Assembly (NCBI GenBank): GCA_902600895.1
Contig: CACKLF010000002.1
Coordinates: forward strand, 11,030-75,029
DNA from: an uncultured Alphaproteobacteria bacterium
Lineage (GTDB): Bacteria; Pseudomonadota; Alphaproteobacteria; Rhodobacterales; Rhodobacteraceae
Direction of reading: 5' to 3'
Length of the DNA stretch: 64,000 nt
Positions 1 through 64,000 of this stretch are shown here, in pieces; positions within the stretch are counted from its first letter, which is position 1; each line of letters starts with the position of its first letter. The notes under the pieces are model-generated. The model was not told the origin of the DNA, did no database searches, and saw only the letters and a list, made by a program, of their open reading frames with translations. The position numbers and the translations under genes are program-made.

Positions 1-716
1 CTTGGAGTTACGTTAACATTGGGAAAGAGGCCCCGTTTCTCTTGTCGGGCATCTTTATTATTTTGCTGGGGGCAGTTTTTTGGTTCCTTAGGATAAAAGA
101 GGCAAAACAAATCGAAAAACCCAACACTATAAACCTTTCTATCAGGAGAAATTTACTAAAGTATTTCAGAAACCCACATATGCGTATCGCATATCTTATT
201 GCTGTCACAAGATCTTCAGCATGGGTTGTGTTTTTTATTTATGGGCCAGTGTACTTAATGAATTTGGGAGTAGAGCCCCAGTACATTGGGTTCATAATGG
301 GAGCAATCATCAGTATTTTGTTTTTATCAAGTTATTTCGCTCAATTAGCAAAATATCTAGGTATTAGACAAACTATCTTTTATAGCTTTCTCTTATCTGG
401 AACTTGTTTTTTTCTAGTAGGTTCAGTAAGCCCAAACATTTTCTTCGGTATACTTCTTTTGGTTTTTGCAACTCTTGGAATAGATATGCTAGATATCATT
501 GGAAATATTCCATTTATGCGAATGGTAACTCCAAAAATTAGGACTGAAATGACAACGGTATTTTCTACTTGGAGGGAGTTTTCTTTAGTTCTCGCACCGG
601 GCGTATCTGCGATTATTCTTACTATTTTTTCCGTTTCAGGTGTTTTTTCTGCATTGGGTTTTGTATTAATAGGATCGGCGTATTTAACCAAAGGAATGCC
701 TTTAAGAGTAGATTGA
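1..716 (+). CDS. MFS-type permease, C-terminal part (5' end outside window)
   Basis: The frame of the 42..716 ORF stays open to the left window edge (..WSYVNIGKEAPFLLSGIF..), so the start lies upstream. The product is a run of about 6 hydrophobic helices separated by short basic loops, like the second half of a major-facilitator permease. TGA stop at 714..716. Confidence 0.55.
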   Translation, partial: WSYVNIGKEAPFLLSGIFIILLGAVFWFLRIKEAKQIEKPNTINLSIRRNLLKYFRNPHMRIAYLIAVTRSSAWVVFFIYGPVYLMNLGVEPQYIGFIMGAIISILFLSSYFAQLAKYLGIRQTIFYSFLLSGTCFFLVGSVSPNIFFGILLLVFATLGIDMLDIIGNIPFMRMVTPKIRTEMTTVFSTWREFSLVLAPGVSAIILTIFSVSGVFSALGFVLIGSAYLTKGMPLRVD

Positions 717-816
717 TTCTAAGGTACTTCTTGCTTAAAGCATGTTAGTTAAACAGAAGTATGTCATGTGGAAATATTTCTGAGATCTTCATAAGGCGTA
801 CTTTCAATAATTTTTT

Positions 817-2529
817 TCATGTTTCTAAAAAAACCAAATCTGTTACAGACTTGACCGGTACTATCTCGAAATCATCAGCTTTACCTCGCAACTTGACTGA
901 CTCACTAGGTAAATTATCCGAATTAAGTCCTGATTTATCTACAACGTATTTCGAAAGAACCAATTCACATTCAAAATCCTTAGTAAGAGTTTCTAAACGA
1001 CTTGCTATATTAACATTATCACCCACTGCAGTCTCAGAGATTGTAGAACCATATCCCATAAGCCCAACAATTGTATTACCCGCATGAACGCCCATGCCAA
1101 GTTTTAGTTCTTCTGAAAAATCAGCTTTCATTTGGCGATTAAAGTCATGCATCTCTGATGAAATCTCTTTTGCTGCATTGATAGCATTTCGACTGTTTTC
1201 CTCTATGAATTTTTGTTTATCAAAGATAGCCATAATGCCATCTCCTATAAATTTATCGAGTCTTCCTGAATGCCGCTCTATGGCTTCTCCACAGATTTCA
1301 TAATATTTATTAAGAATATAAACCACATCAAATGGTAGTTTTCTTTCAGAAAGATCTGTAAAGTTTCTCAAATCCACAAACAAAATAGCTATTTCACTTT
1401 CTTTACCCATTAAGATCTCGTGTTTTCCTGAACTTTGGAACTTACTACTTGGATTGAGTATGGGAAGAATAGTAATAGCATTGATTGGCCGAAGTTGGCA
1501 GGCTAAACGAATATCCTTATCCCAACCATTTTTTAATATAGCTCTGGTTTCAAATTCGTTAGGGTCGGGAACGCTGGTGGCACTTGATAGGATACGGATC
1601 CTACAAGTAGTGCATCGACCTTTACCACCACAAATTGACTGGTGAGGTATACCTGCTATTCGACTAGCTTCTAAAACTGTAGTTCCCTTAGAGACCAATA
1701 CCGTTTGATTGTTTGAATATTTAATAACAATGCTGCCAAAAAATCTGGCGCGGATCATATTTATTAATATTACTAATAATAAAGTTGCAATTACTATTGG
1801 ATAATATTTTAAAACAAGCGGTTCAATTTGAAATACAACAGGAAATGCTTGTTGAGGGATATTTTTTTCAAAAACTGAAAAAATGTAATTATCTAATCCT
1901 TGCAGGGACTTTATATAATTTAAAACGCTCAAGCCTCTAAGTCCCGCGATAAATCCCAGGATAGAAAAAATAGGAATTATCCAATAAAAGAAATTTATTA
2001 AATGGAAATTTCGCACATAAAATTCACTTTTGAATTTAAGGAGTCCATGTATCCCTATGACACCGTGCAACCATATGAAAAGAGTCATTAAAGTCCAAAA
2101 TATAGAGTCTAATACAATCTGATCGGGACTAGATAGTATGGCTGCAAATACCAATTCGTATGTTTCATTGCCTCCAAATACTTTCGTTATTATGAAGCCA
2201 GCTGCTACATGCTGAATTAATAGTAGTAATGCCAAAAATGGCATCACGAGCTGTGCCCATTCCAATAGTGTCATGTTGAAAGATTTTTTTCGTACAATGG
2301 CGTATATTCCTAGGAGTATATGTATAATAAATGAGCTATATAATAACACTAATGCTATAAAGCTTTGCCAAATAGGGCTAAAATATTTTTCTCTGACTAA
2401 ATCTGCGACTTCATAAGAAATTAGATTCACTGAGTGATTCAAGAGATGCATAAGTGAATATATAAATAATAAAAGTCCTGAAATTATCCTTAAATTTCTA
2501 ATTATGAGATTTAAATCTACCCTTGCCAT
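817..2529 (-). CDS. Membrane-anchored class III adenylate/guanylate cyclase with an embedded 2Fe-2S ferredoxin domain
   Basis: 570 aa. The N-terminal ~270 aa are polytopic with several intramembrane His. The middle carries a plant-type ferredoxin motif (CGGKGRCTTCRIRI ... LACQLRP). The C-terminus is a class III cyclase core (ILFVDLRNFTDLSE, FIGDGIMAIF, GVHAGNTIVG, GDNVNIASRLE). Confidence 0.8.
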   Translation of the reverse strand: MARVDLNLIIRNLRIISGLLLFIYSLMHLLNHSVNLISYEVADLVREKYFSPIWQSFIALVLLYSSFIIHILLGIYAIVRKKSFNMTLLEWAQLVMPFLALLLLIQHVAAGFIITKVFGGNETYELVFAAILSSPDQIVLDSIFWTLMTLFIWLHGVIGIHGLLKFKSEFYVRNFHLINFFYWIIPIFSILGFIAGLRGLSVLNYIKSLQGLDNYIFSVFEKNIPQQAFPVVFQIEPLVLKYYPIVIATLLLVILINMIRARFFGSIVIKYSNNQTVLVSKGTTVLEASRIAGIPHQSICGGKGRCTTCRIRILSSATSVPDPNEFETRAILKNGWDKDIRLACQLRPINAITILPILNPSSKFQSSGKHEILMGKESEIAILFVDLRNFTDLSERKLPFDVVYILNKYYEICGEAIERHSGRLDKFIGDGIMAIFDKQKFIEENSRNAINAAKEISSEMHDFNRQMKADFSEELKLGMGVHAGNTIVGLMGYGSTISETAVGDNVNIASRLETLTKDFECELVLSKYVVDKSGLNSDNLPSESVKLRGKADDFEIVPVKSVTDLVFLET

Positions 2530-2619
2530 ATCGCATTACTTTCTAAAATTTTTTCATCGAGCTTAAAAAACTTATCACGTAAATATAAAATTTGGACATT
2601 TACTATCATTGAACATAAA

Positions 2620-3633
2620 TTATATATGTAGCTTGCCTTTGCGGTTCCTAGTTTGCACTGTGGATTCATTGCTTCCATCATGAAATGTTCCAAACCATCT
2701 ATCCCAAGGCATTTCTTGGTTACCATAATTACATTCGTAGTAGCGGTGGTGGAGTTGATGGTAAAATGTTCCCAAAGCTAAACGACGCTTATCCTTTATT
2801 AAAAGATTCTCGTAGCCAGTATGTGTCATAGCAGCCCCTGGTCCTAACCATAAAACATGGAAAATAACCAGAATTGGGTCTGATGGTACGAACCAATGAA
2901 TACAAAGAGAAGATATGTATAAAAAATGTTCAACTGGATGCATTGAAAAACCTGACCATGGACCAACGCTTACGTTCCGATGATGGAGATAGTGAAACTT
3001 CTTATAAAGCACTGGCAGATGTAATAAGCGATGAATCCAGTAAAAATGGAATGCCGAGTATATTGGAAGTATCATCAGCGATAATACAAACCAAATTGGA
3101 TTGCTAGAAGCTGTTATTGTCGGACTGATTTCATTGGCCATTAGCCACATTGTTATTACCATAAAAGCTGTAAGCTGACTTACACCAGATCCAAGAGACC
3201 AGAATATATTATCATGAACCTGATTAGAAAAATCCCATAGCTTATTATTTTTGCCCATGCCGCGTGGATCAAACTTAAGCCTAAGCTTTTGACCGTTGTA
3301 AATGTAAAAATACCAATGAAGAGAACCTGCTACCGTCAAGACTGTTAAGAAGTTTACAGAATAGGTCTGTGCAATCCATCCAAATGAGAATGTCTGAGCA
3401 CTGTTAAAATTTGGATAACAAAATTTCCACAATAAAATTGAGATTATGACTAGTAGAACCCGTTCGCTCAGTGAAAGCCAATTAGTAACAACCCAGTTAA
3501 GTAAAAAGTTTGGGTTTGGTGGCCACACAAAGATAGACGGGTTAGCTAGGGGTAGATCTGGGTGATAATTCCAACCATTTGCTTTCAGATTTTTTTTCGG
3601 AAGTACCGCTTCAGTTGTTCTGTTTTTACCCAT
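2620..3633 (-). CDS. Fatty-acid hydroxylase / sterol desaturase superfamily membrane di-iron enzyme
   Basis: Histidine boxes HRLLH, HYLHHR and HQLHHRYY follow hydrophobic helices. The track start (3651) is TTG; the first ATG (MGKNR..) at 3633 is used here. The start is uncertain by 18 nt. Confidence 0.7.
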   Translation of the reverse strand: MGKNRTTEAVLPKKNLKANGWNYHPDLPLANPSIFVWPPNPNFLLNWVVTNWLSLSERVLLVIISILLWKFCYPNFNSAQTFSFGWIAQTYSVNFLTVLTVAGSLHWYFYIYNGQKLRLKFDPRGMGKNNKLWDFSNQVHDNIFWSLGSGVSQLTAFMVITMWLMANEISPTITASSNPIWFVLSLMILPIYSAFHFYWIHRLLHLPVLYKKFHYLHHRNVSVGPWSGFSMHPVEHFLYISSLCIHWFVPSDPILVIFHVLWLGPGAAMTHTGYENLLIKDKRRLALGTFYHQLHHRYYECNYGNQEMPWDRWFGTFHDGSNESTVQTRNRKGKLHI

Positions 3634-3854
3634 TAGCCAAAACTCCAGCAACAGTTAGACTCAACACACAAGTGTGACGTATCGAAACATTTGACTACTT
3701 TTCCATGTAATCAGTCAATGCATAATTTGCTTTTTTAAACAATTTAAAGCAGACTTTTCATATCAAAAAGTCATACATTAAAAATATAGGGTTTTGTCTC
3801 AGTTTATTAAGGACTTAGTTTCATACTTGAGTAAAATCTTTGAGATTGCTAAAA

Positions 3855-4766
3855 CTAGCTAACTGGTTTAATAAATGTGCCATTGCGGAGATCACTAAAG
3901 GCCTTTTCTAATTCCGCCCTAGTATTCATTACTATGGGTCCATGCCACGCCACAGGTTCTTGAATAGGGGTACCCGATATTAGTAAAAATCGTACCCCAT
4001 CTTGCCCTGAAAATACAGAAATATGGTCACCTGTATCAAAACGAATTAAAGTTCGATTTCCTGATAGGTCCCTTATGTTTAATTCCTCACCATTAAGCTC
4101 TTTTTCAACCCTCACTCCAACAGGTTCAGAGGAATATTCAAAATCACCACTGCCTTGAAAAACGTAAGCAAAACAATTTTTGTAAGCATCAATTTTTATC
4201 TCTTTTCTTGTCATTGGAGGAATATAAACATCAAAATACTGAGGATCAGCAGATATCCCATCTACAGGTCCTTCTATGCCTTTATAATTTCCAACAACAA
4301 CTTTTATTCTCGAACCGTCATCATCCTCCAGTAACGGAATATCTGATCCAGACACATCTTGGTAACGGGGCTTCACCATCTTTTTAGAGGATGGTAAGTT
4401 GGCCCAAAGCTGAAACCCGTGCATTTTGCCGGCAATATTTCCCTTTGGCATTTCTTGATGCATTATTCCTGAGCCTGCAGTCATCCACTGCACATCACCA
4501 CCACTTAAAAGACCTGTATTACCCAAGCTATCTTTGTGCTCCACGCTCCCCTCAAGAACGTAAGTAATAGTTTCTATTCCCCTGTGAGGATGCCATGGGA
4601 AACCAGCTTTATATTTTTCAGGGTCATCATTTCTGAAATCATCGAGCATAAGGAATGGATCACATTCTTCTGGGTCTCGGAAACCAAAGGCTCTAAAAAG
4701 GCTTACACCTGCGCCTTCAATAAAGCGTTCAGCAAATTTCTTCTCTTTGATTGGCCGAAATGACAT
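3855..4766 (-). CDS. Pirin family bicupin protein
   Basis: 303 aa with the pirin metal-site signature FPWHPHRGIETITYVLEGSVEHKDS. The C-terminal second cupin half is present. Confidence 0.85.
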   Translation of the reverse strand: MSFRPIKEKKFAERFIEGAGVSLFRAFGFRDPEECDPFLMLDDFRNDDPEKYKAGFPWHPHRGIETITYVLEGSVEHKDSLGNTGLLSGGDVQWMTAGSGIMHQEMPKGNIAGKMHGFQLWANLPSSKKMVKPRYQDVSGSDIPLLEDDDGSRIKVVVGNYKGIEGPVDGISADPQYFDVYIPPMTRKEIKIDAYKNCFAYVFQGSGDFEYSSEPVGVRVEKELNGEELNIRDLSGNRTLIRFDTGDHISVFSGQDGVRFLLISGTPIQEPVAWHGPIVMNTRAELEKAFSDLRNGTFIKPVS

Positions 4767-4830
4767 ATTTTAGTTCCTTTTTGTCTTTGATAAATCTCTC
4801 AAATTACAGTCCGGTTGTTTTGTATAACTG

Positions 4831-5664
4831 GTGGAAAATTTACGTTGTGACCCAGGTCATATAATATTATTTCTAAAATGTTCAATTCTTTGTTCTTTTG
4901 AAGAGTTTTTTCTATGTCAATTTTTTGATTTTTGTATTTATTTAATTGCATCTGGGGCGCTAATTGCTGGGTTTGTAAATGCAGCCTTTGCAACTGGTGG
5001 GATATATATCCAACTAGCTGTTTCCCTTTTAGTTTTATCACCAAAATCTGAAGTTGCTTTGCAAGCTCCATTATCCTTTACATCCCTTTTGACCCGCATT
5101 TATCTTTTCTGGTATGATTTGCAATGGCCATATATTTATTATTTTATTGTAGGCTGCTTTTTTGGGGTAGCTCTGGGCGCTGTAGTATTCTCCCAGTTTT
5201 CAGAAAGAGGCTTGATGTTGATGCTAGGCTTTTTGATTCTGTTTTTGATTAGGTTTCCGATTTCCCAAGGAAAAGCTCCAAAAGCTAAACAATTTTCTGT
5301 AATTGGCTTTTTTCATAGTATGGTTGGCACTATGTTTGGTATAGGTGAAATATTACAATCAATATTACTTCGAACTCCCCTCCTTAAAGGACAGATCACT
5401 GGCACATTGGCAGCATGTCTATTTTCACTGGATTTTCTGAATATAATATCATATGACCAAGTTGGATTTGATTACAGGAGTTATTTGCCTCATATTCTCC
5501 TTGCTTCTTTGGCAGGCTTAATTGGTGGGTTATTAGGAAAGAAGTTTGCTGATAGGGTGTCAGAAAAACAATTTAGGATAGCCTTTAAATTACTACTTAC
5601 TTTAATGGGTTTACAATTAATTATTTCTGGGATTGGCCAAATCGAATTTTTATTGAAAAGATGA
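4831..5664 (+). CDS. TauE/SafE (DUF81) family anion exporter-like membrane protein
   Basis: Polytopic membrane protein with Gly-rich helices (ALIAGFVNAAFATGG, LAGLIGGLLGKKF) typical of the family. The track start is GTG and the first ~30 codons are not convincing, so the true start is uncertain. Confidence 0.55.
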   Translation: MENLRCDPGHIILFLKCSILCSFEEFFLCQFFDFCIYLIASGALIAGFVNAAFATGGIYIQLAVSLLVLSPKSEVALQAPLSFTSLLTRIYLFWYDLQWPYIYYFIVGCFFGVALGAVVFSQFSERGLMLMLGFLILFLIRFPISQGKAPKAKQFSVIGFFHSMVGTMFGIGEILQSILLRTPLLKGQITGTLAACLFSLDFLNIISYDQVGFDYRSYLPHILLASLAGLIGGLLGKKFADRVSEKQFRIAFKLLLTLMGLQLIISGIGQIEFLLKR

Positions 5665-5679
5665 ACATGTTGGCCTCAT

Positions 5680-6987
5680 CTATCCGAGAACAGAAAAACT
5701 ACTTTCTTTATTTATTTGACGTTTTCTAGAATAAAAACCCACATTGGTATTTCTATCGATGTAAGGCAGGTGAAAATTTAGTGGTGAAATATCATGATCA
5801 TTTCCTGACTCACAGTATTCTACTAATGCTGCCATCATTTTTCCTGCGATTGGTGCATTTTTATATTGATTACCACTGGAACCGCAAGCCATATAGAAAC
5901 CTGGCAAACTGGATTTATCATAGATTGGAATCCAATCTTCTGTTACATCATAACAATCTACTACTCCTCTTGTTCGATTTGGAATTTTTAGAGTAGGTAC
6001 TCGCTGAGCATAACGCATCGCTTGTAAACTCCACTGTTCAGTAAAGTTTCGATCATAATCATAATCATCGTCAATCCACACATGCTGATCACAGGGTGGA
6101 TCCTCAGATCCAATTAATATATGATTACCGTGTTCAGGTCTTGCATAGCATGCTATGTCACTGTCAGAAATAATCATGCCATCGTTTTCAAAGTCAAAGT
6201 TTTGTGGTGATGGTACGTGAACCACTTCTTGTCTGAGTGCGCGTGTAGTGATAGTCATGTCATGAGTAACACCTGCCAATTTATTGATTGTGGATGATGC
6301 TGGTCCAGCAACATTAATAACGATCGGAGCGTGAATTTTTTCTCCATTTGCTAGCCGAACACCAAAGGTCCGACCATTTTTTGTTAAAATTTCTGTCACA
6401 AAAGTTCTAAATAGGAATCTGCTTCCATAAGCCTCTGCCGCACGTTGGAGATTATGAGAAGATAGTGCTGGATCTGTAACATATCCTGATGTTGGAAAAA
6501 ATATTCCTCCTTGAATACTACTTCCGGTAGGCTCACCAAACTTAGGATCATCAGCAACCTTAGCTGGATGGAAACCTTGAAGATCATAAATAGGTAGACG
6601 CTCTGTAATTTTTGCAGGCGACCAGTTTTCAAAGGGGATACCTAGTGTCTCACAGTGGGAAGTATGCTTTTTCATAAAACCATTGCTATCTGTTTTCATG
6701 ACCAGGCAGCCTGTCTCACGAAAATTAGCTAACCCTCTTTCATCTTTTATTTCAAGGTAATCTGACCAATCACGCCAATAAAAATATCCTTCATAGGCAA
6801 ACGCAGTACCTTCAAGGGTAGAATAATGTACCCTAATTATCGCGCATGAGCCAGATGTAGACCCATGTCCAGCCTCGGCATTTCGATCTACTGAAAGAGT
6901 TTTATATCCTAGTTTGCTAAGCTCGAAGGCCGTTGCAGCTCCTATTACTCCAGCCCCTATAATAACTACGTCAGCAGTCTTTGTCAT
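5680..6987 (-). CDS. FAD-dependent oxidoreductase (DAO family, sarcosine/opine-oxidase beta-like)
   Basis: The Rossmann FAD fingerprint DVVIIGAGVIGAATAFEL follows directly after the internal Met (MTKTAD..). The start is therefore moved from 7035 to 6987. The overall length fits DAO-family dehydrogenases. Substrate unknown. Confidence 0.75.
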   Translation of the reverse strand: MTKTADVVIIGAGVIGAATAFELSKLGYKTLSVDRNAEAGHGSTSGSCAIIRVHYSTLEGTAFAYEGYFYWRDWSDYLEIKDERGLANFRETGCLVMKTDSNGFMKKHTSHCETLGIPFENWSPAKITERLPIYDLQGFHPAKVADDPKFGEPTGSSIQGGIFFPTSGYVTDPALSSHNLQRAAEAYGSRFLFRTFVTEILTKNGRTFGVRLANGEKIHAPIVINVAGPASSTINKLAGVTHDMTITTRALRQEVVHVPSPQNFDFENDGMIISDSDIACYARPEHGNHILIGSEDPPCDQHVWIDDDYDYDRNFTEQWSLQAMRYAQRVPTLKIPNRTRGVVDCYDVTEDWIPIYDKSSLPGFYMACGSSGNQYKNAPIAGKMMAALVEYCESGNDHDISPLNFHLPYIDRNTNVGFYSRKRQINKESSFSVLG

Positions 6988-7095
6988 GCTATACTTCCAA
7001 TTTTTCTTTTTCCAGTGATTGTAAAATAGAATCATCTACGATCCTATATGATATAACCAATTAATGCCTAAATAAAAAAAACTTAAGGGGATAAT

Positions 7096-7671
7096 TTATC
7101 CTTCTGTTATTCGAATAAACTCATTTACTATCTTTTTTCCTTCTTGTGAAGCGATTGACTCGGGATGAAACTGCACTCCATAAATTTTATGAATTTTGTG
7201 TTGAACTCCCATTACAACCCCGGATTCGGTTGTAGCAGTAACATCCAAGCACTCTGGGATCGAATATTCTTCTAATACTAACGAATGGTAACGAGTAACT
7301 TTAAACGACTTGGAGCAGTTTTTTAAAACTCCTTTTCCTGTGTGGGTAATTAAACTTAATTTTCCATGTACTATCTCGTGGTTTCTTATTATGGTAGCAC
7401 CGAAAGCATAACCAATAATCTGATGCCCTAAACAAACGCCAAGTACAGGGATATCCTCTTCAGAACACAATTTTACTAGGTCCGTGCAAATTCCAGCAGA
7501 TTTTGGGTGTCCTGGACCTGGAGAAATTATAACCGCTTTTGGCTTTTCTTTAATTATTTCCTTTGCCGATCGAACATCATTTCTCTCTACCATTGGTATC
7601 TTTCCACACTCACCAAACAGATGGTAAAGGTTGTGAGTAAAGCTGTCATAATTATCGATTAATAGATACAT
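7096..7671 (-). CDS. trpG: Anthranilate synthase component II (glutamine amidotransferase, TrpG/PabA type)
   Basis: 191 aa class I GATase: MYLLIDNYDSFTHNL, catalytic GVCLGHQ, and C-terminal GVQFHPES. It sits 10 nt downstream of trpE on the same strand. Confidence 0.9.
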   Translation of the reverse strand: MYLLIDNYDSFTHNLYHLFGECGKIPMVERNDVRSAKEIIKEKPKAVIISPGPGHPKSAGICTDLVKLCSEEDIPVLGVCLGHQIIGYAFGATIIRNHEIVHGKLSLITHTGKGVLKNCSKSFKVTRYHSLVLEEYSIPECLDVTATTESGVVMGVQHKIHKIYGVQFHPESIASQEGKKIVNEFIRITEG

Positions 7672-7681
7672 GATGGATGAT

Positions 7682-9178
7682 TCATTGATTATGATTATAT
7701 TTATAAGCCTCTTGGGCTGCCACCACTAGCGCCTTAGACTTATTAACTGTTTCTTCATACTCTTTTTCTGGGTCACTATCATAGACCACTCCACCACCTG
7801 CTTGAATGAATAGTTTTTTATCTTTAATCACGCCTGTTCTCAATGCTATGCAAATATCCATACTTCCGTCAGATGAAAAGAAACCAACGCCACCTCCATA
7901 GACGCCTCTTTTCTCTTTTTCTAATTCATCAATAAGTTCCATTGCGCGTATCTTCGGCGCTCCTGACACGGTACCAGCTGGAAGGCCTGCAAATAATGCA
8001 GAGATGCAGTCTTCACCTTCTTTAAGTTTGCCAACTACATTTGAAACAATGTGCATAACATGACTATATTTTTCAATTATAAAAGTTTCCGTCGGCCTCA
8101 CAGAACCCAATTTTGAAACTTTGCCAACATCATTTCGTCCTAGATCAAGTAGCATTAGATGTTCCGCATTTTCCTTTTCATCATTTAATAAATCAGTAGC
8201 AAGCGCTTTGTCCTCCTCTAAGGTTTTCCCTCTTGGCCGAGTTCCGGCAATTGGACGAATTGTTACTTCATTGTCTACTACTTTCACTAATATTTCAGGA
8301 GATGCACCCACTATTGAGAAATCTTTAAATTTGAAAAAAAACATGTATGGAGAAGGGTTTGTTCTGCGAAGAGCCCTGTATAATGACATATGAGGGAGAA
8401 AAAAGTCTTGTTTCCATCGTTGGGATAAAACGATTTGAAAAATTTCGCCAGCCATGATCGATTCTTTAGCAGTTTCAACAAGAGTAAGATATTCGTCTTT
8501 TGTCGTGTTGCTTTCAAGTTTTCCTGGTGCTTCATTCGTTTTCGTTGCTCTTTTTGCAATGGACAGAGGTTTGGAAAGTGCATCAGTCACTTCATTGAGC
8601 AAAGTTTTTGCATCTCTGAAGGCTTTTTCATGGTGACTAAACTTATTGTACCATACAGGACAAACAACGGTTACCTCATCTTTCACACCGTCTACGATTG
8701 TTATAACTGACGGTCGAATAAAAATACTGTCAGGTACGTTTAATCTATCAACATTGGATTGAGGTATTTTTTCTGCCAGTCTAATCATTTCATATCCCAA
8801 ATATCCGAATAATCCAGATGACATCGGAGGCAAAGATTCAGGGAAATTCATAGAGCTCTCGTCTAAAATATTTCGAAGTGAGTCAATCACGTCTCTCTCG
8901 TCTTCTATGAAATCTGAGTGGTCTCTTGATATAAAGGCTTTATCACCCACACATTTCCAAATTAAATCAGGTTTAGTTCCAATAATTGAGTAACGCCCCT
9001 TTATTTCCCCTCCTGTAACACTCTCTAGTAAAAAAGAGTCATCCTTACTTTCAAAATATTTAAGAAAGAGTGAAACGGGAGTATCGGTATCCGCTGAAAA
9101 TGTTTCAAAAATTAGTGCATTTTCTTTTTTTCTGAATGCATTTTTAATTTGATCGGAGTGAATGTTCTTGTTTTCCAT
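7682..9178 (-). CDS. trpE: Anthranilate synthase component I
   Basis: 498 aa. N-terminal FLLESV..GRYSIIG feedback-site motif and chorismate-binding core (IAGTRPRG, LPAGTVSGAPKIRAMELIDELE, RGVYGGGVGFF). Confidence 0.9.
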   Translation of the reverse strand: MENKNIHSDQIKNAFRKKENALIFETFSADTDTPVSLFLKYFESKDDSFLLESVTGGEIKGRYSIIGTKPDLIWKCVGDKAFISRDHSDFIEDERDVIDSLRNILDESSMNFPESLPPMSSGLFGYLGYEMIRLAEKIPQSNVDRLNVPDSIFIRPSVITIVDGVKDEVTVVCPVWYNKFSHHEKAFRDAKTLLNEVTDALSKPLSIAKRATKTNEAPGKLESNTTKDEYLTLVETAKESIMAGEIFQIVLSQRWKQDFFLPHMSLYRALRRTNPSPYMFFFKFKDFSIVGASPEILVKVVDNEVTIRPIAGTRPRGKTLEEDKALATDLLNDEKENAEHLMLLDLGRNDVGKVSKLGSVRPTETFIIEKYSHVMHIVSNVVGKLKEGEDCISALFAGLPAGTVSGAPKIRAMELIDELEKEKRGVYGGGVGFFSSDGSMDICIALRTGVIKDKKLFIQAGGGVVYDSDPEKEYEETVNKSKALVVAAQEAYKYNHNQ

Positions 9179-9404
9179 CGTCTTAGTATAATTTTTTCAC
9201 AGAAGATTTTGTGTAAAGTATAATTCTTAGTTTTTCAAATATAAAACGCTTTCATTACTATAGCTTCTTGAGTAAGAGGAGCCCTTAAGTCAAGGCAGGA
9301 AAGGTACCAAAATTGAACTGATTAGTCATTATTTCAAAAAAAGATATAAGTGCAACTAATCAAATTTACTTTTTTCAAAATTTTTCCCAAAGATTTTTTT
9401 TTTG

Positions 9405-10400
9405 ATGTATTTTAGTTTTAATTTAAAAAGTGCATTTCAAATGAATCTTGAGGGCCAAAACGTTAGTTTGCAGAATAGTGTTAAATTCAGCCTCGAGGAC
9501 GCTCCTGTCCGCCACTACCAGCATCTAGATTGGGACTCGAGGCGTTGGGGTGGATTTGAGTCTCGACCTGGTGATGTTTATGTTTGTACCTGTTATAAGG
9601 CGGGTACCACCTGGACACAAATGATAGTAGCATTACTGGTTTTTCAGAGTACTGAATTTCCCTCCCCTTTAAATCAACTATCACCATGGGTTGACCTGGT
9701 AACTGACAGTACCAAAGAGATGCATGAAAGACTCTCTGCACAGTGTCATCGCAGAATTTTAAAAACTCATACGCCGCTAGACGGACTACATTGGCATGCT
9801 GATGCAAGATATATTTTTGTTGGTCGTGATCCCCGTGATGTTTTCATTTCTATGATGAATCATCAAGATAATACGGATTTAAAAATGGAGAAGGAATTGT
9901 CATTAGCGATGGGCAATGACGTTACATTTACAGACTTGCTGGCTAGCACAGAGGAAAAGAGATTAGAGGATTGGTTGACAAAAGGTTTTTTTGAATGGGA
10001 AAATGATGGGTACCCATATTGGTCATTTTTTTATCATGGAGAAACCTTTTGGCAGCATAGACATAGGGAAAATATACTGATGCTACATTATGATGAAATG
10101 AAAAATGATTTATCTAGAGAAATGAGAAAAATTGCAAAGCATCTAGATATAGAGATTAATGAGAAGAATTTTCCGAAACTAGTTGAGGCTGCCAGTTTTA
10201 ATGAAATGAAAAGAAAAGCCGATGACCTTGCTCCTGTTGCTGATGCAAAATTGTGGAAGAGCAATAAACAATTTTTTGCTAATGGATGTAGTGGTCAATG
10301 GCAAAAACGTTGGAGTAAGGACAATCTTGCCCGGTTTAATGATCTGTGTGGTCATTATTCTAGTGAATACATAACTTGGCTTTTAGAGGAAAAGAATTGA
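9405..10400 (+). CDS. PAPS-dependent sulfotransferase (cytosolic sulfotransferase fold)
   Basis: 5'-phosphosulfate loop YKAGTTWTQ (canonical PKSGTTW) and 3'-phosphate motif GRDPRDVFISMMNH (canonical RNPKDxxVS). The start is ATG 9405, or possibly ATG 9441. The stop TGA overlaps the next gene's ATG (TGATG). Confidence 0.75.
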   Translation: MYFSFNLKSAFQMNLEGQNVSLQNSVKFSLEDAPVRHYQHLDWDSRRWGGFESRPGDVYVCTCYKAGTTWTQMIVALLVFQSTEFPSPLNQLSPWVDLVTDSTKEMHERLSAQCHRRILKTHTPLDGLHWHADARYIFVGRDPRDVFISMMNHQDNTDLKMEKELSLAMGNDVTFTDLLASTEEKRLEDWLTKGFFEWENDGYPYWSFFYHGETFWQHRHRENILMLHYDEMKNDLSREMRKIAKHLDIEINEKNFPKLVEAASFNEMKRKADDLAPVADAKLWKSNKQFFANGCSGQWQKRWSKDNLARFNDLCGHYSSEYITWLLEEKN

Positions 10401-11401
10401 TGAAAAAATTAAATATAAGAGAAAAAGTTCTTCAGCAGCCCATAACCATTTTGGATGGTGGCACTGGCACGGAAATCCAGCGGTTGGGTGGCGTAATGAG
10501 TTCAGCTTGGGGTGCTTTGGCAAATATAGAATCTCCTGACGTGGTTATCAGGGTTCATGAAAATCATATCAAAGCAGGTTGTGAAATTATCACGACAAAT
10601 ACATTTTCAACCTGCAGGCATGCGTTAGATGCAATTGGTAAAGGTGATCAAACTGAGGCAATAAATTCGGAAGCGGTAAAGCTAGCTCGAAAGGCAATAC
10701 GGAACACGGGTACTGAGGATAAAGTCTATATAGCAGGCAGCATGTCAAATTTTTTTTCATTACTAGCCAATGAGTTTAGACCCGATCCACAATTTGTTCC
10801 TGATGCTAAAACTGAACAAAAAAATTATAAAGAACTCGCAAAAATTTTAGCAGACTCGGGAGTAGATCTTCTCATTTTGGAGCTTTTGGTAGATATTGAC
10901 CATTCAAAAATTCTTCTGGAGGCCGCAATGGAAACCGGTCTTCCTGTATGGGTAGGCTTAAGTTGTTGCAAGAATAAGATTGATGGTAGTATCGTTGGAC
11001 GCAACTTTTCAGTAGAAAATATAAAGTCCCTGATATACGATGAAGATGAATTTCCTGAAGCACCAAAATTGCTGCCGGAGGATAAAATTATTCCGCTGAA
11101 AGAAATCATTCTTTCACTTAAAGCGGTAGGTGGTGATGTATACGGTATAATGCATAGTTGGTTTGAAGACTCAAAGGCCGGCTTGGAAATCCTAAAAGAA
11201 AATTGGGATGGTCCAATTATGTTTTACCCAGAAATAATGCTTTTTGACACATCAACGGGAGGTGCTCAAATAACGTCAACGGAAAAGGAATTTGCAGATT
11301 CCTGTCAGAAACTCATAGATAATAGAGTAAAAGTTGTAGGAGGTTGTTGCGGTGTATCTGACAAACATTTAAACGCGTTAGTTAAAAAGATTTTACCATA
11401 A
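10400..11401 (+). CDS. Homocysteine S-methyltransferase family protein (BHMT/MmuM-like)
   Basis: ILDGGTGTE N-terminal motif, and Cys residues including C-terminal GGCCG that fit the zinc site of the Pfam S-methyl_trans fold. The ATG at 10400 shares one base with the preceding TGA. The track extension from 10376 is rejected. Confidence 0.8.
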   Translation: MKKLNIREKVLQQPITILDGGTGTEIQRLGGVMSSAWGALANIESPDVVIRVHENHIKAGCEIITTNTFSTCRHALDAIGKGDQTEAINSEAVKLARKAIRNTGTEDKVYIAGSMSNFFSLLANEFRPDPQFVPDAKTEQKNYKELAKILADSGVDLLILELLVDIDHSKILLEAAMETGLPVWVGLSCCKNKIDGSIVGRNFSVENIKSLIYDEDEFPEAPKLLPEDKIIPLKEIILSLKAVGGDVYGIMHSWFEDSKAGLEILKENWDGPIMFYPEIMLFDTSTGGAQITSTEKEFADSCQKLIDNRVKVVGGCCGVSDKHLNALVKKILP

Positions 11402-11441
11402 TAGTTTGGTTTTTATAAAGTACTGTTATTGTTTATATTTA

Positions 11442-12209
11442 TTATAGAAGTGCTTCAGTAAGAACAGGGAAGCTGGTAAAGCCAAAATGACCTTGTTCTT
11501 CCGCTAAGGCCAACTGATTTCTCCAATCTAAGACTTTGTCCTCAGAGACACCTTCTTTTAAAGCAAACTTTGCGATAGTTTCCTCAGTAAATTTTGCTGG
11601 AGAATTATTATTACGTTCCGTAATCAAAAAGGCCAGTTCTTTATTCTTGATATTATAAAAGCCAAGGTTTTGCAGTTTGGATTTCATTTCTATAGGTAAC
11701 ATTTGATGAAAGCAATGGGCCCTGAATGCGTCGTGTATAAGAGTATTCAATTCATTTTCAGGGCCGTGAAATTTGAAATGGTCCCACAGAACTGAAACAT
11801 TTACAAATTTCCCTCCTGACTTGAGCAACCGTTTAGTTTCTACAAGAACACTATCTACATTTTCAATATACTCTAAAGTTTGGGTAGATGTAATAGAATC
11901 AAAAAAATTAGTGGGTAGGTTTATTTTTTCCGCCCCTTGGCATAAAAACTCAACATTTTTGAGTTGAATACACCTATCCTTTGCTGAAGTTATTTGAGCT
12001 TCACTTGGATCTAAACCAAATGATTTGCCAGTTGGGCCAACACTAAGAGCTACTTCTTCTAAAAGGTGGCCTCCTCCACACCCTATATCTAAAATTTTTT
12101 GACCAATCTGAATATCAAGGGCATTTAAAACCGCCAGTCGACGATTTATGCCTGCAGAGCTTGCAGCCATTCTTTGTTGTAAATTACTGTTTGCTCCGCT
12201 GAAATCCAT
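11442..12209 (-). CDS. Class I SAM-dependent methyltransferase
   Basis: SAM-binding motif I ILDIGCGGGHLL, post-I acidic residue (GLDPS) and motif II/III spacing typical of the Methyltransf_11 type. Substrate unknown. Confidence 0.75.
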   Translation of the reverse strand: MDFSGANSNLQQRMAASSAGINRRLAVLNALDIQIGQKILDIGCGGGHLLEEVALSVGPTGKSFGLDPSEAQITSAKDRCIQLKNVEFLCQGAEKINLPTNFFDSITSTQTLEYIENVDSVLVETKRLLKSGGKFVNVSVLWDHFKFHGPENELNTLIHDAFRAHCFHQMLPIEMKSKLQNLGFYNIKNKELAFLITERNNNSPAKFTEETIAKFALKEGVSEDKVLDWRNQLALAEEQGHFGFTSFPVLTEALL

Positions 12210-12230
12210 TTTTGATCCTTTTTCATATTT

Positions 12231-12566
12231 TTAGTCTTTTATATTGTGAGGGAGTAAATGTTTGGTTAAGACGTCGCCTTCTAAAACTGATATTTCTCTA
12301 ACTAAATGATTAAAATCTTTATTGTTAAATTTTTGGTCTCGTGTTGTAGAGGCTGCTTCTCTCGCTTTATCATTTGGGTAAACAGAAACACTAATCCCAG
12401 AAGTTTCACCAGTCTTAACAAAGAGTAATATTTCTGCTTGAGGGTAGTTTTTTGCACCATTTTTTTGAAAATACTTGGCAAATTCTTCTAGAGCAGAGGA
12501 ATCATGAAATTCATACAAATTTACATTAGATATACTCACTAAATACCCTTCTACCTGATAGAACAC
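12231..12566 (-). CDS. Hypothetical small protein (111 aa)
   Basis: A clean ORF 21 nt upstream of the methyltransferase on the same strand, divergent from the selenoprotein candidate. No motif recognised. Confidence 0.4.
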   Translation of the reverse strand: MFYQVEGYLVSISNVNLYEFHDSSALEEFAKYFQKNGAKNYPQAEILLFVKTGETSGISVSVYPNDKAREAASTTRDQKFNNKDFNHLVREISVLEGDVLTKHLLPHNIKD

Positions 12567-12662
12567 TTAATTGTGAATGGAAGTGTTCATTATGTAAACT
12601 ATTTATTTACAGAAATTCAAAAATCTGCGATAATAGAGCCAATTTAATTTGAGAGAAAATTA

Positions 12663-13898
12663 ATGGTATTAATTCCAGAAATGCCTGCTATAGGGCGCGG
12701 ATTTATAAAAAGACTTAAACCACCTGATATTGAAAAACTTACTTGGACTGCGCCAAAAGCATCAGCGGAGCGAAGGGTTGCAATAGTCTCAACAGCAGCT
12801 GTCTCGAGACGTGGTGAAAAACCTTTTTCTTGGCTGGCTAGGGATTATCGCACAATTTCAAAAAGTGATAGAGATTTAGTAATGACTCATGTTGCAGCTG
12901 AATATGATCGAACAGGTTGGCAACAAGATCTTAATACAATTATTCCTTTTGATCGTTTGGAAGAGATGGCGAATGATGGTGAAATTGGCTCTGTGGCAGA
13001 GAGTCATTACGCCTTCATGGGGGCTGCTGATCCTCAGGATATGAAAAAATATGCTATTGAGGTAGCAGGAAAGATGAAGCAAGAAGCGGTTGATACCGTA
13101 TTTCTTGTTCCCGTCTGACCATTTTGTACGCGCGCCGTGTGCGGGCTGGCTCATATCTTCGAATCTCATGGTTTTTCAACAGTTCTAGTAGGATTTGTCA
13201 GAGAACATATTGAAATCATTAAACCTCCTAGAGCGTTGTGGTTAAATTTTCCAATGGGCAGACCTATGGGAAAACCTAACGATCCTGATTATCAAAAAAA
13301 AATAATCCGTAGTGCTTTTGAATTGTTGGAAAAGAAGGCTGGCCCTGTACTTGAAGATTTTCCAGATATAATACCCGTAAAAGACGGAAGGATGGGATAT
13401 GCTCTTCCTGTGGATCTGGTAATGAAGGTGTCGGAGATTGGTGATGTAGATAGCCTTCTGAGGGAGGTTCAGTCAGAAATTTCTGGCATGTATCAAGACT
13501 ATCTGCTTGCAAAGAAATTTCGAGGCAGAACAACAGTTGGTTCAAGTGAAATGGAAATAAAAGAACTTGCTCCATTTGTAGCTTCATTTGTTAAGGGAGA
13601 AAAACCTAATAATCCTAGGAAAGGTGTTACAGCAATTCCTCAACTCAAATTAGTAGTAGAGGATTTAAATGCCTATTATACAGAAACTAGAATGCATAGG
13701 GACGATATTGATGATTTTGAAGTCCTTGGAAAATGGTTTTGGGAAGAGTCTAAAGTTGGAAAGCTAGTCTTGGCGCTAGAGGCTGTGTCATTGGAAAGTA
13801 ATGACAAGGTACTCCGTCAAATTGTTAATATGTCTCTTATAACACCTCGATTTTGGTCTGAAGGCCCACTTCCAGGGACATCAGCATCTGGTTGGTGA
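12663..13898 (+). CDS. GrdB/PrdB-family (glycine/sarcosine/betaine/D-proline reductase protein B-like) selenoprotein candidate, with in-frame TGA (Sec) at 13116..13118
   Basis: Track ORFs 12663..13118 and 13137..13898 share a frame (the offset of 474 nt is 3 x 158). Only one TGA and six sense codons lie between them. The joined protein (411 aa) reads ..AVDTVFLVPV-U-PFCTRAVCGLAHIFESHGFSTVLVGF... The U-x-x-C-T-R context after a hydrophobic strand matches my recollection of the Sec site of GrdB-type proteins. TGA is a normal stop for other genes here, at 714..716, 10398..10400 and 13896..13898. Confidence 0.7.
13126..13146 (+). promoter_or_regulatory. Candidate bacterial SECIS hairpin downstream of the in-frame TGA
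   Basis: GUACGCGC-GCCGU-GUGCGGGC. Proposed pairs: G26-C46, U27-G45, (A28xG44 mismatch), C29-G43, G30-C42, C31-G41, G32-U40, C33-G39, with a 5-nt loop GCCGU. It begins 7 nt after the UGA, and the loop lies about 16 nt downstream. The stretch is strikingly GC-rich for this AT-rich window. Folded by eye only. Confidence 0.45.
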
Positions 13899-13967
13899 GC
13901 AAAACAAGACAAAAATGCATAAGTGCATCATGATTTCTCTTATGTAGCTATATCTTTTTCACAACCC

Positions 13968-14861
13968 TTATGAAACATCTGTCTCAATGGGTAAAGTTTT
14001 GTCTTTTGCCCACTCACTCATGGAATTATCATAAATCTCTAAGTTTTCAAATCCTAACTGTAGGAGAACAAATGCATCTAATGTTGCCGCTATACCACCT
14101 CCACAGTAGTTTATAATTTTTTTCTTTGAGTGAATATTATTTTCCGTTATCAAATCTAATGCTTCTTTGGGTGACTTTAGCTTCCCAGTTTTTGTATCTA
14201 AAAAATCATGAAATGGTATATTCAAGCTTTTAGGTATTCTACCACAACGACCATATCGTGGATTTTCTCCGGAATGAATATCTCTAGTCAAGGAGTTTAG
14301 AAGAATACATGAATTATCATTAATGGCTTTCAGCACCGATTCCTTTTCAACAAAAATATGCTCCTTGAAGGCTGGTTTAAAAGTTGATGGTTCAAACTTA
14401 TTAATACCTGTGGTTATTTCAAACCCTGATCGTACCCATTCATTATACCCTCCATCTAATATTGAAACTCTTTCAACGCCTAAGACATATAACATCCACC
14501 ATACCCTTGTTGCCCATTGAGCTCCATTTCTAGAATATAGTATTATATGATACTGTTCCCCAATACCAAGAGCCTCAAAATTTTTTTTCAGTTCCGGAAG
14601 GGACTGCAAAGTGAAGCTGTATTGGCTGTTTTGTTTCGATAAATGCCTTTGTATATCTATAAAAGCACTGTTTGGTATATGCGAGTTTTGATATTCGGAT
14701 AAGCCGCTAATTACGTCATATGGAGTTGTGGGGTCATCATCTTTATATGCCAGATAAGTACTGCAATCATAGATCCTTATACCTTTATCGTTTTGTCTTT
14801 CGTTAAGCCAATCGCACGAAACAATAAATTGTGGGTATTTCCATTTCACCGTTTTTTCCAT
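13968..14861 (-). CDS. Two-domain rhodanese sulfurtransferase (thiosulfate/3-mercaptopyruvate type)
   Basis: 297 aa with tandem rhodanese domains and a C-terminal catalytic loop NYCGGGIAATL. The N-terminal domain is inactive, as in SseA/TST-type enzymes. Confidence 0.75.
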   Translation of the reverse strand: MEKTVKWKYPQFIVSCDWLNERQNDKGIRIYDCSTYLAYKDDDPTTPYDVISGLSEYQNSHIPNSAFIDIQRHLSKQNSQYSFTLQSLPELKKNFEALGIGEQYHIILYSRNGAQWATRVWWMLYVLGVERVSILDGGYNEWVRSGFEITTGINKFEPSTFKPAFKEHIFVEKESVLKAINDNSCILLNSLTRDIHSGENPRYGRCGRIPKSLNIPFHDFLDTKTGKLKSPKEALDLITENNIHSKKKIINYCGGGIAATLDAFVLLQLGFENLEIYDNSMSEWAKDKTLPIETDVS

Positions 14862-14881
14862 TCTGAAAACCTTAAAATATT

Positions 14882-15289
14882 TTAATCTACTGGATTTCGT
14901 AAATAATCACGTTCAGAGACATGCTCTAACCAATTAGCAACCTTTCCGTTCAGTGACTCTTGGATGGCTATATGCGTCATACTTGTATTTGGTGTTGCCC
15001 CATGCCAGTGCTCTACATCAGGTGGTATCCAAACTGAATCACCTAGCTTAATCACTCGCGGAGCCTCATTTCTCAAGGAAACTAGACCTACACCTGACAG
15101 AACGTATAGAGTTTGGCCCAAAGGATGAGTATGCCAGGCCGTTCGTGCTCCTGCTTCAAATAGTACCTTTAATGATCGAGTTCTTGCTGGTTCTGGTGCC
15201 TCAATAATGGGTTCTTGAAATACAACTCCATAAAACCATTCTAAAGGTGGTTTGTTTAGTGGTCTGGCTTCATTTTTTTCAATTCTCAC
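14882..15289 (-). CDS. Cupin domain protein
   Basis: 135 aa single cupin barrel with metal motifs WHTHPLGQTLYVLSG and PPDVEHWHG. Confidence 0.7.
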   Translation of the reverse strand: MRIEKNEARPLNKPPLEWFYGVVFQEPIIEAPEPARTRSLKVLFEAGARTAWHTHPLGQTLYVLSGVGLVSLRNEAPRVIKLGDSVWIPPDVEHWHGATPNTSMTHIAIQESLNGKVANWLEHVSERDYLRNPVD

Positions 15290-15345
15290 ACTACTTCTCC
15301 TGCTTTGGCTTTAAATGAAATTTTACTCAGGTGGAATTTCTTTAC

Positions 15346-16233
15346 TCAATTAAATTCGCTTTTGGGCACATTTGATAATCCATCTTCTGGTGACAAAGAA
15401 ACACATATACTAGCTAGTGTTCTTGGTTCTTGATAAGGCCATGGGCGACCCCTGTGCAAAATAGAGCGCTCATCCCAGATTAAAACGTCTCCTTTTTGCC
15501 AAGTATGCGTATATACATTTTCTTTCTGAGTGGCAAAATCAATTATTTCATTTATTATTTTCTGTGACTTAGACTTGGAAAAGCCTTCCATTTTATATGC
15601 GTGTGATGCAATGTAGATCGACTTTTTACCATTGACAGGATTTTCAATTATTGAGCTCCACTTTTGTGGCTTCCATCTCGAAATTTTATTAAGCTTTGCT
15701 AGGCTTGGATCTATTTGTTTTCTCGAATGTACAAAACTATGAAAAAATTTACGATCTTTTATTTTTTCCAAAATCCCATTTGGTAGGTTTTTGATAGGTA
15801 ACCTAGTTGAAGCTAGTTCCGTCTCCCCTCCAGTTGACGGAATTATTTTCGCGGCAATTATATTGGCTAGTGCGGGGATAGGTAAAAATGTGCTGTCAGT
15901 ATGCCAGAGCATATTACCTTTCAGATCAAGCATTCGCATATGAGTTTCTTCGAATACACGACCCTCGCCATTTTGGTTTGAAACTTTTGGAAGTTGAAAT
16001 GGTATTGGAGAGTTTTTCGCCATTGCTTCTCTATTTTCTAAAGGCCCAAAAAGTTTTGCCAAGTTTATATGTGCCTGTTCTGAAAAATTTTGATTTTTGA
16101 AAAGCAAAACTGAGTGCTCCTCAAATAACTCCCTGATTTCCGGGTATAAGTTTTTTTTAGTGACTTTGTCTAAGTTAATATTTTTAACGATAACACCGAA
16201 TTTCTCATGCAGCGGACGAATTTTTAAATGCAT
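15346..16233 (-). CDS. TauD/TfdA family Fe(II)/2-oxoglutarate dioxygenase
   Basis: 295 aa. HxD facial-triad motif WHTDSTF, distal His in ILHRGRPW, and an N-terminal strand pattern (GVIVKNINL) typical of TfdA-like enzymes. Confidence 0.8.
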   Translation of the reverse strand: MHLKIRPLHEKFGVIVKNINLDKVTKKNLYPEIRELFEEHSVLLFKNQNFSEQAHINLAKLFGPLENREAMAKNSPIPFQLPKVSNQNGEGRVFEETHMRMLDLKGNMLWHTDSTFLPIPALANIIAAKIIPSTGGETELASTRLPIKNLPNGILEKIKDRKFFHSFVHSRKQIDPSLAKLNKISRWKPQKWSSIIENPVNGKKSIYIASHAYKMEGFSKSKSQKIINEIIDFATQKENVYTHTWQKGDVLIWDERSILHRGRPWPYQEPRTLASICVSLSPEDGLSNVPKSEFN

Positions 16234-16322
16234 TAATTCTCCAATACGAAAGTATTCTCTTCTATAAAAAAATAATTGCAGTAATATTATTAACTTAAAT
16301 AAATATTGTTGAGAACAGATTT

Positions 16323-17111
16323 ATGGAAAAAGTTTATTTAGAGGATATCATTGATTATAACTCATGCCCCCTATTGGATAAAAAATTCGTCAGCAATTGT
16401 TTCGAGGTTTTGAGTAGAGAAGGCGCTCTTACAATTAAGAATTTTTTAAAATCAAAAACAATATCAAGTTTGGTAGAAGAGGCTAAGAATAATCAACATA
16501 AAGCCTACTACTCTGACTCTACGCATAACATTTATCTCACACCAAGTGATGATTCTTTACCTGATGATCATATTTTTAATTTACAGATAAAATCATCAAA
16601 AGGGTGTATAACCACTGACCAAATACCAGACAACTCTGCCTTAAAAGCTGTTTATACTTCAGAAGTGTTTAAAAACTTTATAGCAGCAATAGTTGGTGAA
16701 AAGACACTTTATGAGTATGAGGATCCTTTGTCTTCTATAAATATTCACTATGCTAAACATGGGCAAGAACTGGGATGGCATTTTGATAATTCAAGTTTTG
16801 CAGTGACACTTCTGTTGCAAAAACCCTTAGATGGGGGTGTTTTTGAATATGTTAAAAATGTGCGGAATTCCGAGTCCGGAGAAATGGGTTTTGATAAAGC
16901 AAAAGAAGTTGTTAAGGGCAAAATAGCACCATCTGTTTTGGACCTAGATCCTGGAACGTTAGTCTTATTTAAAGGTAGGGACTCAATGCATAGGGTCACT
17001 CCAACAGTGGGAAAGCAAACACGCTATCTCGTTGTGTTCGCTTACAATTCCAAGCCCGGAGTTTCGTTGTCTAAATCAGCCCAAAAAACCTTTTATGGAA
17101 GGGTAACTTAA
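16323..17111 (+). CDS. Fe(II)/2-oxoglutarate oxygenase superfamily protein (small free-substrate hydroxylase type)
   Basis: 262 aa. HxD motif WHFDNS and distal His in DSMHRVTP, about 75 residues apart, consistent with a jelly-roll core. Family assignment beyond the superfamily is uncertain. Confidence 0.55.
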   Translation: MEKVYLEDIIDYNSCPLLDKKFVSNCFEVLSREGALTIKNFLKSKTISSLVEEAKNNQHKAYYSDSTHNIYLTPSDDSLPDDHIFNLQIKSSKGCITTDQIPDNSALKAVYTSEVFKNFIAAIVGEKTLYEYEDPLSSINIHYAKHGQELGWHFDNSSFAVTLLLQKPLDGGVFEYVKNVRNSESGEMGFDKAKEVVKGKIAPSVLDLDPGTLVLFKGRDSMHRVTPTVGKQTRYLVVFAYNSKPGVSLSKSAQKTFYGRVT

Positions 17112-17113
17112 CC

Positions 17114-18433
17114 TTACTGTTTGCCTGGTATCCAACTGGTACCTGCTAAAGGCACGCCGGCCATTGCTGACGCCTCCACTGTCAGAGCGCATAAATCCTC
17201 CGGTTCTAAATTTCTTAGGTCATTTTTCCCACATGCTCGCGCTATTGTTTGTGCTTCCATGGTCATAACCTTTAGAAAGTTTGATAAGCGGCGACCACCT
17301 TCTATAGGATCCAACTTTTTCATTAATGTAGGGTTTTGCGTAGTTATACCTGCAGGATCATTTCCTTCATGCCAATCATCATATGCTCCATGTGTTGTAC
17401 CAAGTTTTTGATACTGTTCTTCATACTTGGGATCATTATCGCCCAAAGCTATTAAGGCTGCAGTCCCAATAGATACTGCATCTGCTCCCAGAGCCATTGC
17501 TTTGGCAACATCGGCACCATTTCTTATACCGCCAGAGACAATCAATTGAACTTTTTTATGTACTCCCAATTCCTGTAAGGCTTTTACAGCTGGCCTTATG
17601 CAGGCTAGAGTGGGAATTCCAACATTTTCAATGAAAACCTCCTGTGTAGCGGCGGTACCCCCTTGCATGCCATCAATTACAATGGCATCCGCTCCAGCCT
17701 TAACAGCTAGTGCAATATCGTAAAATGGTCGTGCAGCTGCTACCTTTACAATTATCGGAACTTTCCACCCTGTAATCTCTCTGAGTTCGAGTATTTTAAT
17801 TTCCATATCATCTGGACCGGTCCAGTCTGGATGACGACAAGGTGAGCGTTGATCAATCCCTTTTGGTAGAGTTCTCATTTCAGCAACTCGGTCATTAATT
17901 TTTTGGCCTAATAGCATACCACCACCACCTGGTTTAGCACCTTGACCAACAACTACTTCTATGGCATCTGCCTTTCTTAAGTCATCAGGGTTCATTCCAT
18001 ATCTAGATGGTAAAAGTTGGTATATAAGTTTTTTTGAATGCCCCCTTTCCTCTTTAGTCATTCCCCCGTCGCCTGTTGTTGTAGAGGTGCCAGCAATTGT
18101 AGCACCTCTTCCTATTGCTTCTTTTGCTGGGCCAGAGAGTGCGCCAAAACTCATTCCTGCTATTGTTATAGGAATATCAAGATAGAGTGGGTTTTTAGCA
18201 TTTTTATCTCCTATGGTAACTTTAGTGTTGCACGACTCTCGATATCCTTCTAGTGGATATCGTGAAATAGATGCTCCAAGAAAAAGTAAGTCATCAAAAT
18301 GTGGAAGACGCCTTTTTGATCCCCCACCTCTAATATCATAAATGCCTGTTTCAGCTGCTCGACGTATTTCCGAGTTGGTATATGGATCAAATAAGGTTGA
18401 TTGCCTAGGATGAGTTTTGGGACCTTGGGACAT
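17114..18433 (-). CDS. GltB FMN/synthase-domain protein (N-methylglutamate synthase subunit C-like)
   Basis: 439 aa, matching the FMN-binding TIM-barrel domain of glutamate synthase large subunit (GAKPGGGG, SGGIRNGADVAKAMALGADAV). It is the last gene of a three-gene set with overlapping or adjacent starts. Confidence 0.8.
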   Translation of the reverse strand: MSQGPKTHPRQSTLFDPYTNSEIRRAAETGIYDIRGGGSKRRLPHFDDLLFLGASISRYPLEGYRESCNTKVTIGDKNAKNPLYLDIPITIAGMSFGALSGPAKEAIGRGATIAGTSTTTGDGGMTKEERGHSKKLIYQLLPSRYGMNPDDLRKADAIEVVVGQGAKPGGGGMLLGQKINDRVAEMRTLPKGIDQRSPCRHPDWTGPDDMEIKILELREITGWKVPIIVKVAAARPFYDIALAVKAGADAIVIDGMQGGTAATQEVFIENVGIPTLACIRPAVKALQELGVHKKVQLIVSGGIRNGADVAKAMALGADAVSIGTAALIALGDNDPKYEEQYQKLGTTHGAYDDWHEGNDPAGITTQNPTLMKKLDPIEGGRRLSNFLKVMTMEAQTIARACGKNDLRNLEPEDLCALTVEASAMAGVPLAGTSWIPGKQ

Positions 18434-18443
18434 TGTTTAATCC

Positions 18444-19124
18444 TTAATATTTATTTGCGTTGTCGACATTAAAATTGTATAGGCTTCTCGCTGATCCATA
18501 CCTTCGAAAACCTTCGACTTCCATGTTATCAATTTTAGCTTTCATAAAGAGTTTTTTGAGTAAATTTTTGTGGCTTTTTTCCATCTTTTTTTCGACACAA
18601 TCTGCCCCAAGTGATTTAACCTTTCCAATCACAAAAATATTTGCCTCATAAATACTATCTCCGAGAGCGTCACCCGCATCTCCACAAATTACAAGATTTC
18701 CTGCCTGCGCCATAAATGCTGACATATGACCAACGTTACCTTGGACAATTATATCTATTCCTTTCATAGAAATCCCACACCTTGACGAAGAGTTTCCCTC
18801 TATTATTAAAATTCCTCCATGAGCTGAGGCGCCTGCATATTGGCTGGCATTTCCTTTCACCTGTACGGTGCCAGACATCATGTTTTCGGCAACCCCTGGG
18901 CCTACGGAGCCATTGACAACAATATTGGCCTTTTTGTTCATTCCACCACAGTAATAACCCACACTGCCATCTATTTTGACATTGATTGAGTTATCTAAGC
19001 CTACGGCTATAGCATGCCTTCCCATAGGGTTTTTGATCATCCAATCTATTTTTTGAGGTGACCCTTGAAGATTAGAGTTAACTTCTCTTAGAGATAGGGA
19101 TTTCAAATCTAACGTTTGCATCAT
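18444..19124 (-). CDS. GXGXG-motif protein (GltB C-terminal beta-helix domain; N-methylglutamate synthase subunit B-like)
   Basis: 226 aa with repeated G-x-G-x-G beta-helix turns (GSVGYYCGGGM.., GSVGPGVAENM, GNVGHMSAF). ATGA overlap with the upstream amidotransferase gene. Confidence 0.8.
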   Translation of the reverse strand: MMQTLDLKSLSLREVNSNLQGSPQKIDWMIKNPMGRHAIAVGLDNSINVKIDGSVGYYCGGMNKKANIVVNGSVGPGVAENMMSGTVQVKGNASQYAGASAHGGILIIEGNSSSRCGISMKGIDIIVQGNVGHMSAFMAQAGNLVICGDAGDALGDSIYEANIFVIGKVKSLGADCVEKKMEKSHKNLLKKLFMKAKIDNMEVEGFRRYGSARSLYNFNVDNANKY

Positions 19125-20020
19125 CTATGCTCCCAAAAGTATACAGTTGCAGGTTCTGGTTCCCACACCTTAGCCGTTTCAATTTTTGGTAAATGAGAAA
19201 GAGCTCTGTATTCGGAGCCAAATGCCACATAACTATCGGTCTCTGCCAAGATTGCAGGCTTACACGCTATCGGATCTCTTAATACGCCAAAGCCTTTCTC
19301 AGTTCCAACAACAAATGTATAAAAACCATCCAAATCATTTAGAGAAGACTTGAGGGCGTCACGTAGGTTCGCACCATTATTCATTTTGTCTGTTAAGTAG
19401 GAAGCAGCAACTTCACTATCATTTTCTGTTTCAAATGATATGCCCCCATTTATCAACCCCCGCCTTAAGCTGTTGTGATTTGATAGTGATCCGTTATGAA
19501 CAAGACACTGATCGGTCCCAGTAGAGAATGGGTGTGCTCCCAAAGTTGTTACAGCGGACTCTGTCGCCATTCTGGTATGCCCAATACCATGGGAGCCCGT
19601 CATCTTTCGGATATTAAACCTTTCTACAACGCTTTCAGGCTCTCCAACTTCTTTATAAATTTCAATATTTTTTCCAATACTCATAATCCTAATTTTAGGA
19701 AAATTTAACTTCATATCGTGTAAAGCTGTCCGAGCACTTTCTTGTTTAATTAATAATACTGCATGGGTGGAGTTTACCTTCAATCTTGCAGAAGAGTAAT
19801 TTTTCTTTTTGAGGAAGGTGCTTAAATTAGGAAAATCAGTTTCTGACATTTCTGACTGAATGGTGACCTTAATTAGCGATGACTCTTTTTCAGAGTAAAT
19901 GGCTACTCCAGCGCTGTCAGGGCCACGGTCACTCATCGTTATCAACATATCACCAAGCAAATTCCCTAATCTATTTTCGATGGGTTTTTGTTTTGCAAAT
20001 AGACCAATTATTCCGCACAT
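19121..20020 (-). CDS. Class II (Ntn) glutamine amidotransferase (N-methylglutamate synthase subunit A-like)
   Basis: The N-terminus MCGIIGL puts the nucleophile Cys right after the initiator Met, so the start is moved to 20020. The track starts two codons earlier. Ntn-amidotransferase fold motifs are present (RGPDSAG, HTRMATES). Confidence 0.8.
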   Translation of the reverse strand: MCGIIGLFAKQKPIENRLGNLLGDMLITMSDRGPDSAGVAIYSEKESSLIKVTIQSEMSETDFPNLSTFLKKKNYSSARLKVNSTHAVLLIKQESARTALHDMKLNFPKIRIMSIGKNIEIYKEVGEPESVVERFNIRKMTGSHGIGHTRMATESAVTTLGAHPFSTGTDQCLVHNGSLSNHNSLRRGLINGGISFETENDSEVAASYLTDKMNNGANLRDALKSSLNDLDGFYTFVVGTEKGFGVLRDPIACKPAILAETDSYVAFGSEYRALSHLPKIETAKVWEPEPATVYFWEHR

Positions 20021-20063
20021 ATTCACTCCGTTATCAATTTAGGAACAGAAATTGTAGTGGCTA

Positions 20064-20669
20064 TCATATAAGATCAGGAAGGCCCTTAACAACACCTTCT
20101 TGAATAAATTCTGCCTTATATGGAGGTCGAGTGAAAACGTCTTTAATCATTGGCTCAAAGAATTTTAGCGACTTGCTTTCATAATTTGGATCGAACGCTT
20201 TTTGGTCCCAACGTTCACAAAAGTCTGAACATGATTTGAAATAGATATTATCCTTAAATTTGTCTCTGGCATTCTTATCCCATCCATAATGGTGTGCATA
20301 ATAAATCATTTGGAATATTCCATGGTGCTCTATAACCCAGGTAACTTCTTCTCTAAGGTATGGTCTCACAACTTCTGCTGAAAATCTATCGTGATTCTGG
20401 GGTGCAAGTGAATCTCCAATATCGTGAAGTAGGGCTCCTACGACCCAATCGAGGTCTGCACCTTCTTTGTAAGCTCGAGTTCCGGCTTGGAGGCCATGTT
20501 CCAATCTAGTAATTTTATATCCTTCCAAGGTGTTCTTGCCCTGTCTCTCAAGCTCCTGAACTATTCTCTCATATGTTAAGGCGACATAGTTTTTTTCTAA
20601 TTTCTGCAAGAGTAAGTAATCATCTTTGTCTCCATATTTCATCTCGGTAAACTTGACTAAATCATTCAT
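20064..20669 (-). CDS. HD-domain protein of the PhnZ/TmpB-like (COG4341-type, putative mixed-valent di-iron oxygenase) group
   Basis: 201 aa. Ligand pattern H ... HD ... H ... HH ... D (ITRLEHGLQ, ALLHDIGD, QNHDRFSAE, VIEHHG, ERWDQ). The LEHxLQ ... LLHDxG spacing resembles PhnZ as I recall it. It lies 43 nt upstream of the mgsA-like gene on the same strand. Confidence 0.55.
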   Translation of the reverse strand: MNDLVKFTEMKYGDKDDYLLLQKLEKNYVALTYERIVQELERQGKNTLEGYKITRLEHGLQAGTRAYKEGADLDWVVGALLHDIGDSLAPQNHDRFSAEVVRPYLREEVTWVIEHHGIFQMIYYAHHYGWDKNARDKFKDNIYFKSCSDFCERWDQKAFDPNYESKSLKFFEPMIKDVFTRPPYKAEFIQEGVVKGLPDLI

Positions 20670-20886
20670 TATAATTCTCCTATGAATTATTTTTTTGTTA
20701 TAGTTTTATGTGACGTAATTCACTCCGATAAATTTTTTACTCTTTTAAAAGGAACCAACATTTTATCAAAGCACGATAAAATTACCAAGTTGTTTGTTAC
20801 TATGAAGATAATATATTGCATTAGTAGAGAATTCTGAAATTGTATGTGGTAGAAGTATTAGATTAAGTGTATTCTATTAATGGAGG

Positions 20887-22110
20887 TTGAATTCATTGAA
20901 AAACAATAGCTATAAAAATAGTGAAACTGCTCCACCAATTATGCAGGGTTCGCCTCCACCAGAAAAATATAGGCTGCCTTTTATTGATTGGGACAGACCT
21001 CCCTGGAACCGGTGGTCATTCCAGCGGGTTTCAGAGTTTCTTCCAACTGCCCAGATCCGCAAAGGTGAAGTTGTAAGTGTATTAGAGTATAATCCTTTAA
21101 GTATTGGTGAAATAAAGTTTAATGATCACAAGGGTCATGAAAGAACGATCGTAGAATTTTTAGAGGACACCTATACTGACGGTTTTATAATTATGAAGGG
21201 TGATAAAGTTATCCATGAGAGTTATTATAATGGCATGGATAAGAGGACACTCCATTTGTGCCAATCAGTATCAAAATCAATATGTGCAACTGCTGGAGCC
21301 AAATTAATTGAGGATGGACTCTTAGATCCAGATGAATTGGTAACAAAGTATTTACCTGAATTGACTAAAACAGCTTGGAGTGGATCAAAAATTCAACACG
21401 TTCTAAATATGACAAGTGGAGTTAAGTTTGTAGAGACATATGATGATCGCGAAAGTGATATTGGAAAAATGGACTATGCCTCAGGTTGGAAACCTTTGCC
21501 TGATGGAATAAATGGTTCCAATTGGCCAAAAAATATATGGGACCAAATTTTAAGTTTAAATACTCAAGAAGCTGAGCATGGCGAAAGGCATGAATATCGG
21601 TCGATTGAGACGGATATTTTTGCTCATGCTATGGAGAGAGTGACCGGAAAGAGATTACCACAAATTATTTCTGAAAATCTATGGACTCCAATGGGTGCAG
21701 AGGAAGATGCAAACATCACGGTAGATAATAATGGATATGGTTTGGCTTGCGGCGGTCTTAGCGCATCTTTACGAGACTTAGCAAGATTTGGCGCAATGAT
21801 GCTTCATGATGGTTCAATAAAAGGAAAACAGATAATACCAAAAAGTTGGGTTAAGGACGTGAGACATGGAAAACATGGATTGCCTTTAAGTAAATATTTT
21901 CCTAATGGAACTTACAGAAATCAATTTTGGGTGGAGGATAGCAATTTTGGTTCACATTATTGCATTGGCGTTTTTGGTCAACTTATTTATGTCGCCCCTC
22001 AAAGTAATATGGTGGCAGTAAAATTTTCAACATGGCCCACTTTCAGCAATGAGGAATTTATGGAATATACTGTTAAAGCGCTTCATGCCATAGCGAAAGA
22101 ATTAAATTAG
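20887..22110 (+). CDS. Beta-lactamase-fold serine hydrolase (NylB / 6-aminohexanoate-dimer hydrolase-like)
   Basis: SxxK motif in LCQSVSKSI and an N-terminal PPWNRWSF segment common in this family. The start is uncertain: TTG 20887 or 20896, or ATG 20941. Confidence 0.7.
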   Translation: MNSLKNNSYKNSETAPPIMQGSPPPEKYRLPFIDWDRPPWNRWSFQRVSEFLPTAQIRKGEVVSVLEYNPLSIGEIKFNDHKGHERTIVEFLEDTYTDGFIIMKGDKVIHESYYNGMDKRTLHLCQSVSKSICATAGAKLIEDGLLDPDELVTKYLPELTKTAWSGSKIQHVLNMTSGVKFVETYDDRESDIGKMDYASGWKPLPDGINGSNWPKNIWDQILSLNTQEAEHGERHEYRSIETDIFAHAMERVTGKRLPQIISENLWTPMGAEEDANITVDNNGYGLACGGLSASLRDLARFGAMMLHDGSIKGKQIIPKSWVKDVRHGKHGLPLSKYFPNGTYRNQFWVEDSNFGSHYCIGVFGQLIYVAPQSNMVAVKFSTWPTFSNEEFMEYTVKALHAIAKELN

Positions 22111-22136
22111 TCAGAAAAGGCTACTTTATATACAAG

Positions 22137-23270
22137 ATGTTACCCAGTCAGAGACACTTATTTGATATTCCTAATGACGTTGTATATTTAAATACGGCAT
22201 ATATGTCGCCATTATTAAATTCTGTTGTTGAAGCAATCGATGGTGGAACTAGAGCAAAAGCGAGACCATGGAACATAAAAAGTGAAAATTTTTATGACAA
22301 CATTGACATCGCTAGAGAGTTATTTTCGCGACTTATCAATACAAGTTTCAATAACGTAGCCATTGTTCCTTCAGCTTCTTACGGTATTCAGGTAGCTGCT
22401 AATAATATTAGAATTGAACAAGGAATGAAAATTTTGCTGTTGAAGGACCAATTTCCTTCAAATGTCTATCCTTGGCAAAGAGTATCAGAAAAGACAGGAG
22501 GTGAAATACTCCAAGTTCAGCAAAGCACTGGCTTGAGTTTAACGGAGTCTGTGCTGAATAATTTAGATGAAAAAGTTGCAGTGACGGCTCTTCCAAATGT
22601 TCTTTGGACAAATGGTACTTCTATAGATTTAATGCAAATAAGAAAACGTTGTGATGAGGTGGGGTCTCGTTTAGTATTAGACCTAACCCAGTCAGCTGGT
22701 GCAATGTCAATTGATTTTGACAAAGTGAGGCCTGATTTTGCAGTAGTGGCAAATTACAAATGGATGCTCGGTCCTTACACCACAGGTTTTTTATTTGTAT
22801 CTCCATATTATTTTGAAGGGGTGCCACTTGAAGAAGGTTGGATTACGAGGAAAGACAGTAAAGATTTTTCAAATTTAATTAATTATACGGGGGAATATGA
22901 ATTTGGTGCAATACGATTTGATATGGGGGAAAGGTCAAATTTTGCGTTAATACCCGGTGTTATAGCGGCATTAAAACAGATAAAAATTTGGGGTATCAAC
23001 AACATTGAGGAAAAATTAAAGATTCAAAATAATTTTATAGGCAGTCAATTGAAAAATTTAGGTATTCAATTAATAGATGAGAAACAAAGGGCACCTCATT
23101 TCTTAGGAGCTATCTTACCAACAGGAACGAGACATGATTTGATATCAAAACTAGCAGAGAAAAATATTTATGTGTCTGAAAGGGGTGGAACTTTAAGAAT
23201 CACACCTCATCTTTGGAATAGCAAAAAAGATTTTGAAAAGTTCATTTCTGAGTTAGCACAGCTGCTTTAA
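22137..23270 (+). CDS. Class V aminotransferase-fold PLP enzyme (cysteine desulfurase/selenocysteine lyase-like)
   Basis: 377 aa. The N-terminal VYLNTAYMSP, the DLTQSAG segment, and a likely PLP-lysine region (ANYKWMLGP) are typical of the aminotran_5 fold. Function not assignable. Confidence 0.65.
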   Translation: MLPSQRHLFDIPNDVVYLNTAYMSPLLNSVVEAIDGGTRAKARPWNIKSENFYDNIDIARELFSRLINTSFNNVAIVPSASYGIQVAANNIRIEQGMKILLLKDQFPSNVYPWQRVSEKTGGEILQVQQSTGLSLTESVLNNLDEKVAVTALPNVLWTNGTSIDLMQIRKRCDEVGSRLVLDLTQSAGAMSIDFDKVRPDFAVVANYKWMLGPYTTGFLFVSPYYFEGVPLEEGWITRKDSKDFSNLINYTGEYEFGAIRFDMGERSNFALIPGVIAALKQIKIWGINNIEEKLKIQNNFIGSQLKNLGIQLIDEKQRAPHFLGAILPTGTRHDLISKLAEKNIYVSERGGTLRITPHLWNSKKDFEKFISELAQLL

Positions 23271-24382
23271 ACTCCTTTGGAAATTCTTTCCAATAGCATT
23301 TCATTGGATCCGTCCATAAGTGAAGCCATTTGGGCGGCTGCAATGTATTTTGAAAAAGGATATTCTTTTCGAAAGCCCTCTGCCCCCATTTTATGAAGAA
23401 GTATGGGAAAATGATTTTGACATGCTTTTGTTGAAAAAGCTTTAGCTTTAGCAGCAGACAGCTGTAGGTCTTTATTTTCAGAGGCCTCTTTTTCGGCTTC
23501 TTTAACTAATAGTTTTGCGGCAGTAAAATCAACTTCAGCTTCAGCTATTGCAAACCTCCACGCTTGATGTCGCTTTAGTGGGCTGCCAAATGCTGAACGT
23601 TTTGATCCATAATTTTTTGTAATTCTAAGCAGATTTTCCAACATATGACAGCACATACTGGCTACATAGATCCGTGCAAGATTTATTTCGTTCAAAACAG
23701 CCTTATATGCCGAGCCGGGTGGAAGGATAAGGTCTTGTTCTGTTGCTACATAATTTGTCAGTTCAAAGCCACCAGTTCCCATTGTATTTTGAGAATACAA
23801 ACTGTGGATTGGAAATCTTTTTATACCATTTCTGTTGAGATCTACTGCAAAACCAGCTATTCCAGTTTTGTCTCCAATGCTTTTTGTTTGCACATAGACT
23901 ATTGCAAGGTTAGCGTGTCGTCCGTTTACAATCCAAACTTTTTGACCGTTGATCTTCCATCTGTTTCCTTTTTTAGTAGCACTTGTTTTTAAAGAGAAAA
24001 AATCTGAACCAGTTTCTGCCTCTGACATTGCGGTACATGCACTTTCTCCATTAGAGTGAATACCTGGAAAAAAATGGTCTATGATTTTGGGTGGGGCACT
24101 TTGGGATAGCCGCAAAGCGGCACTGTGAGTGTTAATAATTGACATGGCAAACCCAAAATCAAAAGCTGACAAAACTCCAAAAACTTTTGAACGCGTTTTA
24201 AAATCAAGACCAAGTCCACCTTGTGATTCTGGGATTTCAATTTTTGTAAAGCCTGACTCAGCTGCTAATTGCCTCAATATTTTATGCTCTTTTGAGTCAA
24301 TGGTTTCTAAATTACAATTGATTAAATGCCTTTCACCAAACGCTTGAGCTTCCTCGATTATTGCATATTCTTGTGAATTCAT
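23267..24382 (-). CDS. Acyl-CoA dehydrogenase family protein
   Basis: About 371 aa from the internal Met (MNSQEYAI..). ACAD three-domain layout with a middle beta-domain (CTAMSEAETGSD, WKINGQKVWI) and a C-terminal helical domain. Its stop overlaps the convergent gene's stop (TTAA). Confidence 0.75.
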   Translation of the reverse strand: MNSQEYAIIEEAQAFGERHLINCNLETIDSKEHKILRQLAAESGFTKIEIPESQGGLGLDFKTRSKVFGVLSAFDFGFAMSIINTHSAALRLSQSAPPKIIDHFFPGIHSNGESACTAMSEAETGSDFFSLKTSATKKGNRWKINGQKVWIVNGRHANLAIVYVQTKSIGDKTGIAGFAVDLNRNGIKRFPIHSLYSQNTMGTGGFELTNYVATEQDLILPPGSAYKAVLNEINLARIYVASMCCHMLENLLRITKNYGSKRSAFGSPLKRHQAWRFAIAEAEVDFTAAKLLVKEAEKEASENKDLQLSAAKAKAFSTKACQNHFPILLHKMGAEGFRKEYPFSKYIAAAQMASLMDGSNEMLLERISKGV

Positions 24383-24451
24383 TTTTTTGTTGAATCTAAT
24401 TTTTAAACAGTAGGGCCTCAACTTTTACAAGCTGAACACGAATCTCTATGG

Positions 24452-25573
24452 CTAGTTTCCTTCAGGATAAAAATGTTTTCTCCAAGTATTAACTCTGGGG
24501 TTCATCACGCGTCTCCATAGTGTAGGTATAAGGCACATTGCAATCATTAGTGGATATCCAAACGGCAGCTGAGGTGCCTCATTGTTATCATATTTTTGGA
24601 GTAGAGGATATTCCCTATCAGGTTTGGCATGATGATCAGAATGAAGCTGCAAATTAATCAATAGAAGGTTACTTGCCGTGTGGTTTGCATTCCAACTATG
24701 GTGAGGTTTGGTAGGCTCATATTTTCCGTTGTTCATTAATTTTCGCGTTAATCCGTAGTGTTCAATATAATTGGCCATTTCCAAATGAAGCACGGCAACA
24801 AAGGCTTGTCCTAAAAACATAAGAACTCCAAAACTTCCACCAATCGTGAAAGACATAAGTAAAAAAAAGCAAGCCAAGAGTCCATATCTCCAAAAAGGAT
24901 TTTTAAAATTTGACTTGGATAGACCAATTTTTTCTAGTCTTGTTGTTTCTTCTTGCCAGGCAGATTTCAGGCAGGAGGGGATCACTCTCAAAAAAAAGGC
25001 AAAGAAGCTTTCGTTATATCTTGCAGTGACGGCATCCTTGGATGTTCCTACATATCTATGATGTACCAAAAGGTGTTCAGTTCTAAAATGACCATAAAGG
25101 GCCATTCCCATTAGGATATCTGCAAGCCATTTTTCCTGATGTGATTTTTGGTGCATCAGTTCATGTGCAAAGGTTATACCTACTGCTCCAGTTATCATTC
25201 CTTGAGCCATCATAAGGAATATACATTCCCAAATAGATAGGTGACTAAAGCTCGAAACTGCATTTATGCACCAGAAAATCAATATAAATTGTATGAGAGG
25301 CCATACCCAGAGTAAGGCCTTATAGTAGAACAAGTTGGTTTCATTATTTGGGTCGGGGCTTTTGATTGATATTTTAATTAGAAAATCACATATCGTTATA
25401 AAAACATACCCAAATATGGGTGCCATTAATATAGTATAACCTCCATAGAATGATGAGAGAACTATAATTGGAGCGAATATGAATGGAAGCGCAAAGGATA
25501 TTGCCGATGGGATTCCGTTAGCAGAGTTTTCTTGGGTCATAGCATCATCTTGGGTCATTGAAAAATATTGCAC
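24452..25573 (-). CDS. alkB: Alkane 1-monooxygenase (AlkB-type membrane di-iron hydroxylase)
   Basis: All four AlkB signatures are present: HELMHQ, EHLLVHHRYVGT, NYIEHYGL and LQLHSDHHA. There are about 6 TM helices. Confidence 0.8.
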   Translation of the reverse strand: MQYFSMTQDDAMTQENSANGIPSAISFALPFIFAPIIVLSSFYGGYTILMAPIFGYVFITICDFLIKISIKSPDPNNETNLFYYKALLWVWPLIQFILIFWCINAVSSFSHLSIWECIFLMMAQGMITGAVGITFAHELMHQKSHQEKWLADILMGMALYGHFRTEHLLVHHRYVGTSKDAVTARYNESFFAFFLRVIPSCLKSAWQEETTRLEKIGLSKSNFKNPFWRYGLLACFFLLMSFTIGGSFGVLMFLGQAFVAVLHLEMANYIEHYGLTRKLMNNGKYEPTKPHHSWNANHTASNLLLINLQLHSDHHAKPDREYPLLQKYDNNEAPQLPFGYPLMIAMCLIPTLWRRVMNPRVNTWRKHFYPEGN

Positions 25574-25766
25574 TTATTTGCTGTTTATTTACCATTAAGG
25601 ATCTTAAAATTAAAGTTAAAAAATTTTTCTGTAGAGAGATTAGCCAAAAAGGCTAATTGTATGGATGTATAATGGTAGAATGGTATAAAGAAATTGTTCA
25701 TGGTAAGATGATAATTGTGTAACAAACCTAAGAAAGGTTTGTTTTAGGCCTAGGTTCTTAAAAAAC

Positions 25767-26555
25767 ATGAAAGAGATAGCTAGTTTACCAATGTACGAGA
25801 GGGATGAGTTAAAAGGAGCCCATAGTGAATTGTGGTTACATATTCTTGATGGCTTTGAGGTAAGAAATTTTACTCAACCCAAAAAAATAATACTGGGAGG
25901 TGAAGGCACTAAAATTTGGATAAAATCTAATTTAATTTTAAGTCAAACCTGTAGTTATCCTTTTCGTACACATTTAAAAGATAAAGTTGCCTATGTAGGT
26001 ACACCAGTTTACGATCTCGAAGGTTGTCCCCCTGGTTATTACCGATCAGTGTTTATAACATCTCGGTATAATAAAGATCAGAAACCTACCGATTTAATCA
26101 ATAATACATTTGCAATCAATAGCTATAACAGCCAATCTGGCTATATAGCAGCATGCGAATATTTTCGTGAGTATAATTTGCGTTTAATCAATACATATGT
26201 CACAGGGTCTCATTTTAGTTCTGCGCTTTCGGTATACAAAGGCTTGTCTGATATAGCTTGTATTGATGAGATTTCATGGAAAATTATAAAAAAGTTTGAT
26301 AAATTTTCTTCATATCTGTCTGAAATTGGATGGACATCTCCCACACCAGCCTTGCCTATAATTACAGTGAAACATCGAAATCGTGTTGATGTGGTTTATG
26401 ACATAATGAATAATGCGATCAAAAATTTATCGACCCATAATGCAAAAATGCTGTTCTTGAAAGGTTTTACGTGGATAAATCCTGAGAGATATTTTTCAGT
26501 TCAAACGCCAAAAGATTTACAAAGAGCGGAAACACCTAATTCCTCAATGGTCTAA
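25767..26555 (+). CDS. PhnD/SsuA-like periplasmic-binding-protein-fold protein (Phosphonate-bd family), no signal peptide seen
   Basis: 262 aa beginning ..ASLPMYERDELKGAHSELW. I recognise this as the common N-terminus of orphan PhnD-like binding-fold proteins of alphaproteobacteria. No ABC partner genes are adjacent. Assignment is tentative. Confidence 0.45.
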   Translation: MKEIASLPMYERDELKGAHSELWLHILDGFEVRNFTQPKKIILGGEGTKIWIKSNLILSQTCSYPFRTHLKDKVAYVGTPVYDLEGCPPGYYRSVFITSRYNKDQKPTDLINNTFAINSYNSQSGYIAACEYFREYNLRLINTYVTGSHFSSALSVYKGLSDIACIDEISWKIIKKFDKFSSYLSEIGWTSPTPALPIITVKHRNRVDVVYDIMNNAIKNLSTHNAKMLFLKGFTWINPERYFSVQTPKDLQRAETPNSSMV

Positions 26556-27843
26556 TCATAAACGCTCGGAAATCATTAACGTTGGTTAAGGTAGGTCCGG
26601 TGATAAGCTGATCGCCAATAATCTTGAAAAATGAGTGGCTATCCGAATTTTTCAAGAATATTTTTGGATCTATGTTAATGCCATTTGCTTTTTTTAGAGT
26701 GGATGGCGTAACTATGGCTCCAGCAGCTGTTCCCTTCCCATCAATACCATCTGTATCTCCTGCCAAAAGTGAAATTCCGTCTCTTCCTTTTAAGAATATT
26801 GCTGCTGAAAGTGCAAATTCAGCATTGGGTCCCCCTATTCCACAGCCAGAAACTTTTACTGTGCATTCTCCGCCAGAAAGTAATAAAATTGGGCTATCAC
26901 CAGAGCACATCGTCCCCTGAATATCTATAGCCATCTTTGATAATTCTTTTCCTAATAATCGAGCATCGCCTTCTAAATTGTATCCTGCACATTTAACAGA
27001 ATAACCTAAAGATTCTGCATAAATTTTTGAGGCATCTATTGATTTTGTTCCACTAGCAATCACAATATTCTCTGTTCTTGAAAGGTATTTGCTATTGGAC
27101 GGCACTACTATGGGGTCTTCCCTTAAAAGATTTAAAGTTTGGTCTGAAATGGAAACACCATATTTTTTAAGTATTTTTAGTGCATCTAAACCAGAGGTGT
27201 TCTCAGCGGCGGTAATACCCGAAGCTATATCTGCTGGGTTGTCTCCTGGCACGTCAGAAATTATAAAACTCCTTACTTTTGCTGGAAAAATAATTTTAGA
27301 TAGTTGACCTCCTTTAATTTCAGACAGGTGTTTTCGAACGGTATTTATTTCCTTTATGGGAGCAGAATTTCTAAAAAGTATTGAAAATATTCTTTGTTTT
27401 TCGGCAAATGTCAGCCCTCTTCTCGGTTTGCAAAGAAGCGAAGATCCACCTCCAGAAATAAGGCAGTAAACACAATCCTCTTCTTTTAGTTTATTTACCA
27501 GTGATAGTATTTTTCTAGTTCCAATACGGCTATTTTTATCGGAAAATGGATGCCCAGCTTCCAATACTTCAATTCCATCACAAGCCACACCATGACCATA
27601 ACGTGTTAATGCTATACCATTACATGGTCCCCAGTAATTTTCTACTGCTTTTGCCATAGACGCTGCTGCTTTTCCAATAGCTATAATTAGTGGTCTTGAT
27701 GGAGTTATTTTTGGTAAAAATTCTTCAAGAATTTTTTCAGGTTTTGCAGAATTAACAGCAGTGCTAAATAAATCAGTTAAGAGACGCTTATCGTGAGTTT
27801 CAAAATTCATTAGTTTTACATGTTTTTTCATAATTAAAGACAT
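26536..27843 (-). CDS. Glycerate 2-kinase / hydroxypyruvate reductase-like protein (DUF4147 + MOFRL, TtuD family)
   Basis: 435 aa. IAIGKAAASMA near the N-terminus, LISGGGSSLL, and the C-terminal LLSGGECTV ... GGPNAEFALS ... DTDGIDG are typical of the MOFRL glycerate kinase family. The 3' end overlaps the convergent gene by 20 nt. Confidence 0.8.
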   Translation of the reverse strand: MSLIMKKHVKLMNFETHDKRLLTDLFSTAVNSAKPEKILEEFLPKITPSRPLIIAIGKAAASMAKAVENYWGPCNGIALTRYGHGVACDGIEVLEAGHPFSDKNSRIGTRKILSLVNKLKEEDCVYCLISGGGSSLLCKPRRGLTFAEKQRIFSILFRNSAPIKEINTVRKHLSEIKGGQLSKIIFPAKVRSFIISDVPGDNPADIASGITAAENTSGLDALKILKKYGVSISDQTLNLLREDPIVVPSNSKYLSRTENIVIASGTKSIDASKIYAESLGYSVKCAGYNLEGDARLLGKELSKMAIDIQGTMCSGDSPILLLSGGECTVKVSGCGIGGPNAEFALSAAIFLKGRDGISLLAGDTDGIDGKGTAAGAIVTPSTLKKANGINIDPKIFLKNSDSHSFFKIIGDQLITGPTLTNVNDFRAFMIRPLRN

Positions 27844-27954
27844 TCAATTATGTGTAATTTAAATAAAATTAAACAACCCTATCTCATAAAGGCTGTTTTT
27901 TTTAATTGGGAACTTTTATATATAATTAGCTTGAAAACTTAGTGTTAGTGTAAT

Positions 27955-28115
27955 ACGGTTCTCGAAAGTATCGGGAGAAACTGGAAATCAGTGCCGAAGG
28001 AGCAACCGCCCCGGAAACTCTCAGGAAAAAAGGACCGTTACTTTTTTGAACTCTGGAGAGAGACCGAGTTGGTCCGCCGAAGGGATAATGATCTCAGGCA
28101 AATGAACAGAGGGGG
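27955..28115 (+). promoter_or_regulatory. Tandem glycine riboswitch (two aptamers) in the gcvT leader
   Basis: Aptamer 1: CGGGAGAAA..GUGCCGAAGGAGCAACC..CUCAGGAAAAAAGGACCG. Aptamer 2: CUCUGGAGAGAGACC..GUCCGCCGAAGGGAUAA..CUCAGGCAAAUGAACAGAG. Both carry the conserved GGAGA / CCGAAGG(A/G) / CUCAGG..A..GAC cores and sit directly upstream of gcvT. Edges are approximate (+/- 10 nt). Confidence 0.9.
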
Positions 28116-28190
28116 TGTCAACTAAAATGCGCAATGGCGTATATTGGTTGGTTTGCCGGTTTAATAAATTTATATAAGTGGAGAAAAATT

Positions 28191-29318
28191 TTGGCAAATG
28201 CCTTGAAGACAATCCTGTTTTCGTTTCATAAAGAGATGGGGGGTAAAATGGTACCCTTCGCTGGTTATGAAATGCCTCTCCAATATAAATCAGGCATAAT
28301 GAAAGAGCATTTGTTTTGTCGAGAGTCTGCTGCTCTTTTTGATGTTAGCCATATGGGGCAGATTATATTGAGAGCCAAAAGTAAGGAAAAAAATGCAGTA
28401 GCCAAAAGTCTAGAGTCTCTCATCCCAATAGATTTAATTAATCTTCGTGAAAATAGACAGAGATATGGATTTCTACTTAATGATAAGGGTGGAATAATCG
28501 ATGATTTGATGATCTCAAATAGAGGTGAATATTTTATCATCGTAGCAAACGCTTCCAGAAAAGATATTGATTTTAAACTTTTGCAAGAAAAGCTCGGAGA
28601 TGAACTTGAAATAAAAATGTTAGCAGATAAAGCGCTTGTTGCAATCCAAGGACCTAAATCGGAAGAGGCTCTTAGTAAAATTTTTAATGGTATTTCAGAT
28701 ATGAGTTTTTTAGATGTAAATACATTCTTTTACGAAGGTCAGGCAGTTGAAATCTCCCGATCCGGATATACGGGTGAGGATGGTTTTGAAATATCAATAT
28801 CAAACAGTTTAGTGGAAAAATTTTCTCAGACTGTACTCGAAGATCCCAGTGTAAAACTTGCTGGTCTTGGAGCAAGGGACTCTCTTAGATTGGAAGGCTC
28901 CCTCTGTCTTTATGGGCAAGATATTTCTGAAGATATTTCCCCAATAGAGGCTGGCCTTGCCTGGGCAATTCAAAAATCCAGAAGAGAAGGTGGTGAAAGA
29001 GAAGGTAATTTCCCAGGATCCAATAACATACTGTCTCAAATAAAAAACGGTGTAGAAAAAAGACGTATTGGTTTAGCACCAGATGGCAAAGCTCCAATAA
29101 GGGCTGGGACAAAATTATTTAGCGATAAAAATGGCTCAGATTATATTGGAAGAGTGACTTCAGGTGGATATTCACCGTCTTTATCGAAGCCGATATCAAT
29201 GGCTTACATTTTTGGTGATGATAATACAAATGAGAACTTTTTTGCGGAAGTTAGAGGTGCATTCTTGCCGGTAAGGAAAGTGAAAATGCCCTTTATGAAT
29301 AATAATTTCAAAAGATAG
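28191..29318 (+). CDS. gcvT: Glycine cleavage system aminomethyltransferase (T protein)
   Basis: Homology starts at ..[28 protein letters not shown]. The TTG at 28191 is preceded by GGAGA at a proper spacing. The track ATG at 28134 would add about 19 non-conserved residues inside the riboswitch expression platform. The start is uncertain by a few codons. Confidence 0.9.
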
Positions 29319-29331
29319 TTGGGAGGAGAAT

Positions 29332-29691
29332 ATGAAATATACGGAAGAACATGAATGGCTTTTAAAGGAAGGAGAAACTGTAACTGTTGGAATTACAGAG
29401 CATGCCGCCAGTGAGCTAGGGGACCTTGTATTCATTGAATTGCCAGAACAAGGTATGAAAGTAGAAAAAAATCAAGAGATTGTGGTTATTGAGAGTGTTA
29501 AAGCTGCATCAGACATTATGGCTCCGTTGGATGGAGAGATAATAGAAGTTAATGCTGCAATTGTTGAAAACCCAACTCTGGTTAATGAAGATCCTACTGG
29601 AGAGGCATGGTTTTTTAAGATGAAATTAGACAAGCCTGATGAATATGACGAGCTATTAGATGAGTCTGAATACAAAGCATTAATTGGATAA
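29332..29691 (+). CDS. gcvH: Glycine cleavage system H protein
   Basis: 119 aa with the lipoyl-lysine motif [11 protein letters not shown]. Confidence 0.95.
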
Positions 29692-29715
29692 AACAAGATA
29701 CTAAAAGGGGGAAGA

Positions 29716-32568
29716 ATGACTTTTGAACCAACCGAATATTTACCATACGATTTTGCAAACAGGAGGCATATAGGACCATCTCCGACAGAAATGGCTGAGA
29801 TGTTAAGTCTTCTTGGCGTTGATGACATAGATGAGCTCATTGATCAGACAATTCCAAAAAATATGAGGCAAAAAAACCCATTATCCTGGGAAAAACCAAG
29901 ATCTGAGAGAGAAATGCTTTTTCAAATGCGTGAAACTGCCAGAAAAAACAAGCATATGACGACTTTGATCGGACAGGGCTATTATGGAACTATTACTCCA
30001 CCTGCCATACAACGAAATATTTTAGAAAACCCAGCTTGGTACACCTCTTATACTCCTTATCAGCCAGAAATATCACAGGGAAGGTTGGAAGCATTGTTAA
30101 ATTTTCAAACCATGATTAGTGATCTCACTGGTCTTGAGATTGCAAACGCATCTCTTCTTGATGAGTCTACTGCATGCGCTGAAGCAATGACCATGGCTCA
30201 TAGAGTATCGAAAACTAAATCAAATGCCTTTTTCATCGATCACAAGTGTCACCCTCAAAATATAGAGGTGATGAAGACTCGAGCTGAACCACTTGGGTAT
30301 GAGATAATTGTTGGCAACCCAGAAACGGACCTTAACTATTCGCAAGTGTTTGGTGCGATATTTCAATACCCTGGTACTTTCGGTTTCTTAAGGGATTTTA
30401 CTCACTATATTGATGAGCTTCATAACAATCAGGCAATAGCAATCATTGCAGCTGATCCATTAGCTTTGACTTTACTGAAGGAGCCTGGTGCCATGGGTGC
30501 AGACATAGCCATTGGATCAACTCAAAGGTTTGGGGTACCTCAAGGTTTTGGGGGTCCTCACGCTGCATATATGGCAACCAAAGAACAATATAAGCGGTCA
30601 ATGCCAGGTAGAATAGTTGGCGTATCAGTTGATAGCAGGGGAAATAGAGCATATCGTCTAGCACTTCAGACAAGAGAGCAACATATTAGACGTGAAAAAG
30701 CCACAAGTAACGTGTGTACAGCACAGGCATTGTTAGCAGTTATGGCTTCATTTTACGCCGTTATGCACGGACCCGACGGTTTAAAAGCCATAGCTCAGCG
30801 AATTCATAGAAAGACCGTCCGTCTCGCAAGGGGCCTCGAATCGGTTGGTTTAAAAATTGAGCAGGAACATTTTTTCGATACTATTACTGTGGATGTAGGT
30901 TCGATGCAGAATGTGATAATTAACTCTGCTATTAATGAAAACATAAATCTTAGGCGAGTTGGAGAAACAAGAATTGGTATATCTTTGGACGAGAGAACCC
31001 GACCTGCGACAATAGAAGCAATTTGGCGAGCTTTTGGTATATATTTGAAAGACGAAGACCTTACACCGGAATATAGAATTCCTGACAGCCTTTTAAGAAC
31101 ATCTGATTTTTTGTCACATCCCGTATTTCATATGAATCGAGCAGAGAGTGAGATGACCAGGTACATGAGACGTCTAGTAGATCGTGACCTAGCTCTAGAT
31201 AGATCAATGATTCCATTGGGTTCATGTACGATGAAACTGAATGCGGCGGCAGAAATGTTACCATTGACATGGCCAGAATTGTCACAAGTCCACCCCTTTG
31301 TTCCAAAAGACCAAGCTTTGGGATATAAAGAAATGATAGAAGATCTGTCAAAAAAGCTCTGTGATATTACAGGCTATGATTCGATATCGATGCAGTCAAA
31401 TTCAGGTGCGCAAGGAGAATATGCTGGCTTATTAACTATTAATGCATATCATAAGGCGAGAGGGGAAGAACATAGGAACATATGTCTGATTCCAGTCTCT
31501 GCACATGGAACCAACCCAGCTTCTGCTCAGATGGCTGGTTTGAATGTGGTAGCCGTAAAAACATCAGAAAATGGTGATATAGACCTTGATGACTTCAAAG
31601 CTAAGGCAAAGAAGCATGAAGAGAATCTCTCTTCTTGTATGATAACTTACCCTTCCACTCATGGAGTATTTGAAAGTACCGTAAAAGAAGTTTGTAGTAT
31701 TACTCATCAATTTGGTGGGCAGGTATATCTTGATGGGGCAAACTTAAATGCAATGGTTGGTTTAGTTAAGCCAGGAGAGCTAGGAGCTGATGTAAGTCAT
31801 TTAAACTTACATAAGACTTTTGCCATTCCTCACGGTGGTGGTGGGCCAGGAATGGGACCAATTGGAGTAAAAAAGCATTTGGAGGCGTATTTGCCGGGCC
31901 ACCCTATGACTGATAAAAAACCTGGGGCTATTTCAGCAGCTCCTTTTGGATCTGGCTCTATTCTTGCCATATCATGGAGCTATTGTTTGATGATGGGTGG
32001 AAGTGGTCTTACACAAGCAACTAGGGTAGCAATACTCAATGCAAATTATATTGCAAAAAGACTTAGTTCCGTTTACCCAATACTCTACAAGGGTCCCAAG
32101 GAAAGGATAGCACATGAGTGCATAATCGATGTAAGACCTATGACTGCTGATACTGGTGTTACTGTAGATGATATAGCTAAGAGGCTAGTTGATTGTGGGT
32201 TTCATGCTCCTACCATGAGCTTTCCAGTGGCTGGTACTTTAATGATAGAACCGACGGAGAGTGAAACAAAGGCAGAACTGGATCGATTCTGTGATGCAAT
32301 GATTGCAATTTATCAGGAATCAGAAGACATAAAGTCAGGAAGAGTTGATAAAGGTAATAATCCATTAAAAAATGCGCCTCACACTGTTGAAGATTTAGTT
32401 GGAGAATGGGATCGACCATATACTAGAGAACAGGCTTGCTTTCCGCCAGGAGCATTTAGAGTTGATAAGTATTGGCCTCCTGTTAATCGAGTGGATAATG
32501 CTTACGGGGACAGAAATTTGATATGCATTTGTCCGCCTATGGAAGAGTATTTGGAAGCGGCAGAGTAG
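29716..32568 (+). CDS. gcvP: Glycine dehydrogenase (decarboxylating), single-chain P protein
   Basis: 950 aa with the PLP-lysine motif [19 protein letters not shown]. It follows gcvT-gcvH. Confidence 0.95.
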
Positions 32569-33092
32569 TTTTGAGATAAAGTCACCTGATCCTGAAAGCT
32601 CAGAAATAGTTTTTCAAGTTATTTGGGTGAGGATATATCTATGGTCATATGGTCGATATGGGTTTTTCTTAAGGTAATATCCTGTTCTAAGAAAAGTTTA
32701 TGGGAAACTCAAAAGCGAAAACAAGACTTGTGAATATTTAATTTCAACCAAACGGGTTTTGGTTCGGCTCTTGAAACTACTTCTGATAAAGTAATTTTTG
32801 AAACAGCTGGAATAAACTCTTTATAGAAAAGTATCATGGCTTAGATTTACTAATTCCACCAGTAGAAGATTTGGATTATGGATTATTTCTGAGTTTTTTA
32901 TTTTAAAATATTAATGATCTTGAGCCACCTTTAAAAAGACATTTTAACCTGTATTGTCATGGACTCCATAAATCTAATGAGTAAATTTATAGAAAAACTA
33001 CCGAAAACAATCCATGAAATAATTGAACTTTAGGTTGCTAATTTATTTAACTTGTTAATTATGTATATAGGTTAATACAAGCGGAGAGTTGG

Positions 33093-34289
33093 ATGGCTGG
33101 GCCTTTAGAAGGAGTAAAAATATTAGACCTAACAGCAATGATATCAGGGCCAACAACAACAATGATTCTGGCTGATCAGGGAGCAAAAGTGATCAAAATA
33201 GAGAACCCTAGGTTAGGAGATTATACTAGAATAGTCTCTACAAATAGAAACGGTTTCTCTGCTGCATTTTTGAATAATAATCGGAATAAACACTCCGTGA
33301 CAATTAACCTTAAAGAGAAGGATGGTGTGGAACTCTTAAAAAACATGGTAAAGAAGAGTGATGTCTTCATTCAGAATTTCAGACCTGGCGTTGTTGAGCG
33401 AATGGGGCTGGGAGAAAAAGTTTTGAGAGATCTAAATCCATCATTAGTTTATGTGTCCATATCCGGTTTTGGTTTTTCTGGGCCATATTCAAAAAAACCA
33501 GTTTATGATCCACTTGTTCAGGCATTATCAGGTCTTGCGACGGTTCAGGCGGGCTCTGACACAGAGAGGCCCAGATTGGTTAGAACGATCCTACCTGATA
33601 AGCTTACAGGTTATGCCACAGCCCAAGCAATATGTTCCAGCCTTTATCGGACGCTGAGATCAGGAAAAGGAGACCATATTAAAGTTTCAATGCTAGATAC
33701 GGTATTATCATTCTTGTGGGGTTCAGATATGGGTGGGCATACATTTGTTGGGGATGAATATGAAGCAGAAACTGCCCAAAGTTTTATTGATTTAATTTAT
33801 GAAACTGCTGATGGATTTATTAGCGTAGCTGTTCAATCAGATAAAGAATGGGCTGCTTTGTGTAATGCTTTTCAAAGAAAAAATTTAATCAAAGATAAAA
33901 GATTTTTAACAGCAGAGTTGAGACATAAAAACATCAATGATCGATTAGAAATTACACAAGAAGTGCTGAAGACAAAAAAAGCGGATGAATGGCTTGATCT
34001 TCTTACACGGCTAGACGTGCCATGTGCTCCAGTGCTGACAAGAAAAGAGGCCATAAAACATTCTCAAGTAATTAGTAACAAGTCGATTATGGAAATGAAT
34101 CACTCAAAGGCAGGTAAAATACGGCAGTGTGTACCATCCCCAAGATTTTCTAGATTTCCAATGAAATTTATAAAAGAAGCACCTGGCCTTGGTGCTGATA
34201 CAGAAAAAGTTCTTTCCGATTTTGGTGTGTCTAAGAAAAAGATAAAAAGCTTACTTCAAAGAAATGTAATCTCATCACTTAAGATATGA
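33093..34289 (+). CDS. Family III CoA-transferase (CaiB/BaiF type)
   Basis: N-terminal GPLEGVKILDLTAMISGPTTTMILADQGAKVIKIE signature. 398 aa. Confidence 0.85.
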   Translation: MAGPLEGVKILDLTAMISGPTTTMILADQGAKVIKIENPRLGDYTRIVSTNRNGFSAAFLNNNRNKHSVTINLKEKDGVELLKNMVKKSDVFIQNFRPGVVERMGLGEKVLRDLNPSLVYVSISGFGFSGPYSKKPVYDPLVQALSGLATVQAGSDTERPRLVRTILPDKLTGYATAQAICSSLYRTLRSGKGDHIKVSMLDTVLSFLWGSDMGGHTFVGDEYEAETAQSFIDLIYETADGFISVAVQSDKEWAALCNAFQRKNLIKDKRFLTAELRHKNINDRLEITQEVLKTKKADEWLDLLTRLDVPCAPVLTRKEAIKHSQVISNKSIMEMNHSKAGKIRQCVPSPRFSRFPMKFIKEAPGLGADTEKVLSDFGVSKKKIKSLLQRNVISSLKI

Positions 34290-34299
34290 ATATTTAAGA

Positions 34300-34932
34300 A
34301 TGACAAAACCAATAGACTTTTACTACTCACCGACACCAAACGGTTGGAAAATTAGTATTATGCTTGAAGAGTGTAAATTGAATTACAACACTATATTAAT
34401 GGATCTAAATAAAGGAGATCAATTTCACCCAGACTTTCTGAGAATTAGTCCTAACAATAGAATGCCGGCTATAATTGATTATGAGACAAAAGAGCCTATA
34501 ACTATTTTTGAGTCTGGTGCTATTTTGTTGTACCTAGCTGAGAAGACAAAAAAGTTTATGCCAAAATCAAAACTGGGCAGAAAACGGGTTTTGGAGTGGC
34601 TTTTCTGGCAAGTGGGAAATTTAGGCCCGATGGGTGGTCAACATAGTCATTTTTGGAATTATGCACCTGTGTCAGAAAGGGAAAGTTACGCAGCTAGAAG
34701 GTATGCAGAAGAGTATGACCGATGCCTTGAGGTACTCGAGCGACAATTAGAGAGTAGGGATTATCTAGTGGATGAGTATTCCATAGCTGATATTATTTGT
34801 TGGCCCTGGATTTTGATAGCTAAGGCCATGGGAAGATCACTTGAGCCTTACCCTAACGTTACCAAATGGCGCCAAATGGTGAAAGAAAGGCCTGCGGTAA
34901 GGAAAGGTGTAGATTTAATGCGTCAAAAATAA
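34300..34932 (+). CDS. Glutathione S-transferase (Nu-class, YfcG-like)
   Basis: 210 aa. The N-terminus (YSPTPNGWKISIMLEE), the NPNNRMPAI-type segment (SPNNRMPAIID) and ESGAILLYLAEK are typical of YfcG/YghU-like GSTs. Confidence 0.8.
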   Translation: MTKPIDFYYSPTPNGWKISIMLEECKLNYNTILMDLNKGDQFHPDFLRISPNNRMPAIIDYETKEPITIFESGAILLYLAEKTKKFMPKSKLGRKRVLEWLFWQVGNLGPMGGQHSHFWNYAPVSERESYAARRYAEEYDRCLEVLERQLESRDYLVDEYSIADIICWPWILIAKAMGRSLEPYPNVTKWRQMVKERPAVRKGVDLMRQK

Positions 34933-34940
34933 AAAGAAAT

Positions 34941-35582
34941 CTAAGTCTGATTTGGCTTTAGCATATCAGGATGAGCCTTAATAAAGGCTAAGTTTTTCTC
35001 ACATTCTTCCACAACTAAATTAATTCTGTCGAAATTCGATATATCTATATCCCACCTTTTAGCATTGTAAATCTGTGGCATAAGACAAATATCAGCTATA
35101 GTAGGGTTTTCATTAAAACAGTATGTTGACTTGGGCAATGCCTTCAATTGAATTTCAAATGCCTCAAGACCTGGCCTCATGAATTGATGTATCCATTTCT
35201 TTTTATAGTTCTTTTCTCCTGAGATTCTTTCTGCTTCAGAGGAAACTGATAAATTGCAAATGGGATGAATATCTAAAGCTATGGTATGCGCTAAAGCATT
35301 TACTTTTGCTCTATCGATAGCGTTTTTAGGAAATAAGTTTAGGCTTCTAGTATCATTTAAATATTCAATTATAGTAAGTGACTGAGTAAGCATTTGACCG
35401 TCAATATTAATGACTGGGACAAAGGTTTGCGGGTTGCGCTGAACATGTTCCTTAGATTTGTGGTGAGCTTGAGATAAGTCAATCGGTATGCTTTCGAAAT
35501 CTAACCCAGCAATGTTAAGTGCAATTCTGACCCTGTAGCTGGCGGAAGATCTCCAATAATCATAAAGTGTAATAATCGGCAT
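34941..35582 (-). CDS. maiA: Maleylacetoacetate isomerase (zeta-class GST)
   Basis: 213 aa. LYDYWRSSASYRVRIALN zeta-class signature. It is the last gene of the hmgA-fahA operon. Confidence 0.85.
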   Translation of the reverse strand: MPIITLYDYWRSSASYRVRIALNIAGLDFESIPIDLSQAHHKSKEHVQRNPQTFVPVINIDGQMLTQSLTIIEYLNDTRSLNLFPKNAIDRAKVNALAHTIALDIHPICNLSVSSEAERISGEKNYKKKWIHQFMRPGLEAFEIQLKALPKSTYCFNENPTIADICLMPQIYNAKRWDIDISNFDRINLVVEECEKNLAFIKAHPDMLKPNQT

Positions 35583-35585
35583 TCC

Positions 35586-35780
35586 TTATTTCTCTTTTGC
35601 CATCTCGATAGCTTCTTCTAGTATTCTCTCATCTCCAATGTGGTTGGCAAGGATAAGAATTAGACGAGAGTTAAAATTTTCACTTTCTTCATCACTTAAG
35701 CCATCGTGTGCGGCTAAAAGCTTTGAATAAAAATCATCACAATTTTTGATGTTTGCATTTAGTTTAATATTCCTCATCAA
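35586..35780 (-). CDS. DUF2783-like small protein
   Basis: 64 aa. The DDFYSKLLAAHDGLSDEES..FNSRLILILANHIGDE pattern matches my recollection of DUF2783, which commonly follows MhpA-like monooxygenases. ATGA overlap with the upstream monooxygenase gene. Confidence 0.6.
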   Translation of the reverse strand: MMRNIKLNANIKNCDDFYSKLLAAHDGLSDEESENFNSRLILILANHIGDERILEEAIEMAKEK

Positions 35781-37384
35781 TTACCCATTGCTGTACAAAT
35801 AGCTTTTTTTATGGAATTTGCATCAAAAAATGGCCAGCGTGCTGCTATGTGCTGATCAGGTCGAATTAGATATATCGCCTCCTTATATTCTCCCAAAAAT
35901 CTATCAAAAATGAAATCACGATTACTTGAGTCCTCTTGGATATTGATTATTTTTACATCTACTGGGAAACTTCCCTTGTCTATTTTAGTTTCAGTGTTGA
36001 AGCAAAAGATGCAAAAGCCCTTTCCTGTTTTATTTAATAAAAAACCATCCTTTAAAGGTAAGTCAGGACAGGGGGCGCCAACACGCGATCTTCTGGGCTC
36101 GTTCATGTGATCTGAAGAATTTAACATTGATCCATCGTAGGTTGTTGGCGTAGACAGCCTGCCAGAATTTACTAGAGGTCGAGCAAATTCATATTTTTCA
36201 GAAAGTGCAAGAACAGCGTTTCGAAACCTCATACTGGCCTTAGATTTTGGAGTTATAAAATCAGTTGATCTTGATGAATTAAGGATATTCTCGTCAGCTG
36301 CCATGACTCTTTCATAGTTATAGGTGTCAAGCAAACTCTCTGGCGAACTCCCGTCAAGGACAAGTTTCAATTTCCAGCAAAGATTGTCAGCATCCTGTAC
36401 TCCTGAATTAGCACCTCTAGCACCAAACGGGGAAACTTGATGGGCACTGTCTCCAGCAAATAAAATGCGTCCATGCTTGAACTTTTCCATTTTCATACAT
36501 TGAAAAGTGTAGATACTTACCCACTCTAAGTTGAAGTTTAGCTCCTCACCCAGCATAGCTTTTAATCTCGGTATAACATTTTCTTTCTTTTTTTCTTCCT
36601 CTTTATCTATGTCCCATCCAAGCTGAAGATCAATTCTCCAAACCCCATCTGGTTGTTTGTGAAGCAATGCTGATTGGCCTTTATTAAAGGATGGGTCAAA
36701 CCAAAACCTTCTTTCAGTTGGAAAATCCACATCCATAGTGACATCAGCTATCAAAAAGTTGTCTTCAAAAATTTGACCTTCAAAGTCAAGTCCTAAGGAT
36801 GATCTTACGGTGCTGCGCGGACCATCGCATGCCACGAGCCAATCACAAGAAAGAGAGTAAATACCATCTGGGGTTTCGATATCAAGCAAAACTTGATTTT
36901 TTTGGGCTGTAACTTTTTGAACCTTATTTTTTCCTCTAATTTCTACAGGATGTCCTTCGCCTTGTAGTTGCCTAATCCTTTCCACTAAATATTCTTCAAC
37001 ATAATATTGCTGAAGATTAATAAATGCTGGGTATTCATGACCTTCTTCTGGTAGGAGATTAAATTCATAAATTTTCCTGTTTTCAAATAGAACTTTACCA
37101 AGGTTCCATACAACACCTTTCTCAAGCATTTTTTTTCCAACCCCTAACCTATCAGAAATTTCTAAAGTTCTTTTAGAAACGCATATAGCTCTGCTACCAC
37201 TACTTACTTTTTCACTTTCATCTATCACTGTAACTTTAACTCCATGAAGAGTTAAATCAATTGCCGCACATAATCCAACTGGACCCGCTCCTACAATTAC
37301 TACTCTGTGGTGGCTGGGATTTTTAAAATCCTGATCAACCATCTTTTTGTATTTGTAGAGTATTTTTTCAAAATTTTCGCTCAA
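35777..37384 (-). CDS. FAD-dependent aromatic-ring monooxygenase (MhpA/PheA-TfdB group)
   Basis: 535 aa. GxGxxG motif (VVIVGAGPVGLCAAIDL), DG motif (LVACDGPRSTVR), GD motif (ILFAGDSAHQVSPFGARGANSGVQDADNLCWKL) and a C-terminal thioredoxin-like extension. Confidence 0.8.
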   Translation of the reverse strand: MSENFEKILYKYKKMVDQDFKNPSHHRVVIVGAGPVGLCAAIDLTLHGVKVTVIDESEKVSSGSRAICVSKRTLEISDRLGVGKKMLEKGVVWNLGKVLFENRKIYEFNLLPEEGHEYPAFINLQQYYVEEYLVERIRQLQGEGHPVEIRGKNKVQKVTAQKNQVLLDIETPDGIYSLSCDWLVACDGPRSTVRSSLGLDFEGQIFEDNFLIADVTMDVDFPTERRFWFDPSFNKGQSALLHKQPDGVWRIDLQLGWDIDKEEEKKKENVIPRLKAMLGEELNFNLEWVSIYTFQCMKMEKFKHGRILFAGDSAHQVSPFGARGANSGVQDADNLCWKLKLVLDGSSPESLLDTYNYERVMAADENILNSSRSTDFITPKSKASMRFRNAVLALSEKYEFARPLVNSGRLSTPTTYDGSMLNSSDHMNEPRRSRVGAPCPDLPLKDGFLLNKTGKGFCIFCFNTETKIDKGSFPVDVKIINIQEDSSNRDFIFDRFLGEYKEAIYLIRPDQHIAARWPFFDANSIKKAICTAMGN

Positions 37385-37418
37385 TTCTTTCCCTTTTTAA
37401 TTGGCAATCAGACTATTT

Positions 37419-38369
37419 TTAACTTTGAAGCTCATCCCACATATCTAAGTCCCTTTTATCTGTCCAAATTCTTGGGTGATCAATTCCTCGAGCCTCATCA
37501 AACGCTCTGGAAACATTAAATGGTAAGCAGTGTTCATATATAGCATAATCAGAGAATTTTTTATCACAACGTTCTCTTACTAAATCCCAGGCATCTTTAA
37601 GTGATCCATTTTTAGCGGCTACGCTAGCCACTGGATTGTATGTGCTTTGAACAAAATCTCTTGTACATTCAATTGCTTCATTAACTAATGAATTTCCAAT
37701 CAAGGCATCCCCTCTGCCTGGCGCTATTGCAGTGACTTTATAGTTTTTTATCTGGTCAAGAGTTTTGCCCCAATCAGAAAAGTGACCATCTCCACAGTAA
37801 CAAGCAGATTTATATTCTACTATATCGCCAGTGAACATTACATTCTCATCAGGTACGTGAATAACAATATCGCCAGCAGTGTGGGCTCTCCCAAGATGAA
37901 CTAGATCAATTTTTCTGTTTCCCAAATAGACTGTCATTGATTGACGAAAGGTTGTAGTAGGCCAGGTGAGTCCAGGGATTTCCTCATGACCCTGAAACAA
38001 TCTTGGGAAGCGCTGAAACTCACTATCCCAGTCTTCTTGGCCACGCTCAACAACCATTGATCTAGCAGTATCGGACATTATTATCTCTTTGGCTCTATAT
38101 GTTGATGCTCCTAGAACCCTTACGGCATGGTAGTGTGTTAGTACTAAATGGCTAATAGGTTTGTCTGTAACTTTTCTTATTTCGCTCACTACTTTTCTAG
38201 CAAGTAAAGGAGTAGCTTGAGCTTCAACTACCATTACACTTTCGTCACCAATAATCACACCAGAATTTGGGTCTCCTTCAGCGGTGAATGCAAAGAGACC
38301 ATCTCCAATTTCAGTGAAGCTAATTTTTTTTTCAGTGAGATCGTTTTGGGAGGCAAATTTTTTTGTCAT
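37419..38369 (-). CDS. Metallo-beta-lactamase-fold protein with a degenerate HxHxDH motif
   Basis: 316 aa with MBL-fold order. The canonical HxHxDH reads THYHAVRV, so the Asp-His pair is missing. A later GRAHTAGD His is present. Its ATG shares one base with the fahA stop (TAATG). Confidence 0.6.
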   Translation of the reverse strand: MTKKFASQNDLTEKKISFTEIGDGLFAFTAEGDPNSGVIIGDESVMVVEAQATPLLARKVVSEIRKVTDKPISHLVLTHYHAVRVLGASTYRAKEIIMSDTARSMVVERGQEDWDSEFQRFPRLFQGHEEIPGLTWPTTTFRQSMTVYLGNRKIDLVHLGRAHTAGDIVIHVPDENVMFTGDIVEYKSACYCGDGHFSDWGKTLDQIKNYKVTAIAPGRGDALIGNSLVNEAIECTRDFVQSTYNPVASVAAKNGSLKDAWDLVRERCDKKFSDYAIYEHCLPFNVSRAFDEARGIDHPRIWTDKRDLDMWDELQS

Positions 38370-39622
38370 TATTTTTCCTTTGCAAATTCATTTTTTGCCG
38401 GAATAACCTCTCCGACACAATCTCCAAAGCCAATGGAGTATGTTGAGGTAGTGCATCTTCCCTGCAAAATTATTTTATCCTGATCTTCGAGAAAAGTTCT
38501 TTGTTCACCATTTGACAGTAATATTGGCTCTTTCCCTCCCCAACTTAGCTCAAGCATGCTACCCCTTTGATTCTTATTCGGTCCAGAAATGGTGCCAGAC
38601 CCAATCAAATCACATACATTCATGGGGCACCCACTTGAAGAATGGTGTGCTATTTGTTGTGCAGCCGAATAGTAGAGCTGATTAAAATTGGTAACTGCCA
38701 CTATTTCTTCCTCTGATTTTTGAGTTTTCAGAAGTACATTCAATTCAATGTTGTAGAGCATTGGCTTAGTATCCCTAAGGTAAGGAAGAAGCTCATACTC
38801 TCTTTTTGGCGTTGAACACCTAAATGGTTCAAGCGCATGTTTGGTAACTATCCATGGACTTATACTTGTGGCTGTTGCTTTGGCTTGAAATGGCCCAAGA
38901 GGAACATACTCCCATGCTTGAATATCTCTGGCTGACCAATCATTGAGTATAACGTATCCAAAAATCATTTCATCAGCCTCGTCTACAGACATAGGTTGAC
39001 TACTGTTCATTCCTAAAATGGCTCCCATTTCTAACTCAAAATCAAATCTGCGACTTGGTAAAAATTTTGGAGTATCAAAATCTGGTCCTTTCAATTGTCC
39101 ATAGGGGCGTCTAATTTTTGTTCCAGAAACAACAACGGAGGATGCTCTTCCATTATAGCCAATAGGCATATGGAGCCAATTGGGAGGTAAAGCATTTTCG
39201 GGACCCCTAAACATTGTACCAACATTCTCGGCGTGATTTCTTCCGGAATAGAAATCAGTGTACTCGGCGACTTTAATAGGAAGGTGCATTTTAACTTCAG
39301 ATGCTTTGTACATCATAACAGAAATATTATCTTGATAGTAGCTACCTTTCGACAAGAACTGAGTTAATATTTTTCTAAGTTCATCCCATTTCGACTTACC
39401 AAGTTCTATAAAGCTATTCCAACAATTACTTTTGAGTGTTCCATTGAATTCAATATAGCCTCTCATTTCGAGTTGGCTCAAATCCAGCACCATATTTCCG
39501 ATCCTTACGCCACATCTGGGTTCATTATCATTTATCGAAAATATTCCATAAGGCAGGTTATTGAGGGGGAAATGGGTGTCAACTGTGTTAGCGCTTTCAA
39601 CCCAACTTGGCATCAATGACAA
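38369..39622 (-). CDS. fahA: Fumarylacetoacetase
   Basis: 417 aa. N-terminal FPLNNLPYGIFS and C-terminal FAH-fold motifs (GYVILNDWSARDIQ, GDLIGSGTISG). Confidence 0.9.
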   Translation of the reverse strand: MSLMPSWVESANTVDTHFPLNNLPYGIFSINDNEPRCGVRIGNMVLDLSQLEMRGYIEFNGTLKSNCWNSFIELGKSKWDELRKILTQFLSKGSYYQDNISVMMYKASEVKMHLPIKVAEYTDFYSGRNHAENVGTMFRGPENALPPNWLHMPIGYNGRASSVVVSGTKIRRPYGQLKGPDFDTPKFLPSRRFDFELEMGAILGMNSSQPMSVDEADEMIFGYVILNDWSARDIQAWEYVPLGPFQAKATATSISPWIVTKHALEPFRCSTPKREYELLPYLRDTKPMLYNIELNVLLKTQKSEEEIVAVTNFNQLYYSAAQQIAHHSSSGCPMNVCDLIGSGTISGPNKNQRGSMLELSWGGKEPILLSNGEQRTFLEDQDKIILQGRCTTSTYSIGFGDCVGEVIPAKNEFAKEK

Positions 39623-39649
39623 AATTCATCTCCTTTATCCTAGTTTTTA

Positions 39650-40996
39650 TTAATACACGAAATTCTTTTCGATATCGGACCAACAGTCAATGTAGTTGTC
39701 CTGCATAGGGGCTTCTGTCGCTGAATATTCTGTAAGGTGTTGGGGAAATCTTGTTTCAAACATGAATGACATTGTATTCTCTAATTTTGTTGGTGCAAGC
39801 TCACCATTGGATGCCTTTTCAAAAGCATCCTTGTCGGGTCCGTGGGGTAACATCATATTGTGAAGGCTCATGCCTCCAGGAACGAACCCTTCAGGTTTGG
39901 CATCGTATTGGCCATAAATATTTCCCATTAGCTCTGACATAATATTTTTATGATACCAAGGGGGTCTAAAGGTCTTTTCTGCCACTGACCACCTTTCTCG
40001 AAAGAGCACAAAATCAATATTTGCTGTTCCATTAATTCCGGAGGGGGCAGTCAACACTGTGTAAATTGAGGGATCAGGGTGATCAAAAAGTAATGCTCCA
40101 ACCGGACAATAGTTGGAAAGGTTATATTTGCATGGGCCATAATTTCCATGCCACGCTACTACGTCTATCGGACTATGGTTAATTTCCGTGATATGAAATT
40201 GACCACACCATTTAATTGTTACTTTGGATGGTGCATCAATATCCTCATAATAGGCAACTGGTGTTTTAAAGTCTCTCCTATTAGCCAAACAATTTGCACC
40301 TATTGGACCCCTGTTGGGCAGAGAAAATTTTTGCCCATAGTTTTCACATATAAACCCACGGCAGGGTCCTTTCATTACTTCTACCCTGTAGACAAGACCT
40401 CTTGGTATTATGACTATTTCTTTAGGGGAAGCTTCAATAATCCCAAGCTCAGTAACAAACCGAATTTCTCCATCTTGGGGAACAACTAGAAGCTCTGAGT
40501 CAGCAGAATAAAAATATTCATTTTGCATGGATTGTGTCACAAGATAGACATGGCTGGCCATTCCAACTTGAGTATTAACATTTCCAGCCGTGGTCATAGT
40601 GCGAATGCCATCAATCCAATTTTGATTGGCTTTACTATGTGGTATTGGATCCCAACGATATTGCCCAAGGCTTACAATATCATCAATAATATTGGGGGCA
40701 GACTTCCAGTGAGGAACATCAATTTTCTTATATCTATGTGAATGTTTAACAGACGGTCGTATACGATAACACCAGGTCCTCTCATTTTGATGGTTTGGTG
40801 CCGTAAAAGCTGTACCAGATAGCTGCTCTCCGTAAAGGCCATAACTACATTTTTGGGGACTATTTCTACCTTGAGGTAAGGCACCAGGTAATGCTTCTGT
40901 TTCAAAATCATTTCCAAAACCAGACATATATTTAGTCCGGTTAGAAGCATAATCTGTTTTTTTACTAATTTCATTTTTAGCAGCTGGATAATTCAT
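39650..40996 (-). CDS. hmgA: Homogentisate 1,2-dioxygenase
   Basis: 448 aa. [26 protein letters not shown] and later NIMSELMG ... [12 protein letters not shown] are signature HgmA segments. Confidence 0.95.
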
Positions 40997-41016
40997 AAAA
41001 GTCTCCTAAGAAATAA

Positions 41017-41049
41017 TAGTTACTAACATAACAGTTGTTTTTGTAACTA
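41017..41049. promoter_or_regulatory. Inverted repeat TAGTTAC-N19-GTAACTA in the hmgA/marR divergent spacer (candidate operator)
   Basis: A 7-bp perfect inverted repeat lies inside the 58-nt spacer between the divergent hmgA operon and the MarR gene. The half-site GTTACTAAC / GTAACTAAC is also directly repeated. No experimental support. Confidence 0.3.
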
Positions 41050-41054
41050 ACAAT

Positions 41055-41510
41055 ATGTATTATTTGAACATGATCAAGAATAAGCCTTTTTATATTGAAA
41101 ATTTCCTTCCATACATTCTCACACAAGCTGCTGAAGCAGTAAGTGCCGAATTTCAGAGTTATTATAAAAAAAAATATGGAATATTACGAACTGAATGGAG
41201 AGTTTTATTTCACCTTGGTAGTTTTGGACAAATGACAGCAAGGGATATTGGAATTAGAGCAAAAACACATAAGACAAAAATTAGTAGGGCTGTATTTAGA
41301 TTAGATAAAAATAACCTAATAATGAGAACTAGCTCAGAAAAAGATCGACGCATCGAACTATTATCCCTTACCAAGAAGGGTACTGGAGTATATAATGATC
41401 TAAAAACTGAGGCGGAGTTATTTGAAGAAAAGGTTTCAGAAAACTTTAGTGACAATGAGATTGCTGTCTTGAAAAGATGCTTGGAAAAAATCGAAAAGCA
41501 ATTTATTTAG
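41055..41510 (+). CDS. MarR family transcriptional regulator
   Basis: 151 aa with a winged-helix region (WRVLFHLGSFGQMTARDIGIRAKTHKTKISRAVFRLDKNNLI..DRR). It is divergent from the homogentisate operon. Confidence 0.85.
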   Translation: MYYLNMIKNKPFYIENFLPYILTQAAEAVSAEFQSYYKKKYGILRTEWRVLFHLGSFGQMTARDIGIRAKTHKTKISRAVFRLDKNNLIMRTSSEKDRRIELLSLTKKGTGVYNDLKTEAELFEEKVSENFSDNEIAVLKRCLEKIEKQFI

Positions 41511-41519
41511 GAGACAAAA

Positions 41520-42998
41520 TTGGATCAAAAAACTATTGATACTCTACGGTTAAAAAAAATATCACCTCAAGGTAATTTAATTGATGGAAAATTCTCACCA
41601 AGTATCTCTGGTGAATTTATTGAAGTTATTTCTCCAATCGATGGCAAGAAGTTGACGTCAATTCCAAGATCAAGGAACGAAGATGTGGATCAAGCCATTA
41701 AATCAGCCAAGGTAGCCTTTGACGATGGAAGCTGGTCTCTTCGAGCTCCATTGGATAGGAAAAAAGTACTTATTAAGTGGGCTAATTTAGTAGAGAAAGA
41801 AGCTCTAGAATTAGCTGTTCTAGGTGTAAGAGACAATGGTACCGAAATAAATATGGCATTAAAAGCCGAATCGCTTTCAGCTGCTAATACTCTCCGATAT
41901 TATGGTGAAGCAATCGACAAAGTTTATGGAGAAGTAGCTCCTACAGCGGATGGAATTTTGGGTTTAATAAAAAGAGAACCTGTGGGGGTTGTTGGAGCCA
42001 TTGTGCCTTGGAACTTTCCACTGATGATTGGGGCTTGGAAAATAGCTCCAGCCTTAGCAGCAGGAAATAGTGTAGTATTGAAGCCGGCAGAAACGGCGTC
42101 TTTAAGTTTATTAAGGCTGGCACAACTAGGATTAGAGGCAGGTTTGCCTCCAGGTGTCTTACAAGTTTTGACTGGATATGGGGCTGAAGTTGGAGAAGCT
42201 ATTGCTTTATCTAACCAGATAGATGTTTTAAGTTTTACAGGCTCAGGTGCCACTGGCAGAAAACTAATGGAATATTCTGCCAGATCTAATTTAAAAAGGG
42301 TATATTTAGAACTTGGTGGCAAATCTCCGAATATAGTTTTTAGTGATGCTCCTAATCTTGAATTAGCTGCTAGGACGGCTGTGAATGCAATGTTCAGAAA
42401 CAGCGGTCAGGTATGTGTTGCAGGATCAAGGCTTTTAGTAGAAAGTTCGATAAGTAAGATTTTTTTGGATATGCTTTGTAAATTTACAAAAGAACTTAAA
42501 GTGGGAGATCCGCTTACAATAAAAAATGACATAGGGGCTGTTCATTCGGAAGTGCAATTAAAAAAAAATTTAAATATACTTAAAAATGATATTGAAGGGA
42601 AAGTTATATTAGGAGGAGAGCGTATAAATATTGGAGATGGTGGGTTTTATATGTCTCCTACAATAGTAAACAATGTAGATACGAATTCTGAAATATTTCA
42701 AAATGAGATATTTGGACCAATACTGTCTGTTTCAACTTTTAAATCAGATAAAGAGGCCATATCAATGGCTAATAATACCTCCTATGGCTTAGCAGCTGGT
42801 GTATGGACCTCTAGTCTATCGCGTGCCCACAGAATGGCAGAAAAAATAAAGGCTGGAATGGTGACAGTTAATACTTATGCTGGTACGGACCTCACGGTGC
42901 CTATGCCGGGAATGAAGGAGTCAGGTAATGGTTCTGACAAGTCTCTACATGCATTGAACAAGTACACTAATCTGAAAACTCAATGGATCATGTTGTGA
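41520..42998 (+). CDS. NAD(P)-dependent aldehyde dehydrogenase
   Basis: 492 aa. Catalytic Glu motif LELGGKSP, catalytic Cys motif GQVCVAGSR, and cofactor motif FTGSGATG. TTG start in the track. Confidence 0.9.
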   Translation: MDQKTIDTLRLKKISPQGNLIDGKFSPSISGEFIEVISPIDGKKLTSIPRSRNEDVDQAIKSAKVAFDDGSWSLRAPLDRKKVLIKWANLVEKEALELAVLGVRDNGTEINMALKAESLSAANTLRYYGEAIDKVYGEVAPTADGILGLIKREPVGVVGAIVPWNFPLMIGAWKIAPALAAGNSVVLKPAETASLSLLRLAQLGLEAGLPPGVLQVLTGYGAEVGEAIALSNQIDVLSFTGSGATGRKLMEYSARSNLKRVYLELGGKSPNIVFSDAPNLELAARTAVNAMFRNSGQVCVAGSRLLVESSISKIFLDMLCKFTKELKVGDPLTIKNDIGAVHSEVQLKKNLNILKNDIEGKVILGGERINIGDGGFYMSPTIVNNVDTNSEIFQNEIFGPILSVSTFKSDKEAISMANNTSYGLAAGVWTSSLSRAHRMAEKIKAGMVTVNTYAGTDLTVPMPGMKESGNGSDKSLHALNKYTNLKTQWIML

Positions 42999-43152
42999 CC
43001 GTCTGGCCAACTAAGAAAAATATTTATTCGAGTTTCTAAATCATATTATTTCTACAAAAGGACAAGCCTTGCTTTTTTTTTATTTTTAGAGTAGTTAGAG
43101 CGTCCATTTTAAAGCACATAGTCTAAAAAGTGCGTTTGGGAATGGTTTCATG

Positions 43153-43177
43153 AGTAGAAATTTTGGAAATTTCTACT
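43153..43177 (+). promoter_or_regulatory. Perfect 11-bp inverted repeat (AGTAGAAATTT-TGG-AAATTTCTACT) ending 4 nt before the gltB ATG
   Basis: Read directly from the sequence. It could act as a DNA operator or as an RNA hairpin over the translation-initiation region. No obvious Shine-Dalgarno sequence lies between it and the ATG. Confidence 0.4.
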
Positions 43178-43181
43178 ACAT

Positions 43182-46100
43182 ATGAAATACGCTAGTCGAA
43201 AACTTAAAGGACAAAATTTGGTAGTTAAGCACAATAAATATACATCGTATCCACTTTGGAATACTCTTCCTAAGGGTAATGGGCGTTCGAAAAAGGTAGG
43301 TCTTTATGACCCAAAGAATGAGCATGACGCTTGCGGTTTAGGCTTTGTAGCGAATATTAAGGGTAAAAAGAGTCATTCAATTATTAAGGATGGTCTATAC
43401 ATATTAGAAAATTTGGAGCATCGTGGCGCAACTGGTGCTGATCCGCTTGTGGGTGATGGTGCCGGCATGTTGGTACAAATACCACATGATTTCTTCTGTC
43501 AAAGCCTTAGTGCTGATGGTTGTAAGTTACCAGAAAGAGGGGAGTATGCCGTAGGCTTTTTCTTTTTTCCGAAAGATGAAAAATTTCATGATGAAATTAA
43601 AACTAAGATATCCGAAATTTTGGCTACTTTTACGATGGATGTACTTCATTGGCGCAAAGTACCAGTAGATAACTCTTGTCTTTCGAAGGACCCTGAAATT
43701 AGTCGAAGCGAGCCAACACACTATCAAGCTTTTTTCAGCAAGCCGAAGGACTTAAGTGAAGATGAGTATGAGCGCAAATTATATTTAGTGAGAAGGGTTA
43801 TTTCAAATTCAGTATACGCTCATTTGAATTCAATGAAAGATTTCTATCCTGTGTCTCTTTCCTGCAGAACGGTAGTTTATAAGGGAATGTTCTTAGCTGA
43901 TCAGCTGGGCAAATATTTTTTAGATTTAAAGGATGAAAGTTTTGTTTCTGCACTTGCGTTGGTGCATCAGCGGTTCTCTACCAACACATTTCCGTCTTGG
44001 AGATTGGCACATCCTTATAGAATGGTAGCACACAACGGTGAAATTAATACCTGTCGAGGCAATGTTAATTGGATGGCAGCAAGGCAGGCAACCTTATCTT
44101 CGCCCCTTTTTGGAGCTGATATTGAAAAAATATGGCCTATAACTTATGAAGGTCAATCCGATACTGCGTCTTTTGATAATGCATTAGAGCTTTTGTTTCA
44201 GGGTGGATATTCTCTCTCTCATGCTATGATGATGCTTATACCAGAGGCATGGTCTGGGAATTCGTTGATGGATGAAAATCGTAAGGCTTTTTATGAGTAT
44301 AATGCTGCACTAATGGAACCATGGGATGGTCCTGCTGCTATTGCTTTTACAGATGGTAGACAGATAGGTGCTACTTTAGATAGAAATGGTTTAAGACCGG
44401 CCAGATATTGTGTTACCGAAGATGATAAGGTTATATTGGCCTCGGAGGCTGGAACATTACCTGTGGACGAAAGCAAGGTGATAAGAAAATGGAGATTGCA
44501 ACCTGGTAAAATGCTTTTAATTGACCTTGAGCAGGGTAAAATAATATCAGATGAGGAAATAAAAAATCAGCTTATTGAAAAAAACCCATACAAAGAATGG
44601 CTGGCAAAATCCCAAATAATTCTTGAGGACATTAAGGTTAAGAGATCAAGTGGAAGGGCTATCGATCAGTTAGATTTAAAAAATGGCCAAAAGGCATTTG
44701 GATATACACAAGAGGATATAAAGATTTTGATGACACCAATGGCTGTTACGGGTCAAGAAGCTATTGGCTCTATGGGAACTGATACACCCATTTCTGCGAT
44801 GTCTAATAAGTCCAAACTTTTATACACCTATTTTAAACAAAATTTTGCTCAAGTAACAAACCCACCCATTGATCCCATACGAGAAGAGTCGGTTATGAGT
44901 TTGGTATCTTTTATTGGGCCGCGGCCTAACCTATTTGAGGTTTCAAATGATCCTACTCGTAAAAGATTGGAAGTCAGACAACCAATATTAAAAAATTCTG
45001 ATTTGGACAAAATTAAATACATTAGCGAGATAAGTGACAGTCATTTCACTTCAAAGGTACTTGATACAACATATAATTCCGATAAAGGGCCAGCAGGAAT
45101 GGCTCCTAATATCCAGGCTCTTTGTGAGAAAGCTGAGAGGTCGGTTTCAAATGGCGATAATATCATCATTTTATCTGACAGACTATTTGGATCAGACCGA
45201 ATTGCAATTCCTGCTTTGTTGGCCACCGCTGCTGTGCACCACCACCTAATAAGAAAAGGTTTGCGTACTTCTGTAGGTATTGTGGTAGAATCTGCTGAGC
45301 CTAGGGAGGTACATCACTTTGCTGTTTTGGCGGGTTATGGTGCTGAGGCTATTAACCCATATTTAGCCTTCGATACTCTTTCTGAGATGCACAGCAAGGA
45401 TATCTTTCCTGAAGCAGTTGATAAGGATCAAGTCGTAAATCGTTACATTAAATCTATTGATAAAGGGTTGTTGAAGGTCATGTCGAAAATGGGAATATCC
45501 ACTTATCAATCTTATTGTGGAGCACAAATTTTTGATGCTGTTGGATTATCGACTGAATTTATAAACCAGTTCTTTACTGGAACTGCAACTCAGATTGAAG
45601 GGATTGGCCTTAAAGAGGTTGCGGAAGAAACATATAAGCGACATGTGGAAGCTTTTTCTGACGTTGCAGTTCTCAGACATGCTTTGGACGTTGGTGGAGA
45701 TTATGCTGTACGGCGGAGAGGAGAAACTCATGCCTGGACATCTGATGAAGTTACTAGCTTACAGCATGCAGCTAGAGGCAATAGTAGGGATCAGTATGAT
45801 TATTTCTCAAAATTAATAAATGAGCAGTCGGAGAGGCTTCTAACAATTCGAGGCTTATTCAAACTACGTACTGCAGAAGAACGGGGCAAGCGACCTGTTG
45901 ATATTTCAAAAGTTGAGCCAGCATCAGAAATAGTCAAGCGTTTTGCAACGGGCGCAATGTCATATGGGTCAATTTCTGCTGAGGCGCATGAAAACCTAGC
46001 AATTGCAATGAACCGCATTGGAGGAAAATCTAATACTGGCGAGGGTGGTGAAGAAGTCGAAAGATTTAGTATTTTAAAAAATGGAGACAGCAAGCGGTCT

Positions 46101-47924
46101 GCAATTAAACAGGTTGCATCGGGCAGATTCGGTGTTACTACAGAATACTTGGTGAATTCAGATATGATCCAAATTAAAATGGCTCAGGGCGCCAAGCCAG
46201 GTGAAGGTGGTCAATTACCTGGTCATAAGGTAGATGCAGTTATTGCAAAAGTGAGACATTCAACACCTGGAGTAGGTTTAATATCACCACCACCTCATCA
46301 CGATATTTACTCAATTGAAGATTTGGCACAGTTAATTTTTGACTTAAAGAATGTTAACCCAAATTCCGATATATCTGTCAAGCTTGTCTCTGAGGTAGGA
46401 GTTGGAACTGTTGCTGCTGGTGTCTCAAAAGCAAAGGCAGATCATGTTACTATTTCTGGTATGGAAGGTGGGACTGGTGCAAGCCCCCTCACATCAGTTA
46501 AGCACGCAGGCTCACCATGGGAGATAGGTTTGGCTGAAACTCACCAAACATTGATGAAGAATAAACTCAGAAATAGAATCGCTGTACAAGTCGATGGTGG
46601 GCTAAAAACTGGTAGAGACGTTGTTGTAGGAGCTTTACTGGGTGCAGACGAATTTGGTTTTTCCACGGCACCGTTAGTTGCATCTGGCTGCATCATGATG
46701 AGAAAGTGCCATTTAAATACTTGTCCAGTGGGAGTGGCGACTCAAGACCCGGTACTCAGGAAGAGGTTTACTGGTCAGCCAGAGCATGTGATAAATTATT
46801 TTTTCTTCGTTGCTGAGGAAGTAAGGGAAATAATGGCAGAGCTAGGCTTTTCAAAATTTGATGAGATGATTGGACAACTGGAGGTTTTAGATAAAGAAAA
46901 AGCGGTTGATCATTGGAAAGCAAACGGTTTAGATTTTTCTAATTTATTTCATGATCCTAGAGAGTCTATGGATACTGTTTCCTTTAATAGTGAAAAACAG
47001 TCTCATCCTATCCATGATGTACTTGATTTGGAGCTAATTGATAGTGTAATGCCTGCATTAGTTGATAAAACACCTGTAAATGTTTCATTCCCAATCAAAA
47101 ATAACAATAGATCTACTGGTGCCATGCTATCTGGTGAAGTTGCTAGACGCTTCGGACACAAGGGTCTCCCTGAAGATACCATAAGTATAAAGTTTAGTGG
47201 GATAACGGGGCAAGCATTCGGAGCATGGGTGTCTAAGGGTGTAACACTTGAAGTGGAAGGTGAGGCTAATGACTATGTGGGTAAGGGTTTGTCAGGTGGT
47301 AAATTAATCATTTATCCTCCAAAGGAAGCACAGAAAATAGTTCCAGAAAGTTCTATTATTGCAGGAAATACTGTTTTGTATGGAGCCATTGAGGGAGAGT
47401 GTTATTTTCGTGGTGTTGCTGGAGAGAGGTTCGCGGTTAGAAATTCTGGTGCTACAGCGGTTGTTGAAGGGGTTGGTGATCATGGTTGCGAATATATGAC
47501 AGGTGGCATTGTGGTAGTGTTGGGTAAAACGGGTAGAAATTTTGCTGCGGGTATGTCTGGAGGTATAGCTTATGTACTAGACAAGGATGGCACTTTTTCC
47601 AAGCGCTGCAATATGGCTATGGTAGAGTTGGAGCCAATTCCTGAGGAAGATGATCTGATGGAGTCTGAACATCATACTGGCGGAGATATAGAACATCATG
47701 GCAGAGTAGATATCTCCAAAGACATGACAAGACATGATGATGAAAGGCTTAGGAGGCTCATAGAGAACCATCATAAGTACACAGGTTCGAGTGTTGCCCA
47801 AGAAATATTAGACAATTGGGAATATTTCCGACAAAAATTCTTGAAAGTAATGCCAACCGAATATAGAAGAGCTTTAGAAGAAATTGAGATGCAGCAAAAG
47901 GCAGCTGTTGTAGCAGCTGAGTAA
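43182..47924 (+). CDS. gltB: Glutamate synthase (NADPH) large subunit
   Basis: 1580 aa with all four GltB domains. The Ntn amidotransferase has its nucleophile in ..[14 protein letters not shown], behind a ~50-residue propeptide if ATG 43182 is used. The central domain, the FMN domain ([18 protein letters not shown], CxxxxxC..C cluster) and the C-terminal GXGXG domain follow. Confidence 0.95.
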
Positions 47925-47957
47925 ATTAAAAGTTATAAATTGGGAAGTTGACATATA

Positions 47958-49394
47958 ATGGGTAAAGTTACAGGATTTTTAGAACTAGATCGACAAGATA
48001 GAAAATATCGCCCAGCTGCTGACAGAATTCGAAATTTCAAAGAGTTTTTGGTTCCATTGCCTGAGCAAGTGCTGAAAGACCAGGCTAGCAGGTGTATGGA
48101 TTGTGGAGTTCCCTTCTGCCATGACGTTAAAGGGCTTAAAGGCTGTCCCGTTAACAATCAAATTCCAGATTGGAATGATTTGGTTTACAGAGGTGATTGG
48201 GAGCAAGCTTCACGGGACCTTCATTCCACAAACAATTTTCCTGAGTTCACGGGGAGAATATGTCCTGCGCCTTGTGAAGCCTCTTGTACTCTAAATTTAA
48301 TTGACCAGCCAGTTACCATAAAATCTATTGAATGCTCTATAGTTGACAAGGCTTGGAAAAATGGATGGGTAAAACCAGAGGTCAACCTAAATAAAACTGG
48401 TAAGATTATTTCAATAATAGGATCTGGCCCTGCTGGAATGGCAGCTGCGCAGCAGTTGGCTAGAGCTGGTCATACGGTTCACGTGTATGAAAAAAATCAA
48501 AAAGCGGGTGGTCTGCTAAGATATGGAATTCCTGATTTTAAAATGGAAAAATTGCATATAGACCGAAGGGTTGAGCAGATGGAAGAAGAAGGCGTTGTAT
48601 TTCACACTGGGTCTCATGTTGGTGGTGATATATCTGTTGAAGCCTTACTTAATTCTTCAGATGCAGTTATACTAGCGGGTGGAGCTGAAAAACCTCGTGA
48701 TCTATCTATTCAAGGTAGAGAACTTGATGGTATTCATTTTGCGATGAATTTCTTGCCTCAGCAAAATAGACGTGTATCCGGAGAAAGGCTAGCTATGAAT
48801 TCTAATCCCATTTTAGCCGGTGGAAAGCACGTAGTGGTGATCGGTGGAGGTGATACAGGATCAGATTGTATAGGTACATCGATAAGACAAGGAGCATTAT
48901 CCGTAACACAGCTCGAAATTATGCCTGAGCCACCAGAAAAAGAGAACAAGTTATTAACTTGGCCCAACTGGCCACTGAAAATGAGGACCTCATCTAGTCA
49001 AGAGGAGGGTGCGGGTAGAGAATTTTCAGTAATGACAGAGAAATTCTCTGGAGAAAATGGCAGGGTATCTAAACTTGATTGTATAAAAGTGGATAAGAAT
49101 TTTGTTCCTATGAAAGGATCAGAATTTTATTTAAAAGCAGATCTTGTTTTATTAGCGATGGGTTTTGTTTCCCCTGAAACAAATGGTATGGTTTCTGACC
49201 TAAAATTAGATCTAGATAAGAAGGACAATGTCTTGGCAGATGATAGGGAATACAAAACTAGCCATGGTAAGGTATGGGTGGCTGGAGATATGCGTCGAGG
49301 TCAATCTCTTGTTGTGTGGGCTATTAGAGAGGGCCGTCAGTGTGCTCGAATGGTAGATCAATCTCTTATGGGCTATTCAAATTTGGCAATGTAG
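47958..49394 (+). CDS. gltD: Glutamate synthase (NADPH) small subunit
   Basis: 478 aa. N-terminal Cys clusters ([18 protein letters not shown]) and two dinucleotide folds ([32 protein letters not shown]). Confidence 0.95.
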
Positions 49395-49413
49395 CTATCT
49401 GGCGAGAGATTTT

Positions 49414-50328
49414 TTGTCTGATATCACAACACTTAATAGAGAAGCAAAAAGTTGGTTCCTATTAATTTTTCTGGGCTTCATTTGGGGCTTTTCGTTTTTA
49501 GCAGTAAGTATATCTCTAGAATCTTTTACACCTATACAAGTTGCGGCTTGTAGGATTACTTTAGGAGCCCTTGTTGTATTTTTGTTCTGTATTATATTTG
49601 GTGAACCGATACCTAGACTCAAACCTGCGGATGCAAAAGTTTGGAAGTATTGTTTGGGAATGGCTTTATTTTCGAATGTCATTCCATTTTGTCTATTATC
49701 ATGGTCGTTGCTTTATGTAGATTCTAGCTTTGCTGGGATTACAATGACAATGGTACCTCTTGCAGTTTTACCACTTGCTCATTTTTTTGGAAAAGGTGAT
49801 CTAATGACAAAGGGAAAAGTATTAGGTTTTTCAATTGGATTTCTGGGTGCAATACTCCTATTTGAACCATTTGAAAACTTTACCTTTGGGCTAAATGACG
49901 AGACTTTGACCCCAAAGCTAGTATGCTTTTTAGCAACACTTTGTTACGCGATTGGTTCCATAATTACCAGAAGGTCACCTCAATCAGTATCTAGTTTTAC
50001 TTTTAGTGCTGGTGCACTAATTTTGGCATCAATAATAATTTTACCACTTTCATTTCAATTTTCAGAACTTAATACTCCCTTGAGCGCAAAACCCATCTTA
50101 GCAATCCTATTTCTAGGTCTGATACCCACAGGTTTAGCCACCATTATTCTGGTATATTTAGTCAAAAATTCAGGTCCAAGTTTTATGAGTTTAGTGAATT
50201 ACCAAGTTCCACTATGGGCAATTGTTTTTGGGGTTCTATTTAATGAAGAAGTGCTTCCACCCACTCTTTTGATAGGTTTAGTTTTAATTTTTATGGGTTT
50301 ATTTTTTAGTCAATATAATAAGGGTTAA
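49414..50328 (+). CDS. DMT-superfamily (EamA) transporter
   Basis: 304 aa, 10 predicted TM helices in two EamA repeats. TTG start in the track. It lies 7 nt upstream of the hydrolase gene. Confidence 0.75.
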   Translation: MSDITTLNREAKSWFLLIFLGFIWGFSFLAVSISLESFTPIQVAACRITLGALVVFLFCIIFGEPIPRLKPADAKVWKYCLGMALFSNVIPFCLLSWSLLYVDSSFAGITMTMVPLAVLPLAHFFGKGDLMTKGKVLGFSIGFLGAILLFEPFENFTFGLNDETLTPKLVCFLATLCYAIGSIITRRSPQSVSSFTFSAGALILASIIILPLSFQFSELNTPLSAKPILAILFLGLIPTGLATIILVYLVKNSGPSFMSLVNYQVPLWAIVFGVLFNEEVLPPTLLIGLVLIFMGLFFSQYNKG

Positions 50329-50335
50329 ATAGAAA

Positions 50336-51151
50336 ATGATAGATTGGGATGATGCGTTTGATAATTCGTCATATATTGAGGGCTCTGAAAATTTAGATAG
50401 TATTTTGTTACAGAAATCTGCAGCGTTTAGAAAAGAGGTAAAAGAGGATGGCCTTTCTCAGATCGACCTTCGTTATAGTGAAAAGGAAAGATGTATTTTT
50501 GATTTTTTTAGAGCAAAGAGGAACCCTGAAACCGTCATAATTTTTATTCACGGAGGCTATTGGCATCAGTTGAGCAAAAGCCATTGGTCTCATCTAGCTT
50601 ATGCGGCTTATAAAAGTGAGTTGGGTTTTGCCATTCCAAGTTATTCATTAGCCCCGAATGTAACACTAGCAGAAATAACCGAGGAGATCGCAGTATTTAT
50701 TGAGTTTCTGTCACACCAAGTTTCATCTAGGTTTGTATTGATTGGGCATTCTGCAGGTGGTCACCTAGTCACGCGAATGAATTGTAAATCTTCTAATTTG
50801 CGAGAAAAGGTTAGAGATAGAATTTCTAAGACAATATCAGTAAGTGGCATCTATGATTTACAGCCAATTTTGAATACTAAACTAAATGAAGTTTTAGGAA
50901 TCGACCTTGATATAGCTAAAAGTGAGAGCCCAGTATTTCTTAAACCTTTTAATGGAAGTAATTTGATATTTTGGGTTGGAGCGGAAGAGAGGCCTGAATT
51001 TTTACGGCAAGTAGGCATAATATACGAAAAATGGAAGAAATTTGATATAAAATCAGAAATATATTTTGAGGGAGGCAAAGATCATTTTTCAGTGATTGAA
51101 GGAGTTCAGGATCAGAATTCATATATGTTTAAAAGAATTATAGGTAAATAA
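50336..51151 (+). CDS. Alpha/beta hydrolase (arylformamidase / kynurenine formamidase-like, HGG type)
   Basis: 271 aa. Oxyanion motif IHGGYWH, nucleophile elbow GHSAGGH, and a late His in KDHF. It sits directly upstream of kynureninase (3-nt gap). Confidence 0.65.
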   Translation: MIDWDDAFDNSSYIEGSENLDSILLQKSAAFRKEVKEDGLSQIDLRYSEKERCIFDFFRAKRNPETVIIFIHGGYWHQLSKSHWSHLAYAAYKSELGFAIPSYSLAPNVTLAEITEEIAVFIEFLSHQVSSRFVLIGHSAGGHLVTRMNCKSSNLREKVRDRISKTISVSGIYDLQPILNTKLNEVLGIDLDIAKSESPVFLKPFNGSNLIFWVGAEERPEFLRQVGIIYEKWKKFDIKSEIYFEGGKDHFSVIEGVQDQNSYMFKRIIGK

Positions 51152-51154
51152 GCG

Positions 51155-52345
51155 ATGGTAGAAATCTATAAGAAATCTTTGTTTGATATACCTAAAGATA
51201 TAGTCTATCTGGATGGTAATTCATTAGGCCCAGTTTTGAAGGGAATAGAGGAAGAAAGTCATAGGGTGATAAGTAAAGAATGGGGAAAGAAATTAATAAA
51301 GGGCTGGAATGAATCACGGTGGATGGCTCAACCGGTAAGAGTTGGAAACAAAATTGCTAAAATTTTAAATGCCGAAAAGGACTCAATAGTGTTGGGAGAA
51401 ACGCTTGCAGTGAAACTTTATCAAGCACTATCAGCTGCCATTGATCTACGCAAAGACAGAAGTATAATTCTTACTGACTCGGGAAACTTTCCTTCTGATT
51501 TATATGTCGCTCAGGGCTTGATCGATAATCAAAGTAGAGATTTAAAACTAAAGGTAGTTGATCCTGAAGACATCAAGTCTTCTATAGATGATTCAGTGGC
51601 AGTTGTGATGCTGACTCAAGTAGACTACCGAAATGGAAGGATGCATGACTTAGATAGTATAACAAACCTATGTCATAGCTGTGGAGCTATAATGCTTTGG
51701 GATCTAGCACATAGTGCTGGTGCGGTACCAGTATACCTTACCAAAAGTAGGTGTGAATTTGCTGTGGGCTGTACGTATAAATATCTTAATGGTGGTCCTG
51801 GTTCACCAGGCTTCATTTATGTGAGGCCAGATTTAATTAAAAATTGTTCGACGAGAATACGAGGATGGTTAGGCCATAAGTATCCATTTGATTTTTCAAG
51901 AGAATTTGAGCAAGCTGATACTATTGATGTAATGAGAGTAGGGACGCCTCCGGTAATTCAAATGTCAATTTTGGAAAAAGCATTAGATATTTGGGAAGAT
52001 GTTTCAATGGAAGATTTGAGAGAAAAATGTATTGAGCTTTCGGAAATTTTTATCTCTCAAGTAGAGAAAAGGTGCCCCGATTTAGAACTTGCTAGTCCAA
52101 GGGACCCTTTTCTTAGAGGTTCACAAGTTTCATTTGCGTTCAAAGAAGGTTATGCAGTGATCCAGGCTTTAATTGATCAAGGTATAATAGGTGACTTTAG
52201 GGCTCCTAATATTATGCGGTTTGGAATTACACCACTATACCTATCAGAGAATGATATTTTGACGGCAGTTAAATGTCTTGAAAAAATATTAAAAGAAGGC
52301 CTGTGGAACTCTGAAAGATTTTTAAAACGAAAGCTTGTTACCTAG
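51155..52345 (+). CDS. kynU: Kynureninase
   Basis: 396 aa. N-terminal VYLDGNSLGP, then WDLAHSAG and the PLP-lysine region CTYKYLNGGPG are typical of kynureninase. Confidence 0.85.
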   Translation: MVEIYKKSLFDIPKDIVYLDGNSLGPVLKGIEEESHRVISKEWGKKLIKGWNESRWMAQPVRVGNKIAKILNAEKDSIVLGETLAVKLYQALSAAIDLRKDRSIILTDSGNFPSDLYVAQGLIDNQSRDLKLKVVDPEDIKSSIDDSVAVVMLTQVDYRNGRMHDLDSITNLCHSCGAIMLWDLAHSAGAVPVYLTKSRCEFAVGCTYKYLNGGPGSPGFIYVRPDLIKNCSTRIRGWLGHKYPFDFSREFEQADTIDVMRVGTPPVIQMSILEKALDIWEDVSMEDLREKCIELSEIFISQVEKRCPDLELASPRDPFLRGSQVSFAFKEGYAVIQALIDQGIIGDFRAPNIMRFGITPLYLSENDILTAVKCLEKILKEGLWNSERFLKRKLVT

Positions 52346-53212
52346 TTAGTTTTTATCAGATAAGGCCCAGTCCCAATACATTTCACGTGCCTTTTTTGTT
52401 ATTGGACCAATTTGATAATTTGTCTCATCGAAGGCTGAAACTGGTGTAACTTTCATCATATTACCACTTGCGAATACTTCATCAGCATTATGAAAATCTT
52501 CAAAAGATAATACTTTTTCAATAACTTTATAGCCATTATCACGGAAGTTTTTGATATGTCTGGCTCTAGTGATACCAGCGAGAAAAGTACCGTTTGGGAT
52601 AGGAGTAAAAATCTCACCATTTTTTACCATAAAAATATTTGCTGTTGCGGTCTCAGCTACATTGCCTGCTGAGTCTGATACCAAAGCATTACCAAAACCT
52701 TTTGATCGAGCCTCAGCTAGCATCCTAGCATTATTGGGGTATAAGCACCCTGCTTTTGCGTTTACAACATTGTCAGCAAGAACAGGTCTTCTAAAGCTAG
52801 TCTTGGTAAGGCTCGTAGTAGAATCACTTGGAGCCATTGGAATTTCTTCTAGACAAATCGAAAAAGCTGTAGAGTTTTCTAAAGGGACAATCGCAAGCTC
52901 GCCACCGTCAACAGCCCAATACATTGGGCGGATATAAATGGTTGAAGAGTTTTTATATTTCCTTAAACCTTCCCATACAATATCGACCATTTCTTCAGCT
53001 GATACTGTAGGTGTGATCATCATTGCTTTAGCGGAGTTATTTACTCTATTGCAGTGTTCCCATAAGTCTGGAGCTACACCATCAAAATACCTTGCCCCAT
53101 CAAATACACTGGTTCCAAGCCATGCTCCATGGTCAGCTGCTCTAATTGTGGCAGTGTTTTCATCTTTCCACTCACCGTTAAAGTAAGTTTTTATGTTTGT
53201 ACCAGAAGCCAT
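52346..53212 (-). CDS. ilvE: Branched-chain amino acid aminotransferase (fold type IV)
   Basis: 288 aa. N-terminal YFNGEW..A....ADHG..LGTSVFDG pattern and a C-terminal class IV aminotransferase core. Its stop abuts the kynU stop (TAGTTA). Confidence 0.8.
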   Translation of the reverse strand: MASGTNIKTYFNGEWKDENTATIRAADHGAWLGTSVFDGARYFDGVAPDLWEHCNRVNNSAKAMMITPTVSAEEMVDIVWEGLRKYKNSSTIYIRPMYWAVDGGELAIVPLENSTAFSICLEEIPMAPSDSTTSLTKTSFRRPVLADNVVNAKAGCLYPNNARMLAEARSKGFGNALVSDSAGNVAETATANIFMVKNGEIFTPIPNGTFLAGITRARHIKNFRDNGYKVIEKVLSFEDFHNADEVFASGNMMKVTPVSAFDETNYQIGPITKKAREMYWDWALSDKN

Positions 53213-53308
53213 AGCGAATCCCTCGAGTCTTATTACTATTAATTTAAAGTATAGTTAAAAAACAGATTAAAAAGAAATTTTTACAAAAAAAATATTATTA
53301 GTGTTTAT

Positions 53309-54421
53309 TCAATCCTCAAAAACTCTGTAGTGTGATTTATCTAACCATTTTTTATTAAATTGAACACCCCAACCTGGGCTATCAGGAACAGTGCATTCCC
53401 CATCTGAAACCTTAAAAGGGTCATTATCAAACAGATCTATTTGCCAAGGATAGTAATCCTCACCTTCAATGGATAGCTCAAGATATTTACCAGCATTAGG
53501 AATAGCTTTTAAAAAGTGCATTGTGCAAATAGTCACCAAAGATAAATTGGCTGCATGAGGCGTACAAGGCATATTTGAGTCATTAGCCATTTTTGCAACT
53601 TTGAGACAGCGAGTTAGCCCTCCCATATACATTATATCAGGTTGAAAAATATCTGTAATTTTACGATTTATTAGATCTTGCCATATACGCAAATCACAAT
53701 CTTGCTCTCCTCCTGTAACATCTATTGGAATAGAATCTGTCACTTTTTTTGTTTCTTCAGGTAGCCAATATGGGCATGGCTCTTCAAAATGACAAATATC
53801 ATTATCTATCAATTTCTTCCCAATTTCGATAGCATCAGCATGTAGATAGCAACTATTTGCATCCACAAGTTTTTCAACACCAGTTCCCAATGCCTTTGGA
53901 ACAGCCTTAATAATTTCTTCTGTTCTTCCTTCCCATTCATCTTTGCCATTCCCACATTCAGAACCAATGCGAAATTTGAACGCGGTAAAGCCAAATTTGT
54001 CTCGTAAATTGCATAGACGCCGTGCCTCTTCCTGAGGAGTAATATCCCGTTTCATAGATGAGCCATAAGCTCTAATCTTTCCTGGGTTGCCTCCTATTAA
54101 GGTGACAACAGGTAACCCTTTTATTTTTCCAAGCCAATCCCACAGTGCCGTATCTAATCCTGCGAGTGCTCTCAGAAGGTAAGAGCCTGGGAATTTGTGC
54201 TCTTTTCGAAGTATTAATTCCTCTAACTCATCAAAAGAGCCAAAAGAAACCCCTATGGCATGTGGTGCTATTTGACGGTGGAAAATATCACACGTTATGT
54301 CTGAACAGTATGTTGACATCTGGCCCCATCCAGTGCTGTCGTCAAACATAGTTAACTTGACAGCACTTACGTAGGTATTAGTAAAAGTTTCTAATTTTTT
54401 TATTTTAAATCTAATTTTCAT
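53309..54421 (-). CDS. Enolase-superfamily enzyme (mandelate racemase / muconate lactonizing family, acid-sugar dehydratase-like)
   Basis: 370 aa. Metal-ligand pattern VDANSCY ... FEEP ... GGEQD on a TIM barrel, with an N-terminal capping domain. Substrate unknown. Confidence 0.75.
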   Translation of the reverse strand: MKIRFKIKKLETFTNTYVSAVKLTMFDDSTGWGQMSTYCSDITCDIFHRQIAPHAIGVSFGSFDELEELILRKEHKFPGSYLLRALAGLDTALWDWLGKIKGLPVVTLIGGNPGKIRAYGSSMKRDITPQEEARRLCNLRDKFGFTAFKFRIGSECGNGKDEWEGRTEEIIKAVPKALGTGVEKLVDANSCYLHADAIEIGKKLIDNDICHFEEPCPYWLPEETKKVTDSIPIDVTGGEQDCDLRIWQDLINRKITDIFQPDIMYMGGLTRCLKVAKMANDSNMPCTPHAANLSLVTICTMHFLKAIPNAGKYLELSIEGEDYYPWQIDLFDNDPFKVSDGECTVPDSPGWGVQFNKKWLDKSHYRVFED

Positions 54422-55212
54422 GTAATTTCCTTTGGAGGTCTATACTTTCCCCATGCAATGAAACCATTGTTTCTAAATTCTTTTTTTCCATATTTAAATT
54501 CTCTATTGTCAAAAGGATTTGTAACGATTCCACCAGATGCTCTTAAAATGGCGTCACCAGCTGCAGTATCCCATTCCATTGTTGGTGCAAACCTTGGATA
54601 TACATCGGCTTCACCCGTGGCTAAAAGGCAAAACTTTAGGGAAGAGCCAATAGAGATTGTTCTCTCAATCTTATTTGCTTTCAACCATTTATTGGTTTCC
54701 TCATCTCTGTGAGATGCACTTGCCACTGCGATTATGTTAATTTTTTTTCTTTCAGAGATAGTAATTGCTGTAAATTGGGTACCACTTTTCTCTATTGACC
54801 CATGGCCGACTATGCCAGAGAAGGATCTTTTCAAAGCTGGCGCGTGAACCATACCAAACACTGGAACTTCATTTTCAATCAAGGCAATATTAACTGTGAA
54901 AGCTCCTTTACCATCTTTTTTTAAAAACTCCTTAGTTCCGTCTAAAGGATCCACAAGAAAGAAAGGTCCCTCAACGTTAAGTTTATGACTATTAGAATTT
55001 TCCTCTGAGATTATAGGAATGTCCGGACAAATACTTTTAATAGCTTGGACTATTATTTTTTCAGCTTGGGTATCAGCTTCAGTAACTGGTGAGCCGTCAG
55101 ACTTTTCATTAACAATGTGGTCTCTTTCATATACATCCATGATAATTTTTCCTGCTTTTTTCATTACAGGTTCCAATTCAACCCTAAGATTTTTTAAGAA
55201 AGAAAAATCCAC
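54418..55212 (-). CDS. cysQ: 3'(2'),5'-bisphosphate nucleotidase
   Basis: 264 aa. FLVDPLDGTKEF, GSSLKFCLLATGEADVYPRF and TMEWDTAAGDAIL are CysQ-type inositol-monophosphatase-fold signatures. ATGA overlap with the downstream gene. Confidence 0.85.
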   Translation of the reverse strand: MDFSFLKNLRVELEPVMKKAGKIIMDVYERDHIVNEKSDGSPVTEADTQAEKIIVQAIKSICPDIPIISEENSNSHKLNVEGPFFLVDPLDGTKEFLKKDGKGAFTVNIALIENEVPVFGMVHAPALKRSFSGIVGHGSIEKSGTQFTAITISERKKINIIAVASASHRDEETNKWLKANKIERTISIGSSLKFCLLATGEADVYPRFAPTMEWDTAAGDAILRASGGIVTNPFDNREFKYGKKEFRNNGFIAWGKYRPPKEIT

Positions 55213-55233
55213 AATTTATTCCTTCCCATCCTA

Positions 55234-57033
55234 TTAAACAAAAAGATCAACGTGTTTAAAATTATTTACATCTATAATTCCTAGGTTTGAAATTCTTATC
55301 TCTGGAATTACAGCAAGAGCTAAAAGTGAGTGCTGCATAATCGCATTATTTAAATGGCATCCACAGGCTTTCATTGCCATTACAATCGAATTAGCTTTTT
55401 CTGCCACAGTTTCAGCAACCTTATCCGACATTAAACCCGCGATAGGTAGCTCAAGAATTGCTAAAGTTTCACCTTTAGAAATAACTATAAGACCTCCACC
55501 AATGTCTGAAAGATTATTTGCTGCTAATGCCATATCTTTTTTATCAGTTCCAACCACAAGCATGTGGTGACTGTCATGGGCGATTGTTGATGCAACTGCG
55601 CAATCAATATTGTAACCAAACCCGGAAACGAAACCATTTACAATATCGCCAGTAAAATTATGACGTTCAATCAGAGAAATCTGACAGATATCTTGGCTTC
55701 TATCCATTTGAACGATTTTATTTTTCACTTTAAGTTTGGATATCAATAATTTAGTAGGCGCTTGGTTTTCAACAATTCCAATGGTACGTACTTTCACCAA
55801 GTTACTATTTTCTTTAGTTGGCATATTCACATTGAAATCAGTAGACCGAACTTCGTTTTTTACCTTAACCGTATTTCTTGCAAATTTTGGATAAGAAAAA
55901 TGCTTTAAAGTTGACTCTAATTTGCCATTTGCTGCAATAACTTTGCCATGAGCAAACACTGTTTCAATTGGTAATTGACTAAGATCAGACGTAATGATCA
56001 TGTCAGCCCGACGTCCCGGTGCAATGGAACCTAATTCATACTCCATGTTGAAATGTTGAGCGGTATTTATTGTGGCCATTTGAATTGCTGTAATAGGTTT
56101 GAGGCCCTGAGATATAGCGTGTCGGACTACGCGGTTCATATGGCCTTCTTCAATTAATGTTCCCGAATGGGAGTCATCTGTACATAAGATAAAATTTCTT
56201 GGATCTAATCCGTCTTCAGTTATCGCCTTTATTTGTGATGCAACATCGTACCAGGCTGAACCAAGCCTTAACATTGATTTCATTCCTTGGCGTACCCTGG
56301 CTATCGCATCTTCTTTCCTTGTACCTTCATGATCATCCTGCGGACCTCCAGCTACATAACCATGAAACATTAGCCCAAGGTCTGGAGAGGCATAATGTCC
56401 ACCAATTGTCTTTTTTGCCTCCCAGGTTGCCGAGATCGCATTCACCATTTTCTTATCATTATAAGCTACGCCTGGAAAATTCATAACTTCTCCTAACCCA
56501 CACACATTTTGCCAAGTTAGGGCTTCCGAGATCTCATCTGCTTCTAGAGACGCCCCAGCAGTTTCTAATCCTGGCGCTGACGGTACACAACTAGGAATTT
56601 GCAGGAATACATTGATTGGTAAGCCTAGTGTCTCATCATGCATTAGCCTGATTCCCTCTATACCCAATACATTTGCTATTTCGTGAGGGTCTACAAACAT
56701 TGTTGTAGTTCCATGTGGCATTACAGCTCTAGAAAATTCTGTAACCGTGACCATACCACTCTCTATATGCATATGACCATCACAAAACCCAGGAACTAAA
56801 AATTTTCCTTTAGCGTTTATTGTTTGAGTATCTTTTCCTATCGTGTGTTTAGCGCTGTTTCCAATGTATGCAAATCGGCCAGATTTAATGGCAATATCAG
56901 TATTTGGTATTAACTCTCCAGAATAAACGTTAACCCACGTTCCCTGAGATACAACTGTATCTGCAAATTTTCTTCCCATTGCTACGTCTACAAGGTCTAC
57001 TCTAGAGTTTTTCAAATTTTTTATTTTTGACAT
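55234..57033 (-). CDS. ade: Adenine deaminase
   Basis: 599 aa. The amidohydrolase metal motif PGFCDGHMHIESG and overall length are typical of Ade. Confidence 0.85.
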   Translation of the reverse strand: MSKIKNLKNSRVDLVDVAMGRKFADTVVSQGTWVNVYSGELIPNTDIAIKSGRFAYIGNSAKHTIGKDTQTINAKGKFLVPGFCDGHMHIESGMVTVTEFSRAVMPHGTTTMFVDPHEIANVLGIEGIRLMHDETLGLPINVFLQIPSCVPSAPGLETAGASLEADEISEALTWQNVCGLGEVMNFPGVAYNDKKMVNAISATWEAKKTIGGHYASPDLGLMFHGYVAGGPQDDHEGTRKEDAIARVRQGMKSMLRLGSAWYDVASQIKAITEDGLDPRNFILCTDDSHSGTLIEEGHMNRVVRHAISQGLKPITAIQMATINTAQHFNMEYELGSIAPGRRADMIITSDLSQLPIETVFAHGKVIAANGKLESTLKHFSYPKFARNTVKVKNEVRSTDFNVNMPTKENSNLVKVRTIGIVENQAPTKLLISKLKVKNKIVQMDRSQDICQISLIERHNFTGDIVNGFVSGFGYNIDCAVASTIAHDSHHMLVVGTDKKDMALAANNLSDIGGGLIVISKGETLAILELPIAGLMSDKVAETVAEKANSIVMAMKACGCHLNNAIMQHSLLALAVIPEIRISNLGIIDVNNFKHVDLFV

Positions 57034-57172
57034 TAAATGTCTCCAAGTTGCTAAAGGAGCTGATTTTATTAGAAATATCTTCCTATTTTCTCCTATTGCT
57101 ATTACGGTTTCAAGACATAGAGGCTTAAAATTACGATTTTTCTAAATTATATGTATCCGAAAAAATTAGGAG

Positions 57173-58051
57173 ATGACTATAGGTAATTTTTCAAATCAAT
57201 TGAAAATACCTCTCTTGGTGGCTGTATTGCTAATACTAGCTTCTGGGATAATTGTAACCATTATGCAAGCGGGAGTTCGCTTTTTATCGTCAGATGTTCA
57301 TCCATTCACAATTGTTTTTTTTAGGGCCTTTTTAGGTGTTTTAATATTATTACCTTTAGCAGGAAGATTTGGACTAGAAGTATTTAAGACTACATCTCCA
57401 AAATTACAGATACTTAGGGGAATAATAGGATCATGTGGTCTGCTCTGTTTTTTTTATGGTTTAAGTTTGGTAACCCTTGCCGAAGCAGTAACGTTGGGCT
57501 TCACTGTTCCAATATTTGCTACTTTATTGGCAATTGTTTTTTTTAAAGAACAGGTGGGAAAATGGCGGTGGTTCGCCATCTTTACAGGCATGCTTGGCGT
57601 ATGTGTCATTGTGAGGCCTGATTTAGAAATTGGTCTTGGGCCTATTTTAGTATTGATCGCATCTTTCTCCTGGGCAATATCGGTATTAATAGCTAAAAGA
57701 CTCACTCAAGGGGACTCTGATATATCCATTGCGTTCTGGCAAACTGTTGGAAATGTCCCGTTAGCTTTTGTTATGAGCCTGTATGTCTGGGAAACGCCGA
57801 ATCAAATTCAGTTTTTTATTTTGGTTGCAATAGCAGTTTTGGGGACCATGGCTCAAATGAGTTTGAACGCAGCATTAAGGCGTGGAGATGTGTCTTTTCT
57901 GCTACCATTTGATTACTTAAGACTTTTGTGGTCTGTACTGATAGGCTATTTTTTTTTCAAAGAATTTCCTGATTATGGATTATTTATTGGAGGATTTTTC
58001 ATAGTTTTTGCAACAAGCCTAATGACGTTTCGTGAAGCAAAACGATCTTGA
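57173..58051 (+). CDS. DMT-superfamily (EamA) transporter
   Basis: 292 aa, 10 TM helices in two EamA repeats. Confidence 0.75.
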   Translation: MTIGNFSNQLKIPLLVAVLLILASGIIVTIMQAGVRFLSSDVHPFTIVFFRAFLGVLILLPLAGRFGLEVFKTTSPKLQILRGIIGSCGLLCFFYGLSLVTLAEAVTLGFTVPIFATLLAIVFFKEQVGKWRWFAIFTGMLGVCVIVRPDLEIGLGPILVLIASFSWAISVLIAKRLTQGDSDISIAFWQTVGNVPLAFVMSLYVWETPNQIQFFILVAIAVLGTMAQMSLNAALRRGDVSFLLPFDYLRLLWSVLIGYFFFKEFPDYGLFIGGFFIVFATSLMTFREAKRS

Positions 58052-58126
58052 TAGTAGTAAATAGCTAGGGGGCCTATTTGTATTCCTACAGTAAGTAGGA
58101 ACCTATAAAAATTATAGAAAACGTAA

Positions 58127-58831
58127 TTAATTGAATGCTGTCTCTAGAGCAATCTCCACCATCTCACCAAAGCTACTTTCCCGATCACTTGAAGGAAGCG
58201 CCTCCCCACTAATTAAGTGGTCACTTATAGTTAAAATTGATAATGCTCTACATTTATATCTTACTGCAAGATTATATAATTCTGCTGTTTCCATCTCTAC
58301 TGCTAGAATGCCGTGCCTAGTCATAATTTCGTTTAGATCAGCTCTTTCATCGTAGAATGTATCTGAAGAGTAAATGCCGCCAATATGTACGGTGGAGCTA
58401 AACTTTGTTGAAACCTCATGAGCTTTTTTTAACAGTTCAAAGTCTGCTGGTGGTGCGAAATTTACCTCTTTAAATATAGTAGATGATGGTGTGGATATAC
58501 TTGTAGCAGTCATTGCAAGTACAATATCTCTTATTTTAACGCTTTCTTGCATTCCTCCAGCTGAACCAATTCTAATTAAGGTTTTAACGTTAAATGTATT
58601 GATAAGTTCATTGACGTAGATTGAGAGAGATGGCATCCCCATTCCAGACCCTTGAAATGTGACCTTATTTTTTTTCCACCATCCCGTATATCCTAGCATT
58701 CCTCTAACAGTGTTTACTTCCTTTACATTTTCTAAAAAGCTACTTGCGGCCCATTTTGCTCTAAGTGGGTCTCCAGGCATGAAAACTGTGTCAGCAATCT
58801 CACCTTCCACTGCACCTATGTGAACTGTCAT
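58127..58831 (-). CDS. deoD: Purine nucleoside phosphorylase, DeoD type
   Basis: [32 protein letters not shown] and EMETAELY match hexameric PNP. The ATG at 58831 (MTVHIGA..) is preferred over the TTG at 58870. Confidence 0.85.
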
Positions 58832-59016
58832 TTCATTGGTATCCTTATAAAGTTCTGTTGATTGCGACAATAAATCTTTAGCTTTAAATTATAACCCTAG
58901 CTAAGCAGGCTAAGCCATGGTTAAAATTTTTTCTATAGAAAAGTATACACTAGGTTTCGGTTACGATTGAATTGTTAAGGAATACGAGAATATGGTCAGG
59001 GGTGGTACCATTTTAT

Positions 59017-59331
59017 TTATGTTTCGCTCATTATTTCATCTTTAGCCTGTATAAAAAAAGTATCCATCTTATTTCTCACTTCCGATTCAGTCGATACTTC
59101 CTTTAGATCAGCGGAAAGTTTTCTAAAGACATCTCCATCACCAGCCTCTTGAAAATCAGCTTTGATAACGTCCTTAATGTAATCTTTAGTTTCGTTCTCA
59201 TTTTTTTCTAAAAGTTCACTTGCCCAAAGAGCGAGCAGTTTATTTCTTCGAGCTTCAACTTTAAATTTAATTTCTGAGTCATAGGCGAATTTATCTTCAA
59301 AGGCTTTTTTTCTTTCATCAAAGCTAGACAT
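59017..59331 (-). CDS. F1-ATPase inhibitor zeta subunit (DUF1476)
   Basis: MSSFDERKKAFEDKFAYDSEIKFKVEARRNKLLALWA ... GDGDVFRKLSADL closely parallels the Paracoccus zeta subunit as I recall it (TFDDRERAHEAKFAHDAELNFKAEARRNRLLGEWA ... DEDVFRKLAADL). The start is moved to ATG 59331. Confidence 0.8.
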   Translation of the reverse strand: MSSFDERKKAFEDKFAYDSEIKFKVEARRNKLLALWASELLEKNENETKDYIKDVIKADFQEAGDGDVFRKLSADLKEVSTESEVRNKMDTFFIQAKDEIMSET

Positions 59332-59430
59332 TGATACTACTCCTTTCATAAAATATTTAGATAAGTTGTATTTCGATTTTTTTTTGCAAATATAAGACAG
59401 CGATTAGTTTAAGTTTTGTACCCCCTACAT

Positions 59431-60093
59431 TTATTTGTAAAGTCCGTCCCATTCAAGTGTATCCTTTACTTTTCCTTCTTCATCCAACTCAGGTCTGTTT
59501 TTAGAAAAGATATTTTCAGAATTTATTATTCCATAATCCATATAACCTAGCCTGCCTAGAGGTTTAGCTTTGCGAATGTCGAAAAGACCATCCGTGATAA
59601 AGTCATCATCAATGTAGATACCGATGACATGACCTATAGCAATATAGCTGCCAGTATTGTCCTTTCGGTTACTATGGGGTAAATCAATTACTTTCCACAA
59701 CTCGCATTCTAAGACTGCTGGACTATCAGCAACACATGGTGCGTCTACATACTTTGCGTTTCTAACTTTTAAGCCTGAAAGCTTAAACTCATCAATTTTT
59801 GTGTCAGCTGTTACTGATGAAATATTCATTTGTTCAAAGAGCTTGTGGGTGGCAAGCGAGGCGGTGAACACGCCGGTTTCCTCTATATTCTTAAGAGAAT
59901 CTTTAATACCAACAGATGAGAACATCACATAATGTGGCTTATCAGACACTCCATTAAAATAACTGTATGGTGCCAAATTTCGCACACCATTAAGATTTTG
60001 AGATCCAATCCAGCCGATTGGTCTAGGCGCTACTATTGCTTTGTAAGGATCATGGGGTAGGCCATGATTATTTTTCCTTGCGTCGTAATGCAT
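59431..60093 (-). CDS. Flavin reductase-like FMN-binding split-barrel protein
   Basis: 220 aa. The VAPRPIGWIGS and NLAPYSYFN motifs are typical of flavin reductase domain proteins. Confidence 0.75.
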   Translation of the reverse strand: MHYDARKNNHGLPHDPYKAIVAPRPIGWIGSQNLNGVRNLAPYSYFNGVSDKPHYVMFSSVGIKDSLKNIEETGVFTASLATHKLFEQMNISSVTADTKIDEFKLSGLKVRNAKYVDAPCVADSPAVLECELWKVIDLPHSNRKDNTGSYIAIGHVIGIYIDDDFITDGLFDIRKAKPLGRLGYMDYGIINSENIFSKNRPELDEEGKVKDTLEWDGLYK

Positions 60094-60235
60094 AGTTTCC
60101 CTTGGTTAAATGTTTATATTGAGTAAAAACATGCTATTCTGCTGGCTTTACTCTATTTTAAGGAGTACTACCTTCAAATGCTGAAGTTATACAGTTTTAT
60201 TTCACTTTATCAACATTCACTTGAGGATTTTTAAT

Positions 60236-61075
60236 ATGACGCAGACCGCACTAATGGCTGGTGCTTATTTACACCACATCTGTTTTGAAAGTCCAAATCC
60301 TGAACGACTTAGCACTTTTTATGGAAAAATATTAGAAATGAAGCCTAAGCCATTAGGAGATAGCAGATGGTTATGTTCAGGGGAAAAGAGGCAAATTTTA
60401 ATTAAAAAAGGAAAAAAAAATAAACTGGCTTTTGCAGCGTTTGCTTGTCGGGATAAAGAGGGCTTAAATATGCTAAAAAAGCGAATAAACCAAGAAGGGA
60501 TAAAAGTGACTTCGCTAAAATCAAATTTATTTAAGAGTGACAGCATTTCAATAATTGACCAAGATGGGCACAACATATTTTTTGGGTTGGCAAAGTCTCA
60601 GTCAAAAGTCTCTAGTAAGATTAATGGACCATTGCAGCACCTGACATTTGCAACACTTGATGTAGAAAAATTTGTTAATTTTTATGTTGGAAAACTAGGA
60701 TTTTGTATATCTGATAGAGTTATTCATCCTGGCGGAAAATTAGCGACTTGTTTTGTTAGGTCTAACCATCAACACCATACTGTAGCATGTTTTAAATCTG
60801 ACAGAGTAGGGGTTGATCATCACTCATATGAAGCCGGGGAATGGAACACTATTAGAGATTGGTGTGATCATTTTGCGTCAAATAATATTGAGTTGATGTG
60901 GGGTCCAGGAAGACATGGTCCTGGCAATAACCTTTTTGTATTCATTGAAGATCCAGATGGGAATTGGATTGAAATTTCTGCTGAGTTGGAAATTATACAA
61001 GATAGATTGATAAAGGATTGGCCTCAAGAAGAAAAAACCCTAAACTTATGGGGTAAAGCTATTTTAAGATCTTAG
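60236..61075 (+). CDS. Two-domain VOC-superfamily extradiol ring-cleavage dioxygenase
   Basis: About 279 aa from ATG 60236. Two glyoxalase/bleomycin-resistance modules with His/Glu ligand candidates (LQHLTF.., HHSYE, GNWIEISAE). Confidence 0.7.
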   Translation: MTQTALMAGAYLHHICFESPNPERLSTFYGKILEMKPKPLGDSRWLCSGEKRQILIKKGKKNKLAFAAFACRDKEGLNMLKKRINQEGIKVTSLKSNLFKSDSISIIDQDGHNIFFGLAKSQSKVSSKINGPLQHLTFATLDVEKFVNFYVGKLGFCISDRVIHPGGKLATCFVRSNHQHHTVACFKSDRVGVDHHSYEAGEWNTIRDWCDHFASNNIELMWGPGRHGPGNNLFVFIEDPDGNWIEISAELEIIQDRLIKDWPQEEKTLNLWGKAILRS

Positions 61076-61088
61076 AAAGGAAAAAATT

Positions 61089-61934
61089 ATGAGACTGTTG
61101 AGCTTTGTGAGGAATGGCGAAACTGGATTTGGTATGGAAAAAGATAAAGGAATAGTCAACTTAACTGATGTAGTAGATGGAGTTTGGACTATTAAAAGAG
61201 CCTTGGAACTAGATCTTCTAGTATCAATCAATGATTTGGCAAAAGATCGGGATCCAGATTTTTCTTGGAGTGATATTGTTCCGCTTCCTGTAATTCCGGA
61301 CCCTGGGAAAATTATTTGTATAGGTCTAAACTATGCAAATCACGTGGCTGAAACAAAAAGGTCAGATTCAAAATATCCAACCATTTTCACTCGGTTTGCA
61401 GACTCACAAATTGGGCACAATGGAATCATCTACAAACCTGAAGCTTCTAATGCCTTAGATTATGAGGGTGAAATGGCAATCATAATAGGTAAAGGTGGGC
61501 GCAAAATAACAAAAAAAGCGGCCATGGGTCATATCGCAGGGTACGCTTGTTACAATGACGCCACTGTAAGAGATTGGCAAAGACATACTTCCCAGTTCAC
61601 ACCAGGAAAAAATTATCCATCTACAGGTGGCTTTGGACCGTTTATGGTCACCACTGATGAGGTTGGAGATTACAAAAAATTAAATATTCAGACCAGATTA
61701 AATGGTAATGTCATGCAAGATGCAAAGCTTTCACAACTAATCTTTCCTGTTCCTGATCTGATCAATTATATTTCCTCTTTTTCTCCACTTTCACCTGGTG
61801 ATGTTATTGTTTCTGGAACTCCTGGAGGGGTAGGTGACAGGCGAGAACCACCCGTATACATGAAGGATGGTGATCTCATTGAGGTGGAGATTACTAAGCT
61901 AGGTATCCTTAAAAACAGAGTGTTAGCTGAGTAG
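61089..61934 (+). CDS. Fumarylacetoacetate hydrolase (FAH) family hydratase/decarboxylase
   Basis: 281 aa with ICIGLNYANH, DYEGEMAIIIGK and VSGTPGGVG motifs. Confidence 0.85.
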   Translation: MRLLSFVRNGETGFGMEKDKGIVNLTDVVDGVWTIKRALELDLLVSINDLAKDRDPDFSWSDIVPLPVIPDPGKIICIGLNYANHVAETKRSDSKYPTIFTRFADSQIGHNGIIYKPEASNALDYEGEMAIIIGKGGRKITKKAAMGHIAGYACYNDATVRDWQRHTSQFTPGKNYPSTGGFGPFMVTTDEVGDYKKLNIQTRLNGNVMQDAKLSQLIFPVPDLINYISSFSPLSPGDVIVSGTPGGVGDRREPPVYMKDGDLIEVEITKLGILKNRVLAE

Positions 61935-61959
61935 CTGTTAGTGTTTATTGTTGCTAAAA

Positions 61960-63549
61960 ATGTCAGAAAAAACTTCTGTTTCGATTGACGTAATAGTTGT
62001 CGGTAGTGGACCAACAGGTTTGACCCTTGCAAATTTATTAGCGAAAATGGATGCAAGGGTTTGCCTTATAGAGAAAAATGAAAAAACTGTAAGTGAACCT
62101 AGAGCTGTATCCATTGATGATGAGGCACTAAGGGTCTATCAATCAATAGGATTGAAGGACAAATTAAGCAAAAATATCATAGAAGGGTATGGCTCGATAT
62201 ACAAGGATAGTTCGGGAAAAGAATTTTCACGTGTTATGCCAAACACCCGGGAATATGGGTTTGAAAAAAGAAACGCTTTTCAACAACCTACACTAGAAAA
62301 AATATTATACGAGAATTTTTTACAATTTTCTAATTCAAAATCTTTTTTTAATTGGAAAATGCTGAATTTTATTCAAACAAATTCAGGTGTTAAAGCCACC
62401 ATAACTTGTCAAAAAACAGGAAAGCAGAAAATTATCGAAGGAAAATTTTTGGTAGGCTGCGATGGCGCTAGTTCGTTGACTAGAAAAACATTAAAAATCC
62501 CTTTGGAAGGTGCTTCATTTAAAGAAACTTGGGTAATTGTTGATTTAATTAAAACAATTAATCGTAATAGACATACAGAAGTATTTTGTAACCCAGATAG
62601 GCCATGTATTACATTGCCTGGCCCAGGACAGACAAGAAGATATGAATTCATGATGAAGGCTAATGAAAATGAAGATAATATGTTATTTGAACAAAATGTG
62701 AGATCTCTTCTCGCTTCAGTTGGACCCGACGCACATCAAGGTATAAGAAGAATAAGAGCATATACATTTCATGCAAGAGTAGCAAAAACTTGGAGGGAAA
62801 AAAGAATTTTTCTTGCTGGGGATGCCGCTCACTTATCTCCACCATTTGCAGGTCAAGGAATGAATAGTGGAGTAAGAGATGCTGCAAATTTGGCATGGAA
62901 ATTGTCGGTTGGTTTAGATAAAAATGATAGCGAAGAAGTTCTAGATAGTTATGAAAAAGAGAGAAAACCTCATGCTTGGGATATGATAAATCTTGCATTA
63001 AGGATGGGTAAGATTATGAACCCAAGGTCCCATTTCAGGGCTTTTATGCTAAAAAATGTTTTTAGGACCCTTAGATTATTTGGCCCTGCTAAAGATTACG
63101 TGTCGCAAATGAAGTACAAACCGAAACCTAGTTTTTCTTCTGGTATGATTTGGCCAGATGGTAAAAAAGAAACTATAGTGGGCAAGTTAATACCGCAACC
63201 TATTACAGAGGACCCTAAAAAGAGGGATATATTGTTGGACGAATACTTTCTAAACAAAGAATGTTTATTAATTTTTGATGAACAACCTGATAAATTTTTA
63301 TCAAAAAGAGTAATCGATACTTTTTTGGAAAAGGAGTGCGCGGTAATAGGTTTAACACCAGAATGGAGTAATTCCTATAGATCTCATATTCAAATAGTTA
63401 GAGATAAAAGCAAGTTTTTTTCAAGTTCACCATATTGTTCATATATAGGTTCGGCAATGCTTATACGAAAAGACAAGTATGTAGCAGCTGTAACACCTAT
63501 TGATAAAATTGGTAAATTGTATGATTATTTATGTGAATTAACGAATTAA
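61960..63549 (+). CDS. FAD-dependent aromatic-ring monooxygenase (MhpA-like), paralogue of 35777..37384
   Basis: GxGxxG (VIVVGSGPTGLTLANLL), DG motif (LVGCDGASSLTR) and GD motif (IFLAGDAAHLSPPFAGQGMNSGVRDAANLAWKL). ATG 61960 is preferred over the track start 61948. Confidence 0.8.
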   Translation: MSEKTSVSIDVIVVGSGPTGLTLANLLAKMDARVCLIEKNEKTVSEPRAVSIDDEALRVYQSIGLKDKLSKNIIEGYGSIYKDSSGKEFSRVMPNTREYGFEKRNAFQQPTLEKILYENFLQFSNSKSFFNWKMLNFIQTNSGVKATITCQKTGKQKIIEGKFLVGCDGASSLTRKTLKIPLEGASFKETWVIVDLIKTINRNRHTEVFCNPDRPCITLPGPGQTRRYEFMMKANENEDNMLFEQNVRSLLASVGPDAHQGIRRIRAYTFHARVAKTWREKRIFLAGDAAHLSPPFAGQGMNSGVRDAANLAWKLSVGLDKNDSEEVLDSYEKERKPHAWDMINLALRMGKIMNPRSHFRAFMLKNVFRTLRLFGPAKDYVSQMKYKPKPSFSSGMIWPDGKKETIVGKLIPQPITEDPKKRDILLDEYFLNKECLLIFDEQPDKFLSKRVIDTFLEKECAVIGLTPEWSNSYRSHIQIVRDKSKFFSSSPYCSYIGSAMLIRKDKYVAAVTPIDKIGKLYDYLCELTN

Positions 63550-63587
63550 AAAAGTTAATACATAAAGGTGAGAGAGGTAGTGAATTT

Positions 63588-64000
63588 AATGCCTATCAAT
63601 TCGTTAGGATATATTGGGATCCGGTCAAAGGATTTAATAGATTGGGAAGACTTCGCCAAAAACCTTCTAGGTATGCAGAGTGTTGAAACTGGTCATTACG
63701 CTCTAGCCTTTAGAATGGATGACTATAAGCAAAGACTTATGGTGGAGACAGAGTCAGGTGATACGCTCGGGTTTTTAGGCTGGGAAGTGGATAGCCTAGA
63801 AGACTTAGAAAGATATGGAAAAAAATTAGATAGGCAAAATATTCCTGTATCTTATGGATCTAAAGAGTTGTCAGACAAAAGATATGTTAAGGAGTTAATT
63901 TCTTTTCATGATCCAGAAGGAAATAGGATAGAGCTTTTTTGGGGGCCTATGCTGGATACCACCAAGTTTAAGCCAGGTAGACCTATATCTGGCTTTAAAA
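63588..64000 (+). CDS. Type I extradiol dioxygenase (BphC / 2,3-dihydroxyphenylpropionate dioxygenase-like), 5' part only
   Basis: Not in the ORF track because it runs off the window. My own translation from ATG 63588 gives MPINSLGYIGIRSKDLIDWEDFAKNLLGMQ ... FHDPEGNRIELFWGP ... GRPISGFK, the classic BphC-type N-terminal domain. AGGTGAGAGAGG lies upstream. Confidence 0.75.

What the first reader, a model, noticed from the sequence alone, without database searches (positions are those of the whole stretch)
12663..13898. Two ORF-track entries are one GrdB/PrdB-family selenoprotein gene with an in-frame TGA (motif U-P-F-C-T-R)
ORFs 12663..13118 and 13137..13898 are in the same frame and are separated only by TGA 13116..13118 and six sense codons. 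The second ORF's GTG start is simply an internal Val. Read-through gives ..KQEAVDTVFLVPV-U-PFCTRAVCGLAHIFESHGFSTVLVGFVREH... In the substrate-specific B proteins of clostridial glycine, sarcosine, betaine and D-proline reductases (the Pfam GRDB family), selenocysteine sits in this same context. It follows a hydrophobic strand, is followed by x-x-C-T-R, and then comes a helix and another strand. This is from memory of the GrdB sequence. The N-terminal half also has the family look (..IIPFDRLEEMANDGEIGSVAESHY.. before the Sec strand).

TGA is not a sense codon generally, because it terminates at least three other genes in the window, including this one. An automatic annotation would report two fragments or a pseudogene.

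The biology is puzzling. No grdA, grdE, grdC/D or thioredoxin partners are nearby. The host encodes many O2-dependent enzymes (hmgA, AlkB, flavin monooxygenases), so a Stickland-type reductase role is unlikely. An orphan GrdB-like selenoenzyme in an aerobic pelagic bacterium has no assigned function.
Basis: partly seen in the sequence, partly recalled or inferred. Interest (0 to 1): 0.85.

Follow-up and report, generated by a model that had tools for sequence, protein, structure and literature searches.

The report
Known marine PrdB-like selenoprotein gene
The two ORFs are one 411-codon gene whose in-frame TGA almost certainly encodes selenocysteine; it belongs to a stand-alone "PrdB-like" selenoprotein family reported from ocean metagenomes in 2005 and 2008, so it is real and mis-annotated but not new, and its substrate is still unknown.

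Summary
Observation confirmed. ORFs 12663..13118 and 13137..13898 share a frame and are split only by TGA 13116-13118.

Selenocysteine reading strongly supported:
- The joined protein matches PrdB and GrdB models across the TGA.
- All 17 homologous genome loci, three sequence-checked distant homologues (27-34% identity) and at least 120 metagenome contigs carry TGA in the motif P-[VI]-U-P-F-C-T-R-A-V. The Cys (TGY) version of the same DNA pattern has 0 hits.
- The six codons 12-29 nt after the TGA have frozen synonymous sites and form a SECIS-like hairpin. This is the most GC-rich 20-mer stretch of the window.
- In 12-13 of the 17 genome loci the gene lies beside selA, selB and tRNA-Sec, in part of them also selD.

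It is not a true PrdB or GrdB. It scores below their curated cutoffs. It has an extra roughly 185-residue C-terminal region containing a helical domain with no fold match. No PrdA, GrdE, GrdA or thioredoxin partner occurs in the window or recurs across about 140 loci.

Novelty is low. Sequences with this exact motif are in the supplements of the Sargasso Sea (2005) and GOS (2008) selenoproteome papers, labelled "Proline reductase PrdB".

Sec machinery is absent from this 64-kb window, so its presence in this genome is untested. Function remains unknown.

The parts
12663..13898 (+). Complete selenoprotein gene: 411 sense codons (Sec at codon 152) plus the TGA stop at 13896-13898. It is monocistronic, flanked by minus-strand genes on both sides.
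   Evidence: The start MV[LKR]I.EMPA is conserved in homologues. dN/dS is low in both halves.
12606..12634 (+). Promoter-like site TTTACA-17-(TG)GATAAT, 28 nt upstream of the ATG. Weak evidence only.
   Evidence: 10 of 12 matches. The number of such sites in the region is not above the shuffled expectation.
12753..13334 (+). PrdB-like (GRDB-superfamily) catalytic domain, residues 31-224, spanning the Sec codon.
   Evidence: TIGR04483 covers residues 31-224 = profile 24-220/238, E = 5.5e-27. Pfam GRDB covers residues 77-149.
13116..13118 (+). UGA read as selenocysteine (Sec152). It is followed by C, giving a UGA-C context.
   Evidence: TGA is at this column in 18 of 18 close sequences, in 3 sequence-checked distant ones and in at least 120 metagenome contigs. 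The Cys version has 0 hits.
13125..13127 (+). Cys155, the proposed resolving cysteine of the U-x-x-C motif.
   Evidence: Invariant in every homologue examined.
13126..13150 (+). SECIS-like hairpin. Pairs are 13126-13150, 13127-13149, 13130-13146, 13131-13145, 13133-13143, 13134-13142 and 13135-13141. The apical loop is 13136-13140 (CGUGU). The frozen core is 13128-13147 (ACGCGCGCCGUGUGCGGGCU).
   Evidence: RNAalifold consensus. Third-position entropy is 0 for codons 156-161 against a gene mean of 1.31 bits. 95.6% of pair cells are paired in 105 unique metagenome sequences. It is the most GC-rich 20-mer stretch of the window.
13434..13832 (+). All-helical domain (residues about 258-390) within the C-terminal extension. 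It is absent from PrdB and GrdB and has no Pfam or PDB relative.
   Evidence: AF2 model of residues 159-411 has pLDDT 83, with most 10-residue blocks of the helical part (residues 100-232 of the 253-residue fragment modelled, = protein residues 258-390) above 90. Foldseek against PDB gives best E = 2.2. No Pfam hit. The domain is conserved down to 26% identity.

Best explanation
This is a single gene for a stand-alone, selenocysteine-containing oxidoreductase of the GrdB/PrdB (Pfam GRDB) superfamily. It belongs to the marine 'PrdB-like' group.

How it is made:
- During translation, UGA 13116-13118 is recoded as Sec. SelB carrying Sec-tRNA(Sec) binds the mRNA hairpin at 13126-13150, whose apical loop starts 18 nt after the UGA.
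- The product is 411 residues. It has an N-terminal PrdB-like alpha/beta domain and a C-terminal extension containing a helical domain specific to this family.

Proposed chemistry (inferred, not shown):
- Sec152 lies between a hydrophobic stretch predicted only at low confidence to be a beta-strand and a helix, and acts as the nucleophile.
- Cys155 resolves the adduct to a selenenyl-sulfide.
- A general cellular dithiol re-reduces that bond.
- There is no pyruvoyl partner, so the substrate is not D-proline or glycine handled through a PrdA or GrdE Schiff base. The substrate is unknown.

Shown here: one gene, a conserved UGA, RNA-level constraint on the hairpin, superfamily membership, lack of partners, and linkage to sel genes in relatives. 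Inferred: actual Sec insertion in this host, and the redox mechanism.
For: - Frame and junction are as described.
- PrdB and GRDB model hits span the TGA.
- TGA is conserved in 18 of 18 close sequences, in distant homologues and in at least 120 metagenome contigs, against 0 for Cys.
- Both halves are under purifying selection.
- Codons 156-161 have invariant third positions across 16 sequences. Only 6 of 159 degenerate invariant-residue columns are frozen, and 5 of them are the TGA plus codons 156-159.
- The same holds in 105 unique metagenome sequences, where all substitutions in the stem are pairing-compatible one-sided changes or rare mismatches.
- selA, selB and selD score above NCBIfam equivalog cutoffs, and tRNA-Sec lies adjacent in 12 of the 16 genome loci scanned for tRNAs. 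15 of 50 metagenome loci of at least 5 kb also carry sel genes.
- TGA is a normal stop elsewhere in the window.
- Published as a selenoprotein family.
Against: - No selA, selB, selC or selD lies in this 64-kb window or within 10 kb of the gene in its two closest relatives, L001 and L002. Sec decoding in this genome is therefore assumed.
- The hairpin shows no compensatory covariation because it is nearly invariant.
- Its folding energy is not exceptional against shuffles: z = -1.35 for 40 nt and +0.07 for 81 nt. Alternative pairing registers exist.
- No Cys-containing homologue was found, so the classic Sec/Cys pair test is missing for this motif.
- No experiment, solved structure or substrate is available. 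The catalytic scheme is by analogy only.
Confidence: 0.88

Rival explanations
1. It is a genuine Stickland-type reductase subunit: D-proline reductase PrdB, or the glycine/sarcosine/betaine reductase B protein. It would work with a pyruvoyl proprotein (PrdA or GrdE), GrdA and thioredoxin encoded elsewhere in the genome.
For: The best model hits are PrdB, GrdH, GrdF and GrdB. Databases name the N-fragment 'D-proline reductase (dithiol) PrdB'. The literature files it under 'Proline reductase PrdB'.
Against: - It scores 94.7 bits against the 300-bit PrdB equivalog cutoff, and 42 bits against the 65.45-bit cutoff of the selenoprotein-B subfamily.
- It is 411 aa with an extra C-terminal region that neither family has.
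- No PrdA, GrdE, GrdA, GrdC, GrdD or thioredoxin was found among the 50 further window ORFs scanned.
- Across about 140 loci the only recurrent neighbours are sel genes, plus a LysR-type regulator and a GcvH-like gene in a minority.
- The hosts are aerobic marine Alpha- and Gammaproteobacteria.
Confidence: 0.03
2. There are two separate polypeptides. Translation truly ends at TGA 13116, and a second protein starts at GTG 13137. This would be a conserved split gene, or a decaying pseudogene.
For: Every gene caller produces exactly these two products. A GTG is present at the same place in all homologues.
Against: - The six codons between the TGA and the GTG (PFCTRA) are invariant at protein level even at 27% overall identity, and they contain the UxxC cysteine.
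- The PrdB profile aligns straight through the junction.
- The GTG is fixed as part of the frozen RNA block, not as a start codon.
- The stop is always TGA, never TAA or TAG, in more than 140 sequences.
- The gene is physically linked to selA, selB and selC.
- dN/dS of about 0.07-0.12 rules out a pseudogene.
Confidence: 0.03
3. The TGA is a sequencing or assembly error, or is read by a non-Sec route such as near-cognate Trp or Cys read-through.
For: The UGA-C context is leaky in bacteria (established knowledge). No sel genes are in the window.
Against: An identical TGA occurs in independent isolates, single-cell genomes, MAGs and metagenomes. The Cys codon is never seen in this motif. The conserved downstream RNA element and the adjacent Sec machinery in relatives have no role under simple read-through.
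Confidence: 0.03

Closest known systems
Marine 'Proline reductase PrdB' selenoprotein group of Zhang, Fomenko & Gladyshev 2005 (Sargasso Sea, PMC1088965) and Zhang & Gladyshev 2008 (GOS, PMC2398784)
   Same: It is the same family. The supplements list sequences such as AACY01016836 (...VFLVPVuPFCTRAVSVLAHFFESYGFSTVLVGFVKEH...PGTSGSGW) and JCVI_READ_929035 (...VDTVFLVPVUPFCTRAVCGLAHIFESQGF...), with the same motif, the same C-terminal domain and the same TGA. The group was reported as the third most abundant selenoprotein family in the Sargasso Sea (42 genes), with 235 genes in GOS and a UxxC motif.
   Different: Nothing essential differs. Those papers assumed PrdB function by name. At least one listed Sargasso entry (AACY01016836) has its ORF start called 14 codons before the TGA. 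In the passages retrieved they did not discuss the extra C-terminal domain, the lack of PrdA or the linkage to sel genes. The 'PrdB' label there also covers a second subtype with motif U-GLCNQT.
Clostridial D-proline reductase subunit PrdB (NCBIfam TIGR04483; EC 1.21.4.1)
   Same: Homologous alpha/beta domain: residues 31-224 align to profile positions 24-220 of 238. It shares Sec in a UxxC motif in the aligned region (residue-by-residue correspondence to the PrdB Sec column was not verified) and presumably selenol/thiol redox chemistry.
   Different: - It scores only one third of the equivalog cutoff.
- It is 411 aa, against about 240.
- It has a helical C-terminal domain.
- No PrdA pyruvoyl subunit, PrdC or prd operon is present.
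- The hosts are aerobic marine proteobacteria.
- The gene is monocistronic or lies next to sel genes.
Glycine/sarcosine/betaine reductase protein B (GrdB/GrdF/GrdH; Pfam PF07355, TIGR01918)
   Same: It shares the Pfam GRDB domain immediately N-terminal to the Sec. By profile offsets the Sec column corresponds to about position 346 of the 431-435-position GrdB-type models. It also shares the UxxC motif.
   Different: It lacks the first roughly 265 residues of GrdB. It is below the subfamily cutoff (42 against 65 bits). No grdA, grdE, grdC, grdD or trx genes are present. The C-terminal region is different.

Membership tests
Bacterial selenoprotein gene (SelB/SECIS-dependent UGA recoding) | In-frame UGA conserved at the same column in orthologues, with coding continuing downstream | tested here: met
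   18 of 18 close sequences, 3 sequence-checked distant homologues and at least 120 metagenome contigs carry it. Purifying selection acts on both sides.
Bacterial selenoprotein gene (SelB/SECIS-dependent UGA recoding) | Conserved stem-loop immediately 3' of the UGA, with the apical loop about 16-37 nt downstream and containing G/U | tested here: met
   The hairpin is at 13126-13150 with loop CGUGU starting 18 nt after the UGA. Synonymous sites are frozen in codons 156-161. 95.6% of pair cells are paired in 105 sequences. The spacing and loop criteria are from my memory of the bSECISearch model.
Bacterial selenoprotein gene (SelB/SECIS-dependent UGA recoding) | Compensatory covariation, or exceptional stability of the hairpin | tested here: inconclusive
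   There are no double changes because the element is nearly invariant. Folding z-scores are -1.35 and +0.07.
Bacterial selenoprotein gene (SelB/SECIS-dependent UGA recoding) | selA, selB, selC and selD present in the same genome | not testable with these tools
   They are absent from the 64-kb window. The rest of the genome is not available. In relatives they lie adjacent to the gene, and all score above NCBIfam cutoffs.
Bacterial selenoprotein gene (SelB/SECIS-dependent UGA recoding) | Cys-containing homologues at the Sec column (supportive, not obligatory) | tested here: not met
   There are 0 metagenome hits for the TGY version of the motif. No full-length form appears among the listed best hits of the three successful protein searches. 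The GOS paper reports 110 Cys homologues for its broader 'PrdB' class.
Pfam GRDB (PF07355) superfamily | Score above the gathering threshold | tested here: met
   36 bits against 22, residues 77-149 = profile 272-345/347. The N-fragments of homologues carry PF07355.
D-proline reductase PrdB (TIGR04483 equivalog) | Score at or above the 300-bit equivalog cutoff | tested here: not met
   94.7 bits.
D-proline reductase PrdB (TIGR04483 equivalog) | Sec or Cys in a UxxC motif in the aligned region | tested here: met
   U152-P-F-C155 lies within the aligned stretch 31-224. Residue-by-residue correspondence to the PrdB Sec is inferred from profile offsets, not seen directly.
D-proline reductase PrdB (TIGR04483 equivalog) | Partner PrdA (pyruvoyl proprotein) and a prd operon | tested here: not met
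   None was found among the 50 further window ORFs scanned. None recurs in about 140 loci.
D-proline reductase PrdB (TIGR04483 equivalog) | Single-domain protein of about 240 aa | tested here: not met
   411 aa, with a conserved C-terminal extension containing a helical domain.
Glycine/betaine/sarcosine/D-proline reductase selenoprotein B subfamily (TIGR01918) | Score at or above the 65.45-bit cutoff, and the full-length GrdB architecture | tested here: not met
   42.1 bits. Only profile positions 269-374 of 431 are matched.
Marine 'Proline reductase PrdB' selenoprotein group (Zhang et al. 2005/2008) | Same sequence family as the published members | tested here: met
   The motif VFLVPVuPFCTRAV and the whole C-terminal region match entries in the papers' supplements.

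The most novel reading that the evidence does not exclude
The family may not be a catabolic reductase at all. It could be part of the selenium-utilisation module itself, for example reducing or trafficking a selenium compound to supply selenide to SelD.

This would explain three observations:
- The gene sits directly beside selA, selB, selC and selD in three different gene orders across Alpha- and Gammaproteobacteria.
- Sec is never replaced by Cys in this motif.
- No other enzymatic partner is conserved.

A less radical variant is that the five genes travel together as a horizontally transferred 'Sec cassette', and this protein is the main reason these aerobes keep the Sec machinery.
Probability: 0.12. 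Interest if true: 0.7.

Novelty: already known. Interest (0 to 1): 0.3.

Why it matters
This is one of the most abundant selenoprotein families of the surface ocean. It is still split into two fragments by every gene caller, and it is named after an anaerobic Stickland enzyme that it cannot be.

Correct annotation matters for selenium-demand estimates in marine bacteria. The real substrate of a nearly obligate-Sec enzyme in aerobes is an open question.

This window adds no new kind of feature. The comparative work does sharpen the question in four ways:
- The protein stands alone, with no conserved enzymatic partner.
- It has a family-specific helical domain.
- It is linked to sel genes in many lineages.
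- It is present in cultured strains such as Roseovarius aestuarii KCTC 22174, where it could be tested.

Tried and rejected
Only the two fragments could therefore be used.
- A 43-residue junction-centred query, meant to pull out full-length Cys forms, returned no candidates. This was probably a limit of the word index for short queries, and it cost one search.
- No PDB relative was found by sequence; best E = 0.39, spurious.
- Foldseek of the C-fragment model against PDB gave nothing below E = 2.2.
- AF2 of the N-fragment alone failed, with pLDDT 36.5. The domain is cut in half and the alignment was shallow, so the model was not used.
- Hairpin thermodynamics are not significant against shuffles, and no covariation is present.
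- The single-sequence MFE register (10-bp stem, CGC loop) and an alternative 5-bp register fit the variation worse (85.5% and 88.4%) than the RNAalifold register (95.6%).
- An exact look-up of the window's C-fragment in the contig index found nothing, so the source record and the rest of the genome could not be reached.
- No other selenoprotein candidate, sel gene or tRNA was found in the window.
- Contexts of distant family members are heterogeneous and gave no substrate clue.
Full report
**1. The observation**

The sequence shows ORF 12663..13118 (151 codons, ending in TGA 13116-13118) and ORF 13137..13898 (GTG start) in the same frame. Six sense codons (CCA TTT TGT ACG CGC GCC = P-F-C-T-R-A) lie between them.

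TGA is an ordinary stop here. It terminates 15 of 53 long ORFs in the window, including this gene. A scan of all six frames for TGA-split ORF pairs found 39, and this is the only convincing one.

**2. One gene or two?**

The joined protein hits NCBIfam TIGR04483 (PrdB) over residues 31-224, which is profile 24-220 of 238, at E = 5.5e-27. The alignment therefore runs straight through the TGA. GrdH, GrdF and GrdB models hit around residues 70-218, and Pfam GRDB reaches 36 bits against a gathering cutoff of 22.

tblastn found 17 homologous loci in GTDB species genomes that cover the junction (an 18th, L018, covers only the C-terminal end), 13 of them matching over essentially the full length. They include Rhodobacteraceae (among them Roseovarius aestuarii KCTC 22174 and strain EL129), SAR116/Puniceispirillales and several Gammaproteobacteria. 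All 17 have an in-frame TGA at the same column, in the motif P-[VI]-U-P-F-C-T-R-A-V, in genomes of 31-59% GC.

Both halves are under equally strong purifying selection. pN is 0.10-0.24 against pS of 0.66-0.99, and dN/dS is about 0.07-0.13 where dS is not saturated.

In the 5.8-billion-protein collection, the best 120 hits for the whole protein are all 250-254-aa C-fragments. The best 120 hits for the N half are all 151-181 aa, and 119 of them are 151-158 aa. No full-length Sec or Cys form is listed. Sources call the N half 'D-proline reductase (dithiol) PrdB' or 'selenoprotein B family protein', and the C half 'hypothetical protein'.

A sensitive search of 1.84 billion cluster representatives with the C-fragment found 995 relatives. 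Most of the near-full-length hits among the top 150 start within the first few residues of the fragment, that is, at the same artificial start. Seven distant members at 27-41% identity were checked. Each has a GRDB-domain ORF, an 18-nt gap and then the C-fragment. In the three that I translated, the junction is again PV-TGA-PFCTRAV.

**3. Evidence for a SECIS element**

In a codon alignment of 16 full-length genes, mean third-position entropy is 1.31 bits. Codons 156-161 (T-R-A-V-[C/S]-[G/V]) have exactly 0 bits. Of 159 degenerate columns with an invariant residue, only six have an invariant third base. Five of those six are the TGA and codons 156-159. The flanking synonymous sites (codons 153-155 and 162 onward) vary freely.

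The same pattern holds in 105 unique metagenome sequences. The third positions of codons 156-158, 160 and 161 are at least 93% one base, and that of codon 159 is 82%.

The frozen block, ACGCGCGCCGUGUGCGGGCU (13128-13147), is 80% GC in a 38% GC window. All eight 20-nt windows with at least 16 G+C in the whole 64 kb lie here.

RNAalifold folds it as a hairpin at 13126-13150 with apical loop CGUGU at 13136-13140, 18 nt after the UGA. This register is paired in 95.6% of cells over the 105 sequences, with only one-sided changes such as G-C to G-U. Two alternative registers reach 85.5% and 88.4%.

There is no compensatory covariation, because almost nothing varies. The folding energy is also not exceptional against shuffles. 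The argument for a SECIS therefore rests on position and on RNA-level conservation. From my own knowledge, the position and the G/U-containing loop fit the bacterial SECIS model, as in E. coli fdhF. The UGA-C context is a weak terminator.

**4. Sec machinery**

The window contains no tRNA genes. It has no tblastn match to SelA, SelB or SelD. The two closest relatives, L001 and L002 at 83% identity, also lack them within 10 kb of the gene.

In the other lineages the picture is different. ARAGORN finds tRNA-Sec in 12 of 16 loci. The only conserved neighbours are a roughly 472-aa protein and a roughly 645-aa protein. NCBIfam identifies these as selA (543-582 bits against a cutoff of 268) and selB (398-413 bits against 242). 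In the Roseovarius type there is also a selD fused to the 'Nterm_to_SelD' oxidoreductase, 73 nt from the gene.

Among metagenome contigs carrying the motif, 15 of the 50 that are at least 5 kb long also carry sel genes. Clustering every neighbouring ORF of about 140 loci gives only SelA (29 loci), SelB (28), SelD (12), a LysR regulator (10) and a GcvH-like protein (9) as recurrent partners.

**5. Sec versus Cys**

A degenerate DNA pattern for P-[VI]-Cys-P-F-C-T-R-A-V (TGY at the Sec position) has 0 matches in the metagenome contig collection. Within this motif Sec is effectively obligate.

One caveat applies. Cys forms with different flanking residues would be missed, and the GOS paper counts 110 Cys homologues for its broader 'PrdB' class.

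**6. What it is not**

The protein scores 94.7 bits against the 300-bit PrdB equivalog cutoff, and 42 bits against the 65.45-bit cutoff of the selenoprotein-B subfamily. It has no counterpart of the first roughly 265 residues of GrdB.

It does have a C-terminal extension of about 185 residues that neither PrdB nor GrdB possesses. AF2 models residues 159-411 with pLDDT 83. An alpha/beta segment completes the PrdB-like domain, followed by an all-helical domain (residues about 258-390) in which most 10-residue blocks exceed pLDDT 90. That domain has no Pfam hit and no PDB fold match, with best Foldseek E = 2.2. It is conserved down to 26% identity, with invariant or near-invariant E, R, G, D, Y, E and W.W positions.

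No solved structure of the family exists by sequence.

Pfam scans of 50 further ORFs of the window found no PrdA, GrdE, GrdA, GrdC, GrdD or thioredoxin. The neighbours are:
- a sulfotransferase, a homocysteine S-methyltransferase and a SAM methyltransferase upstream;
- a rhodanese, a cupin, a TauD-family dioxygenase, a HalD-like oxygenase and an N-methylglutamate-synthase-like trio downstream.

The gene is flanked by opposite-strand genes, so it is monocistronic. A weak promoter-like site lies at 12606-12634.

**7. Mechanism**

Shown by the data: one gene, a conserved UGA with a constrained hairpin, GRDB-superfamily membership with U-x-x-C, a stand-alone architecture, and frequent linkage to sel genes.

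Inferred: SelB-dependent Sec insertion in this host. Also inferred is a selenol/thiol redox cycle, in which Sec152 is the nucleophile, Cys155 resolves the adduct to a Se-S bond, and a general dithiol re-reduces it. This is by analogy with PrdB and GrdB (established knowledge; reviewed in PMC13188914).

No pyruvoyl partner exists, so the substrate cannot be activated as a Schiff base. It must be intrinsically electrophilic or a redox-active S or Se species. I could not narrow it further, because the contexts of distant members are heterogeneous.

**8. Comparison with the literature**

The Sargasso Sea selenoproteome paper (PMC1088965) lists 'Proline reductase PrdB', UxxC, with 42 genes, as the third most abundant selenoprotein family. 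The GOS paper (PMC2398784) lists 235 selenoproteins in 38 samples.

Their supplementary files contain this very family. AACY01016836 reads MKDDAVNTVFLVPVuPFCTRAVSVLAHFF...PGTSGSGW. JCVI_READ_929035 reads ...VDTVFLVPVUPFCTRAVCGLAHIFESQGF....

The finding is therefore a rediscovery. Neither paper, nor the 2016, 2022 and 2026 surveys, discusses a function beyond the PrdB name in the passages retrieved. A full-text search for 'PrdB-like' finds no paper.

**9. Verdict**

Novelty is 'already known'. The residual interest is that the family is mis-annotated and misnamed, its function is unknown, and it is linked to sel genes. The step that remains untested for this window is whether its genome encodes the Sec machinery.

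Noticed in passing
window 27962-28047 (+), with 28134-32568: A glycine riboswitch aptamer (Rfam RF00504, 53 bits) lies directly upstream of a gcvT-gcvH-gcvP operon. gcvT and gcvH were confirmed by Pfam; gcvP is inferred from its size and position.
   Followed up: partly
window 17114-20026 (-): Three genes encode a Glu_synthase FMN domain protein (439 aa), a GXGXG protein (226 aa) and a class-II glutamine amidotransferase-like protein (301 aa). The trio looks like N-methylglutamate synthase (mgsCBA) of methylamine catabolism. The assignment rests on domain content only.
   Followed up: partly
L017 11297-17430 (also L005, L006, L007, L009): In Roseovarius-type genomes the order is: PrdB-like gene, selD fused to a pyridine-nucleotide-disulfide oxidoreductase (TIGR03169 + TIGR00476), tRNA-Sec, selB, selA. 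A stand-alone GcvH-like lipoyl-carrier gene then lies 13 nt upstream of selA on the same strand. A lipoyl protein inside a sel cluster is unexplained. It could be a dithiol donor.
   Followed up: partly
window 12561-12588: A perfect inverted repeat, GAACACTT-N12-AAGTGTTC, lies in the divergent promoter region between the 111-aa minus-strand ORF and the selenoprotein gene. It may be an operator site.
   Followed up: no
window 12231-12566 (-): A 111-aa ORF lies immediately upstream and divergent. It has no Pfam hit and is conserved only in the two closest relatives (L001, L002).
   Followed up: partly
window 817-2529 (-): A 570-aa protein combines a 2Fe-2S ferredoxin domain with an adenylate/guanylate cyclase catalytic domain. 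This is an unusual redox-linked cyclase architecture.
   Followed up: no
window 38369-42998: A homogentisate pathway cluster (fumarylacetoacetase, homogentisate 1,2-dioxygenase) sits next to a divergent MarR regulator and an aldehyde dehydrogenase.
   Followed up: partly
Supplement of PMC1088965 (e.g. AACY01424071): The published 'PrdB' class also contains a second, shorter subtype with motif LLVPS-U-GLCNQT. It is distinct from the PFCTRAV type, so the literature label lumps at least two families together.
   Followed up: no
window 16323-17111 (+): A 2OG/Fe(II) oxygenase has its best Pfam match to HalD/WelO5-type carrier-independent halogenases (64 bits). It lies next to a TauD-family dioxygenase and a cupin.
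   Followed up: no
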